The translations under genes and the position numbers were made by a program. Positions 1 through 64,000 of a stretch of 64,000 nucleotides of DNA are shown piece by piece. Position 1 is the stretch's first letter; every line of letters starts with the position of its first letter. The stretch is taken from NCBI GenBank assembly GCA_035430005.1, contig DAOMFV010000001.1:25619-89618 (forward strand). Reading direction: 5' to 3'. Source of the stretch: Gemmatales bacterium. GTDB taxonomy: Bacteria > Planctomycetota > Planctomycetia > Gemmatales > HRBIN36. The notes below the pieces were generated by a model, which was given only the letters and a program-made list of their open reading frames with translations, was not told where the DNA came from and ran no database searches.

Positions 1-2
1 GC

Positions 3-554
3 GATGTATTCGTGGATGATGGCGTGATCGTCTCGGTGAAGCCGCGCAATCTAAACCAGTCGAGCGAACTGAAGACCTCGACCAAAGGGTTCAAGCTACT
101 CGACATCCCGATGGTGGTACTGGTCAATGGCGGTTCCGCCAGCGCCAGTGAAATTGTCTCCGCCTGTATTCAGGATCATGAACGGGGCGTGGTGATGGGC
201 GAACGCAGCTACGGCAAGGGCAGCGTTCAGCAGATTCGCAACCTCGATCTTGGCGGCCACTCAGGCGCGGTCAAGATCACCATGGCTGCGTTCTATGGCC
301 CCTCCGGCAAGAACCTCAATCGCTTCCCCAACTCCAAGGAAGAGGACGACTGGGGCGTCAAGCCGGCTCCGGAGAACACCATCAAGCTCAGCCCGACGGA
401 ACGTGCCGAACTCGACAAGGCGCTCACCGACCATGAACTGATCCCCCGCCGGGATGCCCCCAAGATGGAGACCAAGAAGACCTTTATCGACCGCCAGTTG
501 GATGCGGCCGTGGAACTGCTCAAGAAGCAGACCACCCGTACCGGCCAGCGATAA
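3..554 (+). CDS. S41-family C-terminal processing peptidase, C-terminal part (gene runs off the left edge)
   Basis: The frame is open from the window edge. The block VLVNGGSASASEIVSACIQDHERGVVMGERSYGKGSVQ is the catalytic Ser/Lys region typical of Ctp/Prc tail-specific proteases. Confidence 0.8.
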   Translation, partial: DVFVDDGVIVSVKPRNLNQSSELKTSTKGFKLLDIPMVVLVNGGSASASEIVSACIQDHERGVVMGERSYGKGSVQQIRNLDLGGHSGAVKITMAAFYGPSGKNLNRFPNSKEEDDWGVKPAPENTIKLSPTERAELDKALTDHELIPRRDAPKMETKKTFIDRQLDAAVELLKKQTTRTGQR

Positions 555-581
555 GCATGGCGATGACTATTGAACATCCTT

Positions 582-618
582 CGACCCCGATCTCATGGAC
601 CGGGGTCGTTCTGTTTTC
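582..618 (+). terminator. Rho-independent terminator candidate after the S41 peptidase gene
   Basis: An 8-bp GC stem, cgaccccg (582-589) / cggggtcg (601-608), is followed by ttctgttttc. Confidence 0.6.
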
Positions 619-659
619 AAGGCTGCGACGCAGCAATCGTGACGTAGACTAGTAATGCC

Positions 660-739
660 ATGGTAGCCCGACGCGCGAGCGAGGGAGCTGAGAGCATACG
701 ATTGCACGCCGCACCCTCGCTTGCGCGTCGGGCTACCAT
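660..739. repeat. Long palindromic element, family member 1 (26-nt arms, 28-nt loop)
   Basis: Arm 660-685 (atggtagcccgacgcgcgagcgaggg) pairs with 714-739, with one G-T position. The arms resemble those of the hairpin at 58655-58729. Confidence 0.7.
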
Positions 740-877
740 CCTCGCAACCCACGTTTTCTACTGTGACAAATCACTAGTAGCGTTGTCTTGTCATGTGAGT
801 AGCGGAAGTCACCAGACTTCCGTTCCCGATCGCAACGAAATTCTTGGCGAGTGCCGCTACAGTGATGTCGAGTAAAC

Positions 878-1699
878 ATGAAGAAGTCTTTATTCGAATC
901 TGATCGCCTGATCTTTGCGGGGATGACCTGCCTGGTGGCGTCGATCCTGCTTGGTGTCATACTGGTTGTCAGGGAGAGCTACGCACCGACCCCGACCGCC
1001 GTCAGTGCGCCATCTATCATTCCGGCATCCCATGGCACCACACCTGTATCGACCCGGCCCGTGGTTGTTACTCCACCAATACTTTTTGAAAGCAACATCT
1101 ATCAATTGGAACTCGAACTGGCTGATAACGTTCAGCACAGGCAAGCCAACGCTTTCTGCGTTCAGTGGCCAGGCGGCAGGCGATATCTCGTCTCTCATGC
1201 CGGGCTGTTGACTCAAAGCGATTGGCAACAGGTAACCCGTGTCAGCCTTAGAGTGCATGGCGACAAGCAGTTAGTTCCAGTGGTGCTGAAGCCTCTCTAC
1301 CTGGGGCCGTTCACCGAAGACCATCAACCGAACCTGTTGACGCATCCTGATCTGGGTCTGGATCTCGTGGTTTGGTCAATGCCGGAACAGATCAAAGGCA
1401 AAGGGTATCCCCTGGCGACATCCTGTGCCGTTCCAGGCGAGGATGTCTGGGTCGTGGCTCTTCCCGTAAGAAATACGAACGCTCAGTCGCATTTTCATTG
1501 TCGGGTGCTGGAGTACTCTGACCATGCCCTTTCCATTCAACCTCTCGACCGACTTTCCCTCGACCAGGTCATCGGTTTGCCGGTCGTCAACCAGCGAGGG
1601 GAGGTTCTCGGTAACGTGTTGGGCGGCAATGACTTAACGCTCATTGGGGCCAGCTTCCAGGGCTTAGAGCGTCAACTGAAAACGATCGAATCCAAGTGA
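878..1699 (+). CDS. Membrane-anchored hypothetical protein with a degenerate trypsin/HtrA-like core
   Basis: There is an N-terminal TM helix (LIFAGMTCLVASILLGVILVV). His and Asp contexts (YLVSHAGLL, DLGLDLVVW) are present. The C-terminal block VIGLPVVNQRGEVLGNVLGG aligns to GxSGGPxxNxxGxxxG but lacks the Ser. Confidence 0.45.
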   Translation: MKKSLFESDRLIFAGMTCLVASILLGVILVVRESYAPTPTAVSAPSIIPASHGTTPVSTRPVVVTPPILFESNIYQLELELADNVQHRQANAFCVQWPGGRRYLVSHAGLLTQSDWQQVTRVSLRVHGDKQLVPVVLKPLYLGPFTEDHQPNLLTHPDLGLDLVVWSMPEQIKGKGYPLATSCAVPGEDVWVVALPVRNTNAQSHFHCRVLEYSDHALSIQPLDRLSLDQVIGLPVVNQRGEVLGNVLGGNDLTLIGASFQGLERQLKTIESK

Positions 1700-1852
1700 C
1701 CTTGGCGTTCTTCATTACCCAACAAGAACAAGACACGGCTAGACACCAATTGCTCAAGAATTGCAAGAATTTGCTGTGAACCCTGCAAGTTACTCTCTGC
1801 AAAAAACGAATACGTCGAGTACACTAGCTTTGATCTATTTTCCTTAGTCCTA

Positions 1853-3859
1853 ATGGGAACAGCCATGAGAATGATGAGCGTGTTTCTGCTGTTGGCGGCG
1901 ATCGTCCTGCCGACTGCTGCACTCTATCCCTACTCATCCGATTCTAAAGACAAAGACAAACCTGACCTGCCCGCACCGTTAGGCACGCGCATCACGGAAA
2001 TTGGCTCCATCGATGCCACGACCGGCAAGCCTTGGTCACTGGCTGAGCATGCCCGTGAAGCCAAGGCTGTCGTCGTGCTCTTCATGGGCACCGAATGCCC
2101 CGTGAACAATGCCTACGCCCCGCGCCTGGCTGACCTCAACAGGAAATATGGCAATAAGGGTGTAGTCTTTGTTGGGATCAACAGCAACGAACAGGACGAC
2201 GTCGAAGCTATTGCCAAACACGCCAAGGCTTTCCAGATTCCCTTCCCCGTGCTGAAGGATGAGAACTTCAAGCTTGCTGAGAAGTTCTCCGTGGTGCGCA
2301 TCCCTGAAGTCTTCGTTCTCGATGGCCAGCGTTTCGTTCGTTATCGTGGCCGCATTGATGACCAGTTCACCCCGATCGCCAAGCGCGAGAAGGCAACCAG
2401 TCGTGACTTACTCGATGCTCTCGATGCCGTCCTGGCCGGCCAGGAAGTCAAAGTTGCAGCCACCATTCCCGCAGGGTGCCTGCTGGGCCGTACCAAAACG
2501 CCGGTCGAGCCTAAAGCCGGCGAAGCGATCACTTACACCAAACACATTGCTCCGATTATTCAGAATCACTGCCAGGCTTGCCATCGTCCCTGTGAAGTTG
2601 GGCCATTCAAATTAATGGGCTACAAGGACGCCGCCGCCTGGGCTGACAACATCAAGGAAGTTGTGCTGGATGGCCGGATGCCTCCTTGGCATGCCGACCC
2701 AAAGGTAGGCCATTTTTCCAATGATCGTCGATTGACCGACGCCGAAAAAACGACGCTTCTAGCCTGGATCGACCAGGGCTGTACCAAGGGCGATCCTAAG
2801 GATGAACCCGCCCCGAAGGAGTATGTCACAGGTTGGGCTATCGGCAAGCCCGACATGATCTTGACGATGAACAAAACGATCAAGATTCCAGCCTATGCCG
2901 GCCCGTTGGGTATGCCTTATCAGTTTGTGCGGGTGGGTGAAGTCTTTAAGGAGGACACTTGGGTTCAGGCTGGTGAAGCTCGGCCTGGCAACCCTGCCCT
3001 GGTACACCACATCATTGCCTTCGTGATTCCACCTAAGGACTACGTTGATCCCGATGTCACCACGTTTACACCCGAGAAGATCAGGGAAATGCAGAAGGAG
3101 ATGCTGAAGAATCAGGCTGCCGCAGGCAAGAAAGATGGAGCCGGTGCAGCCGGCGGTAATCGTTCCAATCGCAACGGCCCTCCCGGCGGCTTGATCAACC
3201 TGACCCGGGCCTTCCTTCCCAATGCCGGTGGAGAGCTTCAGAAACGGCCGCCCACCCTGGATGGTATCGGCCAGGGAATGCTCGTTGCCTACGCCCCAGG
3301 CGACCAGCCCATGATTCTGGCGCCAGGCCAGGCCAAGAAGATTCCCAAGGGCAGCCAGATCATGCTGCAGATGCACTACACGCCCAATGGTAAGGCAGGT
3401 ACCGATTGCTCTTCTATCGGCTTGGTTTTTGCCAAGGAACCGGCCAAGAACGAAGTGCGCACTCGGAGCGTAATGAATCCCCGCTTCGAGATCCCTCCCG
3501 ACGATGCCAACTACCAGGTGAAGGCGGTGCGAGCTTTCGAGAAGGACGCCGTCATCGTCTCCTTCCTACCTCACATGCACTATCGCGGTAAGTCGTTCCT
3601 CTACGAAATTGTCTACCCCGATGGCAAGCGCGAACCCATCCTGAATGTGCCCAAGTACGATTTCAACTGGCAGACGACCTATGAACTGGCCAAGCCGATT
3701 CATGTTCCCGCCGGCACGAAGATCGAATGCACCGCCTATTTCGACAACTCCAAGAACAACCCGTTCAATCCTAATCCCAAGGGCACCGTCTACTGGGGCG
3801 AGCAAACCTGGGAAGAGATGATGATCGGGTTCCTGGATTACTACTTCGTCAAGCAGTAG
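1853..3859 (+). CDS. Secreted tri-domain redox protein: redoxin/thioredoxin fold, a CxxCH haem site, and a copper type II (PHM/DBH-like) monooxygenase-like C-terminal half
   Basis: The N-terminus is signal-like (MRMMSVFLLLAAIVLPTAAL). A redoxin block is present (VVVLFMGTECPVNNAYAPRL...GINSNEQD). CQACH is followed by GRMPPWHADP. The His/Met ligand pattern is HHIIAF, MHYTPNG, PHMHYRG, EEMMIGF. Confidence 0.7.
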   Translation: MGTAMRMMSVFLLLAAIVLPTAALYPYSSDSKDKDKPDLPAPLGTRITEIGSIDATTGKPWSLAEHAREAKAVVVLFMGTECPVNNAYAPRLADLNRKYGNKGVVFVGINSNEQDDVEAIAKHAKAFQIPFPVLKDENFKLAEKFSVVRIPEVFVLDGQRFVRYRGRIDDQFTPIAKREKATSRDLLDALDAVLAGQEVKVAATIPAGCLLGRTKTPVEPKAGEAITYTKHIAPIIQNHCQACHRPCEVGPFKLMGYKDAAAWADNIKEVVLDGRMPPWHADPKVGHFSNDRRLTDAEKTTLLAWIDQGCTKGDPKDEPAPKEYVTGWAIGKPDMILTMNKTIKIPAYAGPLGMPYQFVRVGEVFKEDTWVQAGEARPGNPALVHHIIAFVIPPKDYVDPDVTTFTPEKIREMQKEMLKNQAAAGKKDGAGAAGGNRSNRNGPPGGLINLTRAFLPNAGGELQKRPPTLDGIGQGMLVAYAPGDQPMILAPGQAKKIPKGSQIMLQMHYTPNGKAGTDCSSIGLVFAKEPAKNEVRTRSVMNPRFEIPPDDANYQVKAVRAFEKDAVIVSFLPHMHYRGKSFLYEIVYPDGKREPILNVPKYDFNWQTTYELAKPIHVPAGTKIECTAYFDNSKNNPFNPNPKGTVYWGEQTWEEMMIGFLDYYFVKQ

Positions 3860-3897
3860 CCCCGGCGAGCCGAAGGCGTAAACTGATCTCACGCAAA

Positions 3898-3927
3898 CCG
3901 CCGGCTTAACGCCGGCGGCTCTTTTTT
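3898..3927 (+). terminator. Rho-independent terminator
   Basis: The stem ccgccggc (3898-3905) / gccggcgg (3911-3918) has a ttaac loop and is followed by ctcttttttg. Confidence 0.75.
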
Positions 3928-3950
3928 GTCCTGTCCGCAGGGAGCATAAC

Positions 3951-5060
3951 GTGCCACAGCGGCCCATCGAGAGTGGCTCGGCTCTCAGCGAGCGAACCAG
4001 CCGTACCGATGATCTGCACATCAAAGGGGTGGTGCCTCTGCCGCCGCCGGAGCATCTGATCCGGTTCTTTCCGATTGCCGGCACAAGCGTCGAAAAACTC
4101 ATCGGAAGCACCCGAACCACGGTAAGGCACATCCTTCAGGGCAAAGACGACCGGTTGCTGGTGGTGATTGGCCCCTGCTCGATCCACGACACCAAAGCCG
4201 CTCTCGAATATGCCGTTCGTTTGAAAGAGCATCGCAGGCACTTTGCCGATACGCTCGAAGTGGTAATGCGCGTCTATTTCGAGAAGCCCCGCACCACCGT
4301 GGGCTGGAAGGGGCTTATCAACGACCCCTATCTCGATGAAAGTTATCGCATTCACGAGGGGTTGCGCATCGCCCGGCAACTGCTGCTGGAGATCAATCAA
4401 CTGGGAGTGCCGGCGGCGAGCGAGTTCCTCGATACCATCAGCGCCCAGTACATTGGCGATTTGATCAGTTGGGGCGCCATCGGAGCCCGCACCACCGAAA
4501 GCCAGGTCCATCGAGAATTGGCTTCGGGCCTATCCGCGCCCGTCGGGTTCAAGAACGGCACTGATGGAAGTATTCGCATCGCCATCGATGCTATCCTTGC
4601 CGCCCAGCGTCCTCACCATTTTCTCAGTGTGCATAAGAACGGTCAAGTGGCCATCGTCGAGACCAAGGGCAACCGTGACTGTCACCTGATTTTGCGTGGC
4701 GGGCAGAAGCCCAACTACGATGCGGTCAGCGTCGCGGCGGCTTGCCGGGAAATCGAAGCGGCCAAGCTGGACAGCCGGCTGATGATCGATTGCAGCCATG
4801 CCAATTCAGGCAAGCAGCATCAGAAACAGCTCGAAGTGGCCAGCGACCTGGCGACCCAGATCGCTGATGGCAACCGCAACATCGTCGGGGTGATGGTGGA
4901 GAGTCATCTTCTCGCTGGGTCGCAGAAGTTCGCTGCCGGCAAGGATGACCCGACGAAGCTGGAGTATGGCAAGAGCATCACCGATGCCTGCCTGGGATGG
5001 GATGATACGGTTCAGTTGCTGAAAACGCTCAGTGCAGCGGTCAAACAGCGACGACGTTGA
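3951..5060 (+). CDS. aroG: 3-deoxy-7-phosphoheptulonate (DAHP) synthase, class I
   Basis: GTG start with GGAG upstream. The motifs LLVVIGPCSIHD, YFEKPRTTVGWKGLINDP and IDCSHANS are diagnostic of AroF/G/H-type DAHP synthases. Confidence 0.92.
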   Translation: MPQRPIESGSALSERTSRTDDLHIKGVVPLPPPEHLIRFFPIAGTSVEKLIGSTRTTVRHILQGKDDRLLVVIGPCSIHDTKAALEYAVRLKEHRRHFADTLEVVMRVYFEKPRTTVGWKGLINDPYLDESYRIHEGLRIARQLLLEINQLGVPAASEFLDTISAQYIGDLISWGAIGARTTESQVHRELASGLSAPVGFKNGTDGSIRIAIDAILAAQRPHHFLSVHKNGQVAIVETKGNRDCHLILRGGQKPNYDAVSVAAACREIEAAKLDSRLMIDCSHANSGKQHQKQLEVASDLATQIADGNRNIVGVMVESHLLAGSQKFAAGKDDPTKLEYGKSITDACLGWDDTVQLLKTLSAAVKQRRR

Positions 5061-5063
5061 GCA

Positions 5064-6143
5064 CTACACTAACCCCTTCTCGCCAAGCCAACGCTCAGCA
5101 TCGAGAGCAGCCATGCAACCGGTACCCGCTGCGGTCACGGCCTGGCGATAATAGTTATCTGCCACATCGCCGGCGGCAAAAACGCCTTCGACACTCGTCC
5201 ACGCCCGCTGAGGTTTCGTCCATTCAATGTAGCCACTCTCGTTTAGCTTCAGTTGGCCGCCAAGGAAATCGGTGTTGGGCGTGTGGCCGATGGCGATGAA
5301 CAGGCCACGGGCATCAAGTTTCTCATCTGCCCCCCCGACGGAACTTTTGAGGATAACGCCGCTAACGCCTTCCTCGTCGGTACCCATCACCTGATCGACG
5401 GCGGTGTTCCACTTCACAGCGATCTTGGGGTTAGAGAACAAGCGTTCCTGCATGATCTTGCTGGCACGCAGCTTGTCCCGGCGATGAACGAGGTAGACCT
5501 TGCTGCCAAACTTGGCGAGGTGATGGGCTTCTTCGCAGGCGGTATCGCCCCCGCCGACGACGACGATGGGCTTGTTGCGGAAGCGGGGCAACGCTCCATC
5601 GCAGGTGGCACAGGCCGAGACGCCGTTGTTGAGGAACTTCTGCTCGCTGGGCAGGCCGAGATAGTTGGCCCGAGCCCCGGTGGCCACAATGACCGTGAGA
5701 GAATCCACGACTTTGCCTTCCAGTGTGTGGAGCCGGAAAGGATGCCGGTTGAACTCCACTTTGACAATGTCATCGGTCACGATGCGAGTCTCGAAGTTCA
5801 CCGCCTGTTGCCGCATGAACTCCATCAGTTCCGGACCGACGGCTGATCGCTTGCTATGAGCCGCTTTACCGCTGAACAGATGTTCGACGTTGGCGAAGCG
5901 TTCCGGTGGGAGAGCGCTCTGGGCGAAAGCGAGCAGAGCCGCTGGGTCAGCATGAGGCCAACTGGGGAAGTTCTCCACCTCGGTGGTCAGGTTCAGTTGT
6001 CCCAGGGGAAGCGTCGAGTTGACCCGGTTTTGCTCGGTGATGGCCCCTTCATAGACCAATGGCTGTAAATTGGCACGGGCCGCATAGATGGCCGCCGTCC
6101 AAGCGGCGGGGCCGGAACCGATGATGACGACTTTTTCAGGCAT
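5064..6143 (-). CDS. trxB: Thioredoxin-disulfide reductase (long form with insertions)
   Basis: Contains [22 protein letters not shown], the redox-active [16 protein letters not shown], and the C-terminal GVFAAGDV...[22 protein letters not shown]. Confidence 0.92.
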
Positions 6144-6250
6144 GATCCATCTCTTCGTTGAACAATTGAGCGTCTACCAGATTATATCGGTCTTGATGGC
6201 TGACTCCCAATCTAAGTGGCTCACAAGCAGGAACGGAGTGACTTCTTTCT

Positions 6251-6271
6251 CCTCCCCTTACCAAGGGGAGG
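6251..6271. repeat. Short G/C hairpin (cctcccctt-acc-aaggggagg)
   Basis: A perfect 9-bp stem with a 3-nt loop, inside the trxB/SDR divergent intergenic region. Confidence 0.6.
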
Positions 6272-6312
6272 TCGGGTGGGGTTCTTTCTACTGCATGAGC
6301 AACCCCCTCTAA

Positions 6313-6333
6313 CTCCCCCTTAGCGAGGGGGAG
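6313..6333. repeat. Short G/C hairpin (ctccccct-tagcg-agggggag)
   Basis: A perfect 8-bp stem with a 5-nt loop, 42 nt from the previous hairpin and of similar composition. Confidence 0.6.
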
Positions 6334-6439
6334 AACCAGACCGATCATCCTCAGGAACTACAGATACCACGTTACATTACCTTTGTTTGTGAGTATTCTT
6401 ACAGAATAGCTGTTGGTTTCCTGTTGAAGTCAGGTGTCT

Positions 6440-7192
6440 ATGAGCACTCAACGTGTTGCCCTGGTGACTGGTAGCGGCAAGCGACGTGTCGGATCTGTCG
6501 TGGCTGAAGCGCTGGCCCGGGCCGACTATGCCATCGCCGTGCATTATCGCACTTCCGAAGTGGAGGCGGAGGAAACGGTGGACGCTCTACGCCAACTGGG
6601 CGTGAAGGCTCATGGCTTCCAGGCTGATCTCACCCAGGAAGTGGAAGTACAGAGCATGATGGCTGCCGTGCTCAAAGAGTTCGGCAGGATCGATGTGCTA
6701 GTCAACGCCGCCGCCGCCTGGAAGAGCAAGCCGCTGGAAGAGGTCGCCGCGGAAGACGTACGTCATTATTTCGAGACCAATACACTCAGCACGTTCCTGT
6801 GCAGCCAGCAGGCGGGTCTGGCGATGGTGAAGCAGAGGACGGGCGGATCGATCATTTTGATTGGCGACTGGGCCTGCGAGCGACCCTATCTGAACTATGC
6901 TGCCTACTTCCCATCGAAGGGGGCTATTCCCACGCTAACTCGAACGCTGGCCGTCGAGCTCGGTATCCGTAATCCGGCAGTGCGGGTGAACTGCATTCTG
7001 CCCGGCCCGGTGATGCTACCCCCCGACCTGTCCAAGGCTGAACGCAAGGAAGCGATCGATGCCACGCTGGTTAAGCGAGAGGGCAAGCCGGAGAACATCG
7101 CCCACGCGGTGACGTTCCTGATCGAAAACGATTTTGTAACTGGTGTTTGTCTGCCCGTGGACGGTGGTCGAACGATCTACTCGCCCTGTTGA
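6440..7192 (+). CDS. Short-chain dehydrogenase/reductase (pteridine-reductase-like SDR)
   Basis: Contains VALVTGSGKRRVGSVVA (TGxxxxxG), the NAAA motif, a YxxxK context (YFPSKGA) and PG at ILPGPV. The ATG at 6440 is preceded by AGGTG. The alternative GTG is at 6434. Confidence 0.85.
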   Translation: MSTQRVALVTGSGKRRVGSVVAEALARADYAIAVHYRTSEVEAEETVDALRQLGVKAHGFQADLTQEVEVQSMMAAVLKEFGRIDVLVNAAAAWKSKPLEEVAAEDVRHYFETNTLSTFLCSQQAGLAMVKQRTGGSIILIGDWACERPYLNYAAYFPSKGAIPTLTRTLAVELGIRNPAVRVNCILPGPVMLPPDLSKAERKEAIDATLVKREGKPENIAHAVTFLIENDFVTGVCLPVDGGRTIYSPC

Positions 7193-7253
7193 CGTTCGAT
7201 CAACGGAGAGGTTACGGTTCAAGGACTTGACTACGAGCCGACAGGAGATTCAA

Positions 7254-8810
7254 ATGCCACTTTCCGGAGCAACGTTGGAGCGGCCCGCCGAGCTCGTTTC
7301 GATCCTGGACATTGGCTTGAAAAACAAACCGAACGAGACTGCCCTGGTCTCTCTCGAACGAGAATGGTCATGGTGGGAACTGGAGCAGGCCTCCACCCGG
7401 CTTGCTGGAGAGTATTTGGCGTTAGGTCTCGTTCCGGGGGATCGTGTCGCATCCCTGATGCCCAACCGTGGAGCGCTATTGGTTCATTACCTTGCCTGCT
7501 TCAAGGCTGGGCTTGCTGCTACGCCGCTCAACTATCGGTATCAGGCGCCAGAGATTGATCACGCACTGGAAGTCAGCGGAGCGTCGCTTCTGATCGCTCA
7601 CTCAGAACGGGACGAGGTTCTGGCTGCAAGCAATCGGGTGGCCGGCCTCCCTTTCGGGCGCATCAGTTACGGTGCCAGGAAAGGTGCTTATCGTCAGTTG
7701 GAAGAGCTAATGATCAGAGACGGTTCGACGCCCGATTTGCCCAAACCGCACTCCGATACTCCTGCATTTATCTTCTTCACCTCAGGCAGCACGGGTAAGC
7801 CCAAAGGTGTGACACACACGCACAACACGTTCGGCTGGGTTGTCGCCAGTGCCGTTGCCGGGCTGGGATTAACGCCGGCAGATGTGTTCCTGCCGGCGAC
7901 CTCAGCCTCACACATTGCCGCGTCATCGTTTTCCTGTGCCGGACTGGCTGCCGGCGCCTGTGTGGCCATTGCGCGATCATTCGACGGCGAGGAAGTGCTG
8001 CCGCTGCTTCGCGCCACTCGCCCGTCGCTAGTGTGCATGCTGCCTGCTCCACTTCTTAACCTGGTGCGTGACCACGGAGCGACCAGGGAAGATTTCCAGT
8101 CCATTCGGCAATGTGTCTCCGGAGGCGATAAGATCTCGGTGGAGCTGGAGCGTGAGTTCATGAACCTGACAGGATTTGCCATCGAGGAATTGTACGGCAT
8201 GACTGAAACGGGAACCGCTGCTATGAATCCAACCGCCAGAAACAGGATTGGTTCGATTGGCCAATTGGCTCCAGGTTATCATGCCTCCATTCGTGGCGAC
8301 GATGGCGTTGAAGTTCCCACGGGAGCGCCTGGGAGGCTGTGGATCAGGTTCCCGGGTAACATGATTGGCTATTGGAGCAGGCCCGATGCAACCTCAGAAA
8401 CCATTGTCGATGCCTGGCTTGATACCGGAGATCTGGTCTCGGCCGATGAGCAGGGCTATCTTTGGTTTCGCGGCCGGAAGAAGCAGATTATCATTCACGA
8501 TGGATCAAACATCTGTCCACAAGAAGTCGAGGATTCTCTTCTGGAAAACACGTCCGTGGCTGGCGCGGGAGTCATCGGAATCCAAGATTTGATTCATGGC
8601 GAGACAGTGCGGGCTTACATTGCTTTCAGGCCAAATGTCAAACGACCGACGACCAAAGAGCTGATAGAGTTCTCACGAGCCCGTGTGGGCTACAAAGCCC
8701 CCGACGAAATCATTGTGCTCGATGAAATGCCAACCAATTCGGTCGGCAAGGTCGACCGTAAGGCCTTGAGGCAGATGGCCGACAAAGCTGCTAATCGACA
8801 TCTTGAGTAA
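7254..8810 (+). CDS. AMP-dependent acyl-CoA synthetase/ligase
   Basis: Contains the AMP-binding signature FFTSGSTGKPKGV, plus YGMTETG, DTGDL and GKVDRKAL. The ATG at 7254 follows AGGAGA. The upstream part of the ORF (7143-7253) overlaps the SDR gene and is probably not translated. Confidence 0.9.
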   Translation: MPLSGATLERPAELVSILDIGLKNKPNETALVSLEREWSWWELEQASTRLAGEYLALGLVPGDRVASLMPNRGALLVHYLACFKAGLAATPLNYRYQAPEIDHALEVSGASLLIAHSERDEVLAASNRVAGLPFGRISYGARKGAYRQLEELMIRDGSTPDLPKPHSDTPAFIFFTSGSTGKPKGVTHTHNTFGWVVASAVAGLGLTPADVFLPATSASHIAASSFSCAGLAAGACVAIARSFDGEEVLPLLRATRPSLVCMLPAPLLNLVRDHGATREDFQSIRQCVSGGDKISVELEREFMNLTGFAIEELYGMTETGTAAMNPTARNRIGSIGQLAPGYHASIRGDDGVEVPTGAPGRLWIRFPGNMIGYWSRPDATSETIVDAWLDTGDLVSADEQGYLWFRGRKKQIIIHDGSNICPQEVEDSLLENTSVAGAGVIGIQDLIHGETVRAYIAFRPNVKRPTTKELIEFSRARVGYKAPDEIIVLDEMPTNSVGKVDRKALRQMADKAANRHLE

Positions 8811-8842
8811 CAAAGAGCAGTCGTCCGGTATTTGGCACTTCC

Positions 8843-8887
8843 GAGTGGAGGCGATGGGGGTCGAACCCCTAACCCCTAGCTTGCAAA
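8843..8887 (-). repeat. Remnant copy of the 3' half of tRNA-Ala(UGC) (att-like direct repeat)
   Basis: 44/45 identical to 37374-37418 in the same orientation. It covers the anticodon loop through the discriminator plus 3 nt. The single mismatch breaks a T-stem pair. Confidence 0.85.
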
Positions 8888-8976
8888 TCTAACAAGGGCC
8901 TGTTTGGAAACGCCTTATTTCCAGGCCAATTTGAGTATAACTGCCGATTCGGCTAGAATTTGTGGCTGCTATGCAT

Positions 8977-9016
8977 GTTGCATCGTGTTGCATTCATATT
9001 GCATTATGTTGTGCAA
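8977..9016 (+). promoter_or_regulatory. Helically phased direct repeats GTTGCAT / GTTGCAT / ATTGCAT / GTTGtGCAA
   Basis: Units start at 8977, 8987, 8998 and 9008 (periods of 10, 11 and 10 bp). They lie about 90 nt from the tRNA remnant and about 300 nt upstream of mgtA. Confidence 0.4.
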
Positions 9017-9309
9017 CATGCGTCCCTATTGCGCCCCCGGATTAGAGAACTGTCGCTCTCCACTCGGAACGATTTCTGGCACCGCATGCGCTATCACGTT
9101 TGCCAATTGAGTGGAACAATTCACTGCAGCCCGCCATGCCTGGTTCTGAAACATCAACAATCCTGCGCTGATTCGTGATCGATGCATTAGATTAGCTTAG
9201 GAAGTGGTAGCGTATGAGATGTTAGTAGATACAAGAGAAACTGCAGTCTTTTAGAAAACAAGAAGCGGATTCATTTTACCTGACGAAGGCATACACCAAC
9301 GGATTGTTC

Positions 9310-11937
9310 ATGAAACACCCGCCTACATTACCGAAGAGATTGCCGCCTCGAGACAGAGGCTTGTCTTCGGGCATCCTCGCTTCCTTGCTCATCGAAGTCG
9401 GAAAGGAAGAGCTTCAGGCAACTTTCTCTCGGCTGAATACCTCGCAACAAGGGTTATCTCAGAATGAGGTCAGGCAACGGCAGACTAAATATGGACCCAA
9501 TGTTGTGGCTCAGGGGGACCGGCATCCTATCATTCGGTTGCTTCGCAACAGCCTGCTCAATCCGCTCGTGATTCTGCTGATCATTCTGGCAGGTGCTTCT
9601 TTGCTGACTGGCGACGTCAAGGCCGCAGTAGTGATGCTAGCGATGGTGGTTCTTGGCGTAGCATTGCGGCTCGCACAGGAAGTACGGGCAGACGCTGCTG
9701 CTGCCAGGTTGCGAGCCATGATCAGCGTCCGTGCCATGGTGATGCGTGAGGGACAATCGCAGGAAGTGCCTATCAGTCAACTGGTGCCGGGTGATATTGT
9801 TCAGTTGGCTGCAGGCGACATGATCCCTGCTGATGTCAGACTTATCAGTTGTAAAGATCTCTTCTTGATGCAGGCCAGCTTAACGGGAGAGACATTCCCG
9901 GTGGAGAAGCATGCCAGCGTCATCCAGTCGAAAGGGTTGTCTGTCCTGGAGTTGAGCAACATCTGTTATCTGGGTACGAGTGTTGAAAGCGGCTCAGCCA
10001 CCGCCTTGGTGCTGACCACGGGGTTAGACACGTATCTGGGGAGCATGTCCACCGCCATCGCCGAGCAACCCGCGCCGACCAGTTTTGATCGTGGCGTTTC
10101 CTCATTTACCTGGCTGATGATCCGGATGATGCTGGTGATGGTCCCCCTGGTATTTGTCATCAATGGACTGACCAAAGGGGATTGGAAAGAGGCGTTTCTT
10201 TTCTCGCTGGCGGTAGCAGTCGGATTGACGCCGGAGATGCTGCCGATGATCATCGCCGTTTGCCTCTCGAAAGGGGCGATGGCGATGTCCAGAAAGAAAG
10301 TCATCGTTAAACGATTGAATTCAATCCAAAACCTCGGCGCGATGGACATTCTCTGCACCGATAAGACCGGCACACTGACAATGGATCAGATCATTTTGGA
10401 GAAGCACTGTGATGTTGTGCTTCGTGAAGATCAGGAAGTACTGATCCTGGCTTATTTGAACAGTCACTTCCAAACAGGCTTGAAGAATGTGATGGATCGA
10501 GCCATCCTGCAGCATTCAGAACTGAAAGAGCATCTGAACCTGCCGGGCTATTCCAAGGTAGACGAGATACCTTTCGATTTTGTCCGTCGGGTCATGTCGG
10601 TCGTGGTCGAGACGCCTGAGCATTTGCATCGGCTCATCTGCAAAGGGGCGCCTGAGGAAATCTATCATCGGTGCAGCGGCTTCCTGGTGGATGGAGAGAC
10701 GTTGCCAATGGATCACATGATCATGACCGATCTCAAGGAAGAGTTCGAGCAGTTGTGCTCTAACGGTTTTCGGGTCCTCGCCCTGGCCTATCGTGATTTT
10801 TCCCCTAAGCAGGCTTACGACAAGAATGACGAACATGATTTGATTCTTCGTGGCTATGTCGCCTTTCTGGACCCGCCCAAGGACAGCGCCAGGACCGCGC
10901 TGGAAGCTTTTCAAATGAACAGCATCGCCATCAAAGTGCTGACCGGCGACAACGAACTGGTGGGCAAGAAAATCTGTAAAGAAGTGGGACTAAACACTGA
11001 GAACACTTTGCTCGGTAGCCAGGTAGAATCGATGTCCGATACAGAGTTGCAGCGACGGGCGAATGAAACCACGCTGTTTGCTCGTGTCTCGCCTGCCCAT
11101 AAGAGGCGCATCATCCAATTGCTTCAGCAACAGGGACACGTGGTAGGGTTCCTGGGCGATGGCATTAATGATGCCCCCGCTCTGCGTGCCGCCGACGTTG
11201 GTATCTCCGTGGATACCGCTGTTGATATCGCCAAGGAATCAGCGGACGCCATCCTCCTTGAAAAAGACCTGAATGTCGTGAACGAAGGCGTTCTTGAAGG
11301 CCGCAAGGTGTTCGCTAATATCCTGAAGTACGTGCGCATGGGCGCCAGTTCCAACTTCGGCAACATGTTGAGCGTGCTTGGAGCCAGCGTGTTCCTTCCC
11401 TTCGTGCCCATGTTGCCCCTGCAAATACTACTCAACAATCTGCTCTATGATTTCTCGCAGGTTCCCATTCCTACTGACCAGGTGGACGCTGAGTTGGTCA
11501 CCAAGCCTCGCCCGTGGTCGATGAACGCCATTTTCAAGTACATCGTCATTCTCGGACCGATCAGCTCCATCTTCGATTACCTTACCTATTTCATGCTGCT
11601 CTACTTCTTCGGTTGCTGGGACCCCGCCCGGGCGTCGCTCTTCCAGACGGGATGGTTCCTCGAATCGCTCTTAACACAAACGCTGATTATTCATGTCATC
11701 CGAACCAATCGTATCCCGTTCCTGCAAAGCATGGCTAGCTGGCCACTCTTGTTCATGACCATAGTCATCCTCAGCATCGGTATTTCCCTGCCCTACTCTC
11801 CACTGGCCAGTGCGCTGGGTTTTTTTCCCATGCCGTGGAGTTACTGGGGTATGGTGATCCCCCTGGTGCTGGGTTATCTCGCTCTGACCCAGATCATTAA
11901 GACATGGATGCTCCGCCGTGGCTGGATTTCAACATAA
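9310..11937 (+). CDS. mgtA: Magnesium-translocating P-type ATPase
   Basis: Contains TGETFPVEK, CTDKTGTLT, VLTGDN and GDGINDAPALRAADVGISV, plus the MgtA-typical C-terminal block LLNNLLYDFSQVPIPTDQVD...GPISSIFDYLTY. The ATG is at 9310, with an in-frame TTG at 9304. Confidence 0.9.
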   Translation: MKHPPTLPKRLPPRDRGLSSGILASLLIEVGKEELQATFSRLNTSQQGLSQNEVRQRQTKYGPNVVAQGDRHPIIRLLRNSLLNPLVILLIILAGASLLTGDVKAAVVMLAMVVLGVALRLAQEVRADAAAARLRAMISVRAMVMREGQSQEVPISQLVPGDIVQLAAGDMIPADVRLISCKDLFLMQASLTGETFPVEKHASVIQSKGLSVLELSNICYLGTSVESGSATALVLTTGLDTYLGSMSTAIAEQPAPTSFDRGVSSFTWLMIRMMLVMVPLVFVINGLTKGDWKEAFLFSLAVAVGLTPEMLPMIIAVCLSKGAMAMSRKKVIVKRLNSIQNLGAMDILCTDKTGTLTMDQIILEKHCDVVLREDQEVLILAYLNSHFQTGLKNVMDRAILQHSELKEHLNLPGYSKVDEIPFDFVRRVMSVVVETPEHLHRLICKGAPEEIYHRCSGFLVDGETLPMDHMIMTDLKEEFEQLCSNGFRVLALAYRDFSPKQAYDKNDEHDLILRGYVAFLDPPKDSARTALEAFQMNSIAIKVLTGDNELVGKKICKEVGLNTENTLLGSQVESMSDTELQRRANETTLFARVSPAHKRRIIQLLQQQGHVVGFLGDGINDAPALRAADVGISVDTAVDIAKESADAILLEKDLNVVNEGVLEGRKVFANILKYVRMGASSNFGNMLSVLGASVFLPFVPMLPLQILLNNLLYDFSQVPIPTDQVDAELVTKPRPWSMNAIFKYIVILGPISSIFDYLTYFMLLYFFGCWDPARASLFQTGWFLESLLTQTLIIHVIRTNRIPFLQSMASWPLLFMTIVILSIGISLPYSPLASALGFFPMPWSYWGMVIPLVLGYLALTQIIKTWMLRRGWIST

Positions 11938-12019
11938 CACCGATGCTGCTTGCATCATGTGAGGAAATTCACCACAATGGGCAGGCAGGTTCTTCACCAT
12001 CACCGTTTTATTACATCAC

Positions 12020-12487
12020 ATGGATATCCTTGCCATACTACGATCCGCGACACTGCTGCAAGGCATTTCGGAGAGCCACCTTCAGAAGCTGGCGGCGTCC
12101 GCAGTTGCGCAGCATTATCCAGCAGGCACTACCCTGTTTCACGAAAATGCAGCTCATCATACCTTCTACCTTCTAGTGGAAGGCAGCGTAGCGCTGGATA
12201 TCCACATCCCACGACGAGCCCCCAGGCGTGTGTTGAGCGTAGGCCGAGGAGAGATTCTGGCATGGTCCGCCATCCTTGGTAATGGCGTGATGACCACCTC
12301 TGCCATCACGACTGCTCCCACAAGTGTAATCGCCTGGCCCGCACAAAAATTGCTCGCACTCTGCCAGGCCGATCATGAGATAGGCTTCTTGGTGATGCAG
12401 CGCATTGCTCAAGCCCTTTCCCGCCGACTGACTGCTACTCGCCTGCAACTGCTCGATATGTTTGCAGAGAATGAACCTGCCCGGTGA
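12020..12487 (+). CDS. Stand-alone cyclic-nucleotide-binding-domain protein
   Basis: The product shows a cNMP-binding beta-barrel pattern (LLQGISESHLQKLA...FHENAAHHTFYLLVEGSVAL...GRGEILAWSAIL) and has no DNA-binding domain. It lies immediately upstream of the hydrogenase genes. Confidence 0.7.
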   Translation: MDILAILRSATLLQGISESHLQKLAASAVAQHYPAGTTLFHENAAHHTFYLLVEGSVALDIHIPRRAPRRVLSVGRGEILAWSAILGNGVMTTSAITTAPTSVIAWPAQKLLALCQADHEIGFLVMQRIAQALSRRLTATRLQLLDMFAENEPAR

Positions 12488-12497
12488 CAACACTGCG

Positions 12498-13631
12498 ATG
12501 AAACCGCTGTTCCTTGCTAAAGATGAACTTGCGTCGCTGATCGATGTGCTGATCACACAGGGTTACACGGTTGTTGGTCCCACGATCAGCCAGGGCGCAA
12601 TCGTTTACGATGAGATTCATCGACTTGAACAGTTACCTCGGGGTTGGACTGATGAGCAGCATCCGGGCAAGTATCGGCTTAATAAGGGGGACGATAACGC
12701 GTACTTTGGATACGTCGTCGGGCCGCACTCGTGGAAGAAGTATCTCTTTCCGCCCCAAACAAAGATAGGTTCAGCCACAAGGGTCGAATTGGGTTGGAAG
12801 CTGGAGACTTCCAGGCCGGCACCGAAGAAGTTGGCGCTGTTGGGCACGCGTGCCTGCGAGCTGGCAGCACTGGCAGTGCAGGATCGGGTCTTTCTCGGTG
12901 GCCCTTACATTGATCCCTACTACCAGGCCCAACGGCAGAATCTGTTACTCATTGCTGTCAATTGTACCCAGGCTGCCTCCACCTGTTTCTGCACATCGAT
13001 GAACACCGGCCCACGTTGCACCACCGGTTATGATTTGGCACTGACCGAGTTGAGTGATGGCTTCATTGTCGAAGCTGGTACTCCGTCTGGGGAATCCATT
13101 GTTGGAAAACTTGTTATAAGTGAAGCGACCCCGAAGCAATTACAGCAAGGCGACGAGGCCAGGGCACAGGCTGAGAAGCAGATCACGAGACACATGGACA
13201 CCGAAGGAGTCCGTGATCTGCTGCTGAACAACCCAAATCATCCGCGATGGCAAGAAGTCGCCCAGCGGTGTCTTTCCTGTGCCAACTGCACGATGGTATG
13301 CCCTACCTGTTTCTGTTCCACTGTCAGTGAAGTGTCAGATCTGCAGGGCGATCATGTCGATCGTGTTCGTCACTGGGATTCCTGCTTTAACGTGGAGTTC
13401 AGCTATACCAATGGCGGAACGGTGCGTAAGACCATCCACGACCGATATCGTCAGTGGATGACTCATAAGTTGGCCAGCTGGCATGATCAGTTTGGCTCTT
13501 CCGGCTGTGTGGGCTGTGGACGTTGCATCACCTGGTGTCCCGTGGGAATCGATATTACGGAAGAGGTTGCCGCTATCCGCCAGTCGATTCCACTGCCGAT
13601 GGTGAGTACTAAGGGAGGCCCATCTCCATGA
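12498..13631 (+). CDS. hyhB: Group 3b [NiFe]-hydrogenase beta subunit (AsrA-like 4Fe-4S protein)
   Basis: Two ferredoxin-type clusters are present ([16 protein letters not shown] and [15 protein letters not shown]). The ATGA overlap with the next gene indicates translational coupling. The start at 12498 avoids overlap with the upstream gene. Confidence 0.8.
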
Positions 13632-14458
13632 CGCTTCCCACTGAACCCTGGCTGCCCCTCTCAGCCCAACTCATCAATATCACGCCCGAGATCGTCGGTG
13701 TTGCAACCTATGACTTTGTATTGGAAGGGGCGACTCAGCCGTTTCAATATGCAGTTGGCCAGTTCAATATGCTCTACATCCCCGGCGTCGGGGAGGTTGC
13801 CATCTCGCTGAGTGGCGTAACAGGCCAGGTACTGCACCACACCATCCGGGAAGCGGGCAATGTCACTCATGCCATCGCTCAATTGAAGCTAGGCATGTCG
13901 ATTGGCCTGCGAGGGCCTTTCGGAACAGCATGGCCCTTGGATCAGTGCGTTGGCAAGGATATTGTGCTGGCTGCAGGGGGCATTGGACTCGCTCCAGTTC
14001 GACCCATCATCCATGCAGTGCTGTGCGATCCAAAACGTTTCGGGAAGCTGACGGTGCTGCATGGCGCCAGGAGCCCCAGCGGTCTGCTCTATACCGGAGA
14101 ATATGACCTCTGGCGGAATCAAGGCCTTCAAGTCGAAGTGATCGTTGATCGTGCTGATACCAATTGGCATGAACAAGTTGGCGTTATTACGCAGTTGTTG
14201 GATCGACTTCCACTTACTCGTCCGACAGAAACCATCTTGATGACCTGTGGCCCGGAGGTCATGATGCACTTCGTCGCCCGGTCAGCAATATCACGAGGTA
14301 TTGCTGAGCAGCAGATATGGCTTTCACTGGAACGTCATATGAATTGTGCTATCGGCCATTGTGGTCACTGCCAACTGGGGTCGGCGTTCGTCTGCAAGGA
14401 TGGTCCTGTGTTCCGCTATGATCGCATCAGACAATTCCTTGCTGTGGAGGGACTCTGA
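13628..14458 (+). CDS. hyhG: Group 3b [NiFe]-hydrogenase gamma subunit (FAD/NAD(P)-binding, 2Fe-2S; AsrB/PyrK-like)
   Basis: Shows a ferredoxin-reductase-type fold ([15 protein letters not shown]) and a C-terminal cluster motif [23 protein letters not shown]. Both its start and stop overlap the neighbouring genes. Confidence 0.8.
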
Positions 14459-15270
14459 TGAGCAGCCTTTCGAATGGCAAGCTTACGCTCGCTGTCTTCA
14501 AGTTTGCTTCCTGCGATGGTTGCCAGTTGTCTCTACTGGATTGTGAAGATGAACTGCTGACCGTTGCAGGCCTTGTGGAAATCGCTTACTTCCTCGAAGC
14601 CAGCAGCACCACTGTGGAAGGGCCATACGATGTCACTCTGGTGGAAGGCTCCATCACCACCCCCCACGATCAGCAGCGCATTCAAGAGATCCGCAGACAG
14701 TCGAAGGTCCTCATCACCATCGGCGCTTGTGCTACCTCAGGAGGCATCCAGGCATTGCGTAACTGGGGCGACCACCAGGAGTTTCTGCGTGCCGTCTATG
14801 CCCGCCCTGATTACATCTCCAGCCTGGCTACATCCACTGCCATCAGTGACCACGTCAAAGTCGAGTATGAACTGCGTGGCTGCCCGATCAATCGTCATCA
14901 ACTCATAGAGGTGATTCGCACGTTGGTGACAGGCAGTAAGCCACGGTTGCCGTCACACAGTGTCTGTATGGAGTGCAAGCTGCGTGGCACAGTTTGCGTT
15001 GCTGTGGTCCAAGGCGTTCCCTGCCTTGGGCCCATCACTCAGGTTGGCTGTGGCGCGATCTGCCCTGCTTATGATCGTGGCTGTTACACGTGTTTCGGTC
15101 CCGCACATCAGGCGAATGCTCAAAGCCTGACCACCTATTACCAATCGCAAGGTAACAGTGGTGATGACCTGCTCCCCCTGCTCCGCAATTACAATGCATT
15201 TGCTCCTGCATTTCGTGAAGCGAGCAGCAAGATCGATGGCAAGATTCCTCTTCACCTGGCAGGTACATGA
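14458..15270 (+). CDS. hyhS: [NiFe]-hydrogenase small (delta) subunit
   Basis: It resembles the NuoB/20-kDa family: [33 protein letters not shown], plus distal Cys clusters ([26 protein letters not shown]). Confidence 0.88.
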
Positions 15271-16562
15271 GTCAATTTCGAACCATTCAGGTAAACGCTC
15301 TCACCCGTGTTGAAGGGGAAGGAGGATTGCACGTCCGCCTCAAGGGCGATGTGATTGAAGAGGTGCAATTGGCCATCTACGAACCACCTAGGTTCTTCGA
15401 AGCGTTCCTCCGAGGCAGGCCGTTAACCGAAGTGCCTGACATCGTGGCCCGCATCTGTGGCATCTGCCCGGTGGCTTACCAGATGACCGCAGTACATGCC
15501 CTGGAAAACGCCCTTGGCATCACCGTTTCGCCTGAAATCAGGCAGCTTCGCCGGCTGCTCTACTGTGGCGAATGGATCGAAAGCCATGCCCTCCATGTTC
15601 ACCTGCTCCACGCTCCCGATTACTTCGGCTGCGACAGTGGCATCAAGCTGGCTGAGCGCTTCCCCCAGGAGATCGCCCGTGGTCTGCGTCTCAAAAAGCA
15701 TGGCAACGAATTGCTCGAAGCTCTTGGTGGCAGGGCCATTCATCCGATCAATGTCGCAGTCGGTGGATTCTACCGCTCGCCAAGACGGGAAGAACTGGCT
15801 AAGCTGATCCCTGACTTCCAGTGGGGCCTCGATGCTGCCATCGCTGCTACGCGCTGGGTCGCATCGTTCCCCATTCCGGAGATGAACCGCCATTACGACA
15901 TGGTTGCCCTCGTTCATCCGAATGAGTACCCGATGAACGAAGGCAATGTCTGCTCCAGCACCGGGCTGAACCTGCCCGTAAGCGACTATGAAAATGAATT
16001 CGAAGAAGAGCATGTGCCGCATAGTACAGCCCTTCACTCGGTGCGAAAACACCTGCGAAGTTGTTACCACGTCGGCCCACTGGCACGGGTGAACCTTAAC
16101 TTCAATAAGCTCTCGCCCATGGCCAGACAGGTCGCAGCCGAGGTGAGCTTCACTGTTCCTTGTAACAATCCGTTCCGATCGGTCATTGCCCGCTGTCTGG
16201 AAGTGGTGCATGCCTACGAAGAAGCTCTACAGATTCTTCAGACTTACCGTCCATTCACCCCGCCGCGCTTGCCGCTGACCTATCGCCAGGCCGAGGGCTG
16301 TGCTGCTACCGAAGCGCCCCGTGGCTTGATCTATCATCGTTACCAGGTGGACGACCAGGGGAAGGTCACCTTCGCCAAGATCGTTCCGCCCACATCACAG
16401 AATCAGAGACAGATGGAAGCCGACCTGCGCGATTACCTCCCCAGCGTGTTGCATCATCCTGACAGCCAGGCTGCTTACGAGTGTGAACGGCTGATCCGCT
16501 GTTACGATCCATGCATCAGTTGTTCGACCCACTTCCTCAAGCTCAAGGTGGAACGTGGCTGA
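15267..16562 (+). CDS. hyhL: [NiFe]-hydrogenase large (alpha) subunit, group 3
   Basis: The N-terminal Ni-binding motif RICGICP and the C-terminal DPCISCSTH are followed by a 9-aa tail that the maturation protease would remove. The length (431 aa) fits cytosolic group 3 enzymes. Confidence 0.92.
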
Positions 16563-17034
16563 TCACAAACCATCACGGCTACTCGTTGGCCTGGGCAGCC
16601 ATCATGGCGACGACCAGGTGGGATGGAGGCTGGTTGAAGAGCTGGGAAATCTGACCGAAGTTCCTATTCGACAGGCTGCGGTCCCTGCCGATCTGCTGCA
16701 CTGGCTTACTGGCATTGATGAACTCTATGTCTGTGACGCCTGCCAGGGTTCAGGACAACCCGGCAAACTGCACCGGTGGGAGTATCAGTCAAGCCAACAA
16801 GCCCTCGATGACATCCTGCCTGGCGTCGAGACCTTACGTTCCGTGAACACGCACCAACTCGGCCTGGCTGCGACGCTGTCGCTGGCGCGTGGTCTGCACA
16901 TACTTCCCCGCCAAATTGTAGTTTGGGGCATTGAGGGCAAGAGATTTGAAGCAGGTCTGCCCATCTCGGCTGAACTAGCCGAATTGCTTCCAGGCATCAT
17001 CCGCCAACTGGCAAACGAACTCGATCATGCATGA
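16555..17034 (+). CDS. Hydrogenase maturation endopeptidase (HoxW/HycI family)
   Basis: GTG start overlapping hyhL. Contains the LLVGLGSHHGDDQVGW motif (GxGNxxxxDDxxG-like). The position is directly after the large subunit. Confidence 0.8.
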   Translation: MADHKPSRLLVGLGSHHGDDQVGWRLVEELGNLTEVPIRQAAVPADLLHWLTGIDELYVCDACQGSGQPGKLHRWEYQSSQQALDDILPGVETLRSVNTHQLGLAATLSLARGLHILPRQIVVWGIEGKRFEAGLPISAELAELLPGIIRQLANELDHA

Positions 17035-17368
17035 ACGATCCTTACTGATGGCATTGCTTCACCAGGTGCACTGCATCCAGGCGCAGAATGGAGATGCTGA
17101 CGTCGAAGAGATTGCGGTCGAAGCCGGTCCTCTCAGCGGGGTGGAACCCGATTTGCTCAGCACTGCTTTTACGGAGTTCACTCCACAACATCCTTACGCC
17201 AGGTTGACGATACGAGTCGTTCCGATGACATTTCTCTGTAAATCCTGTTGTCAAACGTGGACTATGGAGCGATTCGCCAGCGAGTGCCCAGCTTGCCTTT
17301 CTACCAATGTGCAAATCACCGGAGGCGATGCATTCCGGCTGCTTCATGTTACACTCAAGGATAGCTAG
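17027..17368 (+). CDS. hypA: Hydrogenase nickel-insertion protein HypA
   Basis: Has the MHERS N-terminus (the MHE nickel site) and a zinc motif CKSC...CPAC. Confidence 0.9.
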   Translation: MHERSLLMALLHQVHCIQAQNGDADVEEIAVEAGPLSGVEPDLLSTAFTEFTPQHPYARLTIRVVPMTFLCKSCCQTWTMERFASECPACLSTNVQITGGDAFRLLHVTLKDS

Positions 17369-17381
17369 TGGATCATTGCCG

Positions 17382-18062
17382 ATGAAGATCGTGGTCAACA
17401 AACCCGTGTTGAGCGAGCAGCAGGCCCAGGCTGAGCAGCTTCGCCAGGACTGGACGAAGCAAGGCACACTGGTTGTCCATCTCGTTTCATCACCGGGTAC
17501 CGGCAAAACCAGTCTGCTCGAAGCGACCGCCCGTCACTGGCATGGTCGATACCGCATCGCAGTCCTCGTCGGCGATCTGGCCACCGAGCGAGATGCTGAG
17601 CGCTTGTCTCCGCTGGCCCCCACTCAGCAACTCACGACAGGGGGAGCTTGTCACCTCGACATCGCCCTTATCCAGCAAGGCTGGTCGAAGCTGCCAGCAC
17701 ATACCTACGATTTCCTCTTCATCGAAAACGTCGGTAACCTTGTTTGCCCGGCTTCCTTTGATCTGGGCGAACATCTCCGGGTTGTGCTGCTCAGCGTCAC
17801 CGAAGGCGACGACAAGCCCGGTAAATACCCGAAGATGTTCCGTACCTGCCAGGCGCTTGTCATCAACAAGATCGATCTCTTGCCCCATGTTCCTTTCTTC
17901 GTGGAAGCTGCTACCCGGGACGCCCTGCGTATCCAGCCGGAATTGACCGTCTTGACGCTGTCCGCCTGGAAAAACATTGGCATTGAGGCCTGGTGCAGCT
18001 TTCTCGAATCCCAACGATTCCAGCGTGTGATCCCACTTGCCTCATCTAGCAGCATTTCCTGA
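17382..18062 (+). CDS. hypB: Hydrogenase nickel-incorporation GTPase HypB
   Basis: Contains the P-loop SSPGTGKTSLL, plus ENVGNLVCPA and NKIDLL. The ATG at 17382 gives the conserved N-terminus. Confidence 0.9.
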   Translation: MKIVVNKPVLSEQQAQAEQLRQDWTKQGTLVVHLVSSPGTGKTSLLEATARHWHGRYRIAVLVGDLATERDAERLSPLAPTQQLTTGGACHLDIALIQQGWSKLPAHTYDFLFIENVGNLVCPASFDLGEHLRVVLLSVTEGDDKPGKYPKMFRTCQALVINKIDLLPHVPFFVEAATRDALRIQPELTVLTLSAWKNIGIEAWCSFLESQRFQRVIPLASSSSIS

Positions 18063-20310
18063 TCGAACGGCGAAACGACTGCATTTGCAGGGGCAGGTGC
18101 AGGGCATCGGTCTGCGCCCTGTAGTTCTGCGTTGGGCAACGAGATGTAGCATTTTTGGCTGGGTGGCCAACGATGCATCAGGCGTGCTCATACACGCCGA
18201 AGGAGCCGGCTACCATTTGAATCGCTTTCTGGCTGGCTTGTACGATCACTTACCCAGGGAAGCAGTGATCTCCAACCAGGTTATCATGGATGCCGAGTCA
18301 CAGGGGTATGATGAGTTCGTTGTTCAATCACGAGTCGTCTCATCTCCACTCTCGACGCCAATTCCCCAGGATAGTGTGACTTGCGAACAATGCCTGGCAG
18401 AAGTACTGACCAGAAACGAAGACCGTCGCACTGCCTACCTCTTCAACAGTTGTGCTCTATGTGGCCCACGCTTTTCGATTGTGCAATCGATGCCCTTTGA
18501 GCGTGAGCAAACCACCATGGCCAGGTTCCGCCTCTGTTCGGTCTGTGCTAATGAATTCGCTGATCCTGTCGATCGCCGTTTCCATGCTCAAACAATTTCA
18601 TGTCGTGCATGTGGCCCAGCCATCTTCTTGACCGATCCCCGCGGTCAGATGCAATCTTGGTCAAATGGGGTAGCAGTTGTTAGTGCATCGCTGATCCTGA
18701 AAGGCAAAGTATCTGCATTCAAAGGCGTTGGTGGCTATCAGTTGATCTGTGATGCTTCAAGCGACGATGCTGTAAGCAACCTGCGTCAAATAAAAGGCAG
18801 ACGCAGCAAACCGCTGGCTGTGATGGTCAAGGACTTGGCAACTGCATCAACTCTGGCCGATATTGCCGGCTGTGAGTCATCTCTTCTCAGCCGGGCAGGG
18901 CCTATCGTTCTGTGTCCCGCTCGGCCAGGCAACGGATTATCGAACCATGTACATCCCGGCCTGCGAGAAGTCGGCATCATGTTGCCCACGACTGCCTATC
19001 ACCGTTTGCTTTGTGAAGACGTAAACAGGCCCCTCGTCGTCACCAGTGGCAACCGGGAAGGTGAGCCTATGGCATACACTCACCATGCTGCGGTCAAGCA
19101 ACTCCGTGGACTATGTGATCTGATCCTGCACCATGATCGTGACATCGTTCGGCCTATCGACGACAGCGTGGTGAGGGTTTTTTCCGGGCGAGTCGTCACG
19201 CACCGCCTGTCCCGGGGCCTCGCTCCTCACACTTTACCCGTCAAGATCACAGAGCCCCTCGTCGCTCTCGGTGGGCAACAGAAAGTTGCCTTGGCCTTGT
19301 CCAATGGCCATCAAGCTATTCTCGGTCCCCACCTTGGCGATTTGGATACAGTTGCCTACCAAGAGCGATTCGTCGAGCAGTATCACAACCTCTGCCAACT
19401 CTATGGCACAGTACCCAATACCATCATTCACGATCAGCATCCCGACTATTTCACTACCCATTGGGCGCTTCAGCAGTCGACAGGGAGACTCTCAATTCAG
19501 CATCACCACGCCCATGTTGCCGCTGCGATGCTTGAACACGGCTGGCTGGGTGAAACCGTCCTCGGCATTGCCTTCGATGGCACCGGCTACGGCATAGACG
19601 GCACCATCTGGGGGGGGGAGGTGTTGCTGGCCAACGTTTCTGAGGCGAAGCGTCTGGCTCATGTTCGCCCTTTCCTGCTTCTCGGCGGCGAACAGGCTAT
19701 TCGTCAGCCACACCGTGTGGCACTAGCACTGCTCGATCAGCTATACAATCGCCAAGGCCTGATGGAGTTGCTGAAACGGCTCAATGTTTTAGAACACTAT
19801 CAGTCCTTGTTGACTTTGCTCGATGCCCCTCATTTGCACGTAAAGACTACCAGTGCGGGCCGGCTGTTCGATGGTGTCGCTTCGCTCCTTCTTTCACTCC
19901 TGGCGGCCCACTACGAAGGCGAGCCGGCCATGCTGCTAGAAGCCTGTTGCGATCGAGGAGTATCGGGATGCTATCCCTTCCCGTTCATCAATAACGAACT
20001 CGATTGGCGACCGTTGCTGCTCGCTATCCTCAAAGATATCGAGCAAGAAGAGGAGCGAAACACTATCGCTATGCGGTTTCATCGGGGTGTAGCACAGGCT
20101 ATCGTCTCGATCATTCGGTGCTACCCGCAGTACCACGCCGTTCTCACCGGTGGCTGTTTTCAGAACAAGATTCTGGTTGAACTTGTTCGAGAACTGCTTG
20201 ATGATGATAATCGGCTCGGCCTTCCGGGAATAATCCCCTGCAACGATGGCGGCCTGGCTGCCGGACAACTCGTTGTTGCTGCGGCCCGGTTGAACTGTCT
20301 TATACGTTGA
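18037..20310 (+). CDS. hypF: Carbamoyltransferase HypF
   Basis: Has an acylphosphatase-like start (LQGQVQGIGLRP), two CxxC-x18-CxxC zinc fingers (CEQC...CALCGPRFS and CSVC...CRACGP), and YrdC-like and Kae1-like halves. The only in-frame start that keeps the domain is the TTG at 18037. Confidence 0.88.
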   Translation: MPHLAAFPDRTAKRLHLQGQVQGIGLRPVVLRWATRCSIFGWVANDASGVLIHAEGAGYHLNRFLAGLYDHLPREAVISNQVIMDAESQGYDEFVVQSRVVSSPLSTPIPQDSVTCEQCLAEVLTRNEDRRTAYLFNSCALCGPRFSIVQSMPFEREQTTMARFRLCSVCANEFADPVDRRFHAQTISCRACGPAIFLTDPRGQMQSWSNGVAVVSASLILKGKVSAFKGVGGYQLICDASSDDAVSNLRQIKGRRSKPLAVMVKDLATASTLADIAGCESSLLSRAGPIVLCPARPGNGLSNHVHPGLREVGIMLPTTAYHRLLCEDVNRPLVVTSGNREGEPMAYTHHAAVKQLRGLCDLILHHDRDIVRPIDDSVVRVFSGRVVTHRLSRGLAPHTLPVKITEPLVALGGQQKVALALSNGHQAILGPHLGDLDTVAYQERFVEQYHNLCQLYGTVPNTIIHDQHPDYFTTHWALQQSTGRLSIQHHHAHVAAAMLEHGWLGETVLGIAFDGTGYGIDGTIWGGEVLLANVSEAKRLAHVRPFLLLGGEQAIRQPHRVALALLDQLYNRQGLMELLKRLNVLEHYQSLLTLLDAPHLHVKTTSAGRLFDGVASLLLSLLAAHYEGEPAMLLEACCDRGVSGCYPFPFINNELDWRPLLLAILKDIEQEEERNTIAMRFHRGVAQAIVSIIRCYPQYHAVLTGGCFQNKILVELVRELLDDDNRLGLPGIIPCNDGGLAAGQLVVAAARLNCLIR

Positions 20311-20320
20311 GGACCAACTG

Positions 20321-20593
20321 ATGTGCCTGGGTATCCCTGGCGAAGTGACACGCTGGATCGATCGCGATCCTCTCCTGGCCCGGGCCGAGGTGCGCTTTGG
20401 TGAATTGCATCGCGTCTGTCATCTCGCTTGTGTTCCCGAAGCCGAGGTCGGCGACTATGTTATAGTCCATGCCGGCATTGCCATCAGCAAAGTCAACCCC
20501 CAGGAGGCCCGCCGATTGTTTGACGAGATTGACAAGTTCGAATTGCAACACGAACTGGCATCTGATATCCCTCCTCCGTGCAACAGCTCATGA
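20321..20593 (+). CDS. hypC: Hydrogenase assembly chaperone HypC
   Basis: Has the characteristic MCLGIPGEV N-terminus and is 90 aa long. Confidence 0.92.
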   Translation: MCLGIPGEVTRWIDRDPLLARAEVRFGELHRVCHLACVPEAEVGDYVIVHAGIAISKVNPQEARRLFDEIDKFELQHELASDIPPPCNSS

Positions 20594-21687
20594 AATACCT
20601 CGACGAATATCGTGATGGTCTGAGAGCCGAGCAGTTGATGGCCCGCATTCGTTCCGTGGTCACTCGCCGCTGGGTGCTCATGGAGGTATGTGGTGGGCAG
20701 ACTCACAGCCTTCTCAAGCACGGCATCGAAGCTGGTCTTCAAGACGTGATTGAACTGGTGCATGGCCCTGGCTGTCCGGTTTGCGTAACTCCAGTCGAAG
20801 TCATCGATCATGCACAGGAATTAGCCAGTCAACCGGGCGTGACACTGTGCAGCTTTGGAGACATGCTGCGCGTGCCAGGTTCAGAATCATCGTTGCTTCA
20901 GGTACGTGCCCAAGGAGGTTCGGTTAAGCTTGTCTACTCTCCCCTCGAAGCGGTAACCTTTGCTCAACAACACCCCGACAAACAAGTGGTCTTCTTCGCT
21001 GTTGGCTTTGAAACAACAGCCCCCGCTACGGCACTGGCAGTGCTCCAAACCCATCAACGTGCTTTAAAGAATTTTTCCCTGTTGGTACATCATGTGCGTG
21101 TTCAGCCTGCAATGGAGGCGATCATGCAGATGCCGGAGGTACGAGTGCAGGCATTCCTGGCTGCGGGCCACGTTTGTACTGTGATGGGCTACGATACGTA
21201 CGCTTCGTTCGTTGAGCGTTACCGGGTACCCGTCGTCGTTACCGGTTTCGAACCGCTCGATCTGCTGTCAGGGATTCTTGAGTGCGTCAAACAACTCGAG
21301 GCAGGCACAGCGCTCGTGGTCAATGAGTACGCCCGAATCGTTCGTCCGGAAGGAAATCTGACAGCCCGGCAAATCGTTGACCAGGTCTATGAATTGACCG
21401 ACCAAACCTGGCGAGGCCTAGGGGTTATTTCCCAGAGCGGCTATCGTCTGAAACCTGCCTGGCACCAATATGATGCTGCCAGACGGTTTCCCTTCCGCCA
21501 ACCAAGTTGTGATGAGACTCAAAGTGTATGCCACGCCGGCGAAGTGCTTTCAGGCCGAATGCGTCCTACCAACTGCCCTTCCTTTGGCACCCGGTGTACT
21601 CCCGAATCCCCCTGGGGCGCACCAATGGTTTCCTCCGAAGGCGCTTGTGCAGCTTACTACCGCTACCGCCTGCCGATCATCAACTGA
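20590..21687 (+). CDS. hypD: Hydrogenase maturation factor HypD
   Basis: MKYLDEYRD start in an ATGA overlap with hypC. Contains CGGQTH, GPGCPVCVTP and FFAVGFETTAP. Confidence 0.92.
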   Translation: MKYLDEYRDGLRAEQLMARIRSVVTRRWVLMEVCGGQTHSLLKHGIEAGLQDVIELVHGPGCPVCVTPVEVIDHAQELASQPGVTLCSFGDMLRVPGSESSLLQVRAQGGSVKLVYSPLEAVTFAQQHPDKQVVFFAVGFETTAPATALAVLQTHQRALKNFSLLVHHVRVQPAMEAIMQMPEVRVQAFLAAGHVCTVMGYDTYASFVERYRVPVVVTGFEPLDLLSGILECVKQLEAGTALVVNEYARIVRPEGNLTARQIVDQVYELTDQTWRGLGVISQSGYRLKPAWHQYDAARRFPFRQPSCDETQSVCHAGEVLSGRMRPTNCPSFGTRCTPESPWGAPMVSSEGACAAYYRYRLPIIN

Positions 21688-21701
21688 CCGGAGTGCCTTT
21701 C

Positions 21702-22754
21702 ATGGCCGGCCCAGTTTGGCAATTCAACTGCCCCGTGAGCGTATCTGCACAGTCCGACTGTGTCACGCTCGCTCACGGCGAGGGTGGCAGACTGATGCGG
21801 CGATTGCTTGATCACGTCATCCACCCCAGCCTGCGGATTAAGCCTCGATTTGCTGACGCTGCTTTTCTGAGACCAACGGGCAACAGACTTGCCTTCAGCA
21901 CCGACAGCTACGTTGTCTCTCCATTGTTTTTTCCCGGTGGCGATATCGGCACACTTGGCGTCTATGGCACCTGCAATGACCTGGCTGTCACTGGAGCCAT
22001 CCCTCGCTGGCTCAGTCTCTCGTTGATCATCGAAGAGGGCTTGCCATTGCCAGTGCTCGAGAAGGTGCTCCAGAGTGTAGCGCAGACAACAGCCGAGTGC
22101 CAAATCCAGATCGTTACTGGCGATACCAAGGTCGTTCCTCACGGCGAAATTGATGGGCTCTTTCTCAACACGACGGGCATCGGTGAGCTAATCGATCCGA
22201 TACCACCCGGTCCAGAGGGATTGCAGGTCAATGATGTTCTAATCGTTTCCGGTCCTATCGGTCGTCATGGCATTGCGATCCTTGCTGCACGAGAGCAGCT
22301 CGATTTCCAGCCTGCACCGGCCAGTGACTGTGCTCCGCTTTTTCCGGCGATCCAGGCGTTACGAAGCGCTATCGGCTCGGAAGTGCGTGCCCTCCGCGAT
22401 GCCACCCGTGGCGGTGTTACTGCTGTGCTTCACGAATGGGCCATCGCCAGTGGAAAGACGCTGTTCCTTGACGAAAGCCGTATTCCCGTTGATTCAGTCA
22501 CTCGCAGCGCCTGTGAACTGCTTGGCTTGGAACCCCTCCATCTGGCCTGTGAGGGGACTATGCTTCTGGCTGTTGCATCGACACACGCCGAACAGGCTGT
22601 CTCGATTCTCCGGACTATTGATGTCTCTCGCCAGGCCGCCATCATCGGGACTGTGCAGCCAAGAACGATCGCCCCTGTCATCATCCGCCGAGTGCTGGGT
22701 CGAGAGCAATCGCTCGATGAACCCACCGGCGCACCGCTTCCCCGCATCTGCTAA
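21702..22754 (+). CDS. hypE: Hydrogenase maturation carbamoyl dehydratase HypE
   Basis: The fold is AIR-synthase-like and the protein ends with the conserved C-terminal PRIC. The ATG at 21702 removes the overlap with hypD. Confidence 0.9.
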   Translation: MAGPVWQFNCPVSVSAQSDCVTLAHGEGGRLMRRLLDHVIHPSLRIKPRFADAAFLRPTGNRLAFSTDSYVVSPLFFPGGDIGTLGVYGTCNDLAVTGAIPRWLSLSLIIEEGLPLPVLEKVLQSVAQTTAECQIQIVTGDTKVVPHGEIDGLFLNTTGIGELIDPIPPGPEGLQVNDVLIVSGPIGRHGIAILAAREQLDFQPAPASDCAPLFPAIQALRSAIGSEVRALRDATRGGVTAVLHEWAIASGKTLFLDESRIPVDSVTRSACELLGLEPLHLACEGTMLLAVASTHAEQAVSILRTIDVSRQAAIIGTVQPRTIAPVIIRRVLGREQSLDEPTGAPLPRIC

Positions 22755-22767
22755 TGAAGGAGCCAAT

Positions 22768-25173
22768 ATGTCCCGCTTCATTCGCTGGTTCTCCGATCTC
22801 TCCATCGCTGACGTTCCCCTCGTTGGTGGCAAGAACGCTTCACTCGGCGAGATGTATCGTGAACTGACGCCGAAGGGGATTGCAATTCCGAACGGTTTCG
22901 CCGTCACTGCCGATGGCTACCGGGCTGTCGTCAAGGAAGGCAAACTGGCTGATGTTCTCAAGCGATATCTGACGGGACTCAACACCAGCAACCTTGCCGA
23001 TCTTGCGGAACGTGGCCGAGCGATTCGGGAAGCCATCCTGAACACTCCGCTTCCTGGTGAGCTTCAAACCAGCATCGTTCAGGCCTATCTGCAACTGGAC
23101 AAGGAGTATGGCCCAGACCCCGATGTTGCTGTTCGCTCCAGCGCCACCGCTGAGGACTTGCCCGGAGCCAGCTTTGCCGGCCAGCAGGAATCGTTTCTCA
23201 ACATCCGTGGCGAACGGGCTTTACTCGATGCCTGCAGGCAGTGCCTGGCATCTCTCTTTACGGATCGTGCCATCTCATACCGGGTGGATAAAGGCTTCGA
23301 TCACTTCGCTGTCGCCCTTTCCATTGGCGTGCAGAAGATGGTTCGTTCGGACCTGGCCTGCTCCGGTGTGCTCTTCACCCTCGATACCGAAAGCGGCTTC
23401 CCCGATGTGGTGCTGATCAACAGTGCTTACGGCCTGGGGGAAACCATTGTCAAAGGCCGCGTTGATCCTGATGAGTTCCTGATCTTCAAACCCATGCTGG
23501 AGCGAACACAGCTTAAACCGATCCTCAAACGCCGTATCGGCTCCAAGCAGGAGAAAATGGTCTACGCCAGTCGTGGTGGAAAAAGCACTCGCATCGTCTC
23601 TGTTCCACTGGAACAGCAGCAATGTCTCAGCGTAAATGACGATGAAGTCCTCTCGCTGGCCCGCTGGGGATGCCTCATCGAGAAACACTATTCCCAGAAA
23701 GCGGGCCATCCCGTACCGATGGACATCGAATGGGCCAAGGATGGCCAGACTGGCAAATTCTTCATTCTGCAAGCCAGGCCGGAAACGGTTCACGCCATGA
23801 AACAGCAGGCTGAGATCGAGGTATTTCAACTGCAGCAGAAGGGAAAGGTCATTCTTCATGGCAAGAGCGTCGGTGCTCGCATGGGTGCCGGCGCAATACG
23901 CATCATTCGAAATGCAGATGAACTGGCACAATTTCAGCAGGGCGAAGTGCTGGTCGCGGACATGACCGATCCCGACTGGGAACCGACGATGAAGATGGCT
24001 GCTGCCATCATCACCAACCGTGGCGGACGAACATGCCATGCCGCCATCGTCAGCCGGGAACTCGGCGTACCATGTGTTGTGGGAACAGAACAGGCTACCG
24101 CCTTGCTGAAACCAGGTCAACCCGTCACGGTCTCATGTGCCGAAGGTGATGTTGGCAAAGTCTACGATGGCAAGCTGTCTTTCCAGCGAACCACCATCGA
24201 CGTCAGCAAGATGCCTCGCCCTAAGACCAAGGTCATGATGAACCTCGGCGATCCGGACAAAGCCTTTGCTCTGTCGACCCTGCCTAATGATGGAGTCGGC
24301 CTGGCACGGGAGGAGTTCATCATCTCCTCGTTCATTCGTGTGCATCCACTGGCACTACTACGTTTCGATGAACTGCCAGCCGGCGAGGAGAAGGACGAAA
24401 TCGCTCGGCTGACACAACATCACCCGAAAAAGGCTGATTACTTTGTTGAGAAACTCGCTGAAGGTGTCGGGCAATTGGCTGCCGCCTTCTACCCCAAGGA
24501 TGTCATCGTCCGCCTCTCCGATTTCAAGACCAACGAATATGCTGGCCTGCTAGGCGGCAAGCCTTTCGAGCCGAGCGAAGAAAATCCCATGATCGGCTTC
24601 CGCGGCGCCAGCCGGTACTATGATTCCCGCTACCAGGATGGCTTTCTGCTGGAATGCAAAGCGATGCGCTATGCACGGGAGGTGATAGGCCTGACGAACA
24701 TCAAGCTGATGATCCCCTTCTGTAGAACTGTTGCCGAAGGCGAGAAGGTACTTGCTGTCATGGAGAAGGCCGGGCTCAAACGTGGCCAAAACGGCTTAGA
24801 AGTCTACGTCATGTGTGAAATCCCCAGCAACGTGATCCTTGCGGAAGATTTTGCCCGTATCTTCGATGGCTTCTCCATCGGCTCCAATGATCTCACGCAA
24901 CTCACGCTGGGGCTGGATCGCGATTCCAATATCGTTGCCCATCTTTTCGATGAACGCAACGCTGCTGTCATGCGACTGATCGAGGATGTTATCAAGCGAG
25001 TCAAGGCTTGTTGCCGGAAGATCGGCATCTGTGGCCAGGCACCGAGTGACTACCCGGAGTTTGCACAGTTCCTGGTTCGTTGTGGGATTGATTCCATCTC
25101 GCTCACACCTGATACGATCCTGAAGACGACGCAGGCTATTCTGGAAATGGAAAATCAAAGCTCCGGTCGATGA
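22768..25173 (+). CDS. ppsA: Phosphoenolpyruvate synthase (pyruvate, water dikinase)
   Basis: Starts MSRFIRWFSDL...VGGKNASLGEM. Contains the phosphohistidine region GGRTCHAAIVSRELGVPCVVG and the PEP-utilising C-terminal domain (GFSIGSNDLTQL). GAAGGAG precedes the ATG at 22768. Confidence 0.93.
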   Translation: MSRFIRWFSDLSIADVPLVGGKNASLGEMYRELTPKGIAIPNGFAVTADGYRAVVKEGKLADVLKRYLTGLNTSNLADLAERGRAIREAILNTPLPGELQTSIVQAYLQLDKEYGPDPDVAVRSSATAEDLPGASFAGQQESFLNIRGERALLDACRQCLASLFTDRAISYRVDKGFDHFAVALSIGVQKMVRSDLACSGVLFTLDTESGFPDVVLINSAYGLGETIVKGRVDPDEFLIFKPMLERTQLKPILKRRIGSKQEKMVYASRGGKSTRIVSVPLEQQQCLSVNDDEVLSLARWGCLIEKHYSQKAGHPVPMDIEWAKDGQTGKFFILQARPETVHAMKQQAEIEVFQLQQKGKVILHGKSVGARMGAGAIRIIRNADELAQFQQGEVLVADMTDPDWEPTMKMAAAIITNRGGRTCHAAIVSRELGVPCVVGTEQATALLKPGQPVTVSCAEGDVGKVYDGKLSFQRTTIDVSKMPRPKTKVMMNLGDPDKAFALSTLPNDGVGLAREEFIISSFIRVHPLALLRFDELPAGEEKDEIARLTQHHPKKADYFVEKLAEGVGQLAAAFYPKDVIVRLSDFKTNEYAGLLGGKPFEPSEENPMIGFRGASRYYDSRYQDGFLLECKAMRYAREVIGLTNIKLMIPFCRTVAEGEKVLAVMEKAGLKRGQNGLEVYVMCEIPSNVILAEDFARIFDGFSIGSNDLTQLTLGLDRDSNIVAHLFDERNAAVMRLIEDVIKRVKACCRKIGICGQAPSDYPEFAQFLVRCGIDSISLTPDTILKTTQAILEMENQSSGR

Positions 25174-26584
25174 CCAGCCCCAGCTTGGCCAGTTTGGCGC
25201 GTAGCGTCGGTCGGCTGATGCCCAGAATCTGCGACGCCTGCGACTGGTTCCCTGCGGTTTTCTGCAACACTTCACGAAACAATTGTCGTTCCACAGATTC
25301 AACGACTTCTTCGTAAAGGTTTTTACTGCCCGTTTGAAGTCGTTCTCGAATCAGATCAACGATGGGTTGCTGCCCGCCAGCAGGCCGTTCATGGTGCGAG
25401 AATGATCCCGTTTTAACACCACGTAACTGATCGGGGAGGTGTTCAGGAAGCAATACGGGGCCGGTCATGCAAAGCAGCGCATGCTTGATGGCACTTTGTA
25501 ACTCTCGGATATTTCCCGGCCATGAGTATGATTCCAGCAGAATCATGGCCTCGGGAGAAAGTGATTGAACTTCCTTCTCCATTTCCTTGCCATACTGGCG
25601 TACAAAATGGGATAGAAGGATCGACATATCTCCAGTCCGCTCGCGTAAAGCGGGTAATCGAATCGTAAACACATTGAGACGATAATAGAGATCAGCGCGA
25701 AACACTCCCTTGGCAACTGCCGACTCCAGATCGCGATTCGTCGCTGCGATCACACGGACGTTGGTCTGAATGGTCTCGGCACCACCTACCCGTTCAAACC
25801 TCTGATCCTGAAGCACACGGAGAATTTTCGTCTGCATGAGAGGCGTCATGTCGCCGATCTCGTCAAGAAACAGCGTGCCGCTGTTGCACTGTTCAAACTT
25901 GCCGATGCGTTTGCGATCTGCTCCTGTGAATGCTCCTTTTTCATGTCCGAAGAGTTCACTTTCAAGTAATGTCTCAGGTATGGCGGCGCAATTGATAGCC
26001 AGGAATGGGCCATTGGAACGTTTGCTATAGTGGTAGATGGCACGCGCCACCATTTCCTTCCCTGTGCCGCTTTCACCAAGAATCAGCACCGTCACATCCT
26101 GTGGTGCCACTCGTCCGATGGCCTTGTACACTTCCTGCATGGCCGAACATTGTCCGATCAACACATCACCTTGAGTCTGTTCTGACTCCGATGAGGGCAC
26201 CAAAGCGGGCACTTGCATCAAGCGACTCGATTGCAAAGCGTGATCCACCAACTCGGTTAATTGATCGGGATCGATCGGCTTAACAACATAATCGAAGACC
26301 CCCTGGCTCATAGCTTCAATCGCTGTCTCGGCAGTGCCATGCCCCGTGGCCAGGATGAAAGGGACCTTGGCTGCCTGTTCGCGCACCCTGCGATGCACAT
26401 CGAGGCCGGTTCCATCTGGTAGACGCAAATCGCAGAGGACGACATTGGGCTGATAGCGTTGAAAAAGAGAAATACCCTCTTCTGCTGTCGTCGCCGTCAG
26501 CAGTTGAATGTCTCGATCTTCAAAGGCGTATCGATAGCACTTCAGTGTTAGTGGGTCATCATCGATGGCTAACAAGGTGGGCAT
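25136..26584 (-). CDS. Sigma-54-dependent response regulator (NtrC family: REC, AAA+, Fis-type HTH)
   Basis: Has a REC domain (LLAIDDD...DLRLPDGTG), Walker A GESGTGKE, the GAFTGA loop (EKGAFTGA), and the C-terminal HTH QASQILGISRPTLRAKL. Confidence 0.92.
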   Translation of the reverse strand: MPTLLAIDDDPLTLKCYRYAFEDRDIQLLTATTAEEGISLFQRYQPNVVLCDLRLPDGTGLDVHRRVREQAAKVPFILATGHGTAETAIEAMSQGVFDYVVKPIDPDQLTELVDHALQSSRLMQVPALVPSSESEQTQGDVLIGQCSAMQEVYKAIGRVAPQDVTVLILGESGTGKEMVARAIYHYSKRSNGPFLAINCAAIPETLLESELFGHEKGAFTGADRKRIGKFEQCNSGTLFLDEIGDMTPLMQTKILRVLQDQRFERVGGAETIQTNVRVIAATNRDLESAVAKGVFRADLYYRLNVFTIRLPALRERTGDMSILLSHFVRQYGKEMEKEVQSLSPEAMILLESYSWPGNIRELQSAIKHALLCMTGPVLLPEHLPDQLRGVKTGSFSHHERPAGGQQPIVDLIRERLQTGSKNLYEEVVESVERQLFREVLQKTAGNQSQASQILGISRPTLRAKLAKLGLVIDRSFDFPFPE

Positions 26585-26599
26585 AGAGGCTCCGATGGT

Positions 26600-28522
26600 T
26601 TATTTCACAAATTGCTGCAAAATCGACAATAGTTGTTCATCTGAATAGGGCTTCTGCAGAAATGCCTTAGCGCCTGCAGCAAAGATCGTTCGCAGCCGTT
26701 CCGCTGAGCGGAGTCCGCTGCACGCAATGATTGGCACTTGGGGATTGATTTCACGCATCTGTTGCATGACCGCGGGGCCGTCCAGCCCCGGCATCATCAT
26801 ATCGACAAGAGCAGCACGAACCTTGGGATGGTGCTCCGAAAAAAGAGCAAGAGCAGACATGCCATGCTCAGCCGTCAGAGTTTGGTAACCGCTATTCTGC
26901 AGGACAGCCTGAACGGTTTGAACAATGAGCGGCTCATCATCAACAATCAAAATGAGTTCACCATGTCCCCGGAGCGAGGAAGTTGCCTCGGTCTTGTCTT
27001 CGACAGCCATGTTGACTCCGGTCGCAGGCAGGTAGACAGTTACTCGAGTACCTTTGCCTATTTCACTGTAGACGTTAAGAAACCCTCCATGACTGCGCAC
27101 AATCCCCAGTGCGGTGGAGAGCCCAAGTCCTGTGCCTTTGCCAATGCCTTTGGTAGTGAAGAACGGGTCAAAAATCTTGTCGAGAACTTCGGGAGGGATC
27201 CCGCTACCCGTATCAGCCGCGTCCAAGAGCACATAAGGGCCTGGCTTGGCATCAGGATGAAACTGGCTGTATTCTCCACCGATCACAACGTTCTCAGCTC
27301 GGATGGTAAGCACACCACCGGCCGGCATTGCATCTCGCGCGTTCACGCAGAGGTTCATCAATACTTGCAAGAGTTGGGTTTTATCCCCTTTTACGGTCCA
27401 CAATTCCCCATCGATATTTGTTTCGATTTGAATCGTCTTGCTGAGAGTATGCTGCAACATCTTCTCGACTTCGCCTATTAAAGGCGAAATGGCGACTTGT
27501 GTTCGCTCACCTTCCATACCTCCAGCGAAAGAGAGCAACTGCTTGACCATGTCGATGCCACGCTCCACGCTGGCCTGGGCAGTGCTAAGAAGGTCTCGGG
27601 GTTTCTCATCGGTTACATACTTCCGCAACAGCTTGACGCTCATCAGAATGGGAGTCATAACATTGTTGAGATCGTGAGCGATCCCCCCTGCCAGTACACC
27701 GATACTCTCCAACCGTTGTGCACGAAGAAACTGTGACTCCAGTTTTTTCCTTTCCGTCATATCGATGTTGATCATCAGCTTGGACTTGGGCTTGTTCTGT
27801 TCGTTATGAATGAGTGTCCAATAGGAGGCTACCGTCAGCCGTCGTCCATCTTTAGTGTCGTGGTGCAACTCTCCCTGCCATTCACCTTCCTGTTCGATGA
27901 GGCGGTGGATCTCATCCATGCTGAGACCTTGAGGATGAGAGCAACACTTCAAAACGTGGCAATCTTGTCCGATCGCTTCCTGTGCCGACCAGCCGTAAAG
28001 ACGCTCGGCGCCGGCATTCCAGTAGTTAATGCGATCCTGTAAGTCAGTGACAAGAATGGCTTCCCTGACATTGTTGAGCAACTGAGCCTGTTCACGCAGC
28101 TTTCGGTCATTTTCTTTGCGAGCAGTGATGTCACGAACAAACCCGGTGAATCGTAACTCGTTTTCCGTGCCACACTCTCCAACAGCTAACTCGATGGGCA
28201 CGAGTGAGCCGTCTTTCCTTTTTCCAATCACCTCTCGACCGATGCCGATGATTCGTGGCTGACGTGTCGTGAGGTACTGCTTCAAGTAGCGGTCATGTTC
28301 TTCACGAAACGGCGAAGGCATTAGTATGGTGATATTCTGCCCAACGATTTCTTTTTCCTCATAGCCAAAGATTCGCTCCGCAGCCCGATTGAATTGCTCA
28401 ACCGTTCCATCACTCTTGATCGTAATAATACCATCGACGGCAGTATCCAGAATGGAACGTAAATACGCAGCTTCCTCATCCGCCTTCTTGACGAATTCAC
28501 CGTTGTGTGCTGATTCAGCCAT
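26600..28522 (-). CDS. Hybrid sensor histidine kinase (two PAS domains, HisKA, HATPase_c, REC)
   Basis: Two PAS-like segments are present. Contains the H-box GGIAHDLNN, the N/G boxes ([23 protein letters not shown]) and a C-terminal receiver (LIVDDE...DMMMPGLDG). It ends 15 nt before the regulator gene. Confidence 0.9.
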
Positions 28523-28737
28523 GATGCGAATAGCGCTTCCTTTTTCGTTACATCAGTCCTCGCCCGTAACATCCAGAATGTGACACCAATTATTGACGTG
28601 TTGTCCTCTGTGCGGCAAGTATTTTTCCAGATTGCGCATGGATTGTACAACCAGAGCAGGAAGCGTAACCCTTGTTCATTTGTCACGTGGAGCACAGAGT
28701 TTAGCAAAACCTGACGAAGGTAAGATCCTTGTGCCTC

Positions 28738-28753
28738 TGGCATTGAATCTGCT
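28738..28753 (+). promoter_or_regulatory. Sigma-54-type promoter (TGGCATtgaatCTGCT)
   Basis: GG-N10-GC spacing is exact. The -12 GC lies 45 nt upstream of the ATG at 28797. Confidence 0.65.
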
Positions 28754-28796
28754 CTGCAAGGTTTGGCATGTAAATGCGTTACAACACGAGTCTATC

Positions 28797-29939
28797 ATGC
28801 ATACCCTCTCACGCGATACGATCAAACAACTTGTTGAGCTATCCCACTCACCTGGCCTGATGCTGTCGTGTTATGTCAACTTGAAAGTGCAAGGAGCGTC
28901 CGAACGTCCTGGGATACTTAAAATCAAACACGCAGCCTCGCTACTGAAGCAGAGCATTCCTGAATCATTATCTGAACGGACAGAGTTCGAACAGAATATG
29001 AACAGGATCATCAAGGCCCTGGATGATCCAAGTCTTCACAACAATCATGCTATTGCAATCTTTACCGCCAAACAGAGGGATCAATTTATGATCGTTCCGT
29101 TGGGGATGCCCATCTTAACAGAACTCGTCAACAGTGATAGACCCTACCTGGTTCCGCTGCTGCAATGCCATTTTGCACAACAACGCGAGTATCTTGGGCT
29201 GACATTTGACAACGATCAGGCACGAATATTCCTGGCAAATGCCGGAACTGTCAAGCTGCTGAAACACTGGCATTCTGATGTTCCCACCAAACAGCACTCC
29301 TCCGGTGATCGCGGAGCCTGGTCCCAATCGAATATAGCTAGCCGTCGAGAAGAGATGCTTGATCGCCACCAAAAAGAGATGATCGATGGCTTCTCCAAGG
29401 CGCTGCAGGAACATCCACAAGCCGGTATTCTTCTGCTTGGGCACGAAGTGGAAGTGACTCAGTTGAAGAATAAGCTGCCTCCTCACTTGAGCGGTCGGCT
29501 AGTTCACACGGGGGTGTGTAACAACATGGATTCCGAGAAGTCGCAATCTAAGACCATCCTTGAGATCGTTCGGAAGCAGAATGTGCTTCATGCGCAGTCT
29601 CTGCTCAAAGAACTGAAACGACGCCAATCACTGAAGACGAGTTGTGCCGTCGGGCCAGCTGATGTACTGGCTGCGCTTGACACAGGAAGGTTAACACAAA
29701 AGGGCAGCTTACTTCTGGGGCCCGATCCAAAGGAGGACGCTTTCCTCTGCACGTCGTGCCGTCACCTGGCCTTGGACGAGGTCAAACAATGCCCGCGTTG
29801 TGGCAGTGGGTGCAAGTCCTGCAATTTGTGGGAAGAAATTCTCTTGAGAGCATTTCGCCATCAATGGAATGTAGTACCCGTCGATGGCTCAGAGGGCCTG
29901 ACGAAATCAGGCTTTATTGCAATGCTCCTTGAAGTCTAG
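28797..29939 (+). CDS. Bacterial eRF1/Pelota-like (baeRF-type) protein with C-terminal zinc ribbon, lacking GGQ
   Basis: The N-terminus LSRDTIKQLVELSHSPGLMLSCYVNL, the central ...GDRGAWSQSNIASRREE..., and the C-terminal GPADVLAALDTGRL...SLLL follow the three-domain eRF1 layout. A zinc ribbon CTSC...CPRCGSGCKSC follows. No GGQ tripeptide occurs anywhere. The start at 28797 was chosen from the conserved N-terminus and the promoter position. Confidence 0.6.
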   Translation: MHTLSRDTIKQLVELSHSPGLMLSCYVNLKVQGASERPGILKIKHAASLLKQSIPESLSERTEFEQNMNRIIKALDDPSLHNNHAIAIFTAKQRDQFMIVPLGMPILTELVNSDRPYLVPLLQCHFAQQREYLGLTFDNDQARIFLANAGTVKLLKHWHSDVPTKQHSSGDRGAWSQSNIASRREEMLDRHQKEMIDGFSKALQEHPQAGILLLGHEVEVTQLKNKLPPHLSGRLVHTGVCNNMDSEKSQSKTILEIVRKQNVLHAQSLLKELKRRQSLKTSCAVGPADVLAALDTGRLTQKGSLLLGPDPKEDAFLCTSCRHLALDEVKQCPRCGSGCKSCNLWEEILLRAFRHQWNVVPVDGSEGLTKSGFIAMLLEV

Positions 29940-30092
29940 CAGCCATTGACGGCACATTAGCAGTTACCAGCTTGGAAAGATTCTTTCCGAATCGCCTACG
30001 ATCCGAACCGATCACGCAGTCTGGCTCTTGCTTTTACATGTGATTTAATGCTGTATCGATGGTCATTTGATTCATTTCGACCATGCGGTAAT

Positions 30093-30108
30093 TGGCATGA
30101 CAACTGCT
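30093..30108 (+). promoter_or_regulatory. Sigma-54-type promoter (TGGCATgacaaCTGCT)
   Basis: GG-N10-GC spacing is exact. The -12 GC lies 42 nt upstream of the ATG at 30149. Both elements are identical to those of the 28738 site. Confidence 0.65.
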
Positions 30109-30148
30109 TTTCCTGTGTTGGATTCAAACCAGATCAAAGGACTCGTCC

Positions 30149-30478
30149 ATGACCAAAGCTACTCGTGAAAAGTATCGTCAACAGTTGCTCACACTGGCTA
30201 AAGAAGTCGGCAGAGAATCAGTACACCTCAAGGATGAGGCGGTTCATCCACTGGCCGAGTTGTCCGGACAATTTTCCGAAAAGCACAATGAGCAAGCTGA
30301 GTTGGGAGTAACCATTTCGCTTCTGAACAACGAAGAATCGCTCTCGTCGGAGATCAAAAGTGCCCTCCAACGAATTGACGACGGCACATTCGGAATATGC
30401 ATGAAGTGTCAAAAGTCCATCACCCAAGAGCGTCTTAATGCCATTCCCTATACACCTTACTGCATCCAATGTGCATAG
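30149..30478 (+). CDS. DksA/TraR-family C4 zinc-finger protein
   Basis: The C-terminus is LQRIDDGTFGICMKCQKSITQERLNAIPYTPYCIQCA (CxxC-x17-CxxC), preceded by a predicted helical region. AAAGGA lies upstream of the ATG. Confidence 0.8.
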   Translation: MTKATREKYRQQLLTLAKEVGRESVHLKDEAVHPLAELSGQFSEKHNEQAELGVTISLLNNEESLSSEIKSALQRIDDGTFGICMKCQKSITQERLNAIPYTPYCIQCA

Positions 30479-30511
30479 CTGAACCCGTAATTACCCAGGA
30501 CAGGTGCAGAC

Positions 30512-30736
30512 ATGTTAAAGCAATCGACTCCTCTTCTGATTCAGCTTTCATACCTCCAACAGAACATGAGGGAGCAATTGCGATTCCAGATTCAGAATCT
30601 CCGACTGGAGTTGCGTAACAACGAGATCGTCCTGCTCGGCCGTGCCAGGTCGTACTATCACAAGCAGCTTGCCCAGGAGCTGGTGATCAAGAGAAACTAT
30701 GCCGAGAAATTGGCAAATGAGATTCTGGTAACGTAA
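30512..30736 (+). CDS. Small BON-like domain protein
   Basis: LRLELRNNEIVLLGRARSYYHKQLAQELV...LANEILV fits the BON pattern (x-V-x-V-x-G-x-V-x-L-x-G-x-V...N-x-I-x-V). The gene is 33 nt downstream of the DksA-like gene. Confidence 0.45.
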   Translation: MLKQSTPLLIQLSYLQQNMREQLRFQIQNLRLELRNNEIVLLGRARSYYHKQLAQELVIKRNYAEKLANEILVT

Positions 30737-30744
30737 TCAACTGA

Positions 30745-31059
30745 TCAATAACGAGTTACATCTTGTCTAATCCCCGGCTGAATCGCAACAGGTTTACTGA
30801 TCTTGCTGGGAGGCTGATCATGGTTGCTATGATTATTTCGCTTGTCTAGGAGCATTCGGGCATTGACTTCATCCCAGGCACTCACCATTCCTCGGATTTC
30901 GAGGATACCCGTGAAACCGGCCTGATGCTCTCCTTCAAGCAGGCACTGAATCCCTTCAGATTCCGGCATGTTCTTGAGGATTTCTGCCTCGGCAAATTGG
31001 TTCGTGGAAAAGGCGATGACCGGTTCGTTCTTCACTGCGAGTCTCCTTAGCGGATTCAT
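30745..31059 (-). CDS. DUF2007-like small signal-transduction-fold protein
   Basis: VIAFSTNQFAEAEILKNMPESEGIQCLLEGEH...LEIRGMVSAWDEVNARMLL resembles the DUF2007 pattern. It is the last gene of the minus-strand stress operon. Confidence 0.4.
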   Translation of the reverse strand: MNPLRRLAVKNEPVIAFSTNQFAEAEILKNMPESEGIQCLLEGEHQAGFTGILEIRGMVSAWDEVNARMLLDKRNNHSNHDQPPSKISKPVAIQPGIRQDVTRY

Positions 31060-31610
31060 GTTTTGGATAAGGCCTTAAGCAGTTCTTCAGTCTTCGCTCT
31101 TCCGCCATGGCCCTTGCTTACGAGCGAGAAGGTGACAACGCCCTTGGTATTCACGCCAAAGGTTGCAGGGAAGACCGTTTCATTAGGAGCGGCCCAGCGT
31201 AAGCCATACTTAGCCGCAAAGCCGTAATCCGGGTCGGTGACAAGCCGAAAGTTGTTGGGCAGCATTTTGTCAGCAAGAAATTCACGTGCATGCTCGTCCA
31301 ATTTGCCCGCGGCACCAGGATAGATCAGGAGCACAGTTGCTCCGGCATCCATAAAACTGCTCGATTTACTAATCAAGTCAGCGACCTGTTTTTGGCATAT
31401 TTCACTTTGTGCTCCAGGGTAGCCTCGCAGAACAATGATGGCGACAGGACCTTTTTCATACAGAAGTGACAACTTAACCGAAGAGCCATCCAGCGTCTTG
31501 AGCTCAAAATCCTGAGCAGTTTCCCCGGTCAAGGGCGATTTGTCCCATTCAGGAAGAGTAGCTTGCAGGAAAAGCAGCCCGAGAACAAGCGATATGTGTG
31601 ACAAAGTCAT
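31056..31610 (-). CDS. Secreted redoxin/peroxiredoxin-like (AhpC/TSA family) protein
   Basis: The N-terminus is signal-like (MTLSHISLVLGLLFLQA). The thioredoxin-fold block is FELKTLDG...GPVAIIVLRGYPGAQSEICQKQV. The alternative start at 31637 would overlap the upstream gene by 11 nt and has no RBS. Confidence 0.6.
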   Translation of the reverse strand: MTLSHISLVLGLLFLQATLPEWDKSPLTGETAQDFELKTLDGSSVKLSLLYEKGPVAIIVLRGYPGAQSEICQKQVADLISKSSSFMDAGATVLLIYPGAAGKLDEHAREFLADKMLPNNFRLVTDPDYGFAAKYGLRWAAPNETVFPATFGVNTKGVVTFSLVSKGHGGRAKTEELLKALSKT

Positions 31611-31626
31611 GTACAAGATGCACCTC

Positions 31627-32739
31627 TCATGATCCATTTTTCTTGCGCATTGCCATGGCAGTGCGCACTCGTTCCGTTGCTAGGTCAACCGCAGCCTGGC
31701 GGGGTGAGATTCGTTCATCCCGTGAACGTGTAAAGACAGATCGGGTATTATCTCGGATTCGCTGCGCAATCATGTCGAATGCCAAAGACTGGGTGCCACC
31801 ATGAAATTCGACGGAAGCACAAATGACACCGCCTGCGTTAGCGATAAAATCGGGTACGACAAATACGCCTCGTTCCCGTAGAGTCGTTTCAGCAGCATGG
31901 GTAGCCGGGATATTGGCTCCTTGAAGAATCAGTTTCGCCTTGATCGACGCAACATTCCTTTCATTTATGCAGTCAGGCTTGGCTGCGGGGATCAAAATGT
32001 CGCAAGCTACGCCAAAGAGGTCCTTTGCCTCCATCTTCTTGCCGCCTGCGTAACTGGTAACCGTTCCAGTACGGTCCTTGGTCTGTATCAGTTTCTCGAT
32101 ATCGATGCCCTGGGCATCGTACACGGCACCCTTGCTATCGCTTGCTGCTACCAACCTCACCCCTAGCTCAGCAAGAAACTGCGCAGCGGGCCGTCCAACG
32201 TTGCCGAAACCTTCGATGCCGAGTGTTGCCCCTTTGAGCTTGAGCCCGGCAAATTCAGAAGCGACTTCCGCGCAACGTGCCAGTCCATAACCAGTCGCTC
32301 CAATCTTATCCAGAGGTATGCCACCCAGTACACTGGGAAGACCGACTGATCGGCCAATCTCATCCCAGATCAACCCCATGCACGTTTCATCGGTGCCCAT
32401 ATCAGGACCGGGAATGTAACTCGTTAACTCACGAATGCTACGAGCAAAGCTACGGACCAAGCTGGCTTTGTTCTTGCCCTTCGGATCGGCGATTAAGCCT
32501 GCCTTCCCTCCTCCGTGGGGCAACCCTGCGGCTGCATTTTTAAGTGTCATGGCCCGTGCCAGCCGATAGACTTCATCCACACTGACATCCACCGCCATCC
32601 GTACGCCCCCGATGGCAGGACCGCATGCGGTGTTGTCGATCACTACAAATCCCCGCATTTCCGTGTGAGGATCAAAAAGATGCACAATCTTCTCAGGACC
32701 AAGCACATCATAATATCTATCTAAGGCGGTCGTTGACAT
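31627..32739 (-). CDS. Glu/Leu/Phe/Val-family amino-acid dehydrogenase
   Basis: Contains the catalytic-Lys block AAAGLPHGGGKAGLIADP and the Rossmann motif GIEGFGNVGRPAA. The ATG at 32739 is preceded by GGAGA. The longer ORF start at 32910 overlaps the upstream gene. Confidence 0.85.
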   Translation of the reverse strand: MSTTALDRYYDVLGPEKIVHLFDPHTEMRGFVVIDNTACGPAIGGVRMAVDVSVDEVYRLARAMTLKNAAAGLPHGGGKAGLIADPKGKNKASLVRSFARSIRELTSYIPGPDMGTDETCMGLIWDEIGRSVGLPSVLGGIPLDKIGATGYGLARCAEVASEFAGLKLKGATLGIEGFGNVGRPAAQFLAELGVRLVAASDSKGAVYDAQGIDIEKLIQTKDRTGTVTSYAGGKKMEAKDLFGVACDILIPAAKPDCINERNVASIKAKLILQGANIPATHAAETTLRERGVFVVPDFIANAGGVICASVEFHGGTQSLAFDMIAQRIRDNTRSVFTRSRDERISPRQAAVDLATERVRTAMAMRKKNGS

Positions 32740-32780
32740 ATTGTCTCCAGAACACTTCACCGTGGCTCCCGGTCGAATGA

Positions 32781-33635
32781 TCAATGATAAAGGAACAGAG
32801 GCACTGGACTTTCCTTCAGCAGAGTGCGAGTAACCGATCCAAACAAGAAATCCCTGAGCTTGCCGTGACCGAAAACTCCCATCACGAGGATGGAAGGATC
32901 GCAAAGCCATGTCTGCTTGATAATGGCTTGAGCCGGATGATCCTTGCAGACCACGGCATGCACCATGAAGGGGCGATCATGCCAGGTGAGGAAATCGGCG
33001 GCTTGTTGAGCATGTTTTTCAGCCTCGCTATGGCTGGTTGCGATACTGACGATATGCACCTTCTTATCCTTGTCGATCCCTGAAGCTTCGAATGCTTGCA
33101 GCGCTCGCGCCGCTTCTGGGCTGCCATCGTAAGCCACCATAACACACTTGCTCTCTCGAATGCTGTTGGGAACAGTCACAACTGGCCTGGAGCAAAATCG
33201 TGCTACTTCTTTAAGCGTGGCATCCAGTTCTTCCGAGGAACCTCGATGGAAAAAGGTACGTCGCCCGAGCATCACCAGGTCGAAGCGCTGGGCCTGTGTC
33301 GTCAGTCGCTCAGCTGGTACGCCCAGGTCTTCCAGTAGCTTGCATGGCACCTGTCGCTCTGCACATTGAAGTGTGAACTGCTGAAGATATCGTTCCACAC
33401 GCCGCTGATCTTCGTGAAACAAACGTTGGTCCAGGCCGGACGCCTCAGCCAGTGGATCAAAGGGGGGCAGTCCTGGAACCATTTGGCTGGGCAAACGAGT
33501 TACCACTGCGGGCTCATCGACAATACCGATGCCCACCAGCATCGCATCAAGTTGTTTGGCCCAAAGCAAGCCAAGTTCCACGGCAGCATGGCTGAATGGA
33601 GAACCGTCCAGTCCTATGAGTATGCTCTTGACCAT
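32781..33635 (-). CDS. Tandem universal stress protein (two UspA domains)
   Basis: There are two USP units. The first is SILIGLDGS...LVMLGRR. The second is CVMVAYDGSPEA...ILVMGVFGHGKLRDFLFGSVTRTLLKESPVPLFLYH, carrying the ATP-binding G-x2-G-x9-G(S/T) motif. The start is ambiguous (33635 or 33710). Confidence 0.85.
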   Translation of the reverse strand: MVKSILIGLDGSPFSHAAVELGLLWAKQLDAMLVGIGIVDEPAVVTRLPSQMVPGLPPFDPLAEASGLDQRLFHEDQRRVERYLQQFTLQCAERQVPCKLLEDLGVPAERLTTQAQRFDLVMLGRRTFFHRGSSEELDATLKEVARFCSRPVVTVPNSIRESKCVMVAYDGSPEAARALQAFEASGIDKDKKVHIVSIATSHSEAEKHAQQAADFLTWHDRPFMVHAVVCKDHPAQAIIKQTWLCDPSILVMGVFGHGKLRDFLFGSVTRTLLKESPVPLFLYH

Positions 33636-33731
33636 TTCAGCCTCATCAAAGATCCGAAGAAAAGAATCCTCGGCAGCCTGACAGGTGCGATGAGCCATTT
33701 CGCCTGCCAAGGATTCAAAGTCGCCACCGTC

Positions 33732-34205
33732 TCACTTGGTTGACTGGATGGCAATGGGCTTGCCCCGAGCCGTCTCCACCTTGGGGATAGCCACCGTTAG
33801 CAAGCCGTTTTGGAACTTGGCCTCTGCCTTGTCCATGATGCATCCCTCAGGCAACGTGATCGAACGAAAGAGCGAAGAACGGCGTTCTTCCGAGCATTCC
33901 TTATCCTTCACTTCTGATTTGTGCTCTGCCTTCAGCACCAACTCGTTGCCTACCTGCTTCAAATCGATCTCTTTGGCATCGAACCCGGGTGCCTCGAATC
34001 GGGCAATCACCGAGTTGTCCTTCTCTTCCAAGTCCACGCCCCAGGAGGGCTTTTCGTTGTCGAAGAACGACACATCGCCGAAGAACCGCTGGAAGACTCG
34101 ATCCATCTCCTGACGAAACTGATTGAAGACAGGGAACCCGCTCCACTTCGCCAGTGAACCATTGCCGTTCAACTGTTGGGTCTTGCTGGGAATCATGCTA
34201 CTCAT
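33732..34205 (-). CDS. Hsp20/alpha-crystallin small heat-shock protein
   Basis: The alpha-crystallin core is VIARFEAPGFDAKEIDLKQVGNELVLKAEHK...FRSITLPEG...AKFQNGLLTVAIPK. Confidence 0.92.
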   Translation of the reverse strand: MSSMIPSKTQQLNGNGSLAKWSGFPVFNQFRQEMDRVFQRFFGDVSFFDNEKPSWGVDLEEKDNSVIARFEAPGFDAKEIDLKQVGNELVLKAEHKSEVKDKECSEERRSSLFRSITLPEGCIMDKAEAKFQNGLLTVAIPKVETARGKPIAIQSTK

Positions 34206-34266
34206 GGTCTTAGCTCCTTGTGATCAGGGTTTAGGTAAAGTGAAACTGTTGATATGGCGTGCGACA

Positions 34267-34719
34267 TCATCCCTTTACGTTTGACTCTGGGGACAATGGC
34301 ACAATAAGGACAGGGCAAGGAGCCCGCCGCAATACGTGGTCGGCTACGCTGCCAAGAAATAATCGCTTGAATCCAGTACGGCCATAAGTGCCCATCACGA
34401 TTAGATCAGCATGACAGGACTGTGCCTTGCTCACAATCGTTTCAACGGGTGTGCCCTCGATGAACATATCCTCGATCTTAAGACCAGACTTGCTTTCCAG
34501 TATTTGCCGAAGTTTCCGCCGTACATCCTCTTCTGAGACCATCTCATGAGGAATAACAGGAAGATCGCCTGTGCTGAGAGCTTCTATCATGTAGGCATGC
34601 AAGACCACGATCGTGGCGTTAGCTGACTCAGCGATTTGACAAGCCAGTTTCAACGCTTGCTCTGCATTAGGCGAGAAATCGGTCGGGTGCAAAATGATCT
34701 TTGGCGGCCAGGTTGTCAT
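34267..34719 (-). CDS. Universal stress protein (single UspA domain)
   Basis: Contains ILHPTDFS...LIVMGTYGRTGFKRLFLGSVADHVLRRAPCPVLIV. Confidence 0.9.
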   Translation of the reverse strand: MTTWPPKIILHPTDFSPNAEQALKLACQIAESANATIVVLHAYMIEALSTGDLPVIPHEMVSEEDVRRKLRQILESKSGLKIEDMFIEGTPVETIVSKAQSCHADLIVMGTYGRTGFKRLFLGSVADHVLRRAPCPVLIVPLSPESNVKG

Positions 34720-34754
34720 GGTTTAACTCGCAGCAGGTTAACGTGATGACTCAT

Positions 34755-34770
34755 TGCAGACCGAGTGCCA
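34755..34770 (-). promoter_or_regulatory. Sigma-54-type promoter (minus strand TGGCACtcggtCTGCA)
   Basis: GG-N10-GC spacing is exact. The -12 GC lies 37 nt upstream of the usp start codon at 34719. Confidence 0.65.
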
Positions 34771-34952
34771 AAGCTTAAAAATACGTCGGGAGTAGCCACC
34801 GTGCTGAATGGCAATTCAGATGTGTGAGAAGTCGAAATGCCTGCCGTCGAGAAAACTATTTGCTGGAAGTTAATTGCTTTCCATCATGGATAGAAACTTA
34901 CCGGCACAAGTCGGCTTCTCCGATAAAAACACTAGTAGATGGTATTCATGCA

Positions 34953-34968
34953 CGGCACGGAAACTGCC
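34953..34968 (+). promoter_or_regulatory. Sigma-54-type promoter (cGGCACggaaaCTGCC)
   Basis: GGCACG-N4-CTGC with exact spacing. The -12 GC lies 43 nt upstream of the ATG at 35010. Confidence 0.55.
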
Positions 34969-35009
34969 TTCTGGTAAGTAGGGAGGAACACCGAACTGGA
35001 GCACACATC

Positions 35010-35525
35010 ATGCCTGCCACATTACTTGGACAACCACTAGTTCTCTCTTCCGGCACTGTCGATATGGCCATGTCAGACAACCCTGTCTCCGTCTCTGATA
35101 TTGAGACAGCACAAGGCGTGGCTCAAGTGCTCATCGAGCATCGCATCAGCGCTGTCCCGATCATTAATGAAGCTGGGCATCCCGTAGGAGTTATCAGCCG
35201 TACAGACCTGGTCAATCACCTGGTGCAACTTCAGAGTCACGTTCGCACCCTGGAAGAGGACTGGTTTGAATGTGGGAATATCGTTGATGAAGAAATCATA
35301 AGGAGTCAACCCTGTCGGGCGGGTTCCTGGAGCAAGATCACCGCCAAAGCAATCATGAATACAAGATTGTTCACAGTTACACCTGAAGATTCTCTTGAGA
35401 TAGCTGTCGAACTCATATTGAAACACCACGTTCATCGGCTCTTCGTCGTTGATCATGACGGTGTTCTTGTTGGCATTATCAGTACCTTCGATATCCTAAA
35501 CCGACTTGAACGACGTTTCGAGTAG
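35010..35525 (+). CDS. CBS-domain pair protein
   Basis: There are two CBS units (VAQVLIEHRISAVPIINEAGHPVGVISRTDL and AVELILKHHVHRLFVVDHDGVLVGIISTFDIL). The ATG at 35010 has GGAG 9 nt upstream. The ORF part upstream of it has no domain content. Confidence 0.8.
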   Translation: MPATLLGQPLVLSSGTVDMAMSDNPVSVSDIETAQGVAQVLIEHRISAVPIINEAGHPVGVISRTDLVNHLVQLQSHVRTLEEDWFECGNIVDEEIIRSQPCRAGSWSKITAKAIMNTRLFTVTPEDSLEIAVELILKHHVHRLFVVDHDGVLVGIISTFDILNRLERRFE

Positions 35526-35712
35526 GGCTTTAAGCCATGAGCAGCATTGGATCGGCCAAGAAGTCCTGCGTTCTGGGGTAACCATGACACCAACGACTCC
35601 TTTGACTCACCCTGTGCTCATTGCAGTGGCCTGGTATCGCTCATGTGGGTATTAATGCTGGATTCTACATGATGTCCAAGTTGGGCATGTCCCTATCAAT
35701 GCCTAGAGCCTG

Positions 35713-36069
35713 TTATTGACTTCGGAAGGCAGCTTGTTTGATAATGATGGTGAGGAAGGCAAGCCAGTGCCACCCTTCGAGAACTTTGGCCAGTCGTTCG
35801 TAGTCGCGGGCCAAGTGTCTAAAACGGGCGAGCCAGCCAAAGGTACGTTCCACCACCCAGCGTCGTGGTAACAGCACAAAACCCTTCTTGGCTTCCGTGT
35901 GTTTAACGACTTCCAGACGGATGCCATGCTGACTGGCTTGTTGAGTTGCATCTTCACCGGTGTATCCTTGATCCACATAGGCCAGCGTCACTGTACCACC
36001 AGTGGCCTCTTGCACCTGGGACGCCAATTCAGCCACTTGGGCTCGCTCTTGTTCGTTAGCTGCTGTCAC
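35713..36069 (-). pseudogene. IS5-family DDE transposase, C-terminal fragment only
   Basis: Contains YVDQGYTG (second Asp region) and LLPRRWVVERTFGWLARFRHLARDYE (Glu region). The N-terminal half with the first catalytic Asp is absent and no terminal inverted repeats were identified. Confidence 0.75.
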
Positions 36070-36159
36070 CTTTAAAGCCAGCAGATTTGCCGAGAAGCTA
36101 TTTCACTCCCTGCTGATTTCTGGACATCAGCTACAAGCGGCACTACGCTCCCGTCATGC

Positions 36160-37218
36160 TCATTCATCTTCTACGACAGTTTTCTTAGGCACATAGTCAA
36201 TTGTTGTTCGATCCATGCAAAACCAATCGTTGATGGCCTCCTCTTCGTAGTTAAACACGATTGTTTTCCTCTTGGCATTTTGAGCAAATAAATGGAACTT
36301 GAGATTAAACCCATATCTGAGATTTGGCCGCACTCCACTACGTCCATCAATGCTTTGAAATTGAAGCCCTTGTGTTTCGAGTCTCTTATTCTTTACCGAA
36401 AACTCGATCTCGGCTTCTGGATGCAAAGGGCGACTCAAGTAAGCATGCGCTTTTCCTTGTAGCATTGCAAGTTGAGCATGAACAACAGCATCTAGCCTAA
36501 ATCCTGACTCTGAATGGGAATTCACGAGATTGACAGGGGCATTGGATTCCAAAACAACAAGTATCTCGTGTGCCGTTGCCGTCCCCTTGTTCTGAAGAAC
36601 TAAGATCATCGAAAACTCTACCGAGGCATCGCTTTTCACTCGCATGACTGTGTTCTGTATCAAGTCAAGATCAACCTTGGTAAACGGATAGAACATTTGT
36701 TTCAGCATCGAATGCGGAATTACCTTGCATGACTCGCCAGCACGCATGACATAGGTTTTGGCCGATCCAGGAAATTCTCTGCGGTGTGGCCGATGTGGAC
36801 TGAGAGGAACATAGCAAACCAACACACCCTTATCTGGGCCAGCGGTTTCAATCGGTAAGTATCGGACACCTTGAACGGGTGGATCGTTGGCAACGTGAAT
36901 CTGCTTAGTCAGAATGGCTTGCAGTTCGGACAGTGATTGAACTGGTACAACTTCGCCAGGGGTGTCTCTGGAAGTTGTACGAATACCGACAATGAGCAGT
37001 CCGCCTTCGGTGTTGGCAAAAGCTGATAAGTATTCTGACCATGCTTCCTGAATCTTGTCTCTGTCGAACTCCGTTGCGTTTTTCATCCAGCATTGTTTGT
37101 AATCAATCCATTCGTGTTCCGATGGCTTGTGTTCCAAGACGTAGGCAATTTGCTCCGCACCTGTATTGAGTTGGTTAAGTTGGCTGAAAAACGATTCAAC
37201 ACGGGATGGAAGGGCCAT
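36160..37218 (-). CDS. Schlafen/AlbA_2-like putative DNA/RNA-binding domain protein with uncharacterised C-terminal half
   Basis: The N-terminal EHEWIDYKQ...LSAFANTEGGLLIVGI...GVLVCYVPLSPHRP...TYVMRAGESCKVIPHSMLKQMF follows the AlbA_2 (PF04326-type) pattern. The gene is visibly AT-rich compared with its neighbours. Confidence 0.55.
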   Translation of the reverse strand: MALPSRVESFFSQLNQLNTGAEQIAYVLEHKPSEHEWIDYKQCWMKNATEFDRDKIQEAWSEYLSAFANTEGGLLIVGIRTTSRDTPGEVVPVQSLSELQAILTKQIHVANDPPVQGVRYLPIETAGPDKGVLVCYVPLSPHRPHRREFPGSAKTYVMRAGESCKVIPHSMLKQMFYPFTKVDLDLIQNTVMRVKSDASVEFSMILVLQNKGTATAHEILVVLESNAPVNLVNSHSESGFRLDAVVHAQLAMLQGKAHAYLSRPLHPEAEIEFSVKNKRLETQGLQFQSIDGRSGVRPNLRYGFNLKFHLFAQNAKRKTIVFNYEEEAINDWFCMDRTTIDYVPKKTVVEDE

Positions 37219-37376
37219 AAATCGGTATTCCTATCGACGATCAAAAGGCAGCTACAAACCCCTCAATTCTTGGAACTGCCATCCATTTTGTCCTAAATTT
37301 TCTTAGGGCAAAACCCTACGCAATTGTCCTAATATCAGAAAGTACAGAATACCCTAGAAATGCAGTCGTATTTGAG

Positions 37377-37449
37377 TGGAGGCGAGGGGGGTCGAACCCC
37401 TAACCCCTAGCTTGCAAAGCTAGTGCTCTCCCAGTTGAGCTACGCCCCC
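37377..37449 (-). tRNA. tRNA-Ala (anticodon UGC)
   Basis: A hand-folded cloverleaf: acceptor GGGGGCG/CGCCTCC with the G3:U70 alanine identity pair, anticodon loop TTTGCAA, T-loop GGTTCGACC, discriminator A. CCA is not encoded. Confidence 0.93.
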
Positions 37450-37493
37450 CGAGTGAAAACCTACGGGATAAACCCGTAGGCTCTTCCAGCCAA

Positions 37494-37567
37494 TGCGCGT
37501 ACTTGGATTCGAACCAAGGACCTCAGCTTTATCAGAGCTGCGCTCTAGCCAACTGAGCTATACGCGC
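37494..37567 (-). tRNA. tRNA-Ile (anticodon GAU)
   Basis: A hand-folded cloverleaf: acceptor GCGCGTA/TACGCGC, D-arm GCTCAGTTGGCTAGAGC, anticodon loop CTGATAA, T-arm CTTGGTTCGAATCCAAG. CCA is not encoded. Confidence 0.93.
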
Positions 37568-37713
37568 GCGGATTGCTAGAATACGAATCCAATTCTAAAT
37601 GCCAAGCCGGTCTTGTCAATCGGCTCTTGTTTCGCTCCGTGTGGTTATCAAGAGTGTCAGCTGGTACATGCGGAATTACTGGAGTGGACACTGTGAAGAG
37701 TATCCTGGTTCGG

Positions 37714-38112
37714 TCAAGGAGCTATACGATATGCTTCCTTCTCAAAAGGATTGTCATAATAGGCGTTCTTTCCCCGTAACCAAAGCCACAGGCTGCATCC
37801 CAGGTAGGCGGGGGCCATGAATATTCCCCAGCGGGCGAACTGGTTGACATGCACATGTTCATGTTCCCGGGCAAAATCAAGGTCGTCACGGGTCTGGCCG
37901 AAGACGACATGCCCCAACGTCATGGCAGCGGCATTCTTAGCCAGCAGATGATGTTTCAAGAACCATTTCATCATCCCACCCCAAAACTCGACCACGCCTT
38001 GCACAATCTGCACCCGGCCGCCAGTTACGAGCGTGAGCAAACCCAGGAACAGCCCCAATACCGTGACAGGGGCTGCCCAGAGGTATCCAAGAAGGGTCAG
38101 AAGACTATTCAT
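37714..38112 (-). CDS. Small polytopic membrane protein with an HExxH motif (putative mini-metalloprotease)
   Basis: Has TM segments (LLTLLGYLWAAPVTVLGLFLGLLTLV and WGIFMAPAYLGCSLWLW) and the motif REHEHVHVNQ followed by NPFEKEAY. Its start overlaps the stop of the MacB-like permease gene. Confidence 0.5.
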   Translation of the reverse strand: MNSLLTLLGYLWAAPVTVLGLFLGLLTLVTGGRVQIVQGVVEFWGGMMKWFLKHHLLAKNAAAMTLGHVVFGQTRDDLDFAREHEHVHVNQFARWGIFMAPAYLGCSLWLWLRGKNAYYDNPFEKEAYRIAP

Positions 38113-39520
38113 GTCGAAGTGCTTCGATGGGATCAAGCCGGGCAGCACGACGTGAGGGATACCAGCCGAAGAGAACGCCCACCACTACCGCAGCGAAGAA
38201 GGCCATGAAGACGCTAGGCTGATGCACTTTGGTCGGCAGGTGATTGCTAAAGTAGTGGCCAATGGGGGGGGCGAGCCAGATGATCAAAAAGCCAAAACCG
38301 ACGCCTATCAAACCGCCCAGCGTCGTCTGCACCAATGCCTCCACCAGAAACTGGAAGGTGACATCGCTACGCTTGGCTCCCAGAGCACGGCGGATGCCTA
38401 TCTCCCGGGTGCGTTCGGTTACCGTCGCCAGCATGATGTTCATAATGCCGATGCCGCCCACGAGAAGCGAGATGCCGGCGATCATAGCCATCTGACGGCG
38501 GTAACGGTCTCGGGTGCGTTCAGCATCTTCCAATTTGTCCAAAGGGACTTTCACGTTCCAGTCTTTCTTCGCTGCGTCATGAAACAAATCAAGCTGCATG
38601 CCGGCAATCTCAGCCGTGGGCCGGACTTGTTCCATCGTTTCCACGGTCATGATGATCTGGCTGAGTTGTACTTGTTCCGCCCCACGTTGGCCGCTGCTGC
38701 GGAGAAAAGTTGTGTCGCCCAGCAATGCCCGGCTGGAGACCAGTGGAATGTATATGTCGGTATCATATTTCTCGATATCGGGGCCGCTGGTCGAGGGGGA
38801 ACGATCCTTGAGAACGCCGACAATGGTGAATGCCGGGTTCTTGCCTTCAAAACGGATCACTTTGTTGATGGGATCTTCACCGGGATAGAGAGTTCGCGCC
38901 ACCTCTGAGCCAAGCACGCAAATGTTGCGTGGGACGGGTGATTCATCAGCTTCGACGATGAATCGCCCCGCTGCGATCATGTCACCAAGCTTGTAGATGG
39001 TGGCATAATGAGGCGTGGTGGCCACGACTCGGGAGCGAAGAACCTTGCTCTCTGTTACCGGGCGCACCACGGCGTCAAAAGATCGAACCGGCAGAGGAGC
39101 GCTAACCAGATTCGGAATCGTCGTTCGAAAGCGTTCATAGTCCTGGTAGGTCAGCCCATACTTGGCGACGAAAGATCGATTAGACGTTGCTCCATCGGCT
39201 GGCTTCACGCTCACCACAATGATATTGGTGGCTCCCTGACGCATAATATCGTCAAGCGCATCCTGCATCGAACCTTCACCGAATGCCATCAGGGCGATGA
39301 CCGAGGCTGTCCCGATGATGATGCCCAACACGGAAAGGAACGAGCGGAGCTTGTGCAGCCAGAGGTTCCGAACGGCCGTTACAAAGCTGCGACGTAGTTT
39401 AGGGCCGCCTATGGGGGTTAAGGCAAGAATGGCAGGTACGACGAACAGGCCAACCCCTAGAAGGTAGGGCCAGTAATCAAGAAGAAACGATATCAGATAA
39501 TCGATGGAATCGTTGAGCAT
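38105..39520 (-). CDS. ABC transporter permease, MacB/FtsX type
   Basis: An N-terminal TM helix is followed by a large periplasmic domain and a C-terminal FtsX block (GGIGIMNIMLATVTERTREIGIRRALGAKRSDV). Confidence 0.88.
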   Translation of the reverse strand: MLNDSIDYLISFLLDYWPYLLGVGLFVVPAILALTPIGGPKLRRSFVTAVRNLWLHKLRSFLSVLGIIIGTASVIALMAFGEGSMQDALDDIMRQGATNIIVVSVKPADGATSNRSFVAKYGLTYQDYERFRTTIPNLVSAPLPVRSFDAVVRPVTESKVLRSRVVATTPHYATIYKLGDMIAAGRFIVEADESPVPRNICVLGSEVARTLYPGEDPINKVIRFEGKNPAFTIVGVLKDRSPSTSGPDIEKYDTDIYIPLVSSRALLGDTTFLRSSGQRGAEQVQLSQIIMTVETMEQVRPTAEIAGMQLDLFHDAAKKDWNVKVPLDKLEDAERTRDRYRRQMAMIAGISLLVGGIGIMNIMLATVTERTREIGIRRALGAKRSDVTFQFLVEALVQTTLGGLIGVGFGFLIIWLAPPIGHYFSNHLPTKVHQPSVFMAFFAAVVVGVLFGWYPSRRAARLDPIEALRHE

Positions 39521-39521
39521 G

Positions 39522-40244
39522 CTAGGCTACCGCTCCTTTGACGTGGCGGGGAGGGATAGACTTATTGCGAACGTCACTCTCAATATGCCCGTCTCGCAAT
39601 CGAATCACCCTGCGTGCCCACTCGGCAATATCGTTTTCGTGCGTAACCATGATAATGGTTTTGCCCATTTCATTAAGACCCAGCAGCATGGTCATGATCT
39701 CTTCGGAGGTCTTGGTATCCAGATTTCCAGTCGCCTCATCTGCCAGGATGATGTGTGGATCATTGATCAACGAACGAGCAATGGCGACACGCTGCTGTTG
39801 GCCGCCCGAGAGCTGCGGAGGCCGGTGATCCAATCTTTTTCCCAAACCCACCATCTCGGCCAGTCGGACGCAGCGTGCTCTGGTCTGAGCATTGACCTTG
39901 CCCTGATAGAGCAACGGCACTTCAATATTTTCGATGACTGTGTATTGGGCGATCAGATTGTATGCCTGGAAGATGAACCCCAGATACTTGCTGCGAACAT
40001 CGGAAAGTTGATCGTCGTCCATCCGTGAAACGTCCTGGTTGGCCAGGTAGTAATGGCCGGAGGAGGGACGATCCAGGCAGCCGAGCAGGTTTAGAAGAGT
40101 GGATTTGCCGGAACCGGAGGGCCCCATCAGGGCGACAAAGTCTCCCTCTTCAAAGTCGATACTGACTCCACGCAGCGCATGCACAAGTTCCGAACCCATC
40201 TGATAGGTTTTTTGCAGATTCACAACTCGAGCGATGGCGGACAT
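39522..40244 (-). CDS. ABC transporter ATP-binding protein (MacB/LolD type)
   Basis: Contains Walker A GPSGSGKSTLLN, the signature LSGGQQQRVAIARSL, and Walker B IILADEATGNLD. Confidence 0.93.
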   Translation of the reverse strand: MSAIARVVNLQKTYQMGSELVHALRGVSIDFEEGDFVALMGPSGSGKSTLLNLLGCLDRPSSGHYYLANQDVSRMDDDQLSDVRSKYLGFIFQAYNLIAQYTVIENIEVPLLYQGKVNAQTRARCVRLAEMVGLGKRLDHRPPQLSGGQQQRVAIARSLINDPHIILADEATGNLDTKTSEEIMTMLLGLNEMGKTIIMVTHENDIAEWARRVIRLRDGHIESDVRNKSIPPRHVKGAVA

Positions 40245-42253
40245 CAGTTGCCGGCACCCTTGGCGCTTCGCTCCTTGGGAGAGTTCTTGCCCGCAGGTTC
40301 TGTCGAGTCAGTCTGCTGAGCCGTCTTCTCTGGAGCTGTGCTGGTGACCTTTTCAGGCCCCTTCGCCACCTTGCCAGGCAACTTTCCAGGGCCCTTGCGG
40401 TTGCCTCGGTCACGAATATTGCTTGAAGGATCGATTTTCACGTTACCCTTGAGATCATTGACCTTCTCTGCATAAGACCGCGCATTGAGCACAATATGGT
40501 CATGTTCCTTGACTTTGGACTCAGGAAGGATTTCGACGAACTTGTAGTTGTTCAGTCCGGTTTTCACCATCCGCTTTTCGATACTGTTGTCAGTCTTCAC
40601 ATAGCAGAACTTCTCGCCCCCTGATTCCAACACAGCCTGAATCGGAAGCTGTAGAACACCTTTGCGATCATCGATTTTCACTGTAACCTCAGCGCTCATG
40701 TTCGGTTTCAGAATTTCAGGAGTTTCATCGATAGATACCACAGTCTGATAGACTTTCACGTCGGCAGACATCCAATCGGTGGAGGAGGCTACTGAGGAGA
40801 CCATCTTCACGCGCCCGGGGAGAGGTTTTTCCAGCGAGGCGATCTTGATGCTGGCCCCCATTCCATATTCGGTGACTTCTTCGTCGAGATGCCCCAGATC
40901 GCTTTTGATTTCACGCTGAATGATCAGTCCAGGCATAAAACTGGGCAGTGCGGTATGCAATCCGGGAACGGCATGAGCATGGATGAGGTGTCCCCAGTGC
41001 ATGACGACTTGGCCAACATCGTAGAACGTGCCGAAGCCGGTAGGCGCCGTCGTGTCGCCTCGGAGCTTGGTGACGATGGATTCATGAACTTTGACACGGG
41101 CAATCATCCGGTTCAAGTTGGGGATGCGCATCATCTTCTGACCTTCTTTAACCGGCGAGCCGACTTCAATGGGCGTAGTCTGCGATGAGCCGCCGAATCT
41201 GGCCGACTCCGGGATAAAGTAGATGACCATGCCGTCGTGTGGGGCGAAGATCTTGCAGTTGCGAACATCCTGCTCGAAGTCGTCACGCTTTTGCGATTCC
41301 TGCTTGAGGATCAGTTCAGCGGAGGTCAACTTAGCCTGGGCCTGTGCACGTTTTGATTCCGAGTTCTCTTTGGCAATCTCTACCTGAAGCTTGGCCTGAT
41401 CGAGCTTGGTCTTCAGATCGAGTTCCTGCCGGCGGTTATCGAACTGAAGCGTATCGTATTCCTTCTGTAACTTATCGAGATTGACGTTGGCCTGATCGAG
41501 ACGCGTTTCATCATTGAGCTTCTGATTGGCGCTCAGGTACCCACGCACAAACATGCGGTTCGACCAGCCAAGCTTATCACGCCATTGAATGAGATCAGCG
41601 GTGGCAAGTTTGATGCGCGAATCGATATCGAACTGTTTCTGCTGCTTCTCGGCCTTGCGGAACTTCTCAAGATCAATCTCCGCGATCTTGAAGTTGCTGA
41701 GGGCGGTCAGTTCCGCGGAGCGGTTTTCGTTCTCCACAATCTTCAGGTTGGCCTTGGCCTGCTCATAAAGGTCGTTCTTTTCTTCCACAACGATATGTTG
41801 ATTGTTGAGCTGTTCTCGAAGACTGGCGTCTTCCAGCAACATGAGTAGGTCGCCCTTTTTCACTTTGCTGCCATCGTCGATGACCCATTTGATGGAGGTC
41901 GCGGCAGTGCTGCCACGACCGCTCGCGCGCACCTGGCAGACGATTTCCGTGTTGCGGGCAGCTTCCAACTCGCCTTTTTCGACAAAGGTCAACACCATGT
42001 CACCCTTGGTGAGTGCCTGGGTTTCCAGGTTCTTGGGGGGGCCTTCAGGGGCGTTGTAATGTTGCCAGCCCCAATAACTGCATGCTCCCACGATGCCGAG
42101 TACCAGAATGCCGAGGATAACCGGTGTCCAACTCCGCTTGATGCGTGGCGGGACGACAGCCGGGTCATCCAGGGTGGCAAGACGCTCTTTCAGTTCGTCG
42201 GGAACTTGATGGTCGGTGTGTTCAACGGACGGTTGGGCTGCTATGGTCATCAA
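40244..42253 (-). CDS. HlyD/MacA-type periplasmic adaptor, unusually long (669 aa)
   Basis: Has an N-terminal TM helix, a barrel-sandwich lipoyl motif (KVKKGDLLMLLED), a very long coiled-coil section, a beta-barrel domain, and a Lys/Pro/Gly-rich tail. Confidence 0.8.
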   Translation of the reverse strand: MMTIAAQPSVEHTDHQVPDELKERLATLDDPAVVPPRIKRSWTPVILGILVLGIVGACSYWGWQHYNAPEGPPKNLETQALTKGDMVLTFVEKGELEAARNTEIVCQVRASGRGSTAATSIKWVIDDGSKVKKGDLLMLLEDASLREQLNNQHIVVEEKNDLYEQAKANLKIVENENRSAELTALSNFKIAEIDLEKFRKAEKQQKQFDIDSRIKLATADLIQWRDKLGWSNRMFVRGYLSANQKLNDETRLDQANVNLDKLQKEYDTLQFDNRRQELDLKTKLDQAKLQVEIAKENSESKRAQAQAKLTSAELILKQESQKRDDFEQDVRNCKIFAPHDGMVIYFIPESARFGGSSQTTPIEVGSPVKEGQKMMRIPNLNRMIARVKVHESIVTKLRGDTTAPTGFGTFYDVGQVVMHWGHLIHAHAVPGLHTALPSFMPGLIIQREIKSDLGHLDEEVTEYGMGASIKIASLEKPLPGRVKMVSSVASSTDWMSADVKVYQTVVSIDETPEILKPNMSAEVTVKIDDRKGVLQLPIQAVLESGGEKFCYVKTDNSIEKRMVKTGLNNYKFVEILPESKVKEHDHIVLNARSYAEKVNDLKGNVKIDPSSNIRDRGNRKGPGKLPGKVAKGPEKVTSTAPEKTAQQTDSTEPAGKNSPKERSAKGAGN

Positions 42254-44891
42254 TCCAGACTCCTCGGCTGTCGATCTGCATCAGTTCCAAATCGCGGTAA
42301 AGTTCCATGCGGGTAACAAGGTAATTAATCCAGGTCGTGTAGAGACTAGTCTGGGCCTGCGGCACGCCTCGCTGCGCCTGTAACAACTGGAGAGTCGCCG
42401 TGCCCGCCGATGCGGCAGTGTCTCGTGTTACGCCCGGATCGGGGGGGGCCTGCAACTGCTCTCGTGCTTGATTAACCTGCGAGTAGAGAAGCAACAAGGC
42501 CCGTTGCTGAATCTTGTAAGTCTCCTCCAACTGTTGAAGTCGTCGAACTCGCGATCGCACCTGCAGCATGATCGTATCCTGGACCGCCTGCAGGTTGCGA
42601 CGCTGTCGCTGGTATACGATCAGGGAGGCCCGATAGTTATTTCGTTCAATACGGCGAACTAGAGGGAGTTCAGTATTGAAGATAATTTGATGGCGGGTGT
42701 TGTTGCCATCGAAATTGAAGCCTTGACCGATTGCCATCGAAGGCGGGGCAAGCATAGTGGCATTATAGCGTACATCGAAGGTACCCATCAACGAATTTGC
42801 GAACACGGCAATAATTCGCCATGAATCGGCGAGAAGAGCTTGCTGATTCATTAAATCGAGCCGATTTTCCAGGGCCACTTGGCCTACGAAGTCCTGAGCC
42901 TCATCAAGATTTAATCGCAGCAGATCACGCCCGCAAAGCTTCGAGGCCGGCAACTGCGGCCAGAGTTTATCGTAAGCCTGTTGCCGTTCTTCACGAGCCT
43001 CGTCAAGAATCAGAGATAAATGAGCTTCGATTTGTCGGAAGATCACGTCTTGAGCAGCCTTCCGTTCACGTTCGGTTTTCTCCACCAGCCAGGGCCTGTG
43101 CTGGAAGATAGTGAGTAGTTCATCAAGGGCGCCCAATTCATAGCCTCGTCGCGCCCGCTTGATTTTCACATCCAGTTCAGGAGGTACAGGTTTTTCCTGA
43201 TCGACCAGATCATCTCGCGAATCGATCAGACTGTTCCGCAGCATCTGCTGCGACAGTAGCGGGGGTGTCATGGCCTGGGCTATGGTGGCAAACGCTGCAG
43301 CTCCATTGAGGCCGGGCAATTGTCCCAGGACGGCCATTGTTCCACTGATGGCCGAGCTCTTTTCAACTACCGTGGTATTAAGGATACGCCAGCGAGCGAG
43401 ACGCTCAGCAAAGTTCCCGGCAAAAGCAGTCTCTTTCGTGAGTGGAGCAGTCTGAATCAATGAGTGAAGTTCCCGGCGCAGGACGCCGGTACCGTCTTCG
43501 CGAGATTCCAGTTTGGTAAATGCCTCGCCGATTCGACGGGCATTCTCTTCGAGTTTCTGGAAGCGAAACATCTGCTCGCGCAGATCTTCCAGAGCGGAAG
43601 CATTCAGTTCAAGGGGCAGATCGGTGGGTAACCCCAGCTGCAGTTTGAATTGTTCGATGGAATCCAGGTAAGCCACTTCCTGGGTCAACACTTGTGTGCG
43701 GGCATCGAGGAGTTGTTGTTCAACCTGATCGACCTGCAAGGGCGACAAGCCGCCTCCTTTGGCAAACTCGCGGTAGAACTTGAGGAGTTCGACCAGGTCG
43801 TCAATATTGCGATATTGCAGTTCAATATTCAGCTTTCGCAGGACAGTGGGCAGATAGCCGACCACGGTGGCGGTAGCACGGATAGTACCGGTATTTCCTG
43901 AGGAGAGAAACGTGCTTTGTACCAGGCTGGCAGCCAGTCCCGGTGCGCCGACGCCAGGACCGCCGGCAATTTGCACGAAGAACTCCTTGTTGAATCGGGC
44001 GAAGCGCCGCACTTCATAGAGCAAATCCCGTTCAGACTGAGTGAGCGGCTCGAGGGCTACTGCCAGTCCGCCGCCACGCAGAAATGGTTGCCCGATATCA
44101 AACACCAGGTTCGAGGTACTGATCGTCGGTCCTTTGTTGCTTGATACATCGATGATCGTCTGGTTGGCCAGTTTCAAAAGCAACGACGCGCCTGTTACAA
44201 AGTTCATCCCCACGCCTGCAGCCGAGTTCAGCTCCCACTGATTCGTCGGGCCATAGTCAGATTCCTGTGCCGTCCACTGCCTGATGGCCTGTTGAGTGGC
44301 CATGAACTGTGGCAGAAAATTGAACTGCTCCGTCGTGACGGGGAGTGCAGCCAGGTAGAGGTTTTCACGTTGTGTCTGAAACTCACGACTGTTGATCACA
44401 GCCAGTTGCAAAGCCTGATCGAGATCAATGCGATACGGTTGCCGAGTAGGCGCCATAGCTGCGGGCTGTACAGGTTTTGTCTCGTTGTTCTGTTTATCCT
44501 TCTCGGCATCGACAGCCCGGTTGATGGCGTCAAACTGAGCTAACAGATCGAGGTAGCCGGTGCCTTCGGTGTAACCAACCTTGCTCGGCTTCTGCGGGCG
44601 GGGCGCAGTGAACCACGCAGCTGGATCATCAGGCGGCATTGAGGGTGTATCGGGTGGATCGAAGTCAGCAAAACGAGCTAGAGGATGGGGATAAATCCAG
44701 TAGTTGATCAGGGGCCAGCGATCATCGTCTGACTTTTGAGAAAGCAATCGATCCACATCGGTATCGGCCCGGTCACGGAAGAATTCGCGTGTGCACCCCG
44801 TACCCAGTAGGGTTCCCAGGAAGAGAATAACTAACCAGCACAACCCGGGACAGGCACGGTGTTGCGAACGGCTTGTAATTCGAGCCTGCAT
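42222..44891 (-). CDS. TolC-like outer-membrane efflux protein, unusually long (889 aa), lipoprotein-type signal
   Basis: Has a lipobox-like LLGTGC and repeated OEP-type helical segments. It is the first gene of the efflux operon and overlaps the adaptor gene by 32 nt. Confidence 0.7.
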   Translation of the reverse strand: MQARITSRSQHRACPGLCWLVILFLGTLLGTGCTREFFRDRADTDVDRLLSQKSDDDRWPLINYWIYPHPLARFADFDPPDTPSMPPDDPAAWFTAPRPQKPSKVGYTEGTGYLDLLAQFDAINRAVDAEKDKQNNETKPVQPAAMAPTRQPYRIDLDQALQLAVINSREFQTQRENLYLAALPVTTEQFNFLPQFMATQQAIRQWTAQESDYGPTNQWELNSAAGVGMNFVTGASLLLKLANQTIIDVSSNKGPTISTSNLVFDIGQPFLRGGGLAVALEPLTQSERDLLYEVRRFARFNKEFFVQIAGGPGVGAPGLAASLVQSTFLSSGNTGTIRATATVVGYLPTVLRKLNIELQYRNIDDLVELLKFYREFAKGGGLSPLQVDQVEQQLLDARTQVLTQEVAYLDSIEQFKLQLGLPTDLPLELNASALEDLREQMFRFQKLEENARRIGEAFTKLESREDGTGVLRRELHSLIQTAPLTKETAFAGNFAERLARWRILNTTVVEKSSAISGTMAVLGQLPGLNGAAAFATIAQAMTPPLLSQQMLRNSLIDSRDDLVDQEKPVPPELDVKIKRARRGYELGALDELLTIFQHRPWLVEKTERERKAAQDVIFRQIEAHLSLILDEAREERQQAYDKLWPQLPASKLCGRDLLRLNLDEAQDFVGQVALENRLDLMNQQALLADSWRIIAVFANSLMGTFDVRYNATMLAPPSMAIGQGFNFDGNNTRHQIIFNTELPLVRRIERNNYRASLIVYQRQRRNLQAVQDTIMLQVRSRVRRLQQLEETYKIQQRALLLLYSQVNQAREQLQAPPDPGVTRDTAASAGTATLQLLQAQRGVPQAQTSLYTTWINYLVTRMELYRDLELMQIDSRGVWIDDHSSPTVR

Positions 44892-45026
44892 GCCCCATCC
44901 TTGAAAAAAGTAAGCCCGATGTCTTACCCAATCGGAATAACCCGCATTGCAGGTATCGTCCGCAAACCTTACGCTGCTTAAGAAGGCACGAGTTAATGAA
45001 AGAGAAACAATGAGGGTACTGAGAAA

Positions 45027-46316
45027 ATGCGTAATATAGGTTGCCTTGGTTTGATGTTCTTGCTGGCTATTCCGCTATATGCTCAACACTCTGCGGAATA
45101 CCGGATGAGGCAGGCAGGCACTCGGCTACAGACGCTTCATAACAAATTTGATGAAGCCGATTTGCAATGGTTCACCCCCGACTTTTTCCAAGTGGTCCCC
45201 CGTGAGAAACTCATCGAAGGGCTCAAGTACAACGGCAAACAACTCGGGGAGATTCAGCGCGTTCGTATCTGCAGGATCACCGATCCTTGGTCGGGGGAGT
45301 TGGAGTTGATCGGTGAGGGTGACAAGCGGATGCGAGTCATCGTGAGGCTGGAAACAGGACCGCAGTCTCGTATTAATTACGTCCTGTTCAACCCCATTGA
45401 TATGGCGGACGACACCTGGGCCAAACTTGAGAGCGACCTGGCCAAGCTGCCTGGAAAGAATGGTGTCAGCGTCTGGAAGCTGACAACAAAGATCGAGAAG
45501 CTCTTCTCGCGCAATGCCACAGAATCGCTGGCGGTGGGGTCATCGCTCAAGCTGCTGATACTTAGTCTTTTGTGCGACGACATTGCAGCAGGGAAACGTA
45601 AATGGAGTGACCTGGTCACGCTGCGTGAAGAGGCACGATCACTTCCTTCCGGCCAGTTGCAGGATTGGCCGGTTGGTAGCCCGGTGACCTTGCATACCCT
45701 GGCCACGCTGATGCTTTCACGGAGCGACAACACTGCCGCAGATCATCTCATGCTAACTTTGGGTCGTGAAGCCCTCGAAGAACATCAAAAGAAAGTGAAC
45801 ATACTCCACCCGGAGCGCAATCAACCCTTCCTACGCACCAATGAGTTGTTCAAGTTGAAACTCGTCCTGACACCGCAAGAGGCTCAATCGTTCCTGGAAC
45901 GCACACCCGGAAACAAGCGAGACTATCTGTCTGAACTGGCCAAGGTTCCCCTCCGGACGCCGCGCGTACCCGATGTCCCCCAGAACATCGATCAAATTGA
46001 ATGGTTCTTTTGCACCGAAGACCTGGCAAGACTGATGGATCGATTACGGCAATCACCGGTGCATGGTGAAGTCTTACCTTTGCTCGCCATCACCAGGCCC
46101 TTTGACATCGATGACTTTGCCTGGAAGTACCTGGGCTTCAAAGGAGGCGCTGAAGTAGGCGTGCTGAATCTCTCGCTGCTGGGGCAGTTACGTTCTAATT
46201 CTGATTGGTATGCTTTTTCGTTCACCTGGAATGATTCTCAAAAACCCTTGAACGAACCTCTCTGGATTCGGTTCGTCGAACGCTCGCTACGTTTGGTGGA
46301 ACGCGGAAGAAAATGA
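45027..46316 (+). CDS. Class A beta-lactamase-related serine hydrolase with extra N-terminal domain
   Basis: The N-terminus is signal-like. Contains SxxK (GSSLK), SDN (SRSDNTAADHL) and a KTG-like FKGGAEVG. Confidence 0.65.
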   Translation: MRNIGCLGLMFLLAIPLYAQHSAEYRMRQAGTRLQTLHNKFDEADLQWFTPDFFQVVPREKLIEGLKYNGKQLGEIQRVRICRITDPWSGELELIGEGDKRMRVIVRLETGPQSRINYVLFNPIDMADDTWAKLESDLAKLPGKNGVSVWKLTTKIEKLFSRNATESLAVGSSLKLLILSLLCDDIAAGKRKWSDLVTLREEARSLPSGQLQDWPVGSPVTLHTLATLMLSRSDNTAADHLMLTLGREALEEHQKKVNILHPERNQPFLRTNELFKLKLVLTPQEAQSFLERTPGNKRDYLSELAKVPLRTPRVPDVPQNIDQIEWFFCTEDLARLMDRLRQSPVHGEVLPLLAITRPFDIDDFAWKYLGFKGGAEVGVLNLSLLGQLRSNSDWYAFSFTWNDSQKPLNEPLWIRFVERSLRLVERGRK

Positions 46317-46486
46317 AGAGTACGAGTTTGAGTATAAAAGCGGGGTTTTATGCTTTGACAATGATACTTCATGCCGTAACATCACAGTGACGTAAACCGC
46401 AAACAGGATGCCCGTAACCAAAAGAACCGACGGCATGGCCGTAAGGTGACTGCGAGGCATCCCCTATTTTCCCTGAGCACGCTGGC

Positions 46487-49400
46487 ATGATCACGAACGA
46501 CGCGCCCCTGAATGAGACCGAGGCTGCGCCCCCGATTCCTCCCGACAGCAACTCTGCCACGCCGTCGGAGCCTGTCCTTGCCGCGCCCTCTGTCGATACG
46601 CCAGGAGCTGCTCAGGAGTCACCAACTGAGACGGTAACTGCTCCCAGCCCAGCAGTCCTGCCTGCTGTTCCCGAAGTTACTGTTCATTTTGATCTGGGTC
46701 GCATCGCTCAGGACCTGCAGATACGCAAAGTGCAGGTCGACGCGGTGGTGCATCTACTCGATGAAGGCAATACCATTCCCTTCATCACCCGCTACCGTAA
46801 GGAACGTACCGGCGGCCTGAATGAAGATGTGCTTCGTCAAATTCAAAAGCGCGTACAGCAACAACGCACCCTGGCTGAACGGAAGCAGACCATCCTCCGC
46901 AATATCACCACCCAGGGCAAGCTTACTGATGAACTGCGGGAAGCCATCCTGCACTGCGATCATCCCAAGCGGCTCGAAGATTTGTATCTGCCCTACAAGC
47001 CCAAGAAGAAGTCGCTCGCCGCCGCTGCCCGAGAAAAAGGTTTGGGTGAACTGGCTGCGTCTATTTGGAACCGTGATCCGGTCGTTAGCAACCTGACGGA
47101 ACTCCTTCCGACGTTACTCAATCCTGAAAAGGGCCTCAACACCGCTGAAGACATTCTGACCGGCGTGGGTCACATTCTAGCTGAGCAGATCGCTGAGCTC
47201 CCTGAAGTACGTGATCTCGGTCGCCGCTTCCTTTGGGATACAGCCAGGCTTGTCGTCACTAAGAACGACAATGTGGCCGAGGGACAAGGCATCGAGTTCA
47301 AGGACTATTTCACTTACAATGAACTAGCCCGGCAAATTCCTCCTCACCGTATCCTTGCCATCAATCGAGGCGAACGGGAAAACGTCCTCAAGGCGAAGTT
47401 CGACGCGGATCTGGTTCGGCTGCATGGCTATGCGCTGGATCGGCTACCCTTGCACGAACATCCTCATGCCGGGCTGATCTCCGGGTTCGCTCAGGATGCG
47501 GTCAATCGACTCCTGGCTCCCAGCATCGAACGGGAAATCCGCCGCGACCTGACCGAGCGTGCCGAAGACCACGCCATCGTAGTCTTCGCCCGCAATCTAC
47601 GTCGTCTGCTGCTCCAGCCGCCGGTTCATGGCAAGCGTATCTTAGGCATTGATCCTGCCTACCGTACCGGTTGCAAGCTGGCTGCGCTGGATGAAACAGG
47701 CAACCTGCTCGATACCACCACGATCTATCCCTTCGGCGGATCGAACCAGCCCAAGTGGGAAAAGAAAAAGAAGAAGGACAAGAAGGGCAAAGAAGAGAAG
47801 GCAGAAGTAGCAACCGCACCGGCAACTCAACCTGTTGCAGACGCCGCTGCGCCTGCCGTCGAAGCTGCTGCACCCGAAACACCGGCATCTGTGGAAAGTG
47901 AACCCCCCGTCGCTGAAGCGCCTGCCGCCGAGGCGGCACCGGTTGCTGTCGATGTCCCTGCGGCTGAACCAGCATCTGCCTCCATCGATGCCACCGCCGA
48001 AGTCGCAGCTACTCGCAAAGCGGAGGCTCGGGCCAAACTGATCGAGTTCGCCAGGCAGCATCAGTGCAACGTCATCGCTATTGGCAATGGTACGGCCAGC
48101 CGGGAGACGGAAGAACTGGTCGCCGCCGCTATTGCCGAGGCACTTCCTGGCGTGGCTTACATCATCGTCAATGAGGCGGGAGCCAGTCACTACTCCACCA
48201 GCCCGATTGCCCGTGAAGAGTTTCCCAGTCACGATGCGACAGCACGTGGCACCATCTCCATCGGTCGCCGACTGGTCGACCCGCTCAGTGAGCTGGTTAA
48301 GATCGATCCGCAGAACCTGGGCGTTGGCCTCTACCAGCACGACATTGCCGAGAAGCGCCTGAAGGAATCGCTGGAAGGTGTTGTTGAATCGTGCGTGAAC
48401 TACGTCGGCGTCGATCTGAACACCGCCAGCGCTCCCCTGCTCCGTTATGTCGCGGGTCTCAATCAATTGCGGGCGCACGCCATCGTCGATTACCGCAAGG
48501 AAAAGGGACCGTTCAAGTCTCGTGAAGAACTGCGTGCCGTACCCGGCATTGGCGAGATTACCTACACCCAGGCAGCAGGATTTCTCCGAATCCCCAATGC
48601 TGAGAACCCGTTTGATAACTCGGCGATCCATCCCGAAAGTTACGGTGCTGCTGCCAGGTTGCTGGAAAAAGTCAGCCTGACCCCTGCTGTGCTTTCCGAT
48701 GGTGCCGCTCTCCTTGAACTCAAGAGCAAGCTCGCTGCTCTGCCCGCCGAGACGATAGCCACCGAACTGGGCATCGGCCTGCCGACACTGCACGACCTCA
48801 TCGATGCTATCGTTAAGCCCGGTCGCGATCCTCGTTCTGAGTTGCCGGAGCCGATCTTCAAGAAGGGCATCCTTCAGATTGAAGACCTGAAGCCAGGGTC
48901 AGAACTCAAGGGCACCGTACAGAACGTGGTCGATTTCGGCGCTTTTGTCGATGTTGGTCTCAAGGATTCAGGCCTCGTTCACATCAGTCAGCTTGCCAAC
49001 AAGTTCATTAAGAGCCCATACGACATTGTTTCCGTTGGCGACATTGTCAGTGTCTGGGTGATGGCTGTCGATATGGAACGACGCCGCGTCTCGCTGACCA
49101 TGATTGCTCCGGGTACCGAACGCAAGCAACATGAACGTCACCCTTACGCTCAGGGTCAGGAACAGGGTGGCCAGCCGTTCCGTCGTGAACAGCGTCAAGA
49201 TCGTCCACCGCGCGGGCCTCGGCCGGATGGCCCCAGACCAACTGGTAATGAACCGCAACAAGGTCAACACAGAGAGGGGCAACGCCGATTTGACCAGCGC
49301 GGTCAGGATCAACGTGGCCAGGGCAGACACCAGGGCGGTGGCGGACGCTTTGGCGGTGGACGCCGTATGCCGCCTCGTCATGGCTCGAACGAAGGATCGG

Positions 49401-49651
49401 TTCCACAACACCCGCCCGAACCGCCTCATCCTCCAGTCAAGCGTAAGGAAAAGCCCAAGCCCAAACTTACCGAGGCGGCATTGGCCGGAAAAGCGCCCCT
49501 TCGTACCTTTGGTGAACTGAAGGCACTCTTTGAGACGAAAAAATCCGACGACGAGCCGACCGGAACGCCTCTTCCGGTCACTGAGCATGTCGCTCCGCCA
49601 GCCAGCCCGATCGAATCGAAGCCGGCAGATTCTCAGACAGCAGCCGAATAG
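46487..49651 (+). CDS. tex: Tex-like transcription accessory protein (S1 domain) with low-complexity insertions
   Basis: Contains NTIPFITRYRKERTGGL, a YqgF/RuvC-like region (GIDPAYRTGCKLA...AIGNGTASRE), HhH motifs and an S1 domain (GTVQNVVDFGAFVDVGLKDSGLVHISQL). It is 1054 aa long, against roughly 750-800 aa for typical Tex proteins. Confidence 0.88.
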   Translation: MITNDAPLNETEAAPPIPPDSNSATPSEPVLAAPSVDTPGAAQESPTETVTAPSPAVLPAVPEVTVHFDLGRIAQDLQIRKVQVDAVVHLLDEGNTIPFITRYRKERTGGLNEDVLRQIQKRVQQQRTLAERKQTILRNITTQGKLTDELREAILHCDHPKRLEDLYLPYKPKKKSLAAAAREKGLGELAASIWNRDPVVSNLTELLPTLLNPEKGLNTAEDILTGVGHILAEQIAELPEVRDLGRRFLWDTARLVVTKNDNVAEGQGIEFKDYFTYNELARQIPPHRILAINRGERENVLKAKFDADLVRLHGYALDRLPLHEHPHAGLISGFAQDAVNRLLAPSIEREIRRDLTERAEDHAIVVFARNLRRLLLQPPVHGKRILGIDPAYRTGCKLAALDETGNLLDTTTIYPFGGSNQPKWEKKKKKDKKGKEEKAEVATAPATQPVADAAAPAVEAAAPETPASVESEPPVAEAPAAEAAPVAVDVPAAEPASASIDATAEVAATRKAEARAKLIEFARQHQCNVIAIGNGTASRETEELVAAAIAEALPGVAYIIVNEAGASHYSTSPIAREEFPSHDATARGTISIGRRLVDPLSELVKIDPQNLGVGLYQHDIAEKRLKESLEGVVESCVNYVGVDLNTASAPLLRYVAGLNQLRAHAIVDYRKEKGPFKSREELRAVPGIGEITYTQAAGFLRIPNAENPFDNSAIHPESYGAAARLLEKVSLTPAVLSDGAALLELKSKLAALPAETIATELGIGLPTLHDLIDAIVKPGRDPRSELPEPIFKKGILQIEDLKPGSELKGTVQNVVDFGAFVDVGLKDSGLVHISQLANKFIKSPYDIVSVGDIVSVWVMAVDMERRRVSLTMIAPGTERKQHERHPYAQGQEQGGQPFRREQRQDRPPRGPRPDGPRPTGNEPQQGQHREGQRRFDQRGQDQRGQGRHQGGGGRFGGGRRMPPRHGSNEGSVPQHPPEPPHPPVKRKEKPKPKLTEAALAGKAPLRTFGELKALFETKKSDDEPTGTPLPVTEHVAPPASPIESKPADSQTAAE

Positions 49652-49795
49652 AGCTGTTTCCCGTTCACGATTTACAGCTAACTTTCTCAGCGCTACACAG
49701 TTTGAGCCAAATATTTGCTTGATACTGCCAACGCCGACAGAGTTTGCGAGTTATACTGGTAGTACCCTGCATCTGATTCATTTCAGGATGTTCCC

Positions 49796-50596
49796 ATGGC
49801 AGTCAAGAGTTCACCCAACATTGTTCTTGATACTCCCCCCCCCGCAGAAAAGTGGGAGTCCGAAGATGAATTTGAAGCACGATTGAATCGTATCCAATCG
49901 AAAGTAGACATCAGCGAGAACAAGCCCAAGTCTGAACTTAACATTTGCCTCGATTCCGACGAAGTCGCCAGGCTGAAACACGAGAACGCACAACTCCGGC
50001 AGCTTGGCGAGGAGGCACGACGTCGCATTACTCAACTCGAAGCAGAAGCTGTCAAGGTTCTCAAGCGGGATGCTGACGTCGAAAAGATGCTCGAAGAGAA
50101 GTCGGAACAGATTCGCGAGATGGAAAAGGTCATTGACGAGTTGCAGGCCAAGCAATCGTCCGGAGTCTCTGAAGAAGAACTCATCGCTCTGCACGGCGAG
50201 TTGGAACGAGAACGCGAAACGCTGGAAGAGGATCGGCAGTCGATGGAAGGGCAGTTCCGCCAACTGGAACTGAGTATGGCCCGAGAACGCGCTGAGATAG
50301 CCAGGGAACGCAATGAACTGAAGCGCACCATGGCCGAACTGAAGCTCAAACTGGAGACTATTGAGAAAAGCTCGCAGAATGACATGTCGCCACTCCGTCG
50401 TCTACGGGATGAACTTCGCAGAGATCCGGCAGGCCTCTTGACCCCTGGAGGCACTACGCCGACCTACCAGTCTCCTACCGGCGGCCCTGCTCCACTTCCC
50501 AACTTGCCCGCCATCAATCGCCGTGCCCCGGAGGGCGAAGACACCCCTCGCCGCAGTGGTATCCTCAGCCGATTCCTCGGCAAGAAAGATGAGTAG
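49796..50596 (+). CDS. Coiled-coil hypothetical protein
   Basis: The 266-aa ORF has a central heptad-rich, Glu/Arg/Leu-dominated section and no recognisable catalytic motif. Confidence 0.55.
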   Translation: MAVKSSPNIVLDTPPPAEKWESEDEFEARLNRIQSKVDISENKPKSELNICLDSDEVARLKHENAQLRQLGEEARRRITQLEAEAVKVLKRDADVEKMLEEKSEQIREMEKVIDELQAKQSSGVSEEELIALHGELERERETLEEDRQSMEGQFRQLELSMARERAEIARERNELKRTMAELKLKLETIEKSSQNDMSPLRRLRDELRRDPAGLLTPGGTTPTYQSPTGGPAPLPNLPAINRRAPEGEDTPRRSGILSRFLGKKDE

Positions 50597-50702
50597 TCGC
50601 TGAGCGCGTGCGCCAATTGCTCTAAAATCTCCTCGCCTTCGCCTTGCTCCATCAAGTACACTGGGAGGATATTCCGTATTTCCCTTTTGGAGCATGTAGA
50701 CA

Positions 50703-51125
50703 ATGAAGCGAGCATGGATCTTTTCTTCCCTGATGCTGGCGATAGTCCTAGGCTGGGGCGCTCAAACCCTGTGGGCGAAACATCTTGAAGAAGCCAACCG
50801 CGTCTTTGAGCTGCGTATCTACTCCGTGCTGCCTGGCCGCATGGATGCCATGAATACCCGCTTCAAGGACCATACCAATGGCCTTTTGACCAAGCATGGC
50901 ATGACGTTGATCGGCTTCTGGCAGCCCCAGGGCGAAGACGCCAACAAGAAGCTCTACTACCTGGTGGCTCACAAGAACCGCAAGGCTGCTGAAGCAAGCT
51001 GGAAGGCCTTCGTCGCTGATCCCGCCTGGATCAAGGCTCGGGACGCCTCCGAAGCAGATGGCAAGATCGTCTCAAAGATCGAGACTATCTGGCTCGATCC
51101 CACCGCCTATTCCATGATGAAGTAG
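50703..51125 (+). CDS. NIPSNAP-family protein with signal peptide
   Basis: Contains FELRIYSVLPGRMDAMNTRFKDHTNGLLTKHGMTLIGFW and has a hydrophobic N-terminus. Confidence 0.75.
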   Translation: MKRAWIFSSLMLAIVLGWGAQTLWAKHLEEANRVFELRIYSVLPGRMDAMNTRFKDHTNGLLTKHGMTLIGFWQPQGEDANKKLYYLVAHKNRKAAEASWKAFVADPAWIKARDASEADGKIVSKIETIWLDPTAYSMMK

Positions 51126-51144
51126 TTGAGAGTCATCTTCCTGA

Positions 51145-52401
51145 GTGATGCCCATGCATGCTGTCGTTCTGCTTGCGTTTCTGTTTGCGCCACCCCCGGA
51201 GAATGCGACCCATTCCTGGCCCCGCTTCCGTGGGCCCAACGGTTCCGGCCAGGGTATTGGCCTGAATTGGCCGGTAGACTGGAACGAGAAGGCCATGCTG
51301 TGGAAGGTGCCGTTGCCTGGTGAAGGCCACGGTTCCCCGGTCATTGACAATGGCCGCGTCTATCTTCAGGCTGCCGACAAGAGTGGCCAGGAACGACTGG
51401 TGATGTGCCTGAGCGGCAGCGATGGCAGCCTCTTGTGGAAACAGTCCATCGCAGGTAAGCGTTCTGCGATGCACAAGAAGAACTCGCTGGCTTCCGGTAC
51501 CGCAGCCTGCGACGGGCAGCGGGTCTACTTCTGTCACTGGGATGGCTCGGCTGTCAGTCTGGCTGCATACCAATGCACCGATGGCAAACCTCTCTGGACG
51601 GTGCCTTTGGGCAAACACGAAAGTCAGCATGGAGCAGGCTATTCTCCCATCGTCTCTCAAGACAAGGTGATTGCTGTCAGCGATGGCGACACTCATGCGG
51701 AAGTCTTCTGTGTCGATGCCGGGACCGGCAAAGTGCTGTGGACACAGAAACGACAGCACTTTCGCGCAAGTTACTGCACACCTCTGGTACGATCCAGTCA
51801 TCAAGGTAATGAAGTCATCGTCTCCAGCACTGCGGGGCTGACCGGCTATGATCTGGCGACCGGGCATCCCAACTGGAACTGGTCCTGGCCGTTTGAAACC
51901 AAGCCCCTGCGCAGTGTCAGTTCGCCGGTGCTCAGTACTGGCAATATCCTGCTGGCTTCCGCCGGAGATGGCGGAGGCGATCGAGACACGATTGCGGTCA
52001 AGTTACCTCAAGGCGATACGACCGAAGATCGGATACCGCACCTGCTCTGGCAACTGCGCCGTGATGTTCCCTATGTTACCTGTTTCCTGGAGCAGAACAG
52101 CCAGGTCTACTATGTCGCTGACAAAGGCGTGGCGGGCTGTCTCGAACTCAAGACGGGCAAAGCAAGCTGGACACAGCGGCTGGCAGGTAACTTCACCTCC
52201 TCGCCGTTGCTCGTTGATGGCAAAGTGATCGGCATCAACGAGGAGGGGGAACTCTTTGTGTTTACCGCCAGTCCAAAGAAGTATGAGAATATCGGACGGC
52301 TCAAGCTCGGCGAAGGCGTCCTCGCCTCGCCGGCGCTGGCGGATGGCAGGCTCTATGTTCGTGGACAGGAACATCTCTTTTGCATCGGAGCTGCGAAGTG
52401 A
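51145..52401 (+). CDS. PQQ-like beta-propeller repeat protein (BamB-like fold), secreted
   Basis: Starts WPRFRGPNGSG, then carries repeated GSPVIDNGRVY / LWK..G blades, and ends GRLYVRGQEHLFCIG. Confidence 0.8.
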   Translation: MMPMHAVVLLAFLFAPPPENATHSWPRFRGPNGSGQGIGLNWPVDWNEKAMLWKVPLPGEGHGSPVIDNGRVYLQAADKSGQERLVMCLSGSDGSLLWKQSIAGKRSAMHKKNSLASGTAACDGQRVYFCHWDGSAVSLAAYQCTDGKPLWTVPLGKHESQHGAGYSPIVSQDKVIAVSDGDTHAEVFCVDAGTGKVLWTQKRQHFRASYCTPLVRSSHQGNEVIVSSTAGLTGYDLATGHPNWNWSWPFETKPLRSVSSPVLSTGNILLASAGDGGGDRDTIAVKLPQGDTTEDRIPHLLWQLRRDVPYVTCFLEQNSQVYYVADKGVAGCLELKTGKASWTQRLAGNFTSSPLLVDGKVIGINEEGELFVFTASPKKYENIGRLKLGEGVLASPALADGRLYVRGQEHLFCIGAAK

Positions 52402-52402
52402 G

Positions 52403-53824
52403 ATGAAGAGGCACATGCATATCTCCGCAAGGTACTCCCTCGCTTGCGCTTTAGGCTGCCGTGGTGTTGGTGTGTTGCTTTCATTGGTTCTTTTCTGCCT
52501 GTTGATCGCCTCGTCCATTGCCCAGGAAAGCCCGACCCCCAGGCTCGAGTTTGATCAACTCACCCTCCACAATGGCAGCCGGGTGGAAGGTGTGGTGGTG
52601 GAAGAAGCCACGCAGTACATTCGTTTTCGGTTTCTCGCCAGTAAGCCAGGTGTTCGCACCTTGGTATTTGAGGTGATCTACGATCGCACAGAAATTGCCG
52701 GCATCAGCAAAGCAAAGGAGCCTGGTCGCACGCTGGCCAGGGAACATTTCAACAAGATTGAAACCAGCAAGAAGCGGGAAGCAACAAAGGTTCAGCAGCT
52801 TCCCCTGCTCCCAGCCCCCTGGATCGAAGGCGGCGGCAACGCTCTGTTATATCAGGGCCTTTACTTCGAACTGCTTTCCAATGCTCAGGAAAGCCTTGTC
52901 AGGCTGGTTGCCGTCAGGCTCGATGAAATCTTCGGGGCCTACGTCAACACCCTCGGCCAGCGTCACCAGCCCAAGAAGCCTGTCCGTATTATCCTCTTCC
53001 ATACGCTTGCCGAGTATCGTGCCTGGCAGGAGAAGAAAGGCATCTCGATACTGAACCCGGCAGTGTACGACGCCAAAGCCGATGAGATTCTCGTTGGTTC
53101 TGATCTGGAGAACCAGGTACGACAATTGGAAGAACTGAAACTCAAGCACCAGCAACAGCTCAAGGAGCTCACTGACCAAAAGAAGAAGCTGGAGAAGCAC
53201 TACAGCGGCCAGCCCCCTGCTCTGCTTACGAAACAAATTCAGCAACTCACTTATCAACTGCAGACCCTGCATACCGAGAATGAAGCCGCCTTTGCCAGGA
53301 TCGAAGCGGCGTTCTACTCGATTCTTTATCATGAAGCTTTTCATGCTTATCTCGACCAATGGGTTTTTCCTTCGACAACCTACTATGTACCGCGCTGGCT
53401 CAACGAAGGCCTGGCCCAGATCTACGAGAGCGCATTCGTCGAAGTCGATCAACTCAAGATTGGCCGCATTGATGAAAAACGTCTGCTCGAGATTCAAGAC
53501 GAAGTGCGTCGTGGCCGCTTCATGACCATCAGGGAGATACTCCAGGCTCCTCCACAGCAGTTCTTCGTAAGGCATACACTGGAGAGTTTCGATGCGGACA
53601 GGCACTACAACGCCAGTTGGGCGCTGACGCACTTCCTGATGTTTGATTTGAAACTGCTCGGCAGCCCGGCCCTGGTGGAGTTCGTCAGCGCACCGGCCAG
53701 CGGCGATGAAGTGAAACGCTTTGAAAAACTGGTGGGCATGCCCATCGAACAATGTGAACAGCAATGGAAAGCTTATCTACTGCGACTGCGGACCGACGGA
53801 AGCCTCCGTCCCACTGGCAGCTAA
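52403..53824 (+). CDS. DUF1570-type protein with HExxH motif
   Basis: Contains LYHEAFHAYLDQ...WLNEGLAQIYE (HExxH plus a downstream Glu). A central coiled coil and an N-terminal TM/signal segment are present. The start at 52403 avoids overlap with the upstream gene. Confidence 0.7.
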   Translation: MKRHMHISARYSLACALGCRGVGVLLSLVLFCLLIASSIAQESPTPRLEFDQLTLHNGSRVEGVVVEEATQYIRFRFLASKPGVRTLVFEVIYDRTEIAGISKAKEPGRTLAREHFNKIETSKKREATKVQQLPLLPAPWIEGGGNALLYQGLYFELLSNAQESLVRLVAVRLDEIFGAYVNTLGQRHQPKKPVRIILFHTLAEYRAWQEKKGISILNPAVYDAKADEILVGSDLENQVRQLEELKLKHQQQLKELTDQKKKLEKHYSGQPPALLTKQIQQLTYQLQTLHTENEAAFARIEAAFYSILYHEAFHAYLDQWVFPSTTYYVPRWLNEGLAQIYESAFVEVDQLKIGRIDEKRLLEIQDEVRRGRFMTIREILQAPPQQFFVRHTLESFDADRHYNASWALTHFLMFDLKLLGSPALVEFVSAPASGDEVKRFEKLVGMPIEQCEQQWKAYLLRLRTDGSLRPTGS

Positions 53825-54523
53825 CGGTGGAATAGCCATCAACCCGGGTACCGGCCCTGTTTCAGTGTTGTGGGCCTGTGCCTCTTCCATTTTGACATGT
53901 TCAATCGCTTCTTCAGCCTCTTCTTCTTTCTCCCGGGCACGCATCCAGCGCAGGTAGAGAACTACTGCCACTACCAGGAATCCCACAAATGCAATGAGCA
54001 GGAGAACGTTCTGGGCCCGATGGATGTTGGCAATGATCTCCATAATCGTATCAGCTGCGAAATACCCGCCGAAGAAGAAGAATGTCACCAGCGGCACCGC
54101 TGAGATGGCATCGGCGACGCAGAACCTGCCTATCGGATATTGAATGACGCCGGCAGTAATGAACACGGCGGAACGCCAGCCAGGAATGAGCCGTGCTGTC
54201 AACATGAACCAGATACCGCGCTGCTGGAACTTGTGGGCGAACAACTGCACGCGTTCGGGCTTGAGGAACTTCTGTACGAACGGCCGGTTCATGAGACGGG
54301 GTCCGCCAATGCGACCGACGGCATAGAGGAACAGATCGGTGCCCAGCACCGCGGCGACGCAAATCAGCCAGGCAACGATCAAGATGGCATCGGGATACTT
54401 GTGCGTCAAGACGCCGAGAGTGACGACAGCAAATTCTTCGGGAACAAACGGCACAATACCAACGCCGGTCACGAAGATCCAGCTGACAATGCCCGCATAC
54501 ACATAGAGAGCGGCGAGATTCAA
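53777..54523 (-). CDS. DedA/VTT-family membrane protein
   Basis: Contains PFVPEEFAVVTLGVL and FMLTARLIPGWRSAVFITAGV, with multiple TM helices and an acidic C-terminal tail. Confidence 0.8.
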   Translation of the reverse strand: MNLAALYVYAGIVSWIFVTGVGIVPFVPEEFAVVTLGVLTHKYPDAILIVAWLICVAAVLGTDLFLYAVGRIGGPRLMNRPFVQKFLKPERVQLFAHKFQQRGIWFMLTARLIPGWRSAVFITAGVIQYPIGRFCVADAISAVPLVTFFFFGGYFAADTIMEIIANIHRAQNVLLLIAFVGFLVVAVVLYLRWMRAREKEEEAEEAIEHVKMEEAQAHNTETGPVPGLMAIPPLAASGTEASVGPQSQ

Positions 54524-54628
54524 TACAAAACCCTGAAGTTCGTGATTGCCTTACTCTTCCTTTGTTCTATGGTTCATTCGAGTGGTCATGAAGAGCATTT
54601 ACGTGCAAGGTGAAGGCAGCACAGGAAA

Positions 54629-55120
54629 TCAGTCAGCTTCCAGATCGCCCTCGGAAAGCACCGTGAAACCTTCGCGCTCCAATGTCTGGCTGCCGGTATC
54701 CTGATCGTCCACGTGGATGGCCAGCACCGGGCGATGGCTGGCGCTGCCGATCATGAGCGGGTAAGCGTAATGGATGTTGATCTCTGCAGCCAGCAGAGCC
54801 TTGCACACCTTGCCGAGTGGGGAATTGCCGGGAGGCAACTGCACCAGCAACAGGTTGGACTCAAGGAAAGCAAGCTTGGCCAGCTTGAGCGTCTCGGTGC
54901 CGCGCTCCGGATCGCTGAGGATCAAACGGATGACGGCGCAGTCAGCGGAATCGACCACCGTCATGGCGACGATGCGATTCCCGGAGGCTTCAATGCGGCG
55001 AACCAGGTCGAGCAGCGCCCCTACACGATTTTCGAGGAAGATGCTGAACTGCCTCACACCGGGATAGTCTCTCCCGCGGAGGGTGCTCAGTTCAGTGCCT
55101 CCCTGATCACCAAAGGTCAT
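54629..55120 (-). CDS. ACT-domain pair protein
   Basis: There are two ACT-like units (QFSIFLENRVGALLDLVRRIEASGNRIVAMTV and LLLVQLPPGNSPLGKVCKALLAAEINIHYAY). Confidence 0.7.
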   Translation of the reverse strand: MTFGDQGGTELSTLRGRDYPGVRQFSIFLENRVGALLDLVRRIEASGNRIVAMTVVDSADCAVIRLILSDPERGTETLKLAKLAFLESNLLLVQLPPGNSPLGKVCKALLAAEINIHYAYPLMIGSASHRPVLAIHVDDQDTGSQTLEREGFTVLSEGDLEAD

Positions 55121-55227
55121 TCACTGTTCTCCCCACCTGACGCTTTATCTGATCCTAACAAGTACCCTTCGCCGGTGCAATGAGTGACATCGTGCTGACA
55201 TGCAGATCACTACATCAAAGTTCGAGC

Positions 55228-56334
55228 CTATCGCCCTGGTATCTGCATCGGCAAAGGCAACTTTAGCAGCAGGCTGAAGGGTCCGCTTTGTTGACTTTCA
55301 GCAAAGTCTTTCAGAATCATCCAGGCTTGTTCCATTTTGGGATCGTACCGGCTGTCGAAGGCGCCAACGGTCACCAGGCTGTATTGCCGGGTATGAAATA
55401 CGTAGGCATCGTAACCTTTGCCGCCATCACGTAAGAGGTCAGCCACTTGTCGGGCAGTCTCGGCGGCGGCTTCGAGACCCTTGCCCAGGTTCTGGGCAGG
55501 TGACACCGCTCCGGTCTGCACGACACTGTTATTCATGCTCGATTGTACATCAGTAGGAGGTGCAAACTTGGCGACCACCAGTGTCCATGGTTTGGCACAC
55601 GTGAAGATTGAGTATTTCTCTTTCTCATTGAGCCCTGGCCACGACGAGTCCATCGCCACTGGTGCCTGCTGTTGGACGACCGTAGGAACCTTTGACTTGG
55701 CTTGTAACGGATTGCGCACGACGAACGCCTGCCGAAAAGGATTGCCCTGTGTTTCGGCAAGCCTTTTGCCTTCTTCGGTCTTGACGGTTGATCGCATTCG
55801 GAAGAGCCCGCCCACTTCACTACTTTGCGGATCAGAGGTAGCTTTGGCAGTTGGCTCCTTATAAAGGTGTACACCGTAAGAGGGGATGCTGGCTGGCGGT
55901 GGAAACGCCTTGATGACCTCAGCCTGCTCACGGGCCTTGTCCATATCAGGATAGTTGCCGACGAAGACCGAATATTCCTTCACGATGCGCACGGTTTTGA
56001 ACTTCTGTCGTTCGTTACTCTCGTACACCTTGTCGGAGCCGACGAACTGCATCTGATACTGCTTGAGTTGTTCGCGATCGCGCTTGGCGTCTTCCTCGTT
56101 CATCGAATAAATAAAGGTGAGCAGACGATGCTTGGTACGGACTTCCTCAGCCAGCCGATGAGCGAACTCCAGGGACTGATCGCCCCGGAAGCTGGCAACG
56201 TGGATGAGCCAGGGACCTTCCCGAGGGGTGAGCGGGTATTTCACCGCCGGTTCCTCAGCCGTGGGCGTTTGCGCCAACAGAATTACGGAAGCGATCGGTA
56301 CCCAGATGATTGCCAGGATAATTCGCAGTGACAT
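55228..56334 (-). CDS. Secreted protein with two SPOR-like segments (tentative)
   Basis: Has a signal peptide (MSLRIILAIIWVPIASVILLAQ). WLIHVASF...YSVFVGNYPDMDKAREQA and WTLVVAKF...YSLVTVGAFDSRYDPKMEQA resemble the SPOR pattern. Confidence 0.4.
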   Translation of the reverse strand: MSLRIILAIIWVPIASVILLAQTPTAEEPAVKYPLTPREGPWLIHVASFRGDQSLEFAHRLAEEVRTKHRLLTFIYSMNEEDAKRDREQLKQYQMQFVGSDKVYESNERQKFKTVRIVKEYSVFVGNYPDMDKAREQAEVIKAFPPPASIPSYGVHLYKEPTAKATSDPQSSEVGGLFRMRSTVKTEEGKRLAETQGNPFRQAFVVRNPLQAKSKVPTVVQQQAPVAMDSSWPGLNEKEKYSIFTCAKPWTLVVAKFAPPTDVQSSMNNSVVQTGAVSPAQNLGKGLEAAAETARQVADLLRDGGKGYDAYVFHTRQYSLVTVGAFDSRYDPKMEQAWMILKDFAESQQSGPFSLLLKLPLPMQIPGR

Positions 56335-56555
56335 CGAGCCTTCCTCCCTGAAGGACGTGTGCAGTTCGTCCTTGAACCGCACTCATGCTTTCAGCGCAGA
56401 GTATCCTCTACCCGTTTCCCACAGGTTTCCTCTATACCTCATTGGCAGAATACGTCTAGCCCGACTGGGCTGCACTTGGGACGGCGAGGCTTCTGCCGAG
56501 CTTCAATCAATCGCAAAAAACAGATCGGCAAGAACCTCGCCCTCTCGATGGACTG

Positions 56556-58184
56556 CTATTCGCTTCGATACACCAGTTCACACAGTTTACCCAGATCTCG
56601 CCCGGCCTGAGAGGTTCCGTCCTCACCCACCGGCACATTATTGACAAAGAAGGCGAAGGTGACCTGCCTGCCCGAAGCCGTCTCCCCATACCCCGAAAGA
56701 GCCTTGCTGGTCATGAGGTCGTTGCTTGTTAGGCCATTGTTCCAGGTTAACGTGCCGGTCTTGGCTTGGAACTTTCCTTTGGCGGGGCTGTCCGCATTGA
56801 CCGCCCCGGCTGGGGTGCCATCCACACCAACGATAGGGAGAGCATGCCGATAGGCAGCACCATCGGGCCGCTTCGCCATTGCCTGCAGCAGTGCGACCGT
56901 TGCTTTGGGGCTGGCATAGTCTGAACGAGAACCCCCTGCTCCACCTCCAAAGGAAACCCCCTCCATCGGCACGCCGAGCTTCTTGAGCGATGCACCCTGG
57001 TGCTTGAGCCCCTGCACCAGCGACTTCTGATGATGGTGGGCAGCAACGATCAACGGCAACGTGCTGGCATGCAGATTATGGCTGACCTTGAGAATCAGCC
57101 TGGCATGCTCAGAGAGCGGCGCGGAAACGAGTTCCGTCACCATCGGTAACTGACCGACTGCTTCGGAAGTCGGCAACGACTCCATCGACTGCGAACCGAG
57201 CGTGGAGGCCTTCACCTTCACCCCGGCCCGCTCCAGCGCATCGATCAGCAGGCTGCGAGCATGGCTGGCAGCATCATCAACTTCTCGCACCCGCACCAGT
57301 GGCGTATGGTTGGCCGGCATCTCGCCACGCACCACATACCGCCCTGGACTTGGGCTGCTGATCGTGATGCTGGGTTTGTTCTTTCTCCACGGTGTGCCCT
57401 CGTTTCTTCCCATCACCAGCTGGTTTTCGCTGATGGTCTCTACCTGGGCATCCACCTGGATGGCGCTCCCCTGGGGACGATGCACCACTTTGGCCAGCTT
57501 GCCCTTCTCAGCATGGGGAGTAATTACAAAGTCAATGACATTATCATTGATGATGATCGGCGTCAGTTTCCCCGGTCCACTGCCGCTCCCCTCTGCTTTC
57601 TCGAAGAGTCGATCATCAATGAGCACATCACCTTCGATGGATTTGACCTTTTCCGCAATCTGTTTGGCAATTTGGTTGAGGCCAGTCAGTGGATCAACAT
57701 CAGTGAGTTGCCCTTTGATGCCACCGTTGGCGTAGGTGTGATCGTTGTCTTTGAACGCAATGGTGCCATCGGGCAGGGTGCGTCCACCCATGGTGAGATC
57801 GCCACTGGCTAACAGGATGAGATTGCCTTTGAGTACCTTCGTCTCCTCATCCAGTTTTCCCGTGTGCAGCAGCCTGGTATGGAACCGGTAGTCAGCCCCC
57901 AGTTGATCAAACGCAGCAGCGACGCTGAAGAGCTTGGTGCAGGATGCCGGCGCGAAGAGCTTTTCACTCTGATGATCGAGCAGCACATCGCCCGATCTGG
58001 CATCGACGACGTAGAGCCCCCAGTGCGCGGTCTTATACTTCGGTTGATCGATCACCCCTTTGATCGTTTCAGAGAGCTTGGGTTTGCCCGTATCCTGTCC
58101 GCTTGCCGAAAGAACCAGGCAAAGACTAAGGGCGATAGCTGCTGCGCGAAATAGACTGAGCATGGTTATTCCCGGTATCAACAC
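56556..58184 (-). CDS. dacB: D-alanyl-D-alanine carboxypeptidase/endopeptidase (PBP4, S13 family)
   Basis: Contains SxxK (PASCTKLF), SGD/SxN-type context, KTG (AKTGTL) and a signal peptide. Confidence 0.85.
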   Translation of the reverse strand: MLIPGITMLSLFRAAAIALSLCLVLSASGQDTGKPKLSETIKGVIDQPKYKTAHWGLYVVDARSGDVLLDHQSEKLFAPASCTKLFSVAAAFDQLGADYRFHTRLLHTGKLDEETKVLKGNLILLASGDLTMGGRTLPDGTIAFKDNDHTYANGGIKGQLTDVDPLTGLNQIAKQIAEKVKSIEGDVLIDDRLFEKAEGSGSGPGKLTPIIINDNVIDFVITPHAEKGKLAKVVHRPQGSAIQVDAQVETISENQLVMGRNEGTPWRKNKPSITISSPSPGRYVVRGEMPANHTPLVRVREVDDAASHARSLLIDALERAGVKVKASTLGSQSMESLPTSEAVGQLPMVTELVSAPLSEHARLILKVSHNLHASTLPLIVAAHHHQKSLVQGLKHQGASLKKLGVPMEGVSFGGGAGGSRSDYASPKATVALLQAMAKRPDGAAYRHALPIVGVDGTPAGAVNADSPAKGKFQAKTGTLTWNNGLTSNDLMTSKALSGYGETASGRQVTFAFFVNNVPVGEDGTSQAGRDLGKLCELVYRSE

Positions 58185-58195
58185 TTGAAGGCATC

Positions 58196-58648
58196 ATGCT
58201 AAACGAACTCCACGTCGCTATCCAACAACTTTCTGGAAATAGCGATCTGCCTTTGCCTCAATATCAAACCGAACATGCGGCAGCGATGGACCTGCCCGCC
58301 GCTGTGAGGGAACCGATGATCATTCAGCCGGGACAGATCGTGCTGGTTCCCTGTGGTTTCAGCATGGCCATTCCGGTGGGATACGAAGCCCAGGTTCGCC
58401 CACGTTCAGGGCTTGCTATCAAGGCGGGCCTGACTGTCGTGAACGCTCCCGGAACAATTGATGCTGACTATCGGGGTGAAGTGAAAGTCGGTCTGATCAA
58501 TCTGGGTAAGGAAGCGGTCACCATTGAACGAGGCATGCGTATCGCTCAACTTCTCGTCGCCCCGGTCTCGCATGTCACCTGGCAGACCGTCGAAACGCTC
58601 CCCAAAACCTCTCGTGGTGCCGGCGGCTTCGGCCACACCGGTAAGTGA
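58196..58648 (+). CDS. dut: dUTP diphosphatase
   Basis: Contains AAAMDL, RPRSGLA, GTIDADYRGE and the C-terminal RGAGGFGHTG. Confidence 0.95.
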   Translation: MLNELHVAIQQLSGNSDLPLPQYQTEHAAAMDLPAAVREPMIIQPGQIVLVPCGFSMAIPVGYEAQVRPRSGLAIKAGLTVVNAPGTIDADYRGEVKVGLINLGKEAVTIERGMRIAQLLVAPVSHVTWQTVETLPKTSRGAGGFGHTGK

Positions 58649-58654
58649 TTTCCT

Positions 58655-58729
58655 ATACCAGCCCGCAGCGCTAGCAAGGGAGACACTGCAATCGCCTGGC
58701 ATTCCCTTGCTAGCGCTGCGGGCTGGTAT
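58655..58729. repeat. Long palindromic element, family member 2 (perfect 27-bp stem, 21-nt loop); likely bidirectional terminator
   Basis: ataccagcccgcagcgctagcaaggga (58655-58681) is the exact reverse complement of 58703-58729. It fills the gap between the convergent dut and marC-like genes. Confidence 0.75.
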
Positions 58730-59379
58730 CAACCTTTGGCCAGCATCGCCTTCACATAAGGCGAGAGCCCGCTGAAGAACAACTCGACGGCAATGGCCAT
58801 CACGATCAGCCCCATCAGCCGCAGCAATACCTTGTTCCCCGATTCGCCCAGGAACTTCAGAATGCTCTTGGCCCCGATAAGCATGATGAAGGTAATGGCC
58901 AGTGTCAAGACAATCACCAACGTGAGCAATCCCTGCTTCATCGTCGAATCGGCATCGGTCATGCGGATGATCACCGTGGTGATCGCTCCTGGGCCGCAGA
59001 TCATCGGAATGCCCAGCGGCGTGATTGCGATATCGTTGGCGTAGGTGACATCGCTCGGCCCATTATCATGCAGCGAACGGGTCAGTCTGGCTTGCAACAT
59101 CTCGTACCCGGTCACGAAGAAGATGACACCGCCGACGATCTGCAAACTGTTCGAGGAGATGTGAAACAGGCTGAAGATCGCCTGCCCGGCGAACTGAAAC
59201 AACAGCAGAATCAGTGTGGCAGTCAGCGTCGCTCGCCAAGCCACCCGTCGTACTTCGCGCGGACCGAGGCCTTCCGTGAGAGCGATAAAGACCGGGATAT
59301 TGCCTAGTGGATCGATCATTGTGAAGATCGAAACGAACGTCACCACCACAAACGACCAGTATTCAGACAAGTGCTGCAC
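58729..59379 (-). CDS. MarC/UPF0056-family membrane protein
   Basis: Contains FTMIDPLGNIPVFIALTEG and six predicted TM segments. Confidence 0.85.
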   Translation of the reverse strand: MQHLSEYWSFVVVTFVSIFTMIDPLGNIPVFIALTEGLGPREVRRVAWRATLTATLILLLFQFAGQAIFSLFHISSNSLQIVGGVIFFVTGYEMLQARLTRSLHDNGPSDVTYANDIAITPLGIPMICGPGAITTVIIRMTDADSTMKQGLLTLVIVLTLAITFIMLIGAKSILKFLGESGNKVLLRLMGLIVMAIAVELFFSGLSPYVKAMLAKG

Positions 59380-59519
59380 TCCTATCGCCGTTAAGGTCGT
59401 TATAGTTGCTCTGGCTTATGGTTGAAGTTACCGTTGGCCTGATTGTTTTTACTTTCCTTCGCCAAGGCTGGTGTAGATTTCATACGAAGGATGATTGTTT
59501 TCCACCTCGTTTCGTCAGG

Positions 59520-59930
59520 ATGACCATGATGTTGCGATCTCCAAGTCTACTCAGCGTCGCCTTCCTGCTGGCACTGCCCCTGGCCGGCTATGCCCAGGGC
59601 ATCGGCAGTGATGAAATCACACGTCAGGCCAATCGAGGCAATGTTGGCCCGTATGAAGGGGCCAGCTACTACGAACGGTATCACTACGGCAACATTCAGC
59701 CGCTCTATCTTACTTGGAACTCCCGCCAGTTCTACGAGATGGAATATCTCGACCGCCTCGACCGCCAGGAGAAGTTCGGCAGCCGCTGGCCTTCGGCCAA
59801 GTATGGCAGCGATTTTCAGATTGATCGAATCAATCGAGAGTTCAATCAACGGATGGAGAAGATTGATAACCCCACGAACGTAAGCGTCAGCGTTGGTGGT
59901 GGTGGCTTCTTCAGCCGATTCCGTCGATGA
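59520..59930 (+). CDS. Small secreted hypothetical protein
   Basis: Has a signal peptide (MTMMLRSPSLLSVAFLLALPLAGYAQG). No recognisable domain is present. Confidence 0.5.
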   Translation: MTMMLRSPSLLSVAFLLALPLAGYAQGIGSDEITRQANRGNVGPYEGASYYERYHYGNIQPLYLTWNSRQFYEMEYLDRLDRQEKFGSRWPSAKYGSDFQIDRINREFNQRMEKIDNPTNVSVSVGGGGFFSRFRR

Positions 59931-60047
59931 ACCTGAACCAGGCGGGCTTTCGGAGGTTTGCTCCTCCTCAACTTGACTTTACAACCCACTCCGGAAGCTC
60001 GCCGAACGTCAATCCACAGCCTGAATCGCTTGAGATGTTATCCATCT

Positions 60048-60995
60048 TCAGCGATTCAGGCTGATATGATTTTCGGAGCGCAGTTCTACGGCGTACTGTG
60101 CCAGCCGCATTTGCTCATAGGCATTGAGCCGGGTGATATGTGAGAGGAGCATTGCCTGAGCCAGTTCATGCTCGGCGTTGGCTTGCTGCTGCATCATCTG
60201 CCAGACAGACACGAGATAGAGCGAAGGCCGGGCATCGCAGGTCGAAAGCTTCTTGGCTTTGATTAACGCCAGTCGGGCTTTGCCCAGAAGCTCTTGAGCA
60301 CTGACAGTCTGGGAAGTCCTCGTTTCCTGGAACCGCATCTCAGCCAACAGAGCCAGGCCGATGCCACGATGGAGTTCTTCGCTGAAGCGATCCTTGTTCA
60401 TCGACGCGATATCAACAAGACGACTGTGGCCATGCAGGCGGCAATGCATGGGCAGTTGCGGATCGATTACTTCAGCGAGAGCAGCCTGGAATTGTTGCCG
60501 GGCTTCTTCAAACTGAGAGAGCTTGAAATAGAGTTCGCCCAGTTGCATGCGAACGAGCACCGCGTCGGGGAAGGCTTGCAGGTACCGTTGCAGAATAGTC
60601 GCTGCGCCGGTCAGATCATTCGCTTCGAGACAGGCAGTAGCTTTGAGCAGCAGCACGCGGGCCTGGGCCATCGTACGAGGTTCTGCTGATCCCGGCGCAG
60701 CCGACGTTGCTTTCGCTTCAGGTGAAGGGCTCACTGTCGGCTGCGCCATGCGGGTCGGAGTCGATGCCACTTTGCCTGGCCCGACGGGGGAAGGCACCGA
60801 CTCCGTGCTGGAACCATCTGGCTGCATCGCAACCAGGGCGGGAGGTTCCAGCATCACAAACGATGAAGCGGCCAAGCTCTGGCAACCGGCCAGCGCTATC
60901 CACGTCAATGGCGTGAAATAGAGGGCCTGCGTTGTCCAGGTGTAATGACGACGCTTCACACCTTTGCTATCGCCTAGGAAGGCTGGCGAAAACAA
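60048..60995 (-). CDS. TPR-repeat protein, probably lipoprotein/secreted
   Basis: TPR-like helical pairs are present (LEANDLTGAATILQRYLQAFPD, LGELYFKLSQFEEARQQFQAAL) with LAGC near the N-terminus. The start codon is uncertain. Confidence 0.6.
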   Translation of the reverse strand: MFSPAFLGDSKGVKRRHYTWTTQALYFTPLTWIALAGCQSLAASSFVMLEPPALVAMQPDGSSTESVPSPVGPGKVASTPTRMAQPTVSPSPEAKATSAAPGSAEPRTMAQARVLLLKATACLEANDLTGAATILQRYLQAFPDAVLVRMQLGELYFKLSQFEEARQQFQAALAEVIDPQLPMHCRLHGHSRLVDIASMNKDRFSEELHRGIGLALLAEMRFQETRTSQTVSAQELLGKARLALIKAKKLSTCDARPSLYLVSVWQMMQQQANAEHELAQAMLLSHITRLNAYEQMRLAQYAVELRSENHISLNR

Positions 60996-61070
60996 GAAGA
61001 AAGAAGATGACTAAAGAGAGTGGGCAAAAGTGATAATGACCATCAGCGAAATGACAATTTCCCAGATTCG

Positions 61071-62012
61071 CTATCTTCCCGATTGTGTTAAGACTTGGAG
61101 ATGAGCGGTAACGCACTCGGCCAGTCGATCGAAGTGATAGCCACCTTCCAGACAACTCACGAGCCGTCCGTTACTGTAGGTTTGCGCCGCGTGAAGAAGG
61201 GTTTCTGTCAAGGTGGTGTAGTCTTCCACCTCTAACCCTAATGAGCCAATAGGGTCTTGAGCATGGGCATCGAAGCCGGCGCTGAGAAGGATGATATCTG
61301 GTTTGGATTGCTCGACTGCCTTCTCAAGTGATGATGAAAAGGCGGCGAGATAGTCTTGGCGGCTGATACCGAAGCGGAGCGGGACGTTGAGCGTGCTGCC
61401 TAGTCCGGCACCGGTGCCGGTTTCATTCGCCAGCCCTGTGCCCGGATAGAACGGCGAGCGATGTAGACTCAAAAAGAACACCTGCTCGTCGTCGTAAAAG
61501 GCATCCTGGGTGCCATTGCCATGATGTACATCCCAATCGACGATCAGCACTCGGCTGGCTCCACAGGCAAACGCATGTCGGGCAGCCAGGGCGATGTTGT
61601 TGAACAGGCAGAACCCCATGCTCTGGGAGGGCGTGGCATGATGGCCTGGAGGTCGCACCAGGCAGAACGCTTTCTGAGTGTCACCCTTCATGACCGATTG
61701 AACGGCGCTGCAACAGGCGCCCGCAGCGAGCAGGCCGACTTCATATGAGGCGGGACTGACGACTGTATCAGCTTCGATGCTGCCACCACCTACCTCGCTG
61801 GCATGCCTGACGATAGCTGCGACTTCAGCATCGTGTACTCTTGCCAGTTGTTCCATCGTCAGCGGTTCAAAGGCCGGCGTTTGACATTGAGCAGCAAGCT
61901 GTTGAAACGGCAGATGGTTAGTGACAGCGAGATAACGCTCAGGCCGTTCGGGATGCCCGTTGCCGGTGCGGTGTTCAATGAATCGAGGAGATTGGTAGAG
62001 CAGGGGCATCAT
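61071..62012 (-). CDS. Histone-deacetylase-family (arginase/deacetylase superfamily) protein
   Basis: Contains LVRPPGHHA, DWDVHHGNGTQ and AGFDAH, followed by EGGY. Confidence 0.9.
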   Translation of the reverse strand: MMPLLYQSPRFIEHRTGNGHPERPERYLAVTNHLPFQQLAAQCQTPAFEPLTMEQLARVHDAEVAAIVRHASEVGGGSIEADTVVSPASYEVGLLAAGACCSAVQSVMKGDTQKAFCLVRPPGHHATPSQSMGFCLFNNIALAARHAFACGASRVLIVDWDVHHGNGTQDAFYDDEQVFFLSLHRSPFYPGTGLANETGTGAGLGSTLNVPLRFGISRQDYLAAFSSSLEKAVEQSKPDIILLSAGFDAHAQDPIGSLGLEVEDYTTLTETLLHAAQTYSNGRLVSCLEGGYHFDRLAECVTAHLQVLTQSGR

Positions 62013-62137
62013 CTCATCTTAGGAGACTGTTGAACAAACAGTAAGCCGTGGCAGGGGTCAGATGTACTCATCTGCCCCTGGTGCATGTGCAAAATCCAAG
62101 TAGTTTCGCATGGGTCACGATGAGTACATCGTGACCC

Positions 62138-63145
62138 ATGCCACGCATGTCCAACAGCCTGTTAAGTTGTGTACCACCCAAGCCTCGCCTTCCTATGCTA
62201 ATAGCCATGTGGCATGCCTGGTTATATCTGGTCAAACTCTCCTTCTGGCGGCAAGGACGTTCGCTACAGACGCTGACCGCGCTGGTACTCATCTTTCTGC
62301 TGGCAGGTATCGTGATGGTGGTCTCGACATTCAATGCCAGCATCGGGCGCCCGGGCTGGAATGTCGGGAACTTTTCCCGTGAGCTGATCGTCGGAAATGA
62401 TAACCTGCCCGGCGTCTACTTCAACTTACTGGTGCCTCTCATCTGCCTCTGCTTCGGCACTCAGGCGCTGGGGGGCGAGTGGGAAGAACGAAACTTGGTC
62501 TGGACGCTGACACGTCCGTTATCCCGCCCCATGATTTACCTTGCCAAGTTCACAGCAGCCATACCCTGGACGCTGAGCTTTACGTTGGGAGGGTTTCTAC
62601 TGGCTGGATTCTCCGTAGGACCTCGTCACATTGACTTCGACTGGAACAGGTCGATCGCTGAGCGTTTGCCCGAAATGGGGCCGGCGGCCGGAACATTGCT
62701 GCTTCCTGAACTGCTCAAGCCCGAAACCACCCATCCACAGGTGATGTGGCCCGGAATCGAAGTTGTCCAGCAGCTTTGGCCCTGTGTTGCGCTCGGTAGT
62801 ATCGCTTATTTGTCTCTGTTCATGCTCTTCGGTGCGCTATTTCGTCGCTCCACCGTCCTGGGAATGGCGTATGCTTTCTTATTGGAAGGATTGATCGGCA
62901 CGATGCCGGGCCTGCTCAAGCGCATCAGTATTGCCTTCTACACCCGCTGTATGGCGTATGATTGGGCATCCTATCGAAGCTGGCAGACAGCCAGCGGTAT
63001 GCTGGGGATCGATCCTTCCCACAAGAGCTTTGTGATGCCTATTCCGGGGGCAGTGGCCATGTTTGTCCTTATCGGACTCACCCTTGTGCTGCTGGCTCTG
63101 GGAGCCTGGCGCTTCAGCCAGAAGGAATACCACGACCTGACGTAA
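62138..63145 (+). CDS. ABC-2-type permease-like polytopic membrane protein
   Basis: QALGGEWEERNLVWTLTRPLSRPMIYLAKF resembles the ABC-2 permease signature region. There are several TM helices and no ATPase gene adjacent. The start is uncertain (62138, 62195 or 62207). Confidence 0.45.
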   Translation: MPRMSNSLLSCVPPKPRLPMLIAMWHAWLYLVKLSFWRQGRSLQTLTALVLIFLLAGIVMVVSTFNASIGRPGWNVGNFSRELIVGNDNLPGVYFNLLVPLICLCFGTQALGGEWEERNLVWTLTRPLSRPMIYLAKFTAAIPWTLSFTLGGFLLAGFSVGPRHIDFDWNRSIAERLPEMGPAAGTLLLPELLKPETTHPQVMWPGIEVVQQLWPCVALGSIAYLSLFMLFGALFRRSTVLGMAYAFLLEGLIGTMPGLLKRISIAFYTRCMAYDWASYRSWQTASGMLGIDPSHKSFVMPIPGAVAMFVLIGLTLVLLALGAWRFSQKEYHDLT

Positions 63146-63162
63146 AGGCACAGAACCGACTC

Positions 63163-63885
63163 ATGCTCTCTCCCATGAATCTGACACAAGAACGAACCGG
63201 CAGCCACGATGCCCCCCGACATGGCGATCAGGGGGAGGCCGCTCGACAGGGCCTGTACCTGCCTTCGGCGATCACTATCGCCATCAGCCGGGAAACCGGC
63301 GCTCGGGGCGGCAGTATCGGCAAACGGGTCTCCAAGAAACTAGGGTGGTTCTACTACGATCAGGAATTGCTCAACTACCTCTCCCAGGGCAACCGTTTGG
63401 AGGATGAGGTTATTACCGGTTTGTCCCCCGAAGCTCGGGAATGGGTCGGCGAACATCTGGCTCAATTGAAACAGGAAAACAGAGTCTCCAAAGATGCTCA
63501 TGAACAGAGGGTCGCTCAACTCATCCTGGCCATCGCAGCCAAGGGCAGGGCGGTGGTGGTGGGCCGAGGGGCAGGGGCTTTACTGCCTGCCAACAGCGTG
63601 CTTCACGTCCGAATCCTGGCTCCTCTCGAAGATCGTGCCGCCTGGATCAGGCAAATCCAGCGATTGACCAGGGAGCAGGCCTATGAATATATCACCCGGC
63701 AGGACAAACAGCGAGCCGGCATGCTCGATGCCCATTTCAAAAAGTCAGCCAGAGATACTGATGTCTATGATCTGATGCTGAACTCCTCCCGGCTCGGAGA
63801 ACTGGGTTGCGCCTCGGTCATCGTTGAAGCAGCCAGGCAGAAGCAGAATAACGGCCAGTTCAGCGGCTCGGCGTGGTGGAACTAA
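63163..63885 (+). CDS. Cytidylate-kinase-like family (P-loop-like) protein
   Basis: AITIAISRETGARGGSIGKRVSKKLGWFYYDQELL and GRAVVVGRGAG fit the Cytidylate_kin2-type pattern. The ATG at 63163 avoids overlap with the upstream gene. Confidence 0.65.
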   Translation: MLSPMNLTQERTGSHDAPRHGDQGEAARQGLYLPSAITIAISRETGARGGSIGKRVSKKLGWFYYDQELLNYLSQGNRLEDEVITGLSPEAREWVGEHLAQLKQENRVSKDAHEQRVAQLILAIAAKGRAVVVGRGAGALLPANSVLHVRILAPLEDRAAWIRQIQRLTREQAYEYITRQDKQRAGMLDAHFKKSARDTDVYDLMLNSSRLGELGCASVIVEAARQKQNNGQFSGSAWWN

Positions 63886-63909
63886 GTTCTCATGAAGAAG
63901 TAATTGGGT

Positions 63910-63962
63910 GGTGGGTCAGACATTCTTGTCTGGCCGGCACAGACAAGAATGTCTGACCCACC
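63910..63962. repeat. Perfect 22-bp palindromic hairpin with 9-nt loop (terminator-like)
   Basis: ggtgggtcagacattcttgtct (63910-63931) is the exact reverse complement of 63941-63962. It lies 25 nt after the stop codon and is followed by a T-rich tract (cttttatttgc). Confidence 0.7.
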
Positions 63963-64000
63963 TAATGGCTTTTATTTGCTTATCTTGCAGGAACTCAGGG

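Follow-up and report, generated by a model that had tools for sequence, protein, structure and literature searches.

Gene content and boundaries of the block

The window (the whole 64-kb stretch of Gemmatales DNA analyzed here) contains a 28.5-kb block enclosed by a 49-nt direct repeat of the 3′ part of a tRNA-Ala gene. The features in and beside this block, with gene calls taken from L001 (contig identical to the source), are as follows:

8843-8891, no strand: copy of the tRNA-Ala 3′ part, left att-like repeat (47/49 identical to 37374-37422)
9304-11937, plus: MgtA-type (P3B) magnesium P-type ATPase, mgtA (TIGR01524; Pfam E1-E2_ATPase and related domains)
12020-12487, plus: small cNMP-binding domain protein (PF00027, E 3e-13)
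12462-16562, plus: [NiFe] hydrogenase of probable group 3b type (NCBIfam, Pfam), subunits B 12462-13631, G 13628-14458, small 14458-15270, large 15267-16562
16555-22754, plus: maturation genes for HycI-like protease, HypA, HypB, HypF, HypC, HypD, HypE (Pfam)
22768-25173, plus: PEP synthase (pyruvate, water dikinase), ppsA, 801 aa (NF005057, 1153 bits; TIGR01418, 1134 bits)
25136-26584, minus: NtrC-type sigma-54 activator, REC / AAA+ (Sigma54_activat) with GAFTGA / HTH_8 (Pfam; TIGR01818)
26600-28522, minus: hybrid histidine kinase, FixL-type haem PAS / second PAS / HisKA / HATPase / REC (Pfam, FixL match)
28797-29939, plus: homologue of Balon-family (baeRF family 10) ribosome hibernation factors (PF18854)
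30149-30478, plus: DksA/YteA-like C4 zinc-finger protein (PF01258; TIGR02890/NF033459 under cut-offs)
30512-30736, plus: 74-aa ORF, weak BON match (E 4.2e-4, under gathering score)
30745-34719, minus: six-gene stress operon (Pfam; gene calls, spacing), comprising the next six
34267-34719, minus: USP (Pfam)
33732-34205, minus: Hsp20 (Pfam)
32781-33710, minus: tandem USP, two USP stretches (Pfam)
31627-32739/32910, minus: ELFV (Glu-type) dehydrogenase (Pfam)
31056-31637, minus: AhpC/Redoxin-family protein (Pfam)
30745-31059, minus: DUF2007 protein (Pfam)
35010-35525, plus: CBS-pair protein, 171 aa (PF00571, E 5e-27; L001 gene call)
35713-36069, minus: DDE transposase fragment, near the tRNA (Pfam)
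36160-37218, minus: Schlafen/AlbA_2 protein, near the tRNA (Pfam)
37376-37449, minus: tRNA-Ala(TGC), bearing the right repeat 37374-37422 (ARAGORN, Rfam)
37494-37567, minus: tRNA-Ile(GAT) (ARAGORN, Rfam)

Pfam agrees with the preliminary description for all six genes of the minus-strand operon, which are separated by gaps of 16-61 nt with no terminator-like site in any of them. The CBS-pair gene is divergent from the operon as described, the gene call placing its start at 35010 within a longer ORF (34824-35525), and the label “tRNA-flanked” fits the repeats listed above. The DksA-like gene and the 74-aa ORF (a gene call in both L001 and the related locus L004) sit between the eRF1-like, Balon-family gene and the operon. 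The eRF1-like protein, P-type ATPase and group 3b hydrogenase earlier placed in the island are likewise present, but the ATPase scores 1118.6 bits against TIGR01524 (cut-off 610.75), which identifies a magnesium pump of P3B type and rules out a CtpF-like calcium pump. For all four hydrogenase subunits the best NCBIfam matches were sulfhydrogenase HydB/G/D/A and ShyA-D, which points to group 3b; all four scores are under the equivalog cut-offs. The cNMP-binding gene precedes the hydrogenase genes, and ppsA begins just past hypE, its 3′ end running 38 nt into the regulator gene.

Sensor kinase, regulator and Balon-family protein

The first PAS domain of the kinase (PAS1) is of the FixL haem-domain type, with 56% identity to the haem domain of R. 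meliloti FixL (1d06, E 8e-38), a second FixL haem-domain match (49% identity, E 5e-36) and a match to the haem-PAS of E. coli DosP. Both the proximal His and the distal Arg are kept (motif ILMPxP...HD.Y...IIGIGR), and PAS1 is thus predicted to bind haem. At the position that we take to be Arg206 of BjFixL, this kinase has Gln and that of Telmatocola Arg; given this Gln, signaling may differ from that of FixL. CO and NO, too, are ligands of FixL-type haem. Since the C-terminal REC domain makes the kinase a hybrid and no Hpt protein is encoded near its gene, the phosphotransfer route is uncertain, the adjacent regulator being the presumed recipient. For this regulator, the proposed control by an NtrC-type activator is upheld by its REC, Sigma54_activat and HTH_8 domains and an intact GAFTGA motif (TIGR01818 E 1.5e-139, under the family cut-off). 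No rpoN is found in the 64-kb window.

Like mycobacterial Rv2629, the eRF1-like protein is a member of the Balon family of ribosome hibernation factors: its profile matches Msmeg1130 Balon in the PDB (E 2.8e-11), and its AF2 model (pLDDT 84.6) aligns to 8v9l_z with a TM of 0.72 (Foldseek). It would thus be expected to bind the ribosome. However, family 10 baeRF proteins have an invariant QHSSG loop and a four-Cys ribbon, both absent from mycobacterial Balons, and have been proposed to be possibly catalytic, so “hibernation factor” is perhaps an incomplete label and hibernation may not be the whole function.

Sigma-54 promoters and predicted activator sites

Four TGGCAC-N5-CTGC promoters head the eRF1-like gene, the DksA-like gene, the USP operon and the CBS gene, for which the sigma-54 wiring suggested earlier is thus borne out. 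The promoters and the associated upstream elements are:

28738-28753, plus: sigma-54 promoter TGGCATTGAATCTGCT, Balon gene (conserved in L004, L006, L003)
30093-30108, plus: sigma-54 promoter TGGCATGACAACTGCT, DksA-like gene (conserved in L004, L003)
34755-34770, minus: sigma-54 promoter TGGCACTCGGTCTGCA, USP operon (conserved in L004)
34953-34968, plus: sigma-54 promoter CGGCACGGAAACTGCC, CBS gene (CGGCACGCAATCTGCT at the equivalent place in L004)
28614-28628, no strand: predicted activator site GGCAAGTATTTTTCC (invariant block, alignment A2)
29974-29988, no strand: predicted activator site GGAAAGATTCTTTCC, a perfect palindrome (conserved in L004, L003)
34860-34902, no strand: common upstream region of the divergent USP-operon and CBS promoters, with predicted site GGTAAGTTTCTATCC (34888-34902) and a neighboring GGAAAGCAATT block

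The excess of GGCAY-N5-CTGC in the 64 kb is marginal by count alone (7 vs. 2.2 expected, with 7 reached in 2 of 100 shuffles); four of the seven copies are intergenic within 6.3 kb, correctly oriented and 35-56 nt ahead of a start codon. The palindrome GGAAAG-N3-CTTTCC, a predicted regulator target modeled from few sites, occurs three times in the window (0.12 expected), always in these promoter-bearing intergenic regions, although these three sites helped to define the pattern, so that independent support comes from its conservation in L003, L004 and L006. The copies lie ~120 nt ahead of the promoters of the Balon gene, the DksA-like gene and the USP operon, the CBS promoter sharing the USP-operon copy, which is ~50-65 nt upstream of it, and the GGCAAGTATTTTTCC copy overlaps a sigma-70-like -35 element of the kinase operon (sigma-70 match 28618-28589). 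The promoter elements stand at equivalent places in L004 (Balon identity 76%) and in L003 and L006 (52-56%). Around them the DNA has diverged (mean column identity 55-79%), and promoters and palindrome are the chief conserved blocks among these relatives, the common USP/CBS upstream region being the longest invariant block of alignment A4.

A probable low-oxygen regulon and its alternatives

Surveying other Gemmatales revealed that the gene set travels with the sensor-regulator pair, which lies beside stress genes in five or more loci of differing arrangement (L003, L004, L006, P0021 and the cultured Telmatocola sphagniphila), accompanied by varying combinations of Balon, USPs, Hsp20, CBS, DUF2007 and microaerobic enzymes. 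L004 has the same six-gene operon (65-88% amino-acid identity) plus CBS; L003 combines the pair with USP-Balon and a DksA-like gene, and L006 with Balon and an M50-CBS peptidase having its own promoter and site. The P0021 locus holds tandem USP, a TPP enzyme, USP, Hsp20, Balon, a cNMP-binding protein and USP, and further on CBS-DUF2007, PFOR and a cbb3 oxidase; in Telmatocola the regulator is followed by TGGCACAAAGTCTGCA, Hsp20 and a FixL-like kinase, in that order.

Given the domain identities, the conservation of promoters and sites and the recurrence of the gene set, all established at the sequence level, the 25.1-35.5 kb region is probably a low-oxygen survival and hibernation regulon. The hybrid kinase would sense loss of O2 through its haem PAS (the deoxy form being active, by analogy with FixL) and phosphorylate the neighboring NtrC-type activator, which would bind the GGAAAG-N3-CTTTCC sites and open the four sigma-54 promoters. 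Their predicted outputs are (i) the Balon-family hibernation factor, (ii) a DksA-like zinc-finger protein of RNA-polymerase-binding type and the small BON-like protein, (iii) the USP / Hsp20 / tandem USP / ELFV dehydrogenase / Redoxin-family / DUF2007 operon, and (iv) the CBS-pair protein. The hypoxia reading put forward earlier is better founded because the kinase bears a FixL-type haem PAS domain.

This regulon is part of the 28.5-kb block, alongside the hydrogenase and maturation genes, ppsA and mgtA. That the entire tRNA-bounded island forms one co-regulated, transferable hypoxia module, with the H2-evolving group 3b hydrogenase, ppsA and mgtA switched on with the stress genes, seems unlikely. 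In its favor, the 49-nt repeats enclose all of these genes, low oxygen induces M. smegmatis Hyd3, which adjoins a DosR-type cluster (and whose DosR dependence the preliminary description had noted), an MgtA-type pump adjoins a distant Balon in L008, and cNMP-binding proteins recur with the set, one being encoded after Balon in the P0021 locus. However, neither a sigma-54 promoter nor an activator palindrome was found ahead of mgtA, the cNMP/hydrogenase genes or ppsA, which speaks against the earlier idea of the island as a whole being one regulon, and no hydrogenase, hyp or ppsA gene adjoins the kinase/regulator/Balon core in L003, L006, the P0021 locus or Telmatocola. Moreover, the right flank of L004 is different, GC across the block is uneven (0.48-0.57), and no integrase was found among Pfam matches in the block.

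The same regulon might instead serve general stress or stationary phase, or answer NO, CO or redox state rather than O2 limitation as such, which we consider rather improbable. USP, Hsp20, CBS, DksA-like and Balon proteins answer many stresses in the literature, the kinase has a second PAS beside PAS1, and the Gln at the presumed Arg206 equivalent would fit; PAS1, however, is closely similar to a characterized O2-sensing haem domain with its ligand residues kept, and the cbb3 oxidase and PFOR of the P0021 locus are typical microaerobic or anaerobic functions. Chance co-location of stress genes without common regulation is already disfavored and very improbable: the USP, Hsp20 and CBS families are very abundant, but the four conserved -24/-12 promoters have a palindrome in common upstream and the set recurs with the same two-component pair.

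The likeness to the mycobacterial DosR regulon on which the preliminary description drew agrees with the published DevR/DosR units (hspX, ctpF, Rv2623, Rv2626c-Rv2625c-Rv2624c and Rv2628-Rv2629), and relatedness holds at the family level and no closer. Of the two origins it offered, convergent or horizontally shared, independent assembly is favored by the sequence comparisons; descent of this set and the actinobacterial regulon from common ancestry via horizontal transfer is the least credible reading, since, despite the wide lateral spread of baeRF/Balon genes and the mobile-element hallmarks of the block, mycobacterial counterparts are always outscored by other proteins and barely significant (Rv2623 5e-4 for the tandem USP, Rv2626c 1.5e-4 for the CBS protein, Rv2629 9.6e-4 for the Balon homologue, by profile only), mycobacterial Hsp20 accounts for 0 of 29 Hsp20 PDB matches (HspX itself possibly not being in the PDB), no Dev box was found, and sensor fold, regulator class and gene order all differ. 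The DksA-like, BON-like, ELFV, Redoxin-family and DUF2007 genes are without a verified DosR-regulon counterpart. The DosR program likewise combines translation shut-down, chaperoning, nucleotide-sensing USP/CBS proteins and redox balancing, and the Gemmatales set is probably a low-oxygen survival kit of the DosR kind, independently assembled from the same widespread families under another sensor and regulator class. Hypoxia circuits of the haem-sensor/NtrC/sigma-54 type and DosR-like sets of genes from other phyla are already on record, with precedents in Myxococcus NmpRSTU, the Burkholderia lxa locus and Balon stress operons.

Gene content of the tRNA-bounded block

A 49-nt repeat of the 3' part of tRNA-Ala was found at 8843-8891 and 37374-37422 (47/49 identical, 28,531 bp apart), which supplies the far boundary of what the preliminary description had called a tRNA-flanked block. 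Between the copies lie 28.5 kb, on the downstream side of the tRNA-Ala 3' end, and a direct repeat of a tRNA 3' end is a classic signature of site-specific integration. Pfam detected no integrase next to the tRNA, whose neighbours are limited to a fragment of a DDE transposase and a Schlafen/AlbA_2 gene, and an exact-sequence look-up of the MacB-like flank gene, aimed at the empty site in relatives, returned no match. The GC content of the block is uneven (0.48-0.57). Every gene previously listed for this region was confirmed by Pfam, in the following arrangement:

Plus-strand half, in order: P-type ATPase (mgtA), small cNMP-binding protein, four-subunit NiFe hydrogenase, HycI, HypABFCDE, PEP synthase (ppsA)
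25136-26584, minus strand: NtrC-type regulator
26600-28522, minus strand: PAS-PAS hybrid kinase
28797-29939, plus strand: eRF1-like protein (baeRF_family10), a homologue of the ribosome hibernation factor Balon
Following the Balon gene: DksA-like zinc-finger gene
34719 down to 30745, minus strand: stress operon of USP, Hsp20, tandem USP, ELFV dehydrogenase, AhpC/Redoxin and DUF2007 genes
35010-35525, divergent from the USP operon: CBS-pair gene

The six genes from USP to DUF2007 plausibly form one operon, because they are spaced by 16-61 nt (gene calls on L001, a metagenomic contig identical to the window DNA) and no terminator-like hairpin lies in the gaps between them. In the Redoxin-family protein (31056-31637) the N-terminus is hydrophobic and there is one cysteine motif, PxxxSxxC; the protein may act outside the cytoplasm. 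For the CBS-pair protein, the top PDB matches are "CBS domain-containing protein" chains (chains 4-7 of 9znf, 9zni and 9zng, and 9e6q_3), a chain naming which suggests large assemblies. Downstream (3') of the DksA-like gene, a 74-aa plus-strand ORF (30512-30736), also a gene call on three related contigs, has a weak, below-threshold match to the BON domain (E 4e-4); BON proteins are neighbours of Balon elsewhere too, and one is present in the Burkholderia lxa locus.

The four hydrogenase subunits (Fe-S beta, FAD/NAD gamma, small delta, large alpha), accompanied by HycI and HypA-F, all have sulfhydrogenase Hyd/Shy top matches, below equivalog cut-offs, and probably belong to group 3b. The P-type ATPase scores 1118 bits against the MgtA equivalog model (cut-off 611), which makes it a magnesium pump of MgtA type, and comes nowhere near the thresholds of the Ca-ATPase models. 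A CtpF-type (P2A, Ca2+) identity is thereby ruled out, and with it the proposed counterpart of ctpF, which encodes a calcium pump.

Several further features of the region were recorded. The ppsA gene and the regulator gene converge, and their 3' ends share 38 nt (25136-25173). Just outside the block, a 668-aa protein (1853-3859) has an unusual domain architecture, combining an AhpC/thioredoxin-like domain, a weak cytochrome c match and a copper monooxygenase C-terminal domain. At the other end, tRNA-Ile(GAT) and tRNA-Ala(TGC) (37376-37619) stand alone behind a near-consensus sigma-70 promoter (TTGACA-16-TAGAAT, 37619-37592); this tRNA pair is typical of 16S-23S spacers, and no rRNA gene occurs near it or anywhere else in the 64 kb.

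Predicted oxygen sensor, activator and sigma-54 promoters

The first PAS domain of the kinase (PAS1, residues ~15-145) matches the crystallised haem domains of FixL from R. meliloti (E 8e-38, 56% identity) and Bradyrhizobium japonicum (E 5e-36, 49% identity), as well as the haem-PAS of E. coli DosP. The segment ILMP.P...HD.Y...IIGIGR is intact, with its proximal His and distal Arg aligned with FixL; we take these to be His200 and the O2-contacting Arg220 in BjFixL numbering, a Gln presumably standing at the position of Arg206. Characterisation of the PAS domains had been proposed as a check on haem binding, and on sequence it points to a FixL-type haem O2 sensor.

The sole regulator in the block consists of REC, Sigma54_activat (AAA+) and HTH_8 domains with an intact GAFTGA sigma-54 contact loop, and is accordingly an NtrC-family enhancer-binding protein, as anticipated, rather than a NarL-type regulator. 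No cognate FixJ (LuxR-type) regulator was found with the kinase, whose partner is NtrC-type in the window, in the relatives L003 and L006, in the P0021 locus and in Telmatocola; in a further relative, L004, the contig ends within the gene that follows the kinase, and that gene carries no annotation. A search of the scanned window ORFs for rpoN was negative.

A scan for GG-N10-GC gave five correctly oriented intergenic candidates. The strict pattern GGCAY-N5-CTGC occurs seven times in 64 kb (2.2 expected), a count which by itself is marginal evidence because 2 out of 100 shuffles reached 7. A loose scan (2 mismatches) showed no enrichment (50 found vs. 42 expected), and the informative evidence is confined to the stricter pattern, the placement of the elements and their conservation. 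Four of the seven strict elements lie within 28.7-35.0 kb, each 35-56 nt before a start codon:

28738, plus strand: predicted sigma-54 promoter of the Balon-like gene
30093, plus strand: predicted sigma-54 promoter of the DksA-like gene
34770, minus strand: predicted sigma-54 promoter of the USP operon
34953, plus strand: predicted sigma-54 promoter of the CBS gene

A palindrome, GGnAAG-N3-CTTnCC, is found at 28614-28628, 29974-29988 and 34888 (the last within a shared upstream region, 34860-34902), ~120 nt upstream of the Balon, DksA-like and USP promoters, the USP-side site being common to the divergent CBS promoter; the count (3 sites vs. 0.12 expected) is not independent, as the pattern was derived partly from these same sites. 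Independent support comes from phylogenetic conservation. The two kinds of element, the predicted -24 GG/-12 GC promoter (four in the window) and the upstream activator site (three), have matching positions in L004, L006 and L003, where Balon is 76%, 56% and 52% identical, respectively. Promoter and palindrome are essentially the sole conserved blocks in the alignments with L003 and L006, and include the longest conserved block in the closer L004 alignment. A sigma-70-like promoter of the kinase-regulator operon overlaps the first palindrome (28614), which hints at autoregulation.

Sigma-54 wiring had been suggested for the island as a whole. The sequence supports it for Balon, the DksA-like gene, the USP operon and the CBS gene, and not for the hydrogenase, hyp, ppsA and mgtA genes: before mgtA, the cNMP/hydrogenase genes and ppsA, no sigma-54 promoter or activator site was found except TGGCACCGCATGCGCT at 9077, a weak sigma-54-like element without palindrome. 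Since this half is also not found beside the core in relatives, we treat it as linked to the stress genes and not demonstrably co-regulated with them. The mgtA-type gene has a 410-nt leader in which TGTTGCA/TTGCA repeats form an inverted repeat (GCATGTTGCA ... TGCAACATGC, window 8975-9092), ~50 nt upstream of TGGCACCGCATGCGCT; this repeat may be the site for a different activator. Neither a Mg riboswitch nor any other Rfam family was detected in the leader.

Recurrence of the gene set and features of the Balon family

Whether the gene set travels together had been put forward as a survey, and around orthologues of the kinase-regulator pair it does recur, with variations, in five places:

L004: identical USP operon and CBS gene; the right flank differs
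L003: USP-Balon and DksA-like gene, adjoining a malic enzyme/2-oxoacid dehydrogenase operon headed by an ELFV dehydrogenase
L006: Balon and an M50 peptidase with CBS domains
P0021 locus (125-kb JGI contig): on one side of the pair, tandem USP, TPP enzyme, USP, Hsp20, Balon, cNMP-binding protein and USP; on the other, CsrA, CBS-DUF2007, PFOR and cbb3 oxidase
Telmatocola sphagniphila (cultured; CP074694.1, ~4.036-4.041 Mb): regulator (56% identical), the predicted sigma-54 promoter TGGCACAAAGTCTGCA, Hsp20 and a FixL-like kinase (52% identical), in this order

The L003 operon (12351-17694) has the 77%-identical ELFV dehydrogenase at its head and also contains E1 alpha, E1 beta and E2 of the 2-oxoacid dehydrogenase, a carrier protein and malic enzyme. 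This position of the homologue at the head of such an operon suggests an amino-acid or 2-oxoacid role for the "GDH-like" ELFV enzyme of the window. In L006 (region 2421-3845), a predicted sigma-54 promoter at 3713 on the minus strand and an activator-like site at 3831 belong to the M50-CBS peptidase itself.

The pair is missing from the Balon loci of more distant Gemmataceae (Balon 29-35% identical), where Hsp20, an MgtA-type pump, CBS, BON or DksA-like genes are the neighbours and some loci carry sigma-54-type promoters. When the genome collection was scanned with the Balon profile, only six loci came up, all distant ones from Gemmataceae/Planctomycetota, and in none of them does the pair stand beside Balon. 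The kinase-regulator pair is thus confined to a closer clade, and sigma-54-type promoters before Hsp20-Balon are spread more widely.

The eRF1-like protein itself had no match at E 0.01 in a single-sequence PDB search. A 14-homologue profile retrieved "Ribosome hibernation factor Balon (MSMEG_1130)" (E 2.8e-11) and Rv2629 (E 9.6e-4), and Foldseek with the AlphaFold model (pLDDT 84.6) ranked Msmeg1130 first (TM 0.72), followed by Balon of P. urativorans (0.66) and Rv2629 (0.62). The protein falls in PF18854 (baeRF family 10), with an aeRF1-like three-domain fold nearest to the solved Balon structures. Rv2629, Msmeg1130 and Balon are known to bind the ribosomal A site with EF-Tu and to block translation (Helena-Bueno et al., 2024). 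Unlike the mycobacterial Balons, the family 10 homologues retain an invariant QHSSG loop (residues 165-177), modelled with low pLDDT where aeRF1 has its GGQ loop, and four invariant Cys forming a putative Zn ribbon (residues 318-335), neither of which is aligned in Msmeg1130. Family 10 was singled out as possibly catalytic by Burroughs and Aravind, and a catalytic or redox-sensitive function is possible for these homologues.

Parallels with known hypoxia systems and a possible circuit

The literature content of the preliminary comparison with the mycobacterial DosR (DevR) regulon proved correct: hspX, ctpF, Rv2623, Rv2626c-Rv2625c-Rv2624c and Rv2628-Rv2629 are DevR-controlled units in the published regulon list. 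M. smegmatis Hyd3, a group 3b hydrogenase with beta, gamma, delta and alpha subunits, is likewise hypoxia-induced and lies beside the DosR-type cluster msmeg_3932-3955, just as a probable group 3b hydrogenase is linked to the stress genes here. In both systems haem-based gas sensing is (in the window, would be) passed to a two-component regulator. Pfam and PDB profile or structure matches set against the published list give the same families, i.e., Hsp20 (HspX), USPs including a tandem one (Rv2623), a CBS pair (Rv2626c/Hrp1) and a Balon homologue (Rv2629). The M50-CBS peptidase of L006, under the same predicted control, recalls a DosR-regulon member, Rv2625c, which is listed as a putative zinc metalloprotease.

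The differences concern both the wiring and the genes. DosS and DosT are haem-GAF sensors, whereas the window sensor is predicted to be a haem-PAS of FixL type, and DosR is of NarL/LuxR type, as opposed to the NtrC/sigma-54 regulator here. No match to the Dev box (TTSGGGACTWWAGTCCCSAA) with up to three mismatches occurs in the 64 kb, and no nitroreductase, narK2, tgs1 or fdxA gene was found in the window, which has DksA-like, BON-like, ELFV and DUF2007 genes in addition. Matches to Rv2623, Rv2626c and Rv2629 are weak and partial, and in every case structures from outside the mycobacteria have higher scores: for the tandem USP, Thermus TTHA0350 gives 1e-10 and Rv2623 5e-4 (C-terminal motif only), many other proteins match the CBS protein better than does Rv2626c (1.5e-4), and the top matches of Hsp20 are plant and yeast sHSPs. 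The idea that the set was shared horizontally with the DosR regulon is not borne out, and transfer from Actinobacteria is rejected on these similarity grounds. As the likeness is at the family level only, with Hsp20, USP, tandem USP, CBS pair and Balon as the five families in common, the set appears to be a parallel to the DosR regulon and not a derivative of it.

Each ingredient of the window system has a precedent, namely Myxococcus xanthus NmpRSTU, the Burkholderia cenocepacia lxa locus and the Balon stress operons. In NmpRSTU, haem-dependent kinase signalling leads to an NtrC-like regulator, which binds an inverted repeat upstream of sigma-54 promoters; hypoxia induction was shown, and besides the genes of the system itself the regulon comprises those for a CBS protein, a USP and a cbb3 oxidase, Balon and Hsp20 not being reported in it. 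The window counterpart of this chain is predicted from sequence, with a single FixL-type hybrid kinase in place of a globin-coupled sensor and four-protein phosphorelay, and a different site (GGAAAG-N3-CTTTCC vs. GCGCA-N5-TGCGC). The lxa locus, contiguous, low-O2 induced and explicitly compared with the DosR regulon, is another group of stress genes from outside the Actinobacteria and encodes six USPs, a BON protein and an Hsp20/alpha-crystallin. The regulator held responsible for it is of the Anr/FixK type, in the CRP family, and acts downstream of FixLJ; it is not a sigma-54 activator, and Balon is not mentioned in its description.

With FixL-FixJ, the window shares a PAS1 that is 49-56% identical to FixL haem domains and retains the ligand His. 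With hFixL of Rhizobium etli, a hybrid kinase acting with the OmpR-type FxkR, it shares a hybrid kinase with a C-terminal receiver. The window partner is an NtrC-type sigma-54 activator instead of a LuxR-type FixJ or FxkR, and it is predicted to act on genes for hibernation and stress, not on fixK, nif or fixNOQP. Balon genes are reported to share stress-response operons with genes for Hsp20, OsmY/BON-type proteins and further stress functions, and to lie near Hrp1 in mycobacteria (Helena-Bueno et al., 2024). The window and its relatives fit this pattern (Hsp20-Balon in the loci L010 and L012, BON in P0008); that study names no regulator for these operons, whereas here it is possible to assign both an O2 sensor and sigma-54 promoters. 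What appears to be new is the combination, in Planctomycetota, of a FixL-type sensor with a sigma-54 activator as its changed partner and Balon among the predicted direct targets.

From the existence and conservation of these domains and sites we infer the following model. By analogy with FixL, low O2 would leave the haem in its deoxy form and the kinase active; the kinase would phosphorylate the NtrC-type regulator, which would bind the palindromes and open the four sigma-54 promoters. Balon would then park ribosomes, the DksA-like protein may modulate RNA polymerase, Hsp20 would hold unfolded proteins, and the ELFV dehydrogenase and Redoxin-family protein would adjust redox balance. Adenine nucleotides would be bound by the USP and CBS proteins; USP1 and the tandem USP, the latter in its C-terminal half, contain the G-2x-G-9x-G-S motif.

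It is tempting to go further, to a reading which we consider rather unlikely in its entirety: that Gemmatales re-partnered a FixL-type sensor with NtrC/sigma-54 such that O2 loss directly induces Balon, that the circuit, carried on a tRNA-Ala-integrated island with an H2-evolving group 3b hydrogenase, constitutes a transferable anoxia-survival programme, and that family 10 Balon, which has the invariant QHSSG loop and a Zn ribbon, may be catalytic and not a passive plug.

Planctomycetes are mostly regarded as aerobes of oxic-anoxic interfaces, and the circuit proposed in the model above would explain how Gemmatales could ride out anoxia. It would offer a testable regulatory input (O2 sensor, activator site and promoter) for Balon-type hibernation. 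The DosR-like kit of Hsp20, USPs, CBS and Balon appears to have come together on at least two further occasions, each under a regulator of quite another kind, which argues that these families are a functional module for non-growing survival and not a mycobacterial peculiarity. Experiments are possible because a cultured relative, Telmatocola sphagniphila, carries a reduced version of the circuit.
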